Positions 1 through 34,155 of a stretch of 34,155 nt of DNA are shown piece after piece (within the stretch, counting starts at the first letter, position 1; every line of letters begins with the position of its first letter). The notes below the pieces were generated by a model, which saw only the letters and a program-made list of their open reading frames with translations, had not been told where the DNA came from and did no database searches. This DNA comes from a virus. The DNA is taken from positions 1 to 34,155 of the IMG/VR virus record IMGVR_UViG_3300033518_000155. One strand, 5' to 3'. The position numbers and the translations under genes were made by a program.

Positions 1-141
1 AATAAAGCTGTATAGGTGTACCAGATGAATCATAGGTAAGTGCATTTAATCCTGCATGGTATTCATCAGTTGATGTAGGAGCGTTTGATATTTTATAGTT
101 TCCTCTAAAGTCTGTTACTAGATACCATTGGTTTGGAATAA
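1..141. repeat. Terminal direct repeat, copy A (identical to 34015..34155): circular-closure overlap or short terminal redundancy
   Basis: Base-by-base identity of aataaagctgtataggtgtacc...ccattggtttggaataa at both window ends; the repeat stops exactly at the window edges. Confidence 0.9.
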
Positions 142-847
142 GTAAGTTGTTAGGTATTAAGTTTTCATAAAGGTCATCTTGTGTTGTAGGTATAGCAGTT
201 TCCATTCTGCCACCAGTTATCTCTACCCACTCGCCATTTTGTCGTCCATAAGTTTTACTATCAGTTGGTGCTTCTTGTACTCCACGATATCCACCTACAA
301 TAATATTCTTATCCGCTTTTTTAATTTGTTCTAGTATTTCATCAAACCCTTTAATTGCAGATATGTCAAGTCTATCATCTCCTTGCAAGAGTTCAAGCAT
401 GTCTCGAATTTCATCTGGCGTAGGTTTTTCAGGTATCTCGTATTCTATCTCGTTTAACTCAACAAGTTCGGCAATCTTTTTATAGTCTTTTTCTGTAATG
501 ATATAGTCTTTACCGTCTTTTGGTTTTAACTTTGATATTTTCTTTTCTGATTTAGTTATGTAATCATTTATAGATTTGTCAAGAGTATCTTGGTTACTAT
601 CTTTAAGCTCCTGAATTGCTTCTCTGAACTCTTCTGCTATTTCTTGACTAAGTAAGTCTATTGTGGTGTTATAACGTTCATTAATTTCACCAAGTATTTT
701 TTTAATAGAAAAATCTACATCAAGTGAGTCATAATGTTTGTTTACAATAGTTTCGACTACTTCTTTTATGTCTTTAAATGAATCAGAAATCTTTTTATCC
801 TGTTCATTTAGTCTTTTTATTAAAATTGCGTTTAATAGGTTATCCAT
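1..847 (-). CDS. Tail fibre, N-terminal part; the gene wraps the junction and continues at 34014 down to 31763 (1032 aa in total)
   Basis: ATG at 847. My translation MDNLLNAILIKRLNEQDKK...KPKDGKDYIITEKDY...EIRDMLELLQGDDRLDISAIKGF...IPNQWYLVTDFRG is stop-free to position 1. The frame matches ORF 31763..33796 (34861-33796=1065, divisible by 3). The KDGKD / L.G..RLD.SAIKG motif is typical of phage fibre N-termini. Confidence 0.8.
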   Translation of the reverse strand, partial: MDNLLNAILIKRLNEQDKKISDSFKDIKEVVETIVNKHYDSLDVDFSIKKILGEINERYNTTIDLLSQEIAEEFREAIQELKDSNQDTLDKSINDYITKSEKKISKLKPKDGKDYIITEKDYKKIAELVELNEIEYEIPEKPTPDEIRDMLELLQGDDRLDISAIKGFDEILEQIKKADKNIIVGGYRGVQEAPTDSKTYGRQNGEWVEITGGRMETAIPTTQDDLYENLIPNNLLIPNQWYLVTDFRGNYKISNAPTSTDEYHAGLNALTYDSSGTPIQLY

Positions 848-854
848 ATTATAT

Positions 855-863
855 ATTATACCA
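855..863 (-). promoter_or_regulatory. Extended -10 promoter TGGTATAAT, 7 nt upstream of the tail-fibre ATG (leaderless-type)
   Basis: Plus strand reads attatacca; the minus strand reads TGGTATAAT-N7-ATG(847). Confidence 0.6.
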
Positions 864-914
864 CATAATATGCAGTATGAGATGTACGAAATAATCGTAC
901 ACCTTAACTGAATG

Positions 915-3389
915 TTATTTATTTGATTTTTTCCAAATTTCTTCTAGTTGTGATTTATGTTTATATTCATCAACAATAGATACCTTAGAAACACTTTCGG
1001 GAAAAATAACAATCTCACCTCTATCAGATAAAACAATTCCATCGTAACCATCTTTTTTGATTTTATCTTCGAATTTACGTATAGCATCTGCTTGTGAAAT
1101 AGATTTTTTTGATTTGCTTCTTACTTTATCAATTATATCAAAATATTCATCTTTTCCGGAATATTTTGTTTTTTTGTTATATACATCAAATAATTTTACA
1201 TTAGATGTATCAAATGCTGTTACCTTACCCGCTTCATCAGCTTGAGTCATTCCAGTATAATCTCCAAATTCATCATAAATCCTTTTTTGTTTAGAAAAGT
1301 ATTCAGCTCCACTTCTATTTGGTGAAAGATATAAACCTTTTCCAAACTGACCACTAGCAATGTTATTACTTGTTACAACAGTGTCTTTTGAATCACCTCT
1401 GTATGATATTTTATTCTTTACAAACTCATCTGCACTCTTATATTTCTTAGCTTCTTTTACAAGAGCATCATCAGATTCTTTGAAAAGAGGATTTTTGATA
1501 TATCCCCCTGATTTCTGTGCAGCTGTCATTTTCTTTTTAGGTACAGATTTCAGTACTTCATTTTCTATTTGTTTAGCTTGACTTCCATTGGTATTTAATA
1601 CATTTCTTATAAATTCAAGTCTGTCTTCTGGTCTTTGTTTTGCTACACGCTCAACAACATCCCCAGCAATTGAACCTATACCATTGATTGGGTTTCGTAA
1701 TCCTTCAGCTAGAGCCTTAGTTCCACGCAACGCCCTTTCTGCTTGTCCTTTTAATCCAGTGATAGCTTGTGTCCCATACACATCTTCTATACGTTCTGCG
1801 ATTTCTGTAAGGTTGTATACATCTGGTCTTTCTGTTTTACCTTTTGAAACTAAATACTTTTGTAAGTCATTAACAGCGTTTTTAAGTTCACCTCGTTTTT
1901 CTGAGTTTGAATATACTCGTCTTAACGCCTGAGCAAATGATTCTTTTGTATTTCCCTTAAATGAATTTTTAAAGTTTTCTACAACACCAATTGCATCCTT
2001 AAATTCTGTATTTACATTATTGTATTCAGGGAAGTTTGAATCAAGAAAATCATCAGCGTCTCTTCGTAGTTTTTGAACTAGTGATTTCGCTTGACCCTGT
2101 AACCCTTCTCCAATTTTTGAACCTTGAATCAATGTGTCAAGAGTTTTTTTGATTCTATGAACAGCGTAAGCATCTTTCTTTCCTGAAGAAATAAAGTTCA
2201 CTGCTTTTGCAATCTCTTTTTGTGCTTGTTCTGATAACGCAAAGTCTGATTCTGAAAAATCAATTTTCGTTTTTCCTGATTCATCAGGAGTTAGTTTAAT
2301 ATTAAACTCTCCAAGAGTGTCATCTACTTTCTGTGTCAATTGCGTAGTATCAATAACTTGACCTTTAAGCGTTTTTGCTACATCGTCAACTCCTTTACCT
2401 ATTTCTTTTTGGATATTAGTAACTTCTTTAAAATCGTCTTGTAGTTTTTTTCCTACAATGTCTATCGGTCGTATGTCACCAACTGACGCCTTACCTGTAC
2501 TTATATCTTCTGCAAGTTGGAACATTTCTTTTGCAACTGGCTTGTCTATATCCTTAATCTCTGAGAATACCCTTGCTTGTTCTGGTTCAAAACCTCGTTT
2601 AACAGCTTCAGAAAATACTTCTTTATTTGTAATATTTTCAGGGACGTCAACTTTTTTACCTAACGAGAAATTTTCCATTTTAGGTAATTTCATATCACTT
2701 GCTGTTTTACCTATTTGAGTTGCTACATCTTCCACTCCTTCGCCAACTGCTGAAAGTCCTTTTTTAGCACCTTTTAATCCAGCTCCAGCACCCGTAACCT
2801 CAAGTATAGCTTCTGCAAATCCAAGTGAAGCTTCTAAGTTAGCTGCGATTTCAGGATTACTTTGTTTAAACGCATTGTATTTAGTTGCTAATTCTGAGAT
2901 TCCTTGTCCTACGTCACTAGCACCAAGTGATTGTACTCCCTGTACCAGCTTATCTTGTACCATCTGTTCGTCTTCAGGTGTTGTAAGAGTTGACGCTGCA
3001 CCTAGAAATAGGTCTCCAACTATTCTAGCTCCTGTTTTTAGCCCTTCCCCAATAGTCTGAAATGTACCAGAAGCAATTGATTGTTCTCCTTCTATTGTCT
3101 TTTGTTGAGCTTCATTTACTCTATCCATACCTTGCTGAAAAGAAGCTTTTATATTTCTTCCTGTCTTTGCAATATCTTGCGGAATATCAGCAATAGTTTC
3201 GCCAAGTCTTCCCATCTGCGTTTCTGATTGTTCAGGGATAAGTCCTACTGCTTTTTTTATTTTATTATTATCAATTCCAGCAATTTCTGAACCTCTACTA
3301 TATAAAGCTCGATAGAAAGAATCTGCGTCGATTCCTTTTTCTTCTGCTTGTTTATATAGTACTTTTATTTGTTCTTTAGTGTAAATCAT
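915..3389 (-). CDS. Large internal virion / ejection-type protein (824 aa) with a C-terminal ADP-ribosyltransferase-like domain
   Basis: Long helical, Gly/Ala-rich N-terminal part (GAGAGLKGAKKGLSAVGEG). It lies between other large virion ORFs and the fibre gene. The C-terminal ~165 aa carries YRG ... GKGLYLSPNRSGAEYF ... GYDGIVLSDRGEIVIFPES. Confidence 0.6.
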   Translation of the reverse strand: MIYTKEQIKVLYKQAEEKGIDADSFYRALYSRGSEIAGIDNNKIKKAVGLIPEQSETQMGRLGETIADIPQDIAKTGRNIKASFQQGMDRVNEAQQKTIEGEQSIASGTFQTIGEGLKTGARIVGDLFLGAASTLTTPEDEQMVQDKLVQGVQSLGASDVGQGISELATKYNAFKQSNPEIAANLEASLGFAEAILEVTGAGAGLKGAKKGLSAVGEGVEDVATQIGKTASDMKLPKMENFSLGKKVDVPENITNKEVFSEAVKRGFEPEQARVFSEIKDIDKPVAKEMFQLAEDISTGKASVGDIRPIDIVGKKLQDDFKEVTNIQKEIGKGVDDVAKTLKGQVIDTTQLTQKVDDTLGEFNIKLTPDESGKTKIDFSESDFALSEQAQKEIAKAVNFISSGKKDAYAVHRIKKTLDTLIQGSKIGEGLQGQAKSLVQKLRRDADDFLDSNFPEYNNVNTEFKDAIGVVENFKNSFKGNTKESFAQALRRVYSNSEKRGELKNAVNDLQKYLVSKGKTERPDVYNLTEIAERIEDVYGTQAITGLKGQAERALRGTKALAEGLRNPINGIGSIAGDVVERVAKQRPEDRLEFIRNVLNTNGSQAKQIENEVLKSVPKKKMTAAQKSGGYIKNPLFKESDDALVKEAKKYKSADEFVKNKISYRGDSKDTVVTSNNIASGQFGKGLYLSPNRSGAEYFSKQKRIYDEFGDYTGMTQADEAGKVTAFDTSNVKLFDVYNKKTKYSGKDEYFDIIDKVRSKSKKSISQADAIRKFEDKIKKDGYDGIVLSDRGEIVIFPESVSKVSIVDEYKHKSQLEEIWKKSNK

Positions 3390-3393
3390 ATAT

Positions 3394-4923
3394 TTAGAAT
3401 CCTATACCTGTTTCTGTTAATGCGTTGCTGAGAGGATTTGACATATTATTACCTCCACTAAGGATAGTTTCAGATGTCTCAAATAACTCATTTGCTCTTC
3501 GGTTAACTACTTCATTTGCGGTATCCTGAATAGCCTTTAATTCACTAGCAACAAAGTCTGGTGAAGCATTAAAATAAATAATCTGTCCGCTTTCATTTCT
3601 TTTAGCTACGTTTGATAACGCAGAGTATGCGTTTGACATTCTCGTTCCTTCTGCATCTGACATACCTGCAAGAGCTACACCATTTGCTTTTGCTTCTGCT
3701 ACAGTTTTCACCCACCCTTCATCAAGAACTTGAGCTACTTTTGCAGTTACCTCTCTTTGTGCTGCTACATCTTTAAATGGATTAGAACCTATAAGTGAAA
3801 CACCACCCGCAAGTCCAAGTGACGCTTGTTTACCTACTTGACCCAATAATGAACCAAGGAACCCTCTTTGGGCACCAGTAACTCCAGATGCAGTATTGAT
3901 TCCTCTTTGGTTTCCTAAAATATTGTTTACTTTTTGGATAGTATCTTTAGAACCATCTACAAGTAATTTTTCCATTCTTGCCATTTCTGCCGCTTCTGCT
4001 TGTTTCTTTTCTGCACTTGCTGAGGAGGCTTGACTTCTTTGGAAGTTGAATTGTTCTCTTTGTAACGAGAGACTTGCTTGAGCCATACGTTTATTAAACT
4101 CTTGCATATCTACCTTAAGCCTAAATTCTGCACCAAGGTATTTTCCTGCTTTATTCAAAGCGTCTTCAAAATTCGTAGCTCCACTTATTTGGTCAAGTGC
4201 CTCTGGTGAAGCTCCATATTGTGCAGCAGTCAATGACATGTTTTGAATCTTTTCTTGCTTTTCCTTCTCATCTGCATAAGCTTGTTCAGTCTGTTTGATT
4301 TGTAGACTAAACTTCTTATCCTGTTCTTTGTTCAAGATTTCTTTGTTCTCTTGATATACAAACTGTTGAAATTCAAGCTTTGATTTTAGTTGAGATGTCT
4401 CAGCGTCTACCTTAGCTTTTACCCACGCCTGAGCGTCTTCAAGTCTCCCTGATTGACTATCACGAATGATTGATAAGTTAGCAAGTTCTCGTGTAGCTAA
4501 TACATTAAGTCGATTTTGTTGACCAGTAATAAAACTTGATGCAATGTTTTGCCCTTCTAGGTTTTGCATTTCAGTACGATACTGTTGAGTCTTTGATGAT
4601 ATAAGACTATCAAGTCGTGTTACATCTTCACGCAATGTTTTAACTCCTGATTGCTCTTCCATCTGAATTTGTCTATTACCTTGATTCCCGAGCAAGTCTG
4701 ATATTTCCTTAAGGTTAGTCATCCCCTCATCGCGAGTTTTAGTAGCTTGGTCAATGTTTTGTTGTGCCGAAGCTATAAATGGCTCAAATGAAAGAGTAGC
4801 ATTTTGTTTTGGTTTGTTTGGAAGTTTAATTGGCTGTTGGTTAGAAAAAGCAACGTCTGGTGATATCGCTGTCTCTTTTGCCTTGTTTGCTTCTTCATTT
4901 GTGTTGATTAGTTTTTCATCCAT
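3394..4923 (-). CDS. Internal virion-type protein (509 aa), coiled-coil and Gly-rich
   Basis: Full-length ORF with a 4-nt gap to the next gene. Q/E-rich coiled-coil middle and a Gly-rich segment (GFLGSLLGQVGKQASLGLAGGVSLIG). The function is inferred from position only. Confidence 0.6.
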   Translation of the reverse strand: MDEKLINTNEEANKAKETAISPDVAFSNQQPIKLPNKPKQNATLSFEPFIASAQQNIDQATKTRDEGMTNLKEISDLLGNQGNRQIQMEEQSGVKTLREDVTRLDSLISSKTQQYRTEMQNLEGQNIASSFITGQQNRLNVLATRELANLSIIRDSQSGRLEDAQAWVKAKVDAETSQLKSKLEFQQFVYQENKEILNKEQDKKFSLQIKQTEQAYADEKEKQEKIQNMSLTAAQYGASPEALDQISGATNFEDALNKAGKYLGAEFRLKVDMQEFNKRMAQASLSLQREQFNFQRSQASSASAEKKQAEAAEMARMEKLLVDGSKDTIQKVNNILGNQRGINTASGVTGAQRGFLGSLLGQVGKQASLGLAGGVSLIGSNPFKDVAAQREVTAKVAQVLDEGWVKTVAEAKANGVALAGMSDAEGTRMSNAYSALSNVAKRNESGQIIYFNASPDFVASELKAIQDTANEVVNRRANELFETSETILSGGNNMSNPLSNALTETGIGF

Positions 4924-4929
4924 ATATTT

Positions 4930-4938
4930 ATTATACCA
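4930..4938 (-). promoter_or_regulatory. Extended -10 promoter TGGTATAAT, 6 nt upstream of the ATG at 4923 (leaderless-type)
   Basis: The minus strand reads TGGTATAAT-AAATAT-ATG. Confidence 0.6.
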
Positions 4939-4946
4939 TATTAAAC

Positions 4947-5720
4947 TTAAGGTGTGACACTTGTTACAATACCATCTACTACAGTGATTTCACTGATATT
5001 ACCCTCATAAGTTATACCAGAACCAGCAGTGACTTCTGTTACAATTCCATTTACTACCTCAATTGAGGCTAATTTACCTGTATGATTTGCACCAGTGTAT
5101 TCAGTAGGATTGAGTGAACTGTCATATTTATTTACCTTTAAAGATTTACCATCTAGAAAGTCAAGAATAATGTTGTTTTGATTAGTGTAAATTGTAAACC
5201 ATGGGGCGTTGTTGTTTTCGTTTCCAATTCCTGTAAATCCATAATCTCTTGATACCAAGCCTACAAGCTCTTGGGTAGCCCCTTTTTTTTGTATTAAAAG
5301 CTTTACGTCTTTATTTTCGTTAATTTCTATTCTGTTTCCGTCTTCATCTACATCATCAATGTAAACAATATACGAGGCATCTGAATTATCGTAACTTGAT
5401 ACTACTGATGCTATACCTGACGTAAGTCGTTTTTCATTACCTCCATCGTGACCAATTTGAATAACATTCTGTTTTCCAGCTTCTTTTTCATTAAAGAACA
5501 TACTTACAACATTGTCAAATTCAGGTCTAAGGGACTTACGAGATTTTAGGTTAAAGTTTTTCTTTAAAATAACTTCCCCTTTATCACTTCTGAAAGTTTC
5601 TCTAGAGGTATTTTGCTGGTTAACTATTTCAGTGTTTAAATCTTTCTTGAATTTCTCAAACTCTCGCCTAAGCGTTGATATTTCATTTTCAAGTTGTTTA
5701 ATTTTAGTATCCTTATCCAT
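4947..5720 (-). CDS. Virion structural protein (257 aa), N-terminal coiled coil
   Basis: ORF with a TAAT-ATG junction to the upstream gene. It has an internal C-terminal repeat VNGIVTEVT / VDGIVTSVT. Confidence 0.6.
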   Translation of the reverse strand: MDKDTKIKQLENEISTLRREFEKFKKDLNTEIVNQQNTSRETFRSDKGEVILKKNFNLKSRKSLRPEFDNVVSMFFNEKEAGKQNVIQIGHDGGNEKRLTSGIASVVSSYDNSDASYIVYIDDVDEDGNRIEINENKDVKLLIQKKGATQELVGLVSRDYGFTGIGNENNNAPWFTIYTNQNNIILDFLDGKSLKVNKYDSSLNPTEYTGANHTGKLASIEVVNGIVTEVTAGSGITYEGNISEITVVDGIVTSVTP

Positions 5721-5721
5721 A

Positions 5722-7917
5722 TTATTGTTCTAGTTGAGTTACTTGAATTTTTAATGGCAACTGAATAGGCGTATTACTATCAGTCCACTTCAATTCTATG
5801 AAGAAGTTAGCTTCACCCTGCAAGTCAGGATATACAACTATCTTTTTTGTTCCTATTTCGTAGTTATCACTATTTACAACGTTTACTGATTTTGTCAATG
5901 TCTCATTATCTACATATGTTGTAATGGTAATGTCAGTATTTTCAGTAACTCCACCTGCTATAGTGAATGCAACTGATTTGACGTTGAATTTACGGGGTAT
6001 TGAGTACAAGTTTGTTCTGAATACAGAGTTTGCATTCCCGCCTGATTGTGCTAGCAAGTCTTCTGACCCTATAACGATATTATTCAGTCCCTTTGTAGCT
6101 AGTGCGAAAGATGTCACTTGTTTATTGTTAGGTGTTCGAGCAATATTATGTACTCCTTTTGGCAATAGCCCATTACGAGAACCAAACGCCATAATTGAGC
6201 CTGATACTTCTGGGTAAGTAGTATTAGTTCCCCATAGTACTCGGTTATTCTCTCCATGTACTGCTCCTGCAAATGGTGGTAATCCATCATCTACATAGTA
6301 GAGTTCATCTATCTGGTCACCTCCACGATATAGCGAGAATGAATACCCTCGAGTGTCACCTCCCCACAAGAAAGGAAAACCATTATGAGTTAGAAGTGCT
6401 GTAGCGTTTGGAAAAGGTAACTTAATTTCTCGATAGAAAGTAGAATCAAACGTATCCCACAAGAATAGTGACGAATGACCTTGGTTAATAGTGTCATCAT
6501 GTGATTTAATAGCTAGTATTGAAATGTCTGTACCAATATTAGACAATGAAGTAGGGTAATAGTCAATAGGTAATCTAACCGTGTTAAAATCTACCATTCC
6601 AACGTTTTCACCCTGACTGAATGATTCAAAGTAAGCAACAGTACTACCTGCAATTTCTATATTCTCATCTTCTATAAATGAACCCTTAGGATTAAATACA
6701 GATAATATAGCTACTCCATCAGAACCTTTCGCACTGCCCTGAAATGGGTACTGAATTATCTTTACGATAGTTGCCTCTGCCTTTGATGTTCTACCTACAA
6801 TTACAGAGTTTGCTTGAATAGTTGAGGCGTTTGCTTGATATAATCGTATTACTCCAAATGATTTAATTGTATGTAATGTACCAATGTCAAAAGATGAAAC
6901 GTCTGATATATACAGATTGTCGTTACCAGCTACAAATGAAGTATGGTTTGGTAAACGTGTTAATCCATTTATAGGATATTGTTTATTTTTGAACTTCTGT
7001 AATCCTACTTTTTCATAGTACGTTTGAAAAGAAAGATTCTTCTTGTTAAACCCTGATGGGATATTCCAAATTGAACCAGTATATCCACGCAAAGTACCAT
7101 ATGAGAGTGCTGCTGCTGTTGTAGTGGTAACTTCTATGTATTCACCAGTTCCAAAAGTTGATTCTTTATCAAATTCTATCCATGAGTTCCCCAAGAAAGC
7201 TGGAGTAACAGGAAGTTGCATTGTAAATATCTGTAAGTCTGTAGTTACGTCAAAATTCTGAGTATGTATTACGTTACCTGAAGGTATATTATCAGCTCCT
7301 AATTGCTTTATTCTTACTCGTATAGTCTGAGTACCAAGAGAAGACTTCATTTGAAATCTTACCCTATTAGATGATTCAATTTCATACTGGTCAGCATTTA
7401 TATATTGAGCGACTGATGAATAAGTTTGACCATTACCGAATGCTACAACATCTTCATTGGTATTAGTTGTTCTCACATAAGGTGTCATGGCAACATAGTT
7501 TTCTAACAAGTCAGCTTCATGAGTTTTATCATCGCATTTAATTCTGTCAAGGTCTGTATCTTTAATGAGATAATAATATCCGTTGTAATATACTGCACCA
7601 TTACCACTTGCATTTGTCAATGTAATAACTGACCATGTTATATCTAAGTTTCCATCAAGAAAATACACCTTTCCTGTATCTGTATAAATTAGGTGTTCAT
7701 CTGTTTTTGAGTTTGGTAATATCCACATTGGGTTTCCATCTATTACAGAAAGAGTTTCGTGTGATATAGGAGATAGTGTACCAGCTATCTTTTGAATAGT
7801 TGACGACACGTCTGCGTCTGGGTCTATTGCTATTGATGATAGATAATCACCACCTGATAGGTATGACGCTGATTGCCCGTTATAAATACTTTCTATTGTG
7901 ATTGTGTTTTCTTGCAT
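5722..7917 (-). CDS. Large tail/nozzle-type structural protein (about 731 aa)
   Basis: The ORF track starts at a GTG at 7935. The first ATG (MQENTITIE) is at 7917 and is preceded by TATAAG/GATAAT -10-like boxes. The protein is beta-rich, and its size and position resemble a podovirus tail tubular B protein (inference). Confidence 0.55.
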   Translation of the reverse strand: MQENTITIESIYNGQSASYLSGGDYLSSIAIDPDADVSSTIQKIAGTLSPISHETLSVIDGNPMWILPNSKTDEHLIYTDTGKVYFLDGNLDITWSVITLTNASGNGAVYYNGYYYLIKDTDLDRIKCDDKTHEADLLENYVAMTPYVRTTNTNEDVVAFGNGQTYSSVAQYINADQYEIESSNRVRFQMKSSLGTQTIRVRIKQLGADNIPSGNVIHTQNFDVTTDLQIFTMQLPVTPAFLGNSWIEFDKESTFGTGEYIEVTTTTAAALSYGTLRGYTGSIWNIPSGFNKKNLSFQTYYEKVGLQKFKNKQYPINGLTRLPNHTSFVAGNDNLYISDVSSFDIGTLHTIKSFGVIRLYQANASTIQANSVIVGRTSKAEATIVKIIQYPFQGSAKGSDGVAILSVFNPKGSFIEDENIEIAGSTVAYFESFSQGENVGMVDFNTVRLPIDYYPTSLSNIGTDISILAIKSHDDTINQGHSSLFLWDTFDSTFYREIKLPFPNATALLTHNGFPFLWGGDTRGYSFSLYRGGDQIDELYYVDDGLPPFAGAVHGENNRVLWGTNTTYPEVSGSIMAFGSRNGLLPKGVHNIARTPNNKQVTSFALATKGLNNIVIGSEDLLAQSGGNANSVFRTNLYSIPRKFNVKSVAFTIAGGVTENTDITITTYVDNETLTKSVNVVNSDNYEIGTKKIVVYPDLQGEANFFIELKWTDSNTPIQLPLKIQVTQLEQ

Positions 7918-7973
7918 ATTATCTCTTATATACACACAGTTAGTATGTGCATATCAGAAACAAGATGTTCTGA

Positions 7974-9635
7974 TTAAAGTCCTAGGTAGTAATTTGAACC
8001 TTTTACCATCCAGTCATGACCTTGTCTATCTGGCAATGATGATGATATGGTACAAGTTTGATTACCTGACGTTGTTGGACGTGTTGTAATGAGTACCTTG
8101 TTAAGAGTAGGCGTTCCTGTTGGAACAAAAGTTCCGTTGTTTCCTGTTGAACCTGATACAACTAAGTCAAAATGGTTTGTATTTAACGTTTGAGTTTGAG
8201 AAACAATATATCCAAGATGTCCTTGTGCTGTTACGTCTTCGATAGAGTTTTCAAAACCTGTGCTAGTAAGGACAACTTTTTTTGCGAAATTGAAAAGAGT
8301 ACTGTTGAAGTAAGCAAATGTGACACCTGTAGTATTTATTGTTGGTAATGAATCTGGGTTTGATTCTAATACATGAGTAGTACCATTATATGTATATATT
8401 TTTATGGTGGTACCTGATGCGGTAAGTATTCTTGTTCCATCAATTATCTTTACCGATGTTTCACCGCCGAGTCCTGATGTGTTGGTTACTAAAGTAGTAG
8501 AACCGCTTGTATATGTAAATCTTGCAATAGAACCTCCACTTGCATGTACAAGAGTAGCAATTCCGTTTGTATTTAATACAAGCCCCACATGATTTAAATA
8601 ACCTGAAATCACTGACGAACTGTAAGTTGCGTCTGCAACTAAGTTTCCTGATATATAAGCGAATCTATCAATAGAAGCTATTGAACCAGCCCCAGTTGCA
8701 ACGTTAGTGGTACTTGCTACATAAAATAGGTTGCCATCAACAAATATATCTGATACGACTTGAACAGTCGCAACAGCTTTAGTAGCATTAAGTGTTACTG
8801 CCCATGTACCTCCTGTTTTTACTAAATAATGAACGTATACAGTCCCTGTTAATGTGTATGCGATAATAGCAGTAGTAGAATTTATGTATCTAACAATTCC
8901 CTCTGTTACGTTTAAGTTTGACACCGTGATAGTTTGATTTACTGTATACACAGTCCCTGACAGTGTCATATCGTAAAAGTAAACGTCTGCTCCGTCTGCT
9001 CGTAAGCCGATAAAACTTACTCCATCTAATGTATCAGAAGAATCTACCGCACTACTTCCCGTGTTAGTTGTTTCCGCTGCAAGCATTTTATGATTAAACT
9101 TAAACTCGCTTTCAAATGAATCAATAAATTTACCTTGTGTAAGAAGTCCTACGGTTTCCTTTGTCTCTGCTACCACGTCTGCTATGGCAGTAGATATAGC
9201 GTTATCCATTGACTGTTTATTTACTGCTTGAGTTGATGTTGTTGGGTCAGGTACAATAGGTGAGCTAGAAAATGTTTTAATTCCTGCGACTGTCTGGTCA
9301 CCTGTAAGAGTTACTTGTGCATCGTTAGTTACGTTTCCAAGACCTACTTGTGTTTTTGTAACACTGTGAGGATTTGATGTATCACCCTCGTGGTCATCAA
9401 GATTATCTTGTACTATTTGAGTTGCTCCAGTCGTCCCAGCCTTTTCACCTTCTGGAATTCCTGAAAGTTTAAAGTCGATACTTGACTCATTAGTGTCATT
9501 CGTAATTCCCACCTTATCTTGCAACGCTTCTACTATTGTAGCAACTAGATTGTGTTCGTTTGGGTGGTCATTAACTACTGGAGTATCATTAACCCAATTC
9601 TTTTTTATTGTTTGTTTGTTTGTTGGATATGCCAT
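7974..9635 (-). CDS. Tail fibre / receptor-binding protein (553 aa)
   Basis: The N-terminal region contains SNPHSVTKTQVGLGNVTNDAQV, the NPH..T..QVGLGNV.N motif common in phage tail fibres. The C-terminal part is a T/S/G-rich beta-repeat. Confidence 0.75.
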   Translation of the reverse strand: MAYPTNKQTIKKNWVNDTPVVNDHPNEHNLVATIVEALQDKVGITNDTNESSIDFKLSGIPEGEKAGTTGATQIVQDNLDDHEGDTSNPHSVTKTQVGLGNVTNDAQVTLTGDQTVAGIKTFSSSPIVPDPTTSTQAVNKQSMDNAISTAIADVVAETKETVGLLTQGKFIDSFESEFKFNHKMLAAETTNTGSSAVDSSDTLDGVSFIGLRADGADVYFYDMTLSGTVYTVNQTITVSNLNVTEGIVRYINSTTAIIAYTLTGTVYVHYLVKTGGTWAVTLNATKAVATVQVVSDIFVDGNLFYVASTTNVATGAGSIASIDRFAYISGNLVADATYSSSVISGYLNHVGLVLNTNGIATLVHASGGSIARFTYTSGSTTLVTNTSGLGGETSVKIIDGTRILTASGTTIKIYTYNGTTHVLESNPDSLPTINTTGVTFAYFNSTLFNFAKKVVLTSTGFENSIEDVTAQGHLGYIVSQTQTLNTNHFDLVVSGSTGNNGTFVPTGTPTLNKVLITTRPTTSGNQTCTISSSLPDRQGHDWMVKGSNYYLGL

Positions 9636-9639
9636 ATAT

Positions 9640-9801
9640 TTAACTTCTTAATTGGTTTTCGTATTCAATACTATCACCCATCTTACCTGCGTATAATGTA
9701 ATTTCTGGTTGGTCTCGTAATCCTCCCGCTAGTACACCTATTTGACCAGCAAGCCAAGTAAGTCCAGCGTTTTTAAATTGATTATTCCATTCTGTACTCA
9801 T
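9640..9801 (-). CDS. Small protein (53 aa), not in the ORF track (below its length cut-off)
   Basis: My translation is MSTEWNNQFKNAGLTWLAGQIGVLAGGLRDQPEITLYAGKMGDSIEYENQLRS. Its ATG overlaps the upstream stop (TAATG), and it fills an otherwise empty 165-nt gap. Confidence 0.5.
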   Translation of the reverse strand: MSTEWNNQFKNAGLTWLAGQIGVLAGGLRDQPEITLYAGKMGDSIEYENQLRS

Positions 9802-10550
9802 TATATTCTAAAAGTGTTACTTGCTCGTAAAACTGTTCTCTCATCTCGACTACGACGTGAATAGTATTCTTTTATTGCTTCCTCATCCATCTGAATAAGC
9901 TGTGCAATGTCATTCTTGTTTACCTTTCCTTTTTCAACTAGAAATGGGAGTGAGGCTTTTCGTGCAATGTATTCGTTGTGAATATCAGGGATTCCCAATT
10001 TGATAGTAGTATCAATTGGTAGAATCTCTTTAAGAGTACGATTGTAATAAATCTTTAATCCTTTCTCTACATTGACATCACTTGCTGGATATAGCCAAAT
10101 AGAAGAGTATTGTTTATCATAGTATACTGGTTCACCTGTAACACTCATGAAGTCTGATAATGCTTGATTCTCAGCTCCACCAACGTATCCAGATGGTGTA
10201 CCTATTAATCCACTTGACGCTAAGTCTGACTGGTCAATAGGTGATATTGCTGTCCATTTACCATCGGAATTTTTTACTTCAACACGAACAATCTCTAGTA
10301 ATCCATTAGGGAAAGTATAATCTTTCTTTCCTATCTCTAAGTCGGTAGTTGCAATAGGGTAGTCATTGTGGTTTCGGTCATCCTCTTCCCACTTCCCATC
10401 TGTTTGCATTGCAATAGAAAAATAGGCATTCTGTGCTTGGTTTACTCGCCGAGTCTTTGACTTTATAGGAAAAGAGTTATTGTCTGTTGAACAGATGTCA
10501 TCCATTTCTTGAACAATTCCGTTTCCATTTGTAATATCATTGAAATACAT
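9801..10550 (-). CDS. Virion structural protein (249 aa), possible head-tail adaptor or tail tubular A analogue
   Basis: ORF between the capsid and tail genes with its own promoter. The function is inferred from position only. Confidence 0.55.
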   Translation of the reverse strand: MYFNDITNGNGIVQEMDDICSTDNNSFPIKSKTRRVNQAQNAYFSIAMQTDGKWEEDDRNHNDYPIATTDLEIGKKDYTFPNGLLEIVRVEVKNSDGKWTAISPIDQSDLASSGLIGTPSGYVGGAENQALSDFMSVTGEPVYYDKQYSSIWLYPASDVNVEKGLKIYYNRTLKEILPIDTTIKLGIPDIHNEYIARKASLPFLVEKGKVNKNDIAQLIQMDEEAIKEYYSRRSRDERTVLRASNTFRI

Positions 10551-10558
10551 ATACTTAT

Positions 10559-10567
10559 ATTATACCA
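10559..10567 (-). promoter_or_regulatory. Extended -10 promoter TGGTATAAT, 8 nt upstream of the ATG at 10550
   Basis: The minus strand reads terminator-TTTTTTTG-TGGTATAAT-ATAAGTAT-ATG. Confidence 0.6.
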
Positions 10568-10592
10568 CAAAAAAACACCTATTTGGTGTTTT
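10568..10592 (-). terminator. Intrinsic terminator after the gene at 10579..10941
   Basis: Minus strand AACACC-AAATA-GGTGTT followed by a T-run. Nearly identical to the terminator at 29941..29966. Confidence 0.65.
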
Positions 10593-10941
10593 CTGCTAGA
10601 TTACTTAGAAAACTAATCCAGTCTTCTTTTGAATTTTTTGCTTGTGAAATTACTTCGGCTGTGATATCAATTACTGTACAAAATGGTTTATCATCCTTTA
10701 GTATGAATTCGCCTGGCATTTCAGTTTCTTTAAGAGAATCCCATACTTCAATAAGTGCCAAAGCGTTAATCTTTTCATTTACTTCCTTAAAGTTTTCTTG
10801 AGCTTCTTGTGTTTTTACCCCCTGTAGTTCTTTTATACTTTCTGAGTGTTCTACAATTTTTGCATTGATTGATTCAAGCTCAGCTTTAATTTCTAGTCGC
10901 TTTTCAATAAGTTCTTTTAATCCGTCTTTTTCTATAAACAT
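10579..10941 (-). CDS. Hypothetical coiled-coil protein (120 aa), capsid-module position
   Basis: ORF bracketed by a promoter (10973..10981) and a terminator. Confidence 0.65.
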   Translation of the reverse strand: MFIEKDGLKELIEKRLEIKAELESINAKIVEHSESIKELQGVKTQEAQENFKEVNEKINALALIEVWDSLKETEMPGEFILKDDKPFCTVIDITAEVISQAKNSKEDWISFLSNLAENTK

Positions 10942-10972
10942 ATGTTATGTAATATTATCTGATAACGTGTTT

Positions 10973-10981
10973 ATTATACCA
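10973..10981 (-). promoter_or_regulatory. Extended -10 promoter TGGTATAAT, 31 nt upstream of the ATG at 10941
   Basis: Plus strand reads attatacca, directly downstream (minus sense) of the capsid-gene terminator. Confidence 0.5.
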
Positions 10982-11004
10982 TATATATTGTAATTCATAC
11001 AAAT

Positions 11005-11024
11005 AAAAAACCGCCGAAGCGATT
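11005..11024 (-). terminator. Intrinsic terminator after the major capsid gene
   Basis: Minus strand TCGC-TTCG-GCGG (UUCG tetraloop) followed by TTTTTT. Confidence 0.6.
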
Positions 11025-11030
11025 AATTTA

Positions 11031-11840
11031 TTAAGCTAAATCGAATTTAACAACAAGGTCAAGGTTGTTATTCCAAAGGATTGAGTTGTAGTATGTGTAT
11101 GCTACGAATTCTTTTCCAGTTTTACCTGAAACTCCCTTTTCTTCAATTTGAATCCCTCCGTTTGTACCAGTTGAGAATACTCGTTTGATACCTGCAAGAG
11201 CTGTGTCAGCTGGTAGCTGTGCATCTCGTACAACGTAAAGGTCAAATCCCATAAGTTGTCCTGCTAGTCCGTTTTTAAGAACTGAGTCAGCGAATGAGAA
11301 TCCGTTAGTTGCTCCCATAACTTGGAAAGCTGGAAGTGAACTGTTACCAATAACGATAAATAGTCCGTTCATTGCTTCTGAGTATCCTGATAGTTTTCCT
11401 GAAGCTTCTGCAACTGAAGCAATTACGTTTCCTGAGGTAAATCCTCCAGTAACAGTAACAGTTTCTCCTGCGTTAGTTCCTAGGTTAACGAATAGGTCTC
11501 GGTCGATAGCTTCAACAATCTTTGAGGTAGCTCCCTTTAGGAATTCCATTGCAAGGTTGTATTGTGCGAATCGTGATTCGAAGTCAAATACATGCTTGCT
11601 GTATAGTGCTTCTTTGTTTACTTCTAGAGTGTTGTCAGTAGTAGTAAGAGTTCCTACGGTATAAGTTCCTGCAACTGGTGAGTTGATTTGTACTGAACCT
11701 AGAGTTTCGTAAGGGTTTGTAAGGAATTTAACTCCATCTTGGAAGTCTGAAATTTCTCGTGCTACAACCATTGACTGCAAGTATTTTTGCATGATTGCTG
11801 CTTTCTTTCGGATTGAAAGTGTAGTGTTTGATAATGCCAT
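11031..11840 (-). CDS. Major capsid protein (269 aa)
   Basis: It follows an acidic scaffold-like ORF and is followed by a terminator. The composition is typical of small capsid proteins. The call rests on position and composition. Confidence 0.7.
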   Translation of the reverse strand: MALSNTTLSIRKKAAIMQKYLQSMVVAREISDFQDGVKFLTNPYETLGSVQINSPVAGTYTVGTLTTTDNTLEVNKEALYSKHVFDFESRFAQYNLAMEFLKGATSKIVEAIDRDLFVNLGTNAGETVTVTGGFTSGNVIASVAEASGKLSGYSEAMNGLFIVIGNSSLPAFQVMGATNGFSFADSVLKNGLAGQLMGFDLYVVRDAQLPADTALAGIKRVFSTGTNGGIQIEEKGVSGKTGKEFVAYTYYNSILWNNNLDLVVKFDLA

Positions 11841-11866
11841 AGTAAGTTTATAATGTTAGTAATGTT

Positions 11867-12400
11867 CTATCGCTTATGTCCTTTGATAAGCATTTCAAGT
11901 TCTTCATCTGATATATCATCATCACTAAAGAGACGCTCTTTTGATTTTTCTATTGAGATAGTTTTAGACTTTCCACCTCGTGAGGCAGGTAAGCTAGCTT
12001 TTTTCATCTCCTCTTGTTTAATGCGGTCATTCTCTAGTGCTAGATAAACTGAATTCTTTTGTGCTTCAATAAGTGAAATGCCTTTAATCTGTGCAATTTC
12101 CTCAAGAAGTTCCAGCTGTTCATCTGAAGTACCTTGTGCTTTCAGGACAATACGTTCGATAGATTGTTCTGGTAATTGTTTAGTATTTGTTTTGACTGGG
12201 TTTCGCTTATCTGACTGTTTCTTTTTGATAATAGCTTTTTCAGCTCGTTCTCGCTTTTCTTTTTCAGCTAGATATAGTGCCTGGTAATCAGTCGAGTCTT
12301 CTGAATCATCTTCTTCGTTCTCATCTTCCGAATCAAACTCTTCTTCTAATTCATCTTCCTCTAGGATATCGTTTTCGATATATTCGTTTTCTTGTGACAT
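11867..12400 (-). CDS. Scaffolding-like protein (177 aa), very acidic N-terminus
   Basis: DILEEDELEEEFDSEDENEEDDSEDS followed by charged helical sequence; located between the portal and capsid genes. Confidence 0.6.
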   Translation of the reverse strand: MSQENEYIENDILEEDELEEEFDSEDENEEDDSEDSTDYQALYLAEKEKRERAEKAIIKKKQSDKRNPVKTNTKQLPEQSIERIVLKAQGTSDEQLELLEEIAQIKGISLIEAQKNSVYLALENDRIKQEEMKKASLPASRGGKSKTISIEKSKERLFSDDDISDEELEMLIKGHKR

Positions 12401-12491
12401 AAACGCTAAAATGTGTTAAATGGATATTATGCCTCCACTGGCTTTTGTAAATTGTATTTGTTCAGCCGAACTATACTAAACGGCAGGGGAG

Positions 12492-12710
12492 TTAGATTCT
12501 TGGTTTATACTTGGTTTCTTTCTTATCCCCGTATTCTTCTTCTAGTTGTTTGATAGCTGTTAGTATTGCATTTTTTGCTAATACATAACCATTGGTATCC
12601 TTTCCAAGTAGTGCGTCATCGCCCGCGTTCTTATGAACAACTGACAAAAGGAACTCGCGAATTGCTTTTGCCTTCTCTGGGTTATTACCTATCTCGTGTA
12701 AATAATTCAT
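12492..12710 (-). CDS. Hypothetical protein (72 aa)
   Basis: ORF beginning 1 nt after the portal stop (TAAC-ATG). Confidence 0.6.
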   Translation of the reverse strand: MNYLHEIGNNPEKAKAIREFLLSVVHKNAGDDALLGKDTNGYVLAKNAILTAIKQLEEEYGDKKETKYKPRI

Positions 12711-12711
12711 G

Positions 12712-14475
12712 TTACTGAGTTGGTTGTTCTGCTACCTCTTGTTGTGCTTCCTGATTAGGATTACCTTGTGCAGGCGCTCCCTGTGGAAGTTGTGGCTGTT
12801 GTTGTAAGTCAAGTGGTGAAATGTCAGCTCCTGATAGTTCAATAATTTGTGAGAATATCTTGAACAATGTAGGGTCTTGTAGAATCTGTGGTGCTTGTGC
12901 TACTTGCAATAGAATATTTGACAAACTGTCAAGAATCTGTTGTTTGTTCTTCTTTTCATTTGTAATCAATACGGTCGCGTATCCTTCAAATCCTTTGAAA
13001 TAGTTTTTAGGAATGTCAAGGAATCGTTTTTGCCCGAACTGTCTATTAGCTTGTACAAGTGATTGTATCTTAGCCTCTAAGTCTTCTGTATAAAAATTAT
13101 CACCACCATCGATAATATCTTCTAGTACTTCATTGTTTGCTGTATCTGTTGCGATTGCGTTATCCATCTGATGTAGTTCTTCGATAGAGTATTCACCAGC
13201 TAGTATATGTTCGCGGTTTAGTTTCTTTACTAAGTCTGCGAGAATCCAATCATTTATAATCTCTTCTAAGAATAATCCGACTTCTTCTACTCGATAAGTA
13301 AACGTTGAGTTACCCTCTTGATTCTGGATAGCAACGCTTCGGAAAGGTGTACCAGATGGCATAGTTTCACCTGTTACTGCTTCATATGTTGACGTTGAAC
13401 GCTCAGCTTGTCTATCCCATTGCTCGATAAGTCCAGTAAATGCCGGGAATGCAGATGGCGACAGGTTAAGTGCTGAAATAGATTCCCCTCGGTTAATTCG
13501 TAGAACTTCCCCGTTAAGAATATTAGAGAAAGCGTTTGACTTATTAAGTGAGTCACTATCTGATACCATTACAGTTTTACCAGCTAGTTCAACCGCGTTG
13601 TATTGTGAAATTACATAGTTGTTAATCACTCGCTGTGATTCGAGTGAAGACTCTACAATTCCAATACCAAGTCCAAACCCTTCTCGTTCTTCATATGGTA
13701 GGTACTTGTAAGGTAGCTCATCAACCTCTTCTGAGTGGAATATCCATTGAGGTTTCTCATCTAGAATAAATACAAAGTGTCGCTGTAGTGAGTAAACAAA
13801 GTTATCATCATCTGAATAGTCTTCATCGATAGATTCTAAGTATGAAGACTTTGTAAAGTGTCCGTGTACTTCCCATACTTCTGCTTGTACTTCGTTGGTA
13901 TCCTCATCTTTCTTGAGTTTTTCCATTGCGTCTCGGACATCATTCCATATACCAATCTTTTCTGACAGTTCAACTGGTGTTAAGTAGTGTCGTTCTACAA
14001 TAGCACCGCCGAGGATGTCTTTCTGATTAACGATTACGTTTCGCCAGTCAACTACTTCTGTTCGTACATCACCTTCTTCATCGTAAGACTTCTTAACGAT
14101 TACCCCTCCATACTTAGCTCGTGTACGTCCAAGTTTATTTAGGAATTGACTAAATCGGTTTTGCTTTGCCCAGTTATAAAACTCTTTTCGTAGTACTTTA
14201 GTCTTTACTACGTCCTTAGGATTATCTGAGACAATGTCAATATCCTTTAGGTCTACATCTGTTGAGCGAACAGCAACGTTCAATCGGAAGTTAATAGCAT
14301 TGTAATAAGGCAAGTATCTTCCAATCTCGTCAATGTTTCCATTTCGGTATACAGAGTTAGTAGCAAATTCCGCGTCTGCGATAATCTCTGGTATGTGCTT
14401 TTCTAATCCTTCAACAATCGGCTGAGGTGAATCATAGTGAGCTTTTATTTCTTTTAGTTCATTAAATAAAATCAT
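12712..14475 (-). CDS. Portal protein (587 aa)
   Basis: Portal-sized ORF 4 nt downstream of the large terminase gene, with a Q/P/A-rich C-terminal tail. The call is based on position. Confidence 0.7.
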   Translation of the reverse strand: MILFNELKEIKAHYDSPQPIVEGLEKHIPEIIADAEFATNSVYRNGNIDEIGRYLPYYNAINFRLNVAVRSTDVDLKDIDIVSDNPKDVVKTKVLRKEFYNWAKQNRFSQFLNKLGRTRAKYGGVIVKKSYDEEGDVRTEVVDWRNVIVNQKDILGGAIVERHYLTPVELSEKIGIWNDVRDAMEKLKKDEDTNEVQAEVWEVHGHFTKSSYLESIDEDYSDDDNFVYSLQRHFVFILDEKPQWIFHSEEVDELPYKYLPYEEREGFGLGIGIVESSLESQRVINNYVISQYNAVELAGKTVMVSDSDSLNKSNAFSNILNGEVLRINRGESISALNLSPSAFPAFTGLIEQWDRQAERSTSTYEAVTGETMPSGTPFRSVAIQNQEGNSTFTYRVEEVGLFLEEIINDWILADLVKKLNREHILAGEYSIEELHQMDNAIATDTANNEVLEDIIDGGDNFYTEDLEAKIQSLVQANRQFGQKRFLDIPKNYFKGFEGYATVLITNEKKNKQQILDSLSNILLQVAQAPQILQDPTLFKIFSQIIELSGADISPLDLQQQPQLPQGAPAQGNPNQEAQQEVAEQPTQ

Positions 14476-14479
14476 AGTG

Positions 14480-15841
14480 TTATAGTGTTTTGTTTAGTCT
14501 AACAGTTACCTCTGGCTCGAAACTTCTTTGTGTGACTGGATAAATCTCAAAGTACATTCGCATTATCAGACAGTCAAGATGGTCAGGACTTCGCCCCAAC
14601 AAATCCTTCATATCGTCTTTCTTTATTATACCATACTTTTCGGGATTTTCCTTATCTGACTTCAATACCGATAGTTCATCAATAATTTGTTGCTTGTGTG
14701 TATCAGTCTTAATTGCAATCTGGTGCATGTTGATTTTATTAGCAAGTGTAAATGCACACTCACTTTTAAAGTTAGTATAGTTGTTCTTCATTCCTAACTT
14801 GTTGAGGCTCGCTGTTGTTTGTGAAATGAATCCCTTAACACCTCTGAGCATATCAACTAATCCACCACCAACTCCATTCTCATCAATAACTATTTGTGAG
14901 TACGGTATATTGCGTTGAATAGCAAACTCTTTTATCTTTTCAGCTGTTACCGCCAAATCTTGAACAGTGTATTCGATAGTTTCCATCAAGTTATTACCAA
15001 CCCAGTAGTGTAGTACTGTTCTGTCTTTCCCCAACCGAGCAACGTCTACAACTAGATACCGCTGAGTGTTATCTGGTACGGTATTAGTAAACAAGTCAGA
15101 CATTGCATCATAGGTAACGAGCATAGTAGGGTCATCGTCATACTCCCAGTTACCATGCAAGAGACGTTCCCGCTGGTCTTTAGAAAGAGTTCGCTTTAAT
15201 CGTTCAAGGTAACCAGCGTCAATCATCTTGTTATCTTCTGGTAGTGCTTGAATGAAAGCCTTTTGAATAGGTAGCTCTCCTTTCTTATTTACTTGGTAGT
15301 AATCAAAGTAAAGGAAGTTTTTCGACGGGTTACAACTCATTAGTATCTTACCAGTCAAACTATACTTTTCGTTTTTCCAACGCCCAACAGAAGCAGACAA
15401 GTTGTTCTTAGCATTAGTTGAGAACTCTCCAGCTTCCTCTATCCATCCTCGAGTCATCTGCATAGAACCAAATCGCTCAAAGTTAGGGTCAGATGGCATA
15501 TCTTTAGCGTCTAATAGATATACTTTCGAGCCATTTGTCAAGTAGAATATATTATCCTGTGCATTGAATTTAAAATGCTCATCGGTAATACCCCAGTGTG
15601 AGAATACTTCATAGATAGATGGGATTGTAAACTTCCGCAAGTCGTTAAGTGTTTTACGAGCAATGAAGTAGTGAGTTTCAGGATATATAAAAGCGTCACC
15701 AAATATTAGAGAACAGCCAAGATAGGATTTACCTGAACCCTTAGAACCTCCATAGACTATTTCTTCTGTTACGTTGTCTATCCATAACTTTGCTACTTCC
15801 TTTTGCTTTTCGTTACCGTTTGTATTAAAGACTATTTGCAT
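14480..15841 (-). CDS. terL: Terminase large subunit (453 aa)
   Basis: Walker A-like YGGSKGSGKS near the N-terminus. The C-terminal half has the nuclease-type segment YLVVDVARLGKDRTVL. The start overlaps the upstream stop (TAATG). Confidence 0.85.
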   Translation of the reverse strand: MQIVFNTNGNEKQKEVAKLWIDNVTEEIVYGGSKGSGKSYLGCSLIFGDAFIYPETHYFIARKTLNDLRKFTIPSIYEVFSHWGITDEHFKFNAQDNIFYLTNGSKVYLLDAKDMPSDPNFERFGSMQMTRGWIEEAGEFSTNAKNNLSASVGRWKNEKYSLTGKILMSCNPSKNFLYFDYYQVNKKGELPIQKAFIQALPEDNKMIDAGYLERLKRTLSKDQRERLLHGNWEYDDDPTMLVTYDAMSDLFTNTVPDNTQRYLVVDVARLGKDRTVLHYWVGNNLMETIEYTVQDLAVTAEKIKEFAIQRNIPYSQIVIDENGVGGGLVDMLRGVKGFISQTTASLNKLGMKNNYTNFKSECAFTLANKINMHQIAIKTDTHKQQIIDELSVLKSDKENPEKYGIIKKDDMKDLLGRSPDHLDCLIMRMYFEIYPVTQRSFEPEVTVRLNKTL

Positions 15842-16227
15842 TAGAGTATCTGCATTCCTGTAATAGTTACATCAGCAGTTATGTTAGTTTCGTTTTGAGT
15901 TTCGACCTTTGTTGAGAACTCATCTTTCATCTTACGTTCTACCCATTTCCAGCTGTTTTCCTTCTTAACATCGTCTTCTAGTTCACCCTCTCGTCGTATA
16001 GCGTCTTGGATATTAGCAAGTGCCATAAGGTTTATAGCGTCTTCCCATGCTTGTAGTTTTATAGAAAGAGCAGGGTCATTGACAACCCACTTAGAAAGTG
16101 TTGTAGGGTCAAATCCTACACGATTGCAAGCTCTATTGCGTGAAAGACCAGCCTCTAGATAAGGACGTAAACTTTCTATAATTGTATTTTTTTGTTGTTC
16201 TGTATAGGGTTTTCCTTGTTGTGACAT
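15841..16227 (-). CDS. Terminase small subunit candidate (about 128 aa), HTH-containing
   Basis: The track ORF starts at a TTG at 16245. The first ATG (MSQQGKPYTEQQ) is at 16227, 6 nt after TGTTATAAT. It has an HTH-like segment LSRNRACNRVGFDPTTLSKWV and lies immediately upstream of terL. Confidence 0.55.
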   Translation of the reverse strand: MSQQGKPYTEQQKNTIIESLRPYLEAGLSRNRACNRVGFDPTTLSKWVVNDPALSIKLQAWEDAINLMALANIQDAIRREGELEDDVKKENSWKWVERKMKDEFSTKVETQNETNITADVTITGMQIL

Positions 16228-16233
16228 ACCATA

Positions 16234-16242
16234 ATTATAACA
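16234..16242 (-). promoter_or_regulatory. Extended -10 promoter TGTTATAAT, 6 nt upstream of the ATG at 16227 (start of the packaging/structural operon)
   Basis: The minus strand reads terminator-TTTTTTTG-TGTTATAAT-TATGGT-ATG. Confidence 0.6.
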
Positions 16243-16243
16243 C

Positions 16244-16265
16244 AAAAAAAGCCCTTTTCAGGACT
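16244..16265 (-). terminator. Intrinsic terminator after the 62-aa gene
   Basis: Minus strand AGTCCT-GAAA-AGGGCT (GNRA loop, one G-U pair) followed by TTTTTTT. Confidence 0.65.
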
Positions 16266-16453
16266 TATTTAACTATTTTAATTAGTTTGCTTTGTAGGTT
16301 ACTATGTTGGTTACCTACTAGGTTACGTTGAACAGTAACTGGCTGATATCCATTTAATCTTGTTACGTCTAATATGTGATGACTAGTAATAGGCATGTTA
16401 TTACCTACAACAAATACAAACGCTAGTAATGATGTAATGATTTTCGTTTTCAT
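16265..16453 (-). CDS. Small protein (62 aa) with a hydrophobic N-terminus (signal peptide or TM)
   Basis: MKTKIITSLLAFVFVVGNN...; a TATAAT box (16462..16467) lies 8 nt upstream of the ATG. Confidence 0.55.
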   Translation of the reverse strand: MKTKIITSLLAFVFVVGNNMPITSHHILDVTRLNGYQPVTVQRNLVGNQHSNLQSKLIKIVK

Positions 16454-16461
16454 ATATACCT

Positions 16462-16467
16462 ATTATA
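16462..16467 (-). promoter_or_regulatory. -10 box TATAAT, 8 nt upstream of the ATG at 16453
   Basis: The minus strand reads GTATATAAT-AGGTATAT-ATG. Confidence 0.45.
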
Positions 16468-16570
16468 TACTATTTGAAATCATATGCAAGAAGTTATCCA
16501 CAGATTCCAACTAATCAATAATCCTTACAAGTTCAACTATCTGGTAATTCAGGATAGTTCAAAATAAATA

Positions 16571-16579
16571 TGGTATAAT
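16571..16579 (+). promoter_or_regulatory. Extended -10 promoter TGGTATAAT on the PLUS strand (the only one in this orientation)
   Basis: Plus strand reads aaatatggtataatggag, the same 9-mer used by the minus-strand genes. Confidence 0.5.
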
Positions 16580-16585
16580 GGAGTT

Positions 16586-16900
16586 ACAACACAATCAAAA
16601 CCATCTAATAGGGGAACTAGATGTTAAACTTACTCCTACCAAACACCAAGCAGTTCATAAGGTACATATGGGAAAACATGGAAAAACGACTTGCCCTTTG
16701 TCGTCCGTGTCTAATGATATGTACCGTATGGATTGATTCCAACGAGGGAGGTTTGTGATAGCTTAGCTTGTACTCTGACTGGAAACCTGATTGCTTTATA
16801 GTCTTCAATAGCTTAGAAAGGGAGAAAAGTACTATGGAGACTTTATTATAAAACAGAATAGTATTTAAGTAAAATAAAAGACACCTGATGATGTCTATTT
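16586..16900 (+). ncRNA. Candidate plus-strand transcript (~320 nt): structured sRNA or mRNA for a 45-aa Cys-containing peptide (16621..16758)
   Basis: It runs from the plus-strand promoter to the bidirectional terminator. There is a 9-bp long-range helix, GGTACATAT (16661..16669) with ATATGTACC (16717..16725), enclosing the hairpin ACGAC-N9-GTCGT. There are purine patches AGGGGA, GAGGGAGG and AAGGGAGAA. A small ORF MLNLLLPNTKQFIRYIWENMEKRLALCRPCLMICTVWIDSNEGGL is preceded by AGGGGA. Confidence 0.3.
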
Positions 16901-16904
16901 TATA
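16871..16904. terminator. Bidirectional intrinsic terminator
   Basis: AGACA-CCTGATGA-TGTCT flanked by an A-run on the left and TATTTTAT on the right. It overlaps the stop of the 47-aa minus-strand gene. Confidence 0.55.
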
Positions 16905-17038
16905 ACTTTACGTCTTATCTTTTCTATTGAATAAATAATGTTATCTATCCTGTCACTGTCTAACTTAGCTAATGCACAAGCAACGAGAAATTCTCTTTGT
17001 CTTTCTTGTATCCATTCATTCTCTTGCTCTTTGAACAT
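16895..17038 (-). CDS. Small protein (47 aa), not in the ORF track
   Basis: My translation is MFKEQENEWIQERQREFLVACALAKLDSDRIDNIIYSIEKIRRKVIK. TGCTATAAT lies 6 nt upstream of its ATG, and the terminator follows directly. Confidence 0.5.
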   Translation of the reverse strand: MFKEQENEWIQERQREFLVACALAKLDSDRIDNIIYSIEKIRRKVIK

Positions 17039-17044
17039 GCTTTT

Positions 17045-17053
17045 ATTATAGCA
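17045..17053 (-). promoter_or_regulatory. Extended -10 promoter TGCTATAAT, 6 nt upstream of the ATG at 17038
   Basis: The minus strand reads TGCTATAAT-AAAAGC-ATG; two more TATAAT boxes lie just upstream. Confidence 0.55.
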
Positions 17054-17074
17054 CGCTAATATTTATTATACAAA

Positions 17075-17338
17075 TTATACTGCTTGGTCATTGTATATAT
17101 TAATTATAAACATTATCTTATCTGATATACCATCAATAGCATGTAATGGGTCACCATTGTAATCACTTGCTATCCACGTAGAGTAATCATCTATATTTAA
17201 TTCATCCGCCCCATTTGGTTTGTCAAGTCCGTGCATTATATTATGCCCTAGTGCGTTGAATCGTACATATCCTCGATATTTACTAGGTTTTAGAAAATAA
17301 TCATATCGGTTCTTATTCTTTACTCTTAGTAGTTCCAT
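17075..17338 (-). CDS. Hypothetical protein (87 aa)
   Basis: The track ORF extends to 17419 but overlaps the upstream gene by 80 nt. The internal ATG at 17338 gives the TAAT-ATG junction used elsewhere in this genome. Confidence 0.55.
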   Translation of the reverse strand: MELLRVKNKNRYDYFLKPSKYRGYVRFNALGHNIMHGLDKPNGADELNIDDYSTWIASDYNGDPLHAIDGISDKIMFIINIYNDQAV

Positions 17339-17339
17339 A

Positions 17340-17636
17340 TTATTGTGAGTCAATTCTACGTTGTAGATTAGCCATAGCACGCCAAGCAATAGCCACATCG
17401 ACTTCAAGTCCGTCTTCATCTACATGCTCGCCTTTTGCATAGTCAATAAGATGTCTAACTAATGCGTCTTTCTCATCTGATGATTTCGTTTTATCCCAGT
17501 GTAGTTGCTGTCCTGGATTATGTTTTTGATTAGCTTTCCAAGAATGATTAGCTACCAGCATAATAGCGTCAGGGAAGTATGTTAAGAAACCACTATATAC
17601 AGGATATTCTTTTCTTTTATCGTTTGGTATTTTCAT
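17340..17636 (-). CDS. DUF5664-like protein (dATP/dGTP diphosphohydrolase N-terminal-domain family), 98 aa
   Basis: Pattern FPDAIMLVANHS..ANQKH......W.........DALVRHLIDY..GEHVDEDGLEVDVAIAWRAMANL resembles that phage family, from memory of its consensus. Confidence 0.45.
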   Translation of the reverse strand: MKIPNDKRKEYPVYSGFLTYFPDAIMLVANHSWKANQKHNPGQQLHWDKTKSSDEKDALVRHLIDYAKGEHVDEDGLEVDVAIAWRAMANLQRRIDSQ

Positions 17637-17637
17637 A

Positions 17638-17910
17638 TTACTCGATGATATTTACCTTGCTACCGTCTTTTGCAAGTTCTTCAATAAATACCCCGTATTC
17701 TGTGGGGTCTTCATTATCTACAACGAATGCGTTTACAAGTGCTATATCATAACTATCATATTCACCAACGTTCTCGCTTAAATGTATCTGATTTGTTGGA
17801 ATTGGATTATCGTTTTCATCATATCCGCCGAATTCCTCAGCTACCACATTATTAAATATATACCACTTCCCTTTATACTCTTGGAGCAAGGTCTGATTAT
17901 TCATTGACAT
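17638..17910 (-). CDS. Hypothetical protein (about 90 aa)
   Basis: ORF; the likely start is the ATG at 17910 or 17904 (MSMNNQTLLQEYKGKWY), a short overlap with the upstream stop. Confidence 0.6.
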   Translation of the reverse strand: MSMNNQTLLQEYKGKWYIFNNVVAEEFGGYDENDNPIPTNQIHLSENVGEYDSYDIALVNAFVVDNEDPTEYGVFIEELAKDGSKVNIIE

Positions 17911-18181
17911 TTTGGTTATCTTTATTATCTCTGTATAATTTATTAAACATAACAATATGATTTATTGCATGTTCTGGGTTATCAATAATTTGATACCATG
18001 AGCCACCATCTACCGAAACCAGTCCACATTTACAATATGCTTTGTTGTGTCTGTTTTTACTTCTGATAATCCATCCACATTCTTTACATTGAATCTTATT
18101 ATCGTATATGTCACCTACGTTAATCTTTCTACGTTCATCTAGTGGCATATCTAAGTATGTAAAATCTAGGTAATCTTTCAT
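17897..18181 (-). CDS. Zn-ribbon protein (94 aa)
   Basis: CKECG...CKCG cysteine pairs. The start at 18181 gives a TAAT-ATG junction, whereas the track start at 18226 overlaps the upstream gene by 44 nt. Confidence 0.6.
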   Translation of the reverse strand: MKDYLDFTYLDMPLDERRKINVGDIYDNKIQCKECGWIIRSKNRHNKAYCKCGLVSVDGGSWYQIIDNPEHAINHIVMFNKLYRDNKDNQNVNE

Positions 18182-18182
18182 A

Positions 18183-18386
18183 TTAAAATTCTTCTGTGAA
18201 ATATTCATCGTTCCAACAGGCTCCATGGAAAATCTGACGTATTTTCATTCCTTCCTTAGATAGCAAGTCGAAATCTTCCATGCGTTCTAATAAGTTGTCA
18301 AAGTCTTTTAATGTATTCTCTGGGTAGTTTGATACTAGTTTAAAAGCTATGTAGTGATAATCTATACCGTTTTTGTTTTTATTCAT
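18183..18386 (-). CDS. Hypothetical protein (67 aa)
   Basis: ORF tightly packed between its neighbours. Confidence 0.6.
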   Translation of the reverse strand: MNKNKNGIDYHYIAFKLVSNYPENTLKDFDNLLERMEDFDLLSKEGMKIRQIFHGACWNDEYFTEEF

Positions 18387-18388
18387 AT

Positions 18389-18541
18389 CTATTTATCGTT
18401 ATTTAATATGATTGCTTCGATATTTAACAATTTATTTCCGCAATAACAATTTACAAATTTAGTTGGTTTTGTTGCTAGTGAATATCGTTTACATGATTCA
18501 CAATACCAAATATTTTCACGTGCTTGTTGTAATATTGTCAT
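18389..18541 (-). CDS. Small Zn-ribbon protein (50 aa), not in the ORF track
   Basis: My translation is MTILQQARENIWYCESCKRYSLATKPTKFVNCYCGNKLLNIEAIILNNDK, with CxxC and CxC pairs. It exactly fills the gap between two genes. Confidence 0.55.
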   Translation of the reverse strand: MTILQQARENIWYCESCKRYSLATKPTKFVNCYCGNKLLNIEAIILNNDK

Positions 18542-18545
18542 ATAT

Positions 18546-19025
18546 CTATTTAATGTTAGTTAATAATTCAGGATTCTGGTATATGTTACCGATTACTTCA
18601 CAATGTTCTGTTATTCCACCAACATATCTACCCATGCATTTTTCGTGATTTTCATTGAAAACAAATTTTGCAACTTCCCATTCACAAATCCAATCACCTG
18701 TATGCATTTCTTCTAGGTATTCATCTGATTGATATGCTTTATAAACATTTTCGCTACCACATTCTTCTAATGTTTTCTCTCTGAATTTTATGAAGTTATG
18801 CCAAGTTCTCACTATATCCCCCTCATAAATCTCAACACCGTTTTTATCTTTGAGTCCTGTGTATTGCATAAGAATATCTTTTGAGCTTCCTGCAAGCACC
18901 GAGTGGTCTGAATTATCGCCAAATATCCAAAGCCAAGAATTGTTTTGTGCAAATATAATCCTATTTCCAGCTTCAAGATATAACATTGTTTTTCCACTCC
19001 ATGCTCTAAATTTTATTTCTCTCAT
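18546..19025 (-). CDS. YopX-family protein (159 aa)
   Basis: MREIKFRAW ... LMQYTGLKDKNGVEIYEGDIV ... IGNIYQNPELL are the hallmark YopX motifs. Confidence 0.85.
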   Translation of the reverse strand: MREIKFRAWSGKTMLYLEAGNRIIFAQNNSWLWIFGDNSDHSVLAGSSKDILMQYTGLKDKNGVEIYEGDIVRTWHNFIKFREKTLEECGSENVYKAYQSDEYLEEMHTGDWICEWEVAKFVFNENHEKCMGRYVGGITEHCEVIGNIYQNPELLTNIK

Positions 19026-19026
19026 G

Positions 19027-19563
19027 TTATTTAATCACCGCATCGTATTCCTTACCATCAAAAATTACGGTTACTTCTTTACCTGATAATGATACTTCTT
19101 CTTCTGAAAAGTCACGAGCTACTGCCCAGTAAGGGAATAAATAAAAATCAGTTTTATCTTTTATCCTAACTTTGTAATGAAAATTATAATTAACTAATCC
19201 TGCTATTTCTAATCCCTTTACCCCTATTATTGCTTTTGCTGATTCCTCAGTCCAGCCATTTGTTAATTTTCTCAACTCTGGCGTATCTATAATCTGGCAT
19301 TTATCACCTGCTTTCATTAGCTTAGGTGCTGGTTTGATTATTTTGTATTCGGTATAGTAATACTCTTCGATATCAAGACGAGGGATTATCTCATAATCTA
19401 ATCCGTCTTCCAAACAATCTTCTATGTTTATTCTAATTACTGTACCCTGAAATTCTCCCTGGAATGTTTCATGCATAAACACTTTCCAATAGTCACCCCT
19501 TTTCATAGCCACCCAGTCACCATGTGCTAGGTGTAAGCTTAGTTGTTCTGCTGTTAGTTTCAT
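19027..19563 (-). CDS. Hypothetical protein (178 aa)
   Basis: ORF with a 1-nt gap to the YopX gene. Confidence 0.7.
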   Translation of the reverse strand: MKLTAEQLSLHLAHGDWVAMKRGDYWKVFMHETFQGEFQGTVIRINIEDCLEDGLDYEIIPRLDIEEYYYTEYKIIKPAPKLMKAGDKCQIIDTPELRKLTNGWTEESAKAIIGVKGLEIAGLVNYNFHYKVRIKDKTDFYLFPYWAVARDFSEEEVSLSGKEVTVIFDGKEYDAVIK

Positions 19564-19567
19564 AATG

Positions 19568-19798
19568 TTAGTTGTTAATTCCTTTTAATATGTGTTTGAT
19601 TACTTCTATAGTCCAACCGTTTCCAATAGCTGTATATCTTGCACTATCGCTTACTCCATCAGTATATCCGTCTGGTAATGTTTGTAGTCTTTCATATTCA
19701 AGTGGAGTTAGTTTTCTTACTTTGCCATTCTGATAAACTTTTTTAACTAGATTACCTCCATTAGTGATAATACTTTCATAGTCTAAAAAATTAATTCG
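19568..19798 (-). pseudogene. Relic of a DNA (cytosine-5) methyltransferase: C-terminal 76 codons only, with no start codon
   Basis: The open frame between TAG (19799..19801) and TAA (19568..19570) translates as RINFLDYESIITNGGNLVKKVYQNGKVRKLTPLEYERLQTLPDGYTDGVSDSARYTAIGNGWTIEVIKHILKGINN. R.LTP.E..RLQ..PD.Y plus GN..(V/I) matches the C-terminal motifs IX-X of C5 methyltransferases. There is no in-frame ATG, GTG or TTG. Confidence 0.6.
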
Positions 19799-19859
19799 CT
19801 AATAAGGTTTAGTAGTGTTTTCTCTCTTATCCTTTCTAGGATTTGTTCTGTTGATTTTG

Positions 19860-20081
19860 TCATTTAATCTTAAAAGCCATTTCTTCTAATAATTTAGCAA
19901 GCTCTTCGTTAGGTAAATAATTTGCTACTGTCATAAGTTCACCGCTTAATAATGATTTTTTTCTAGCGGTTATTTGTATACCATCACTTGATACTTTTGT
20001 AATTGTGTAAGTGACTTTTGAGATAGTTTCATTTTTTTCTTCAAGTTCTTTCCGTGCCTGTTCTTTTAATTCTTTGTTCAT
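19860..20081 (-). CDS. Hypothetical protein (73 aa)
   Basis: ORF with charged helical composition. Confidence 0.6.
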   Translation of the reverse strand: MNKELKEQARKELEEKNETISKVTYTITKVSSDGIQITARKKSLLSGELMTVANYLPNEELAKLLEEMAFKIK

Positions 20082-20112
20082 GTTAGTCTTGGTTAATTTC
20101 TCGTGTTTATAA

Positions 20113-20214
20113 TTATTGATTTGCGATTTCTAAATCTCGGTACTCATCATAATCCATTTCTTGTGAGTCGGATAATGTTTCGTATTCTACAAAGTCTACT
20201 GGTAAGTTTTCCAT
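20113..20214 (-). CDS. Very small acidic protein (33 aa), not in the ORF track
   Basis: My translation is MENLPVDFVEYETLSDSQEMDYDEYRDLEIANQ. It is preceded by the conserved leader CGTTAATCAATTAAAATT. Confidence 0.35.
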   Translation of the reverse strand: MENLPVDFVEYETLSDSQEMDYDEYRDLEIANQ

Positions 20215-20255
20215 AATTTTAATTGATTAACGTAAGCCTCATTGCTTATACGTAC

Positions 20256-20264
20256 ATGATAGCA
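20256..20264 (-). promoter_or_regulatory. Extended -10-like box TGCTATCAT followed by a hairpin and the CGTTAATCA leader element
   Basis: The minus strand reads TGCTATCAT-N23 (hairpin ACGTA..AGC/GCTTACGT)-CGTTAATCAATTAAAATT-ATG(20214). Confidence 0.4.
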
Positions 20265-20293
20265 AAAAAGAAAAAACCTGTCTACTTGACAAG
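20264..20293 (-). terminator. Intrinsic terminator after the gene at 20311..20739
   Basis: Minus strand CTTGTC-AAGTA-GACAGG followed by TTTTTTCTTTTTT. Confidence 0.6.
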
Positions 20294-20310
20294 TTCTTAA
20301 TCTATTGTAT

Positions 20311-20739
20311 TTACATCTCTAATACTTTTAATATTTGTTTGATTTTATCTTGATAAAACTCTTCAACTTCTTTTGGTGTCATGTTCCAAGATTCAAATAT
20401 TCTCTCATAATCTTCGTCAAGAATATTTTTTCCGTCTTTATCTTTCTTATAAACTGGTTTGACAACATTATCAATAAAATATCTTTCTTTTCTATAATTT
20501 TCTACAATATTCTTAAAAACATTTTCTTTTAAACTTTCATCTGTTTTATAGTTTTCTTTAAAAGAATGAATTGATGATATGAATTCTATATCATCAATAT
20601 AATAAACTCCAAGGGTTATTCCTCCAGTCTTGTCTGGTAATGCCTTCTGATGAAATTCGCATTTTGATTTATCAAACTCATAGTCTTTATCTAAAATAGT
20701 TACTCTAATATCTTTTAATTGTTTAATCTTGTTTTCCAT
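20311..20739 (-). CDS. Hypothetical protein (142 aa)
   Basis: The track start at 20763 is a TTG. The first ATG (MENKIKQLKD) is at 20739, 7 nt after a TATAAT box. Confidence 0.65.
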   Translation of the reverse strand: MENKIKQLKDIRVTILDKDYEFDKSKCEFHQKALPDKTGGITLGVYYIDDIEFISSIHSFKENYKTDESLKENVFKNIVENYRKERYFIDNVVKPVYKKDKDGKNILDEDYERIFESWNMTPKEVEEFYQDKIKQILKVLEM

Positions 20740-20746
20740 GCAATTA

Positions 20747-20752
20747 ATTATA
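20747..20752 (-). promoter_or_regulatory. -10 box TATAAT, 7 nt upstream of the ATG at 20739, with TTGCAT as a -35 candidate
   Basis: The minus strand reads TTGCAT-N16-TATAAT-TAATTGC-ATG. Confidence 0.5.
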
Positions 20753-20858
20753 CTCCTGTACAAAATATATGCAAGCTAATCCATTGTATTTAGTATATTA
20801 GATAAGTCTTCGAGTTCCCCTTATTAATGGAACTTCTTTATATATTTCTTTCATACAT

Positions 20859-21263
20859 CTATTGTAACATATTTTTTAAGATTTCAAGCTGTTGTTCATA
20901 ATAAAATGAATCTACTTTTATAGGTTTATTTTTTTCCTTTTCAAGATTTTTAAACCATTCAAGCCCCATTATTTCTACTATCTTTGAAGCCCAATAGCTT
21001 TCATTATGATGAAGCATTGAGTGACAATGATTACAAAGAGGAATCAAATTATCAAAATTATATCGTAATACAGAAGATTTGCTTTTGTGGACATGATGGT
21101 GAGCTACTTGTGTATAATAGGTACATTTGTCATTACCATCTACTCCATTTAGTAAACAGACAGGATTTCTATTTTTTACAATAGGAGTTAAAAAAGAATC
21201 GCATTTTTTTTGTAATTTTGAATTAACTGTATTTGATTTTTTTCTAATAGGCGTACGTTTCAT
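20859..21263 (-). CDS. NinG/Rap-like recombination endonuclease (134 aa)
   Basis: Cys/His pattern C..........C....AHHHVHKSKSSVLRYNFDNLIPLCNHCHSMLHHNESYW...IVEIMGLEWFKNLE resembles the NinG family (..GH..........R....N....C..C). Confidence 0.55.
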   Translation of the reverse strand: MKRTPIRKKSNTVNSKLQKKCDSFLTPIVKNRNPVCLLNGVDGNDKCTYYTQVAHHHVHKSKSSVLRYNFDNLIPLCNHCHSMLHHNESYWASKIVEIMGLEWFKNLEKEKNKPIKVDSFYYEQQLEILKNMLQ

Positions 21264-21270
21264 ACTTTTT

Positions 21271-21279
21271 ATTATACCA
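21271..21279 (-). promoter_or_regulatory. Extended -10 promoter TGGTATAAT, 7 nt upstream of the ATG at 21263
   Basis: The minus strand reads TGGTATAAT-AAAAAGT-ATG, starting 4 nt after the upstream stop codon. Confidence 0.55.
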
Positions 21280-21282
21280 CGT

Positions 21283-21948
21283 CTATATACTTTCCAGCAA
21301 TTTTTCTAGTTCAACTTCATTTTTCCTAATTGCCATAATTTCTAACACGTCTATATCTTCAAGTTCATGTTCCTCAAAGTCTTCACCTGTCCAAACAAAT
21401 ACTTTACGTTGCCATTCACCACCAAGTAACTCCTGATATATTTTAGTCTGCAATCGCACTTTGTTTAAGTTATTTGCTTTCAAAGTATTAAATGGTTTTG
21501 AAAATTTCTTGTCTGATTCTTTGAAGGTGTCATTTGTTTTAATGTCTGCAATTATTTTAGAATCCCAGCTGATTAAGTCCATAGTTCCGCCAAGTTCATA
21601 ATCCTCGCTAAACACTCTGTACTCACTATCCCAGTTTATATTACCAAACTTTTCTATAAACTTGTCAACTACTAGCTGTAAATGTGGTTGTGTAGGTTTT
21701 TCGCCAAACTTTAGCCAACGCTCTACGCTCATGTGTATTGAGTTTCCGTAGTTATTAGCAATATCACGTTTTAAATCCCAGTCGTTCAGTATGTATTCGG
21801 CGGATACTCCACGTTTCTTTGCTACTACTCCTGCAACCATTGGTGCATTAAACTTAGGCATGAAGTCTGATATAAAAGTAGTTACACTTTTCAGGAGCCT
21901 ATCACCTATGTAATACTGGTGCCGTACTGCGTCAAATCTATTTACCAT
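21283..21948 (-). CDS. PD-(D/E)XK exonuclease (221 aa), recombination partner of Erf
   Basis: SIHMSVE, then GGTMDLISWDSKIIADIKT (D ... D-x-K core), then QTKIYQELL. This is typical of RecB/Cas4-like phage exonucleases. Confidence 0.65.
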   Translation of the reverse strand: MVNRFDAVRHQYYIGDRLLKSVTTFISDFMPKFNAPMVAGVVAKKRGVSAEYILNDWDLKRDIANNYGNSIHMSVERWLKFGEKPTQPHLQLVVDKFIEKFGNINWDSEYRVFSEDYELGGTMDLISWDSKIIADIKTNDTFKESDKKFSKPFNTLKANNLNKVRLQTKIYQELLGGEWQRKVFVWTGEDFEEHELEDIDVLEIMAIRKNEVELEKLLESI

Positions 21949-21956
21949 AATTTTGT

Positions 21957-22268
21957 TTATTCATAGTCTTCTGGTGTTGTTAGTTCGATATTAAAGTTTT
22001 CGCCTAGCCCCTTAATCCACATATTCATCAGTATATCAATTTGTTTTGATGATAATTTTTCAGTTGAATCTAAATTCCATATCTTTTTAATTATTTGCTT
22101 TTCTATATTTTTAAAAAAATACAAATCTGGTTGTATTTCCCAAGACATCTTACTAAGAATCTCATCTGCAGTTAAATTTAAACTAGAACAAGTATTAGCC
22201 ATTTCTCTATATCTAGCGTGATTCATATTTCTTTGACTGTTTGATACACTTGTCTGTTCCATGTACAC
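21957..22268 (-). CDS. Hypothetical protein (about 100 aa)
   Basis: ORF with an uncertain start (ATG at 22268, 22262 or about 22226). The first two lie inside a hairpin arm. Confidence 0.6.
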   Translation of the reverse strand: MYMEQTSVSNSQRNMNHARYREMANTCSSLNLTADEILSKMSWEIQPDLYFFKNIEKQIIKKIWNLDSTEKLSSKQIDILMNMWIKGLGENFNIELTTPEDYE

Positions 22269-22334
22269 CGCCCGTTGGAGTTACGTTAATCATTGTATAG
22301 GCGGTCTACACAGAACACAAAGTTTCCGCGTAAG

Positions 22335-22367
22335 AAAAAAGGTTACAACGGATAACCGTGTTGTAAG
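22335..22367 (-). terminator. Intrinsic terminator 3' of the tRNA
   Basis: Minus strand TTACAAC(AC)GG-TTAT-CCGTTGTAA followed by CCTTTTTT. Confidence 0.6.
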
Positions 22368-22389
22368 TTCGGACTTGATTAATCAAGTG

Positions 22390-22461
22390 TACACAAGGCA
22401 GGACTCGAACCTGCAACCTAGCGAGTATAAGTCGCTTGCACAACCATTGTGCTACTCGTGT
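22390..22461 (-). tRNA. tRNA-Ile, anticodon UAU (reads AUA)
   Basis: Minus-strand cloverleaf: acceptor ACACGAG/CTTGTGT (one G-U pair), U8, D arm GCAC-AATGGTT-GTGC, anticodon arm AGCGA-CTTATAC-TCGCT, variable loop AGGTT, T arm GCAGG-TTCGAGT-CCTGC, discriminator A. No CCA is encoded. Confidence 0.85.
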
Positions 22462-23469
22462 ATAGTCCCAACTTGTATGTACAGCGGTCGAGACATTAAT
22501 ACGCCTATTGCCAACTTATTAATCCATCTGCTTAACTTAGTTGGGTAGGGAATTACTTCCATAGGCATATAAGACAAGGTAAGGATTTACACCTTACATA
22601 AATAGTTTTAAATATGATTAACTTGGTTTCAGAGTGTAACTCTTGATGCGGTATATCACTTTATGTCCATTACATATTTAGGTTTTATATTTAGTTCCGA
22701 ATTAAATATATTTAACTGTCACTCTCAGTCTACTATTCTAACCTTAGCGTCTACTTATTTCGCCACTTGTCTTTGCTGACTAGGTTTACAATTTACTGTA
22801 AACTGTAAACTTATTGTCAGTTCCCCAAACGCTAGCCTTACAGAAATTAATCTTGCAGGTGAGTATACTCCTAATGTTGGGAGAACTAACAACAAACGTC
22901 ATTAGTTTCAACATACAATAAATTGCTACAATATCAAAGTCACAATTTTATATAACTTAAAAATGTATGTGTATATTTAACGGTAACATGATATTTTCTC
23001 CGTTGTTGGCTGTTGAGGATAACCCTCGGCAGTTACCCACCGTTATCTACACATCACTAGACACTACTCCCTACAAGTCAATGCAAGTAACAAATAATGC
23101 GGAATTAGTGATGTGTTCATATACTGTACAGTATGATTTACAGTTTACTCTGTTTAGTTAATATACATATATATTCTTGAAAAGTATATAAAACACCTTT
23201 ACAGATTATATATGTATTGATTTACAGTTTACTCTGCTACCACCGTAGCAAAACATGGCTTAGAGCGTATCACAATGATATGATAAACACATGCTTTTGA
23301 TACGTTTATGTAGTAGATAGTGGAAGCCTAAGACAAAAACTTCCACAACCAACCACACAAAATGATTAGTAAAGATATAGTTGCAAGTCTATCGTCCTTG
23401 CGTACGCTTCACAGTGAAGTGATAGGATACGGCTTACCAATAAACATACCCTATCACCTCACCATGAGG
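22462..23469 (-). ncRNA. Candidate large structured RNA and/or control region upstream of the tRNA (no credible ORF)
   Basis: About 1 kb without a minus-strand ORF in a tightly packed genome. It holds several perfect helices: 23049..23059 with 23106..23116 (11 bp), 23419..23426 with 23450..23457 (8 bp), 23320..23326 with 23340..23346 (7 bp), and 22579..22597. A -10 box lies at 23205..23210. The transcript would end at the terminator after the tRNA. Confidence 0.3.
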
Positions 23470-23811
23470 TTAAAAAGGAATATCTTCTGGATTTACGTCA
23501 ATTTCCTGGGAATCAATTTCTTTTGATTCACCTTCAACTTTCTTAATATTCCACACAGTCACTTGTTGATAAAACTTTCCGTTGTATTCCTTAACTTTAT
23601 ATTTAAGTTCAACTTCAACCTTGTCACCTTCCACAAACCCTAGTGAATCTACAAATTTTGCATATTCTCCTTTCTTGAAAATATTTGCAATAAATTCATT
23701 TGGATATTGAACCCCTGACTCAACCAGTAGAATATCTCGTGTCTTGTATTCATCGCCTGCTTGTGTTGTTCCTGTCTTTACTTCTAAAATCTTTTGTACT
23801 GTACAAATCAT
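23470..23811 (-). CDS. DUF3127-like OB-fold protein with an SSB-type C-terminal tip (113 aa): probable single-stranded DNA-binding protein
   Basis: EYKTRDILLVESGVQYPNEFIANIF...GDKVEVELKYKVKEYNGKFYQQVTVWNIKKVE resembles DUF3127. An acidic tail ends in PEDIPF, the canonical SSB tip. It lies adjacent to Erf. Confidence 0.6.
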   Translation of the reverse strand: MICTVQKILEVKTGTTQAGDEYKTRDILLVESGVQYPNEFIANIFKKGEYAKFVDSLGFVEGDKVEVELKYKVKEYNGKFYQQVTVWNIKKVEGESKEIDSQEIDVNPEDIPF

Positions 23812-23866
23812 GTTTTTAATGTTTTAATGTTTTAATAATTAACGATAGGTTTTTCTATCTGAATCT

Positions 23867-23875
23867 ATTTTATCA
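23867..23875 (-). promoter_or_regulatory. Extended -10-like box TGATAAAAT followed by a hairpin and the CGTTAAT leader element
   Basis: The minus strand reads TGATAAAAT-N22 (hairpin GATAG-AAAAAC-CTATC)-CGTTAATTATTAAAACATTAAAACATTAAAAAC-ATG(23811). Confidence 0.4.
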
Positions 23876-23886
23876 CAACTGTTATG

Positions 23887-24396
23887 TTATGCAAGTTTCA
23901 TTTCTTCTTTTGCATTTTCTAGCCGTTTCTTAATTTCATCAGAGTATCTGTATTTTTTTTGTACTTCTGAAATATCCCCTACTTTTGCCATATATTCAAT
24001 AACCTTACTCCAATTCTCGTGCTTGTCTGTTAGTGTATCTTTTTCACTTGCTTTATTACCGTCATCATCTTCTGCTTGCAACAAGAACGCTGACTGTAAA
24101 GCATACCGCCGAAAATAAGTAATCGCACCACCGAGCTTTTGTGGGTCTGATAATTCAGGTAATGGCATATCAGTATCAATTACTACTACTCCATCTGCAA
24201 TAATAAGAGTTTTAATAGCTGGCTTTCCATTAATATTTGTCAATGGTTGCATTACTGTTACACCATGTTTTTCAAGTAATGGCAATAGCTGTTCAATAAT
24301 CTGGTTAATGTCAAAATAACTTGACTTAAAAAATGGATTTGTTTTATCTTTTGATAGAGTTCCAATCTCTGTTTGAATTTTTAATACTTTGTCCAT
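23887..24396 (-). CDS. erf: Erf-family single-strand annealing protein (169 aa)
   Basis: NPFFKSSYFDINQI ... LGGAITYFRRYALQSAFLLQAEDDDGN matches the ERF superfamily signature (NP.F...Y ... G.A.TY.RRY ... DDDG). Confidence 0.85.
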   Translation of the reverse strand: MDKVLKIQTEIGTLSKDKTNPFFKSSYFDINQIIEQLLPLLEKHGVTVMQPLTNINGKPAIKTLIIADGVVVIDTDMPLPELSDPQKLGGAITYFRRYALQSAFLLQAEDDDGNKASEKDTLTDKHENWSKVIEYMAKVGDISEVQKKYRYSDEIKKRLENAKEEMKLA

Positions 24397-24397
24397 A

Positions 24398-24535
24398 TTA
24401 GAATTTATGATTAGTTGATTGATAAATTACTTCTTTCATTTCTTCGATTTCGTCAAACCATGCAACTTCATGATTAAATTCATCATAGTGTCTTGTTACA
24501 GAACCACTAGGTAGCTCTATCGTTACCTTAAGCAT
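24398..24535 (-). CDS. Small protein (45 aa), not in the ORF track
   Basis: My translation is MLKVTIELPSGSVTRHYDEFNHEVAWFDEIEEMKEVIYQSTNHKF. It has a TAAT-ATG junction to erf and overlaps the upstream small ORF. Confidence 0.4.
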   Translation of the reverse strand: MLKVTIELPSGSVTRHYDEFNHEVAWFDEIEEMKEVIYQSTNHKF

Positions 24536-24629
24536 AAAATGTATTTAAGTTATGCTCTCGTTCGAGCCATTCGTTATTTGTAATATCTTTTTGTTCGCTG
24601 GTAATAATTGAATAGTCTTTTAGTTTCAT
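24528..24629 (-). CDS. Small protein (33 aa), not in the ORF track
   Basis: My translation is MKLKDYSIITSEQKDITNNEWLEREHNLNTFYA. It is preceded by CGTTAATCAAT directly before the ATG. Confidence 0.35.
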   Translation of the reverse strand: MKLKDYSIITSEQKDITNNEWLEREHNLNTFYA

Positions 24630-24662
24630 ATTGATTAACGTAAGTTTTACTTACAAAAACAG

Positions 24663-24671
24663 TATATACCA
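24663..24671 (-). promoter_or_regulatory. Extended -10-like box TGGTATATA followed by a hairpin and the CGTTAATCA leader element
   Basis: The minus strand reads TGGTATATA-N22 (hairpin GTAAGT-AAA-ACTTAC)-CGTTAATCAAT-ATG(24629). A TTGACA lies further upstream. Confidence 0.45.
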
Positions 24672-24753
24672 ACAATAAAAACAAGGCAAGTAAAAAAGAC
24701 TAAACACAATGATTTAATCTTTTGTCAAATTGCACCACCTATTGCATATGCAA

Positions 24754-25920
24754 TTATTTAAAATAATGCGTTAGTTTTGCTACCATTCCATTTTCTTTTG
24801 ATATAACAAATCCTTCAATTGCCTTATTACTTAGATATCCATTTTTAGCATGCCAGCTATCAGTAGCAGACGGGCTTCGTAAACTCTCAACAGTGACACC
24901 TATATAATCCTTTCCTGAATTAAATTTGGTTTTTGAATAGTGATGAACGTGATGTTGAAATACGTATCTAAAATATGAATCTGCCCAATGCTTTGGAACT
25001 TCCTGTGCCATGATGAGAGGTAAGTCATGTGCCTTTGCTCCATCGCCATGAGTAGTACCAACAAGTGTATTACCATATAAGAAATACTTTCTATCAGCTG
25101 TACCAACATCACAAGTTACATTTTTATTATGTGTAAAGTAAGATGAAATACTATCAGCTAGTAACGTCCCATGAGTCTCATCATGGTTACTTGGATTATG
25201 TACTATATGGACATCCGCAACCTGAACAAGATATTCAATTACTTTGATATACATATTTTTTGCAGACTTGTATGCGGTATACCAGTCTCCATCTGTATCT
25301 TGTGGGGTCCCCTTAGTAGTGCTTGACCTTTTATTGTCAACGTGCAATACATCATTACCTATTACAAATAGTATTTTGTCAACGTTAAAGTATTTTGCTT
25401 TTAGTAACATTTCATCACACGCTTCAAGTACTTGACTAACTGCTTTATTTACATCATAACTATTGCCAGTTTCTTCAAGTGAGGCAAACTTACCAACGTG
25501 TATATCAGCTGGGTCAAAAACAAAAAGGTGTCCATCTATTATTTTGTCTCGTTTAAGTTTAGGGTACTTCGGTGCTATTTTTTTTATGTCAGAAATAAAT
25601 TCATCTCGTATTTGGTCATATGTTACAATACTTTCTTTATTTTTAATATGAATACTTGCACCGTCAACCTTAAGCCATCCGTTAGTCCAGTTGTGAGGTT
25701 TAAAATTATTCTCTTCTAGAGTATTGCTAAAAAGATTTTTTTTAAATTCATCTGTTGTTTGATTATTTTTTAACGCAATCCTTCTCACTCTATTTCTTAT
25801 ACTTTCAGCGGTTAAATCAGTACCAATTTCTTTATTGATAAACTTCGCAACCTCATCATACGAGAAACTTTGGTTTTCAGAAATTACAGATAATATTTTT
25901 TTGTTTAGATTATCTTCCAT
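24754..25920 (-). CDS. Calcineurin-like metallophosphoesterase (388 aa) with an N-terminal HTH-like region
   Basis: All five motifs occur in order: DPADIH (DxH), IGNDVLH (GD), PSNHDE (GNHD/E), GTTHGDG (H) and QHHVHH (GHxH). Whether it is a nuclease or a phosphatase cannot be told from sequence. Confidence 0.7.
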   Translation of the reverse strand: MEDNLNKKILSVISENQSFSYDEVAKFINKEIGTDLTAESIRNRVRRIALKNNQTTDEFKKNLFSNTLEENNFKPHNWTNGWLKVDGASIHIKNKESIVTYDQIRDEFISDIKKIAPKYPKLKRDKIIDGHLFVFDPADIHVGKFASLEETGNSYDVNKAVSQVLEACDEMLLKAKYFNVDKILFVIGNDVLHVDNKRSSTTKGTPQDTDGDWYTAYKSAKNMYIKVIEYLVQVADVHIVHNPSNHDETHGTLLADSISSYFTHNKNVTCDVGTADRKYFLYGNTLVGTTHGDGAKAHDLPLIMAQEVPKHWADSYFRYVFQHHVHHYSKTKFNSGKDYIGVTVESLRSPSATDSWHAKNGYLSNKAIEGFVISKENGMVAKLTHYFK

Positions 25921-25921
25921 A

Positions 25922-26227
25922 TTAGTAAAGATTAATAACTTCTACTACTTCAGTTGACTTTGTGTGGTGTAACGCTCGATACTTTTCTCGTGCTGATTCT
26001 TCGTCTGTAGAAAGTATAATAACTTGGTTGTAATCACCTGTACACATAAATGGATTTAATTTACTACCAGTTGTTTTTTGTTCTGATTCAACTTCAAACT
26101 TTCTTGTTCGTATTTCGGCTAGTTTCTTTGCTCTTAGTTTGTAAAGATAAACAAACATTTTCTTTTCAAAATCTCTGTCACCTTTGTTTTTTTGCATAAA
26201 ACTTCTAATTCGTAATATATCTTTCAT
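25922..26227 (-). CDS. Hypothetical protein (101 aa)
   Basis: ORF with 1-nt gaps to both neighbours. Confidence 0.65.
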   Translation of the reverse strand: MKDILRIRSFMQKNKGDRDFEKKMFVYLYKLRAKKLAEIRTRKFEVESEQKTTGSKLNPFMCTGDYNQVIILSTDEESAREKYRALHHTKSTEVVEVINLY

Positions 26228-26228
26228 G

Positions 26229-26483
26229 TTATTTTAATAGTTTATTTCTTCTAAATGTATCAAATATCGCTCGGTACTTTTCAAACAGGTGAGTTTTACC
26301 CTCTATCACTGCTCGTATGTTACCATTCCTGTCAAGATTAGCAACTTTCTTATAATTTAAATATCTTTCGAGTAGTTGATTCCAGCCAGTGGCTTGAAGT
26401 ACTTTTTCTAGTACAACTGCTTCTTCTCTCATCTCTGCTGGTGTGTATATATCAAACTCTCTTTCTATTGGGTCTGCTGACAT
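26229..26483 (-). CDS. Hypothetical protein (84 aa)
   Basis: ORF, tightly packed. Confidence 0.65.
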   Translation of the reverse strand: MSADPIEREFDIYTPAEMREEAVVLEKVLQATGWNQLLERYLNYKKVANLDRNGNIRAVIEGKTHLFEKYRAIFDTFRRNKLLK

Positions 26484-26485
26484 AA

Positions 26486-27144
26486 TTAATTATTATTTAA
26501 TCTTTTATTTATAATATCTATATATTCAGGTTCTTTTTCAATTAAGATATAGTTTCGGTTAGTGTTTTTACAAGCTACCCCTGTTGTTCCACTTCCTGCA
26601 AATGGGTCTAGAATCATATCGTTTTCATTAGAAAACTTTGATAATAAATACTCAAACATATCAACTGGTTTTTCTGTCGGATGCAAATTATTTCCAGTTC
26701 TTGAAAATTTAAAGATGTTCGGGTCACGCTTACCATTTATTAGACGTCTTCCTTTTTGAATAAATAATATAAATTCTATTTTTGGTGCAAAGTCGCCTTT
26801 TAAATCTCCCATACTAGTATTATTTTTTTCCATACTAATATATTTTTGATTTTAAATCTTTTCTGAAATGCTTGTTTAAATATATCTATATTATGAAAAC
26901 TACAAAATATGTAATGTGCTGTATTATCTTTTGATACTCTATAACTTTGTTCTACAAATTCTCCTATCCAATCTAAATTACTATCACCTATTATTTTGTT
27001 ATGTAATTCTTTTCTATAATTTGATTGAAAATCCATTCCATATGGAGGGTCTGTAAGTATCATATCAATACTTTTATCAGGTATTCCATTCATTATCTCT
27101 AAACAATCTCCTTGTATTACTTTGTTTTTAAATTCTTCAATCAT
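26486..27144 (-). pseudogene. Beta-class N6-adenine/N4-cytosine DNA methyltransferase split into two ORFs by a frameshift at an A7 tract (26823..26829)
   Basis: The upstream ORF carries motif IV, ILTDPPYG. The downstream ORF carries motif I, LDPFAGSGTTGVAC. The two overlap at ...TGG AAA AAA A|TA.... One additional A would give a continuous ...ILVWKKNNTSMGDLKGDFAPKIEFILF.... Confidence 0.75.
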
Positions 27145-27146
27145 AG

Positions 27147-27911
27147 TTAGTCTGCATTAGGCATCTTTTTCAGATTGTTACTTTTAATAATTTCTTGGTA
27201 TCTCTTATCCATCAGTTCATCTCTCTCTGTTGGTGTCAACCGCCTGATAGGTTTAGAGACTTCTTTTTGGTATCCCTTCTTTTCTTCTGGGAATAATCCA
27301 ATCCAGCCGTTAGTGATACTTCGCTCAATTATTCTCACATGGTCTTTCTTGTGTTCAGCTAGTAACTTAATTTGCATTTTAACTGAACGCTCGGTTAAAG
27401 TGTTTTTCTTTTCCCGCCGATGTTCAACCCAGTCGTTCCATGCTTCCTTGTTCAGCCATTTCTTAGTTTCTTCATCAAAAGAATCAAAATCCCCTACTTT
27501 CTTTTGTTCTTTATTTCTTTTCTTTTGTGTGTCGGTTTTTCCGACTAGTTTAGTATGGTTTTTCCGACTAGTTTGGTCTGTTAATCCGACTAGTTGGTTT
27601 TCCCGACTAGTAAATGATAAATTGATTGCATACTCATTTATTTGCTTTGTTCGGTCAACCTGTAATAAATTAATCTCTTCTAATCTATTAACAGAAACTA
27701 TTATAGTATCTCTGTTAAGCCCAGTACCTTTGTCATATCCATCAATTCCATTTTCCAGTTGTGATAATGAAATCTTATCTTTAACCTTATGAAATCCGTA
27801 TGTTCTACGAGCAATATACAAAAGTACCTTTAATTCACCTTTGCTTAAATCTGGTAAAAGTTCGTCTAATAAAATATTTGGAATCTGTGTAAAGTTCGGT
27901 ATCATTTCCAT
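27147..27911 (-). CDS. Replication initiator, lambda O-like (254 aa)
   Basis: The N-terminus FTQIPNILLDELLPDLSKGELKVLLYIARRTYGFHKVKDKISLSQL matches the phage replication protein O N-terminal winged-helix pattern. Iterons are embedded in the linker. Confidence 0.7.
   Translation of the reverse strand: MEMIPNFTQIPNILLDELLPDLSKGELKVLLYIARRTYGFHKVKDKISLSQLENGIDGYDKGTGLNRDTIIVSVNRLEEINLLQVDRTKQINEYAINLSFTSRENQLVGLTDQTSRKNHTKLVGKTDTQKKRNKEQKKVGDFDSFDEETKKWLNKEAWNDWVEHRREKKNTLTERSVKMQIKLLAEHKKDHVRIIERSITNGWIGLFPEEKKGYQKEVSKPIRRLTPTERDELMDKRYQEIIKSNNLKKMPNAD
27534..27613. repeat. Four iterons (core CCGACTAG) inside the initiator gene: probable origin of replication
   Basis: GGTTTTTCCGACTAGTTT is exact at 27534..27551 and 27557..27574. 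Diverged copies have cores at 27586..27593 and 27603..27610. The core spacing is 23, 22 and 17 nt. An AT-rich tract lies next to the array (27495..27533). Confidence 0.7.
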
Positions 27912-27933
27912 AACTTAAAGATACAACAAAAAC

Positions 27934-27958
27934 AAAAAAACCGCTAGTAGTAAGCAGT
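27934..27958 (-). terminator. Intrinsic terminator between the lysozyme-like gene and the initiator gene
   Basis: Minus strand CTGCT-TACTACT-AGCGG followed by TTTTTTT. Confidence 0.5.
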
Positions 27959-28022
27959 GTTTCGCAATAACCATGGCGTCTTGTCAAGGCAACTAACCAC
28001 AAGATAGTCACAGTAAATTTAT

Positions 28023-28487
28023 TTAATACCAATTATTGACACGATGAAATTCGTATGCTTTATTTGGCGTTGAGTATCTGTCTTCAATGTACTTAATAGC
28101 ACAATCAATTTGAACTCGTTTGTTGCTGGTTTTTACACAGCCGACAGTCTGCCACGTTGCATCAAGAAATCCTGCCAATCCATAAGCTGTACTTAGTTTA
28201 GGATTATGTGCAGTATTTATTTTCCAGTGCATGCTTTCTTTTGAAATGATTTTATCAAAAGAAGTCCAGTGGCTTTCGTTCCATTCTTCTGTAATTCTAC
28301 ATTTTGAATACTCTTTAATGTCTTCAAATGAATCACAAGAAATTTCGACAATCTCGACAACTTGCTCGGTAATTATAGCTTCATCTTCGAGAGTTGTAGC
28401 AAGTACATATCGTGGAATAAGGATTATACTAGCTGATACTAATAAAATTATAATAGCTAGTATTTTGTTTTGTTTAGATTTACTCAT
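28023..28487 (-). CDS. Membrane-anchored lysozyme-like / transglycosylase-like protein (154 aa)
   Basis: N-terminal TM segment KILAIIILLVSASIILI. The C-terminal IISKES ... STAYGLAGFLDATW ... AIKYIEDRYSTPNKAYEFHRVNNWY resembles the (I)..RES...G..Q...YV..RYGSW..A..FW...GWY domain of secreted lysozyme-like / aggregation-promoting-factor proteins. Confidence 0.5.
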   Translation of the reverse strand: MSKSKQNKILAIIILLVSASIILIPRYVLATTLEDEAIITEQVVEIVEISCDSFEDIKEYSKCRITEEWNESHWTSFDKIISKESMHWKINTAHNPKLSTAYGLAGFLDATWQTVGCVKTSNKRVQIDCAIKYIEDRYSTPNKAYEFHRVNNWY

Positions 28488-28607
28488 TAAATCAGGTTAT
28501 ATGCTACCTGAAAACTCGTATCTGTTTTGTGAACGAAAAAATCGCCACATATCTAGTCTAGCACATATTTTAAGTTGTATATCTTGACAGTTAATGTGAA
28601 TTATTGT

Positions 28608-28634
28608 AAAAAAAGAAGACTAATCACGGTCTTC
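28608..28634 (-). terminator. Intrinsic terminator overlapping the stop of the 63-aa gene
   Basis: Minus strand GAAGAC-CGTGATTA-GTCTTC followed by TTTTTTT. Confidence 0.6.
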
Positions 28635-28811
28635 TATCATAGGGTACAGCAAGTTAAAACATTTATTTGAATCAGGAGAGTTTGTACAAGTATATGTAAT
28701 TGCGTCATCTACTTTTTGTACTTGCTTATCTGATAGGCGTACTTTTGAAAGTAAAAATCCAAATAGCGAAATGTACAAAATTAAAATGATACTAATTTGT
28801 GCTTTGTTCAT
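28620..28811 (-). CDS. Small membrane-anchored or secreted Cys-containing protein (63 aa)
   Basis: N-terminal hydrophobic ISIILILYISLFGFLL, then YTCTNSPDSNKC. The start overlaps the upstream stop (TAATG). Confidence 0.6.
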   Translation of the reverse strand: MNKAQISIILILYISLFGFLLSKVRLSDKQVQKVDDAITYTCTNSPDSNKCFNLLYPMIEDRD

Positions 28812-28990
28812 TATTGAAGTGCTTCAACTGGAATACAGTTTCCGCTATCTTGATAATATCCAACTTGCCCGCAAGCTCGTTCTTGTTCTTGCCAGAAAGT
28901 ATCTGCTTCTTTTAAGTTCTTGTTACTATTGACAATATGGATAATTCCTAGTGTAAAGAATACAAGTGTAATGATAATATATTTTGTCAT
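28811..28990 (-). CDS. Small membrane-anchored or secreted Cys-containing protein (59 aa), not in the ORF track
   Basis: My translation is MTKYIIITLVFFTLGIIHIVNSNKNLKEADTFWQEQERACGQVGYYQDSGNCIPVEALQ. It is preceded by GGTTAATCATTAAAATTT. Confidence 0.5.
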   Translation of the reverse strand: MTKYIIITLVFFTLGIIHIVNSNKNLKEADTFWQEQERACGQVGYYQDSGNCIPVEALQ

Positions 28991-29144
28991 AAATTTTAAT
29001 GATTAACCTTTTCGGTACTATCAGTATTTCATAAATCGCAAGTGTTGTAAACTTGACATTATTTTAATATATTGTTTATTCTATTTGCCCTTGTAAGCGT
29101 TTTTATGTGCCAAGTGGGGTATAGAGTCATTTATTAAAAAATCG

Positions 29145-29168
29145 CCCCGTATGAGCGAAATCGACTTT
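29145..29168 (-). terminator. Intrinsic terminator after the gene at 29170..29406
   Basis: Minus strand TCGCTC-ATACG-GGGCGA followed by TTTTTT. Confidence 0.6.
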
Positions 29169-29169
29169 T

Positions 29170-29406
29170 CTAAGTCCTTATTTTTAAGGCTTTTTTGGGT
29201 ACTGAAATGAGGGTTAGAGAATAACCTAGTACCGAATCCTTAGGGGTACCCTTGTAATCATTTTTGTCTACAAATTTATTAAAAGCAGTGACAACTTCTT
29301 GTTCTTTGTAGTTATAGTGTAATAACACATTATTAAATATTGTCAATGAAGATAAGTTAGGACTTTTTGAAGCTAGCAAGTCAAAGTTTCTTTTGAATCG
29401 TTCCAT
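29170..29406 (-). CDS. Hypothetical early protein (78 aa)
   Basis: ORF with a TAAT-ATG junction to the upstream small ORF. Confidence 0.6.
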   Translation of the reverse strand: MERFKRNFDLLASKSPNLSSLTIFNNVLLHYNYKEQEVVTAFNKFVDKNDYKGTPKDSVLGYSLTLISVPKKALKIRT

Positions 29407-29407
29407 A

Positions 29408-29572
29408 TTATTTAAAACCTATTTGATTAGATTCTCGCAAGTGGTAATCCATTACGTCTAGCATAACTTCATCTGGTACAAAGTTTTTTTCCTTGTGCAT
29501 TGCTTCTTTTATAGAACTAGCTTCCACCCATTTCTTTACTATATAAAGATTTGTTTTTTTTAATGGTTTCAT
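29408..29572 (-). CDS. Small early protein (54 aa), not in the ORF track
   Basis: My translation is MKPLKKTNLYIVKKWVEASSIKEAMHKEKNFVPDEVMLDVMDYHLRESNQIGFK. TGGTATAAT lies 7 nt upstream of its ATG. Confidence 0.5.
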   Translation of the reverse strand: MKPLKKTNLYIVKKWVEASSIKEAMHKEKNFVPDEVMLDVMDYHLRESNQIGFK

Positions 29573-29579
29573 ACGCAAT

Positions 29580-29588
29580 ATTATACCA
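29580..29588 (-). promoter_or_regulatory. Extended -10 promoter TGGTATAAT, 7 nt upstream of the ATG at 29572
   Basis: The minus strand reads TGGTATAAT-ATTGCGT-ATG, just after a GC-rich terminator. Confidence 0.55.
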
Positions 29589-29608
29589 TTACATATTTAT
29601 TGTGCAAT

Positions 29609-29642
29609 AAAAAAGGAGGGTGACAATATGTCCCCTCCCTTT
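29609..29642 (-). terminator. Strong intrinsic terminator after the gene at 29645..29899
   Basis: Minus strand AAGGGAGGGG-ACATATTGTCA-CCCTCCTT (one bulge) followed by TTTTTT. Confidence 0.7.
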
Positions 29643-29644
29643 GT

Positions 29645-29899
29645 TTAGTTTTGAACACCTCCTTTCAATAAATGTTGTGAATGATTGTCTCCTTTGAATA
29701 AATCAGATTCAACTAATTCTGTTACATCGTCAAATTCAATGTTCAATTGTTGTACGTACACAGGAGTATAGAATCTATCTACTACTTTCTTTACTTCTGT
29801 TTCGAGTTCGTTTGATGGATGAAATGTTCCCATAGGAATCTTTTTCCCATTCAGTGTTACTATCCCAGTAACAAAGTCTAAGTTAACTGTGTAGCTCAT
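29645..29899 (-). CDS. Hypothetical first early protein (84 aa)
   Basis: First ORF after the long intergenic region that carries the promoter at 29926..29934. Confidence 0.65.
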   Translation of the reverse strand: MSYTVNLDFVTGIVTLNGKKIPMGTFHPSNELETEVKKVVDRFYTPVYVQQLNIEFDDVTELVESDLFKGDNHSQHLLKGGVQN

Positions 29900-29925
29900 A
29901 TATTATATTATTTAAGTTCTACTCT

Positions 29926-29934
29926 ATTATATCA
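29926..29934 (-). promoter_or_regulatory. Extended -10 promoter TGATATAAT (candidate early promoter), 26 nt upstream of the ATG at 29899
   Basis: The minus strand reads TTTTA-TGATATAAT-AGAGTAG..., immediately downstream of the terminator at 29941..29966. Confidence 0.5.
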
Positions 29935-29940
29935 TAAAAC

Positions 29941-29966
29941 AAAAAAACACCAAATGGTGTTCTCTT
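29941..29966 (-). terminator. Intrinsic terminator in the lysis-to-early intergenic region
   Basis: Minus strand AACACC-ATTT-GGTGTT followed by TTTTTTT. Confidence 0.65.
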
Positions 29967-30100
29967 GATACTTTGAATTGTGGGTTACAAGAATAACCAG
30001 ATACTCCTGTACGATAATCGTAAATAATATATATTATTATTTCTTGTAAGTGACGGTATCTCTACCGTCCATAACAGTATAACAGCTGGTAAAATAATAG

Positions 30101-30129
30101 CAAGAAAAGACTACCCTTTCAGTAGTCCT
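30101..30129 (-). terminator. Intrinsic terminator after the lysis cassette
   Basis: Minus strand GACTAC-TGAAAGG-GTAGTC followed by TTTTCTT. Confidence 0.55.
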
Positions 30130-30183
30130 TTCTCTAATAGAATTGTTTTACCATTAAGCTTCCACCATTCTATAAATTCGCTA

Positions 30184-30369
30184 TTAGTCAATTCGAGAAT
30201 TAGATATAAGTCGAAGCACTGCATTTATTACTCCGATGGCAGTAACTAATAGCCCTGTGTCTTGTCCGCTTTGAGAAAGAGAATCTGACACCGCCATTAA
30301 AATTCCGACAAGTGAAGTTGCGATAGCTACCCACATTGTTTTACTTGAATACCATTTTTTTGTTTGCAT
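30184..30369 (-). CDS. Small two-TM membrane protein (61 aa), lysis-cassette accessory (holin/antiholin-like)
   Basis: Two hydrophobic segments, MWVAIATSLVGILMAV and GLLVTAIGVINAVLRLI; directly downstream of the endolysin. Confidence 0.55.
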   Translation of the reverse strand: MQTKKWYSSKTMWVAIATSLVGILMAVSDSLSQSGQDTGLLVTAIGVINAVLRLISNSRID

Positions 30370-30380
30370 AATTTTATTTG

Positions 30381-31328
30381 TTAATACTTATAAATAGTTG
30401 GATTAGGTTTTGTCATGTCTATATCTACATGAACAAACTTACTAGCCCAGTTGATACCGATACGTTTGAATCCTGCTTGCATGCACGCATTGACAATAGT
30501 AAATATTTCACTTCCATTCATTGCTCGCAAGTCAACTGCTTTACCTGTTAAGTGAGCAGAGTTAGCAACACCGCCGACTTTCTTATTATGTTCTGCCGTC
30601 CTGAATCCTGAATTAATATGAAATGGGATACCAGCAATAGTTCTGGCTGTATCCAACATCTTTACTAATTCAACATCAAGATTTTTAATCTCTTCATCTT
30701 TAAAGTGTATAGGTTTATAGGTAGATGTATTTAATACCATTGCTTTAACTTCTTCTACCTTTTTAGATACTGTACTTTTATTAAATATCCATTCGAGTGC
30801 TTTTAACATACTAGGCTTTTGTGCATATCGCAGTGGTTTTAGTTCTGTTTCTTGTGAATTGGTATACATTTTATCATATCCATAAAAGTATGTATGAGTC
30901 ATTGCCATATTGCCATCGTGACTGTGCGAATATTCATGTACCATTCCTAATGTATGCTCTGGTATATTAGGAAACTCGTAATAGAATAAGCCTGCTCTTT
31001 TATATTTTGCTTTCTCGTTCCATCGCCCATAAGTTACAACTGATTTTCTAACAGGTTGTGACTGTCCATACAAATTAGGATTAAGGTTTAACTTTTTCCA
31101 TTGAGTATCAGTTAGTCGTAAATGTACCCAGTCATATCCATAGTCGTTGTAGATAGAAGCTTGTTTAATGCTTCCGCCTTCGACTACCAATCTATCAAGT
31201 ACATCTTTTTCAATAACATAATCAATTTGCAAATCAATGTTCAACTTGCTCTTAAATATACTTTTTAGATATTCGTGTTCAATTTCTGATTGTTTTCTTT
31301 TACTTGTTTCAATTACTAGAAGTTTCAT
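30381..31328 (-). CDS. Endolysin: C-terminal M15-family (VanY/M15A-type) zinc peptidase with an N-terminal HExxH-containing domain (315 aa)
   Basis: The C-terminus FHINSGFRTAEHNKKVGGVANSAHLTGKAVDL ... FVHVDID matches the SG.R....N...GG...S.H..G.A.D ... H.D pattern. The N-terminal half contains GMVHEYSHSHDG. It lies between the holin and a small membrane protein. Confidence 0.8.
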   Translation of the reverse strand: MKLLVIETSKRKQSEIEHEYLKSIFKSKLNIDLQIDYVIEKDVLDRLVVEGGSIKQASIYNDYGYDWVHLRLTDTQWKKLNLNPNLYGQSQPVRKSVVTYGRWNEKAKYKRAGLFYYEFPNIPEHTLGMVHEYSHSHDGNMAMTHTYFYGYDKMYTNSQETELKPLRYAQKPSMLKALEWIFNKSTVSKKVEEVKAMVLNTSTYKPIHFKDEEIKNLDVELVKMLDTARTIAGIPFHINSGFRTAEHNKKVGGVANSAHLTGKAVDLRAMNGSEIFTIVNACMQAGFKRIGINWASKFVHVDIDMTKPNPTIYKY

Positions 31329-31329
31329 A

Positions 31330-31773
31330 TTATTTTTTTTGAATTACCGCCAATAAACCTTGTCGTATCTTTTCTAGTACAAACGATATAGCGTCAAATT
31401 CTGCCACATACTCTTTTCGTTTTATTGATAAGTAATTACCGATAATAGAATACGCTTCAGAAAGAATAAACAATGACAACGAGTGTCTTGCAAAAGCTGT
31501 CATATCCATACCTATCCCCTTTGCGGTCAATGCTAAGATAAAAGGTACTGTCAATATGATAAGCTTTGAAGTAATACCTGCGGCGAATAAGTGACTTTTG
31601 ATAGAGTGTTTACCGCGGATAATATAACTTGCTGTTACTCCAGTAGCCATATCTACTACCATAAGGATAAACAATATCCCGTAAGTTTCGGTCGGAAGTC
31701 CAACCCAGAGCAATGGAACGTATATAAGATTTTTTAATAGTGTAAATTTCATATTTATATAATTAAACTTCAT
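31330..31773 (-). CDS. Holin, Phage_holin_4_1-like (147 aa; alternative start at 31752)
   Basis: Multi-TM protein. VVDMATGVTASYIIRGKHSIKSHLFAAGITSKLIILTV ... FILSEAYSIIGNYLSIK resembles the D..TG ... S......G..KK ... E..SI.EN pattern of that holin family. It is immediately upstream of the endolysin. Confidence 0.7.
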   Translation of the reverse strand: MKFNYINMKFTLLKNLIYVPLLWVGLPTETYGILFILMVVDMATGVTASYIIRGKHSIKSHLFAAGITSKLIILTVPFILALTAKGIGMDMTAFARHSLSLFILSEAYSIIGNYLSIKRKEYVAEFDAISFVLEKIRQGLLAVIQKK

Positions 31774-34155
31774 ACCAGAAAGTTCCGTTTGATATTATAG
31801 TTATTTTTTCCCCTGGATTCAAAACTTTTGTTGAGCTTGTATCTATCATTTGTGTTGAGAACGGGTCAAGCGTTATGACTCCAGCACCAACGTTCTTAAA
31901 TGTGTATTTTTCACCTTGAAGCCCTATTGCTGTAGGTAATGGTTGAGTAAATGTTCCTGTATTAAATATTACAACATCATCACTCCTAAGTACTGTTGTC
32001 GCACTAGATACAGTTCTTATTGAGTATACGTTTGTTACGATTCTATCCCATTTTGGAATTGAAGCGTCAACACATAAGTATTTACCTGATTGCCATGTAG
32101 CAATCTCTTGAAGCGTTCCTGCAGGTCTACTTGCTGGCGTAGCATGTAGTGGGTCTGATTGTAGTGAACGAATAATAAATCTACCTCTAAACGTCAATAG
32201 CTCGGTGCTATTAAGTCCAAAATAAGAAAGCGGCCCGTAATAGGAAAGTCCTGTCGTAAGTTGTATTGATGTGAAGCTTTCTAACGTAGCAAAAATACTA
32301 TTGAAATAGAACGCATGAGTGAACGTACAATTCTGCATTAGTCCCAATATCGTATTTGACCTAAAGGCATTTGAGATATCGTAGAACACACAAAAGTTTA
32401 TACCATAAACTGTCGAAGTAATAACGTTAGTAGCAAAATATGAGTTTGATATAGATACAATGAAACTGTTTATAATACTTTGAGCAAAATATGAGTTTGA
32501 TATAGAACTAACTGGTGTGTTTGTAATATTACCAATACAGGCAACACCATTCAATGACGTAACCACCGATGATACAATTCCTGTTATCGTTGAGTTTGTA
32601 CAACTGTGTACTTGTGAACTGTCTACATTTCTCAATGTACTTGAAGTAGCATTGACATAAGGGCTCTTTTTTAATATATAAGTTTGACCGTTTACCATGT
32701 TTACTTTGGTAGAAGTAGTCGCACCTAACAATGTATATCGCTCTCCGCTGATTTCACTCGCTGTTATTTGAGTGATATTAGCATGTGAAACGATATCATA
32801 TTCATACCCGACATTTCTCAACATACTTGTATTGAGAACTTGGTCATAGTTTCTTAATCCGTTCGTGTTGAACGTTGCATACTTTACTCCTGTCGTAAGG
32901 TCGGGGCTAAAACTTCCTGCACCAGACGCTTGGTTAGTATTACCCATGAATCGTATATCCTCACAGATATGAGCCCAATACAATCCCTCTGCAGGAGCTG
33001 TTGTAGTTGTTCTAATACATACAAAAATTCTACCATTGTATTTTCTAACTGTACCAACAGATGATGTCCCCGCAGACCATGGAGTCGCGGAGGTCTTGTA
33101 TCGGTAAAACTGTTGTGAACGATAGTCAGCCTCTACAAAAAGATTATTAATATAGTTTTTACGAGCTACAATACGCCCATAAAATGCTAAGTCTAATGAT
33201 TTCCAAGTCATCGTAAAATATGAGTTGATACTACCAAGAGAGGTCAGGTCAAAGTTATTACCGATATCAATAAAGATACCTGTTATTGGATTCAATTCCC
33301 ATGCAGTACCCTCGTTTAATCTATGGTAAATAAATTCCCCGTCTCCTTTTACACTAATAGTAAATGTCTCATCTCTAATCCCGTCGTAGAATGCTTGAAA
33401 GTCACCTCCTAATTGAACAGTTGAACTATCAATAATTTCATCTATCCAAACATCACCAGATATCGAGAAAGGAGGGACAGTTATTACTCCTGTATAGTTT
33501 GAAAGTACATTGATAGTCATTGTGTAATACCCGTACCAATTCAAACCAGTAAAATCTATTGCTAGAGTTAAGTCAGTTATAGTTTGAGTTACAGGGTCAT
33601 AAGTCCAGTCGGTACCTTCGTTTGCGTCTGTATAGATGAGCGGACTTCCACCCCATCCAGCATCAACGTATAGTTGGAAACTTCCATCTCGTACTCGGTC
33701 TTCGAATCCATCAGTAGCACCAATAACTGTACCAACAATCTGCATGTTACTTCCATCAAGAGGAATAAATCCTAGATAGGTACTGTTGTTAATCAAGGAA
33801 CCACCTCCATCTCCTGAACCTGATGGTTCTACTACTTCTCCTAATGTCTGTGCTACATGGTTCGTAGTAATCGGTGTTGGATTTTGAAAGAAAGTAATTT
33901 CTTCTTTATTAAATGTTTTTGAATACCCAACAGGGTTTATTGTGTTTTCAGAAGAAGCAAGTAAGTAAATTTCCTCTGGGTCTCCATCGACGATAGGGGT
34001 AAGTCCATCATCATAATAAAGCTGTATAGGTGTACCAGATGAATCATAGGTAAGTGCATTTAATCCTGCATGGTATTCATCAGTTGATGTAGGAGCGTTT
34101 GATATTTTATAGTTTCCTCTAAAGTCTGTTACTAGATACCATTGGTTTGGAATAA
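31763..34155 (-). CDS. Tail fibre, central and C-terminal part (the same gene as 1..847; beta-helix-like C-terminal region)
   Basis: The track ORF begins at a TTG (33796), but the frame stays open to the window edge: ...YYDDGLTPIVDGDPEEIYLLASSENTINPVGYSKTFNKEEITFFQNPTPITTNHVAQTLGEVVEPSGSGDGGGSLINNSTYL.... The repetitive ISNSYFA rungs suggest a parallel beta-helix. Confidence 0.8.
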   Translation of the reverse strand, partial: IPNQWYLVTDFRGNYKISNAPTSTDEYHAGLNALTYDSSGTPIQLYYDDGLTPIVDGDPEEIYLLASSENTINPVGYSKTFNKEEITFFQNPTPITTNHVAQTLGEVVEPSGSGDGGGSLINNSTYLGFIPLDGSNMQIVGTVIGATDGFEDRVRDGSFQLYVDAGWGGSPLIYTDANEGTDWTYDPVTQTITDLTLAIDFTGLNWYGYYTMTINVLSNYTGVITVPPFSISGDVWIDEIIDSSTVQLGGDFQAFYDGIRDETFTISVKGDGEFIYHRLNEGTAWELNPITGIFIDIGNNFDLTSLGSINSYFTMTWKSLDLAFYGRIVARKNYINNLFVEADYRSQQFYRYKTSATPWSAGTSSVGTVRKYNGRIFVCIRTTTTAPAEGLYWAHICEDIRFMGNTNQASGAGSFSPDLTTGVKYATFNTNGLRNYDQVLNTSMLRNVGYEYDIVSHANITQITASEISGERYTLLGATTSTKVNMVNGQTYILKKSPYVNATSSTLRNVDSSQVHSCTNSTITGIVSSVVTSLNGVACIGNITNTPVSSISNSYFAQSIINSFIVSISNSYFATNVITSTVYGINFCVFYDISNAFRSNTILGLMQNCTFTHAFYFNSIFATLESFTSIQLTTGLSYYGPLSYFGLNSTELLTFRGRFIIRSLQSDPLHATPASRPAGTLQEIATWQSGKYLCVDASIPKWDRIVTNVYSIRTVSSATTVLRSDDVVIFNTGTFTQPLPTAIGLQGEKYTFKNVGAGVITLDPFSTQMIDTSSTKVLNPGEKITIISNGTFWYEV
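34015..34155. repeat. Terminal direct repeat, copy B (identical to 1..141)
   Basis: Same 141 nt as the window start; position 1 is equivalent to 34015, giving a 34,014-bp unit. Confidence 0.9.

Follow-up and report, generated by a model that had tools for sequence, protein, structure and literature searches.

In the genome of an uncultivated tailed phage, a perfect TATAAT hexamer lies 6-8 nt 5′ of the first ATG at nine of the 48 genes (about a fifth), and gene starts throughout this genome are depleted in Shine-Dalgarno (SD) sites. The cassette pattern is real and far beyond chance. Its best reading, and a probable one, is a set of predicted leaderless or near-leaderless first cistrons, each followed by SD-independent, tightly coupled downstream genes; this is known biology in a new combination. 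What is observed directly is how often the motif occurs, that it is tied exclusively to gene starts and conserved, and that SD pairing is depleted; the mechanism that these findings suggest follows after them.

The window, meaning the whole 34,155-nt stretch of DNA that was analysed, is a complete, circularly closed genome of 34,014 bp, with a GC content of 34%, a non-coding share of 12.6% and all genes running one way on the minus strand. It comes from a phage of a large metagenomic family, the defining trait of which is a portal and adaptor of SU10 type. A megablast comparison of 8 kb with 50,697 phage records gave no match, no relative of the portal protein was found among isolated phages, and a tRNA was the sole match in an Rfam scan of the genome.

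Candidate promoters and terminators at gene starts

The putative transcription signals are listed here in window coordinates, with N6, N7 or N8 denoting a spacer of that many nucleotides between box and ATG.

845..863, minus strand: cassette at ATG 847; TGGTATAAT, N7; 1,032-aa tail-fibre-like gene that spans the circular junction
4921..4938, minus strand: cassette at ATG 4923; TGGTATAAT, N6; 509-aa structural gene; kept in relative L154
10548..10567, minus strand: cassette at ATG 10550; TGGTATAAT, N8; SU10-type adaptor gene; box fused to a terminator T-tract
10570..10594, minus strand: predicted intrinsic terminator; hairpin then T-run, directly 5′ of the 10550 promoter; -12.4 kcal/mol, z = -3.5
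10973..10981, minus strand: predicted leadered promoter of ATG 10941; TGGTATAAT; 31-nt SD-less leader; downstream of terminator 11009-11024
16225..16242, minus strand: cassette at ATG 16227; TGTTATAAT, N6; small terminase gene (terS)
16249..16266, minus strand: predicted intrinsic terminator; T-run adjoins the terS promoter; -8.6 kcal/mol, z = -2.75
16451..16489, minus strand: cassette at ATG 16453; TTGCAT (-35), 16 nt, TATAAT, N8; 62-aa signal-peptide protein
17036..17053, minus strand: cassette at ATG 17038; TGCTATAAT, N6; 47-aa ORF (16895-17038)
20737..20774, minus strand: cassette at ATG 20739; TTGCAT (-35), 16 nt, TATAAT, N7; 142-aa gene
21261..21279, minus strand: cassette at ATG 21263; TGGTATAAT, N7; HNH/NinG-like nuclease gene; intergenic gap of just 19 nt
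29570..29588, minus strand: cassette at ATG 29572; TGGTATAAT, N7, TTGCAC at -35; 54-aa ORF
29611..29642, minus strand: predicted strong intrinsic terminator; directly 5′ of the 29572 promoter; -19.3 kcal/mol, z = -5.2
29926..29967, minus strand: predicted terminator and leadered promoter of ATG 29899; hairpin 29940-29967, then TGATATAAT; 26-nt SD-less leader; probable start of the early region

The nine cassettes had been proposed in a first-pass annotation, and their ATG coordinates, boxes and spacers all proved to be as claimed there; a tenth site, put forward as probable at 7917, finds no support, offering just TATATA at N9 or GATAAT at N0. Across the nine, the spacers measure 6, 6, 6, 7, 7, 7, 7, 8 and 8 nt, and the base at position -1 of every ATG is a pyrimidine. 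The hexamer is a perfect TATAAT in all 11 promoter candidates, nine of which carry the TGn extension, while the two TG-less sites (16453 and 20739) have a TTGCAT -35 element at 16-nt spacing, such that TG and -35 are complementary in their occurrence.

The extended motif TGNTATAAT is present in 13 copies, 11 on the minus strand and two on the plus, against 3.83 +/- 1.76 in shuffled sequences, and a count of 13 was reached in none of 100 shuffles. Nine of the 11 minus-strand TGnTATAAT copies fall in non-coding DNA (binomial P = 3e-7). Similarly, TATAAT-N6-8-ATG occurs 10 times, as compared with 3.45 +/- 1.68 in shuffles. Among the 700 minus-strand ATGs, only nine have TATAAT at N6-8, and without exception these nine open a called gene as its first ATG.

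Several boxes had been said to follow directly on an intrinsic terminator, and the three terminators named in support do fold accordingly (-8.6 to -19.3 kcal/mol, z -2.8 to -5.2). Two additional terminator-promoter fusions were found at 29940-29967 and 11009-11024, and the promoters that adjoin an intrinsic-terminator T-tract number five. Six hairpins in all are followed by a T-run, which has a length of 6-7; their z-scores span -2.1 to -5.2, and the terminator-fused promoters are without a -35 element.

Conservation of the cassettes and translation signals

Close relatives of the phage, with portal identities from 94% to 54%, keep the cassette at terS, the adaptor gene, the 4923 orthologue, the 17038 ORF and 16453; the box and the ATG are constant, and the spacers and terminator stems diverge. 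In alignments, the terS cassette is kept in L149 (TGATATAAT, N6) and in L154 and L081 (TGGTATAAT, N8), and that of the adaptor gene in L149, L154 and L145 (there N7), with hairpins retained at both of these genes in relatives in the form of different stems. The 16453 cassette is kept in L149, and the predicted leadered promoter at 10973..10981 in L146, L149 and L154. At terS, the adaptor gene, the 17038 ORF, 16453 and 4923, protein alignments begin at residue 1 and the DNA 5′ of the start is non-coding and divergent among relatives; therefore, the start codons of these five genes are correctly assigned. The first-pass annotation had also held that three small ORFs missing from the gene track were supported by promoter architecture or tight packing. 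This stands for ORF 16895-17038, the one of the three that is confirmed, through a conserved leaderless-type cassette: both ORF and cassette are kept in L149 (74% aa identity) and L154 (44%).

The same architecture extends well beyond close relatives. In a family-wide test of 80 relatives, defined by their portal protein and contributing 1,279 ORF starts, TATAAT at N6-8 precedes 77 starts (6.0%) as opposed to 0.32% of other ATGs. The counts are 35 at N6, 17 at N7 and 25 at N8, with 1-3 at most other spacers. By these sequence counts, the cassette architecture is a hallmark of the whole phage family; this goes beyond the first-pass annotation, as does the recognition that the window is a complete circular genome.

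Translation signals are likewise unusual. The reported near-absence of SD sites is borne out, in that anti-SD pairing at or below -4.5 kcal/mol is found in two of 49 start regions (4%) versus 14.6% of random windows. This value resembles those of control phages whose hosts are of the SD-free type (Flavobacterium phage 11b, 3%; Cellulophaga phage phi46:1, 12%), and phages of SD-using host types give 34% (SAR11 phage HTVC010P) and 31% (Prochlorococcus phage P-SSP7). All nine cassette starts are ATG and none has an SD at functional distance; an AGGAG near 20739 lies inside or 5′ of the -10 region. The start regions are A/T-rich throughout, with A enriched at -3 and -6 (A at -3 in 27/49), T at -1 in 33/49, and G avoided upstream. 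Downstream cistrons are also devoid of SD; their start contexts are A-rich, with A at -3 and at -6 and a pyrimidine (T or C) at -1, and the tight gene junctions described earlier are indeed present as nine TAA-n-ATG and three TAATG arrangements.

Together, these features suggest a simple scheme of expression. At least 11 sigma70-type promoters would split the genes into transcription units, and the TGn on nine of the 11 would render a -35 element dispensable. In nine of the 11 putative promoters, 6-8 nt separate the box from the ATG that opens the unit. RNA polymerase usually starts 7-9 nt past the hexamer, on a purine preceded by a pyrimidine, so that a box at this distance would yield a transcript whose first base is the A of the AUG or lies 1-2 nt before it. 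At the two N8 sites (10550 and 16453), an A occupies position 7, and the product there may have a 2-nt leader instead of none. The five terminator-T-tract fusions would serve to insulate the transcription units from one another, ribosomes would load at the 5′-terminal AUG with no SD pairing, and the TAA-n-ATG and TAATG junctions downstream would be traversed by SD-independent initiation or re-initiation. Further TATAAT boxes 5′ of 17038, at 17070 and 17079, or read-through where no terminator intervenes, could generate leadered mRNAs for the same genes. Where transcripts actually begin, whether the promoters are active and how ribosomes load are thus predictions of this scheme, and the leaderless-promoter interpretation offered in the first-pass annotation is supported by every sequence-level test (the gene-start tie, TG/-35 complementarity, terminator fusion, conservation and the spacer peak).

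Alternative explanations and the host question

It is conceivable that TATAAT-N6-8-ATG has nothing to do with promoters and is a by-product of AT-rich starts, or a translation-enhancing A/U element. The start regions are A/T-rich, and SD-free organisms depend on A-rich upstream sequence (PMC6847099), yet shuffling the upstream regions gives an expectation of 0.32 such sites and a maximum of 4 in 5000 shuffles, against the nine observed. Moreover, phage 11b, which is equally AT-rich and SD-free, has zero, and phages that have TerL alone in common with the family, mostly residing in Bacteroidota genomes, show TATAAT at N6-8 at 0.33% of starts versus the 6.0% of the family. The TG extension, the -35 complementarity and the adjacency to terminators are traits of promoters rather than of translation initiation regions, and this explanation is accordingly held to be highly improbable. 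An unlikely but less extreme proposal is that the promoters are real and that the functional mRNAs are mostly long, leadered products of polycistronic read-through, with leaderless species being minor and proximity to the ATG reflecting compaction. The cassette-bearing intergenic gaps are indeed tiny (19-37 nt at five sites), a recognisable upstream terminator is absent at four of the nine leaderless-type sites, and internal genes are evidently translated SD-free inside long mRNAs, such that a 5′-terminal AUG is not needed. However, four of the leaderless-type cassettes come right after terminators expected to block read-through, and spacers of 9-15 nt, which would be equally compact, are rare across the 80 genomes, so that compaction leaves the 6-8 nt spacing unexplained.

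A different kind of proposal accepts the promoters and concerns their reader: in a Bacteroidota host, TGnTATAAT would be recognised by a diverged phage-encoded or phage-redirected factor, or by an unrecognised host sigma activity. T4 gp55, which reads TATAAATA, offers a comparison. The closest isolate relatives of TerL, the holin, the exonuclease and Erf are phages of Flavobacteriia and Bacteroides, relatives of TerL at 50-54% identity occur in many Bacteroidota genomes, and phage 11b displays the same succession of terminator, promoter, 5 nt and ATG around a TAtaTTTG box. In addition, the SD-free A-3/T-1 context agrees with published Bacteroidetes logos (PMC3155529). Against this, the boxes have the classic form of a sigma70 extended -10, the TG-less ones being supplied with a TTGCAT -35, and all recognisable promoters are of the TATAAT type, the presumed early region included. 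TAnnTTTG is absent from the non-coding minus strand, all 16 minus-strand copies being inside genes, and so there would be no promoter from which a phage factor could first be expressed. Finally, no phage sigma factor, sigma-like protein or RNA polymerase was detected with Pfam and PHROGs in the roughly 40 of 48 proteins scanned, which makes reading of the boxes by host holoenzyme the simplest assumption. On balance, a Bacteroidota host with such a factor or sigma activity appears quite improbable, and the preferred reading remains that of leaderless or near-leaderless first cistrons transcribed from sigma70-type promoters.

The first-pass annotation had argued that the pattern constrains the host, which must tolerate SD-independent and leaderless initiation along with a sigma70-type extended -10. 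This constraint is valid and sharper than was claimed, given that the translation signals are Bacteroidota-like and the promoters are not of the TAnnTTTG type. The shared genes (TerL, holin, exonuclease and Erf) point to a Bacteroidota host, as does the SD-free A-3/T-1 context. The Bacteroidota primary sigma factor, though, reportedly does not use TATAAT promoters (PMC6847099), and TAnnTTTG is found upstream of 11 of 1,279 ORFs family-wide as compared with 7 of 65 in phage 11b. Relatives of TerL lie overwhelmingly in Bacteroidota genomes. The loci there that encode them have only TerL and a few replication genes in common with the family, and the motif is in none of them; thus, TerL behaves as a mosaic module that is not decisive for the host. 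On a CPR host, the evidence points both ways: certain CPR groups are reportedly SD-scarce (PMC10783764), while SD is used both by a single-cell locus from Shapirobacteria and by a phage binned to Paceibacterota. Two near-identical MAG contigs carrying the portal homologue were binned to different phyla, and binning is therefore unreliable here. The dTDP-glucose 4,6-dehydratase of relative L151 matches phages only, among them one of 86 kb that shares the SD-free signals.

Other hosts were considered and set aside. A SAR11 or Prochlorococcus host is unlikely, as the control phages of these organisms are SD-enriched. Hosts using code 4 or code 25 are rejected: TGA serves as a stop family-wide (in 1/48 genes here and 13/188 across the family) and is never in-frame (zero codons), and TGG is used 118 times. 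An archaeal TATA box is likewise rejected, because the spacing would place transcription starts inside ORFs and the terminators are hairpins of bacterial type.

Tentatively, then, this widespread family of phages of roughly 34 kb may either infect Bacteroidota and be fully transcribed from TGnTATAAT, or inhabit an uncharacterised lineage whose ribosomes are SD-independent and whose promoters are of the classical sigma70 kind, the reportedly SD-scarce CPR groups being one example; this pair of options is possible but somewhat doubtful. Either would be new if true. Under the former, Bacteroidota would have to possess a means of promoter recognition not yet described, or the phage a cryptic factor redirecting the host RNA polymerase. 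The signature provides a host constraint from sequence alone that conflicts with the Bacteroidota host suggested by shared genes, and this conflict makes the host prediction of the family a concrete, testable question. The signature also bears on annotation: software or annotators looking for SD sites would assign wrong starts in this phage family, which is abundant in metagenomes, and overlook its small genes. As compact, self-insulating units, the cassettes (terminator, TGGTATAAT, N7, ATG) are candidate synthetic parts for SD-independent expression.

Comparison with known systems

Leaderless genes with a -10 box adjoining the ORF define the "group C" of GeneMarkS-2, known from Actinobacteria and Deinococcus-Thermus (PMC6028130, PMC3160421, PMC4007540, PMC12340547), and in Deinococcus-Thermus the ORF-adjacent -10 box drives leaderless genes (PMC12340547). 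The phage resembles this group in having a Pribnow-type -10 a few nucleotides 5′ of the first start codon of an operon, an AUG and no SD there, and a TG peak before the box is likewise seen in low-GC genomes of that type (PMC3160421). Unlike this phage, in which SD pairing is 4% against a background of 15%, group C organisms use SD at their internal and leadered genes; their hosts are mostly high-GC with a degenerate TANNNT, in contrast to the perfect TGnTATAAT in a phage of 34% GC, and the arrangement here is a property of a phage family.

The translation signals, by comparison, are those of "group B", the SD-independent Bacteroidota with A-rich, Kozak-like start regions (PMC6847099, PMC3155529, PMC6028130): SD pairing is below background, with A at -3 and -6, T at -1, G avoided, and values that match phage 11b. 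Bacteroidota promoters are of the form TTTG/TAnnTTTG (-33/-7), and most F. johnsoniae mRNAs are leadered, with an average of 33 nt (PMC6847099), whereas this phage is without non-coding TAnnTTTG and has TATAAT placed at the ATG. Phage 11b is similar in layout, with hairpin, T-run, box, short spacer and ATG (for example, "...gagggtattttttttGTATATTTGTCACA ATG" at 21116), and in organisation, being about 36 kb with genes on one strand that include Erf, SSB, methyltransferase, HNH, terS and terL. It differs in that its box is the Bacteroidota TAtaTTTG and not TGnTATAAT, and homology is limited to TerL and a few replication genes.

Among phages, the lambda cI mRNA made from PRM is a classic leaderless example, and the cassette genes are likewise phage genes with a predicted 5′-terminal AUG. 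The middle and late genes of Thermus phage P23-45 have extended -10 promoters that are used by the host sigma-A holoenzyme with no need for a -35 (PMC7403470), much like the TGn-extended boxes described here. In contrast to both of these phages, a single promoter class is seen genome-wide, in the early region as elsewhere, and nothing indicates a switch between classes; leaderless placement is systematic (9/48 genes; 6% of family ORF starts) and is joined to SD independence. Overall, the signature unites group B translation with promoters that are placed as in group C and have a classical sigma70 box, a combination that lies outside the usual categories.

Genome layout

The window has a GC content of 34.5% and carries every gene on the minus strand. 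Positions 1-141 and 34015-34155 form an exact 141-nt overlap, and these identical ends indicate that the genome, circular or terminally redundant, is complete at 34,014 bp. In the minus-strand direction, the features are ordered as follows.

Gene order of the window
From about 29.9 kb (-): small early genes, first in order
Next (-): O-like replication initiator, split DNA methyltransferase, exonuclease, Erf, SSB
After SSB: 1.2-kb non-coding stretch with tRNA-Ile(UAU)
Next (-): second exonuclease, HNH/NinG nuclease
Next (-): small genes, then terS, terL and SU10-type portal
Next (-): capsid gene, SU10-type adaptor, tail genes
End of the order (-): wrap-around fibre gene, holin, M15 endolysin

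The gene that begins at 847 (-) crosses the junction and ends at 31763, encoding a fibre-like protein of 1,032 aa, and its apparent start at 33745 is false. A scan of about 40 of the 48 proteins revealed no integrase, sigma factor or RNA polymerase. The DNA methyltransferase (window 26486-27144) is divided between ORFs 27144-26800 and 26833-26486 (-), which overlap by 34 nt and match consecutive portions of one PHROG family; the split could reflect a frameshift, a programmed shift or decay into a pseudogene. The tRNA-Ile, with anticodon UAU, resides at 22389-22461 (-). The window contains 300 ATA codons (about 3% of codons), and the phage tRNA may supplement a host that decodes ATA poorly. The surrounding 1.2 kb without genes on the coding strand (22262-23470) contains two copies of GAGTAAACTGTAAATCA (near 23232 and 23150) and one of ACAGTTTACAGTAAATTGTAAAC (near 22810), which resemble ACTGTAAACTGTAAAC in a non-coding stretch of the relative L154. 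The stretch may be an origin or a set of regulator binding sites.

Putative promoter cassettes and start contexts

The first-pass annotation described minus-strand cassettes in which a TGnTATAAT or TATAAT box precedes an ATG by 6, 7 or 8 nt (N6, N7, N8). All nine sites that it listed (ATGs at 847, 4923, 10550, 16227, 16453, 17038, 20739, 21263 and 29572) are present, with boxes and spacers as claimed, and a tenth, considered probable at 7917, proved to have no consensus box at a usable distance. TGNTATAAT occurs 13 times where dinucleotide shuffles give 3.8 ± 1.8, with 11 of the copies on the minus strand, and TATAAT-N6-8-ATG occurs 10 times against an expected 3.45 ± 1.7. Only nine of 700 minus-strand ATG triplets have TATAAT 6-8 nt before them, and each of these opens a called gene as its first ATG; shuffled 40-nt gene-upstream regions yielded a mean of 0.32 such sites and a maximum of 4 in 5000 trials. 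Nine of the 11 minus-strand TGnTATAAT boxes fall in non-coding DNA, which makes up 12.6% of the genome (P = 3e-7). Those at 29934 and 10981 lie 26 and 31 nt ahead of their respective ATGs and are putative promoters with short SD-less leaders.

The anatomy of these elements is informative. At both sites without a TG extension, 16453 and 20739, a TTGCAT precedes the hexamer by 16 nt, and -35 sequences at TG sites include TTGCAC (29572) and TTGCTG (21263); such complementarity between TG and -35 is typical of sigma70-type promoters. Five promoters start directly after the T-run of a hairpin whose fold is significantly more stable than that of shuffled sequence (-6.5 to -19.3 kcal/mol; z-scores -2.1 to -5.2), which confirms the proposal that several boxes directly follow intrinsic terminators. 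In these fused promoters the terminator fills the -35 position, which fits reliance on the extended -10. A pyrimidine immediately precedes the ATG at all nine sites. In E. coli, the modal transcription start is 7-8 nt past the hexamer, and -1 is preferably a pyrimidine, +1 a purine. By that rule, N6 and N7 spacers would place +1 on the A of the ATG; at the two N8 sites, position 7 is an A and the transcripts may carry a 2-nt leader.

Three small ORFs had been proposed as additional genes. That at 16895-17038 is a real gene, with 74% and 44% aa identity in two relatives, both of which have an extended -10 box 6 nt from the ATG. The other two are candidate genes: the ORF at 29408-29572 has a complete terminator/promoter cassette, and that at 18389-18541 is proposed on the basis of tight packing.

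Shine-Dalgarno (SD) sites had been described as almost absent, and this holds: anti-SD pairing of -4.5 kcal/mol or lower in the region -20 to -3 was found at 2 of 49 starts (4%) against 14.6% in random same-strand windows, so that SD-like sequence is depleted beyond mere absence.

SD pairing at start regions, and background, in comparison phages
Flavobacterium phage 11b: 3%, background 15%
Cellulophaga phage phi46:1: 12%, background 19%
SAR11 phage HTVC010P: 34%, background 11%
Prochlorococcus phage P-SSP7: 31%, background 15%

Start contexts are instead A-rich (A at -3 in 27/49 and at -6 in 30/49; T or C at -1 in 43/49), the same logo as has been described for Bacteroidetes (PMC3155529, PMC6847099). 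Gene junctions measure 4 nt or less in 24 of 48 cases, and the TAATG-type joins reported between internal genes are indeed there (three TAATG, nine TAA-n-ATG); the tight junctions fit translational coupling.

Conservation across a portal-defined family

TerL homologues number in the thousands, and those in named genomes are almost all from Bacteroidota (50-54% identity). These TerL-related Bacteroidota loci share little except TerL, and the motif was found in none of them; the portal is the marker of the true phage family. Relatives keep the cassette at terS (TGATATAAT N6; TGGTATAAT N8), at the adaptor gene (TGGTATAAT N8; N7 in L145, at 54% identity), at the orthologue of 4923 and at the 47-aa ORF of 17038, as well as the cassette of gene 16453 together with its TTGCAT -35 and the leadered promoter ahead of 10941. 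Spacer sequences and terminator stems vary between orthologous cassettes. Distant members (41-43% portal identity) are SD-free, with TGnTATAAT at N6-7 or leaders of about 22-26 nt.

Among 80 IMG/VR loci retrieved by portal alignment (1.02 Mb in total), TATAAT lies at N6-8 ahead of 77 of 1,279 ORF starts (6.0%), compared with 0.32% of other ATGs and 0.33% of ORF starts in TerL-only, mostly Bacteroidota loci. Spacers of 6, 7 and 8 nt account for 35, 17 and 25 starts, most other spacers for 1-3 each; mean SD pairing is 8%, and just 11 ORFs have TAhhTTTG upstream. The order terminator, TGGTATAAT, N7, ATG persists even in a member with 47% GC. Taken together, orthologue conservation, the bulk test and this member indicate that the architecture is a conserved hallmark of the portal-defined family.

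Several other elements deserve mention. Upstream of the terS promoter, some 170 nt of non-coding DNA (16560-16720; L154 counterpart 8050-8200) are conserved in L154 and L146 but not in L149, a closer relative. Within this block are a T-run hairpin (GACGAC...GTCGTTTTT) and an opposite-strand extended -10 box, TGGTATAAT at 16571-16579 (+) (TGATATAAT in L154); the block may represent a pac-site region or encode an antisense or small RNA. The 15-mer CTTACGTTAATCAAT is common to gaps 24536-24753 and 20082-20310. In both it follows an extended -10 box that is imperfect (TGGTATATA, TGCTATCAT) and immediately precedes a short ORF missing from the annotation; it may serve as a common leader or operator element. 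Inside terL, the nucleotide sequence of TGGTATAAT at 14625-14633 (-) is conserved in L081, L146, L149 and L154; this box may drive the portal gene, some 140 nt downstream, as an internal promoter, or may just be conserved coding sequence.

Host and comparison with known systems

For TerL, holin, exonuclease and Erf, the closest relatives among isolates belong to Flavobacteriia and Bacteroides phages, and these shared genes, with the Bacteroidota-like start context, appear to point to a Bacteroidota host. The promoters seem to point away from one: no TAnnTTTG occurs in any non-coding stretch of the window's gene strand, Flavobacterium phage 11b has seven such boxes upstream of genes, and the Bacteroidetes primary sigma factor is reported to differ in specificity, E. 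coli-type genes not being expressed there (PMC6847099). Prochlorococcus, Mollicutes, Akkermansia and some CPR groups have been reported as SD-scarce (PMC10783764); the SAR11 and Prochlorococcus control phages, unlike the window, are SD-enriched, and evidence for a CPR host is mixed. TGA stops are rare (1/48 window genes; 13/188 across L081, L118, L145 and L151-L154; 10/65 in phage 11b). Host labels from MAGs are unreliable for this phage group, as the near-identical contigs L056 and L058 were binned to different phyla (Paceibacterota and 'Tenericutes').

A recoded host is excluded by codon use, with no in-frame TGA and TGG used for Trp 118 times. Relatives encode glycosyltransferases, methyltransferases and a dTDP-glucose 4,6-dehydratase (e.g., L151 4657-5646). 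This dehydratase recurs at 65-82% identity in numerous contigs of about 35 kb, and also in the unrelated 86-kb phage L159, itself SD-free (0/32 starts) with TGGTATACT promoters, such that one host type appears to support several phage families.

A leaderless, SD-free reading is supported by its agreement with all sequence-based tests. Sigma70-type promoters, mostly extended -10, would be positioned for a leaderless or near-leaderless first cistron in each unit, intrinsic terminators would insulate the units, and downstream cistrons would depend on SD-independent initiation or re-initiation. The architecture thus described is an unusual, testable constraint on the host, common to a large uncultivated phage family.

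Each component is known biology, and it is their combination that is unusual. In Deinococcus-Thermus, leaderless genes are driven by an ORF-adjacent -10 box, the trait of GeneMarkS-2 group C (PMC12340547, PMC6028130, PMC3160421), but group C genomes use SD at internal genes, which this phage does not do. Group B comprises non-SD starts and is 90% FCB bacteria (PMC6028130), yet its organisms rely on TTTG/TAnnTTTG promoters and most of their mRNAs are leadered (PMC6847099); the phage departs from them on both counts. The layout recurs in phage 11b (12600-12642 and 21080-21116), in which terminator, promoter, short spacer and ATG follow in the same order but the box is TAtaTTTG, in one case 5 nt from the ATG; a leaderless-type layout therefore also occurs in a confirmed Flavobacterium phage.
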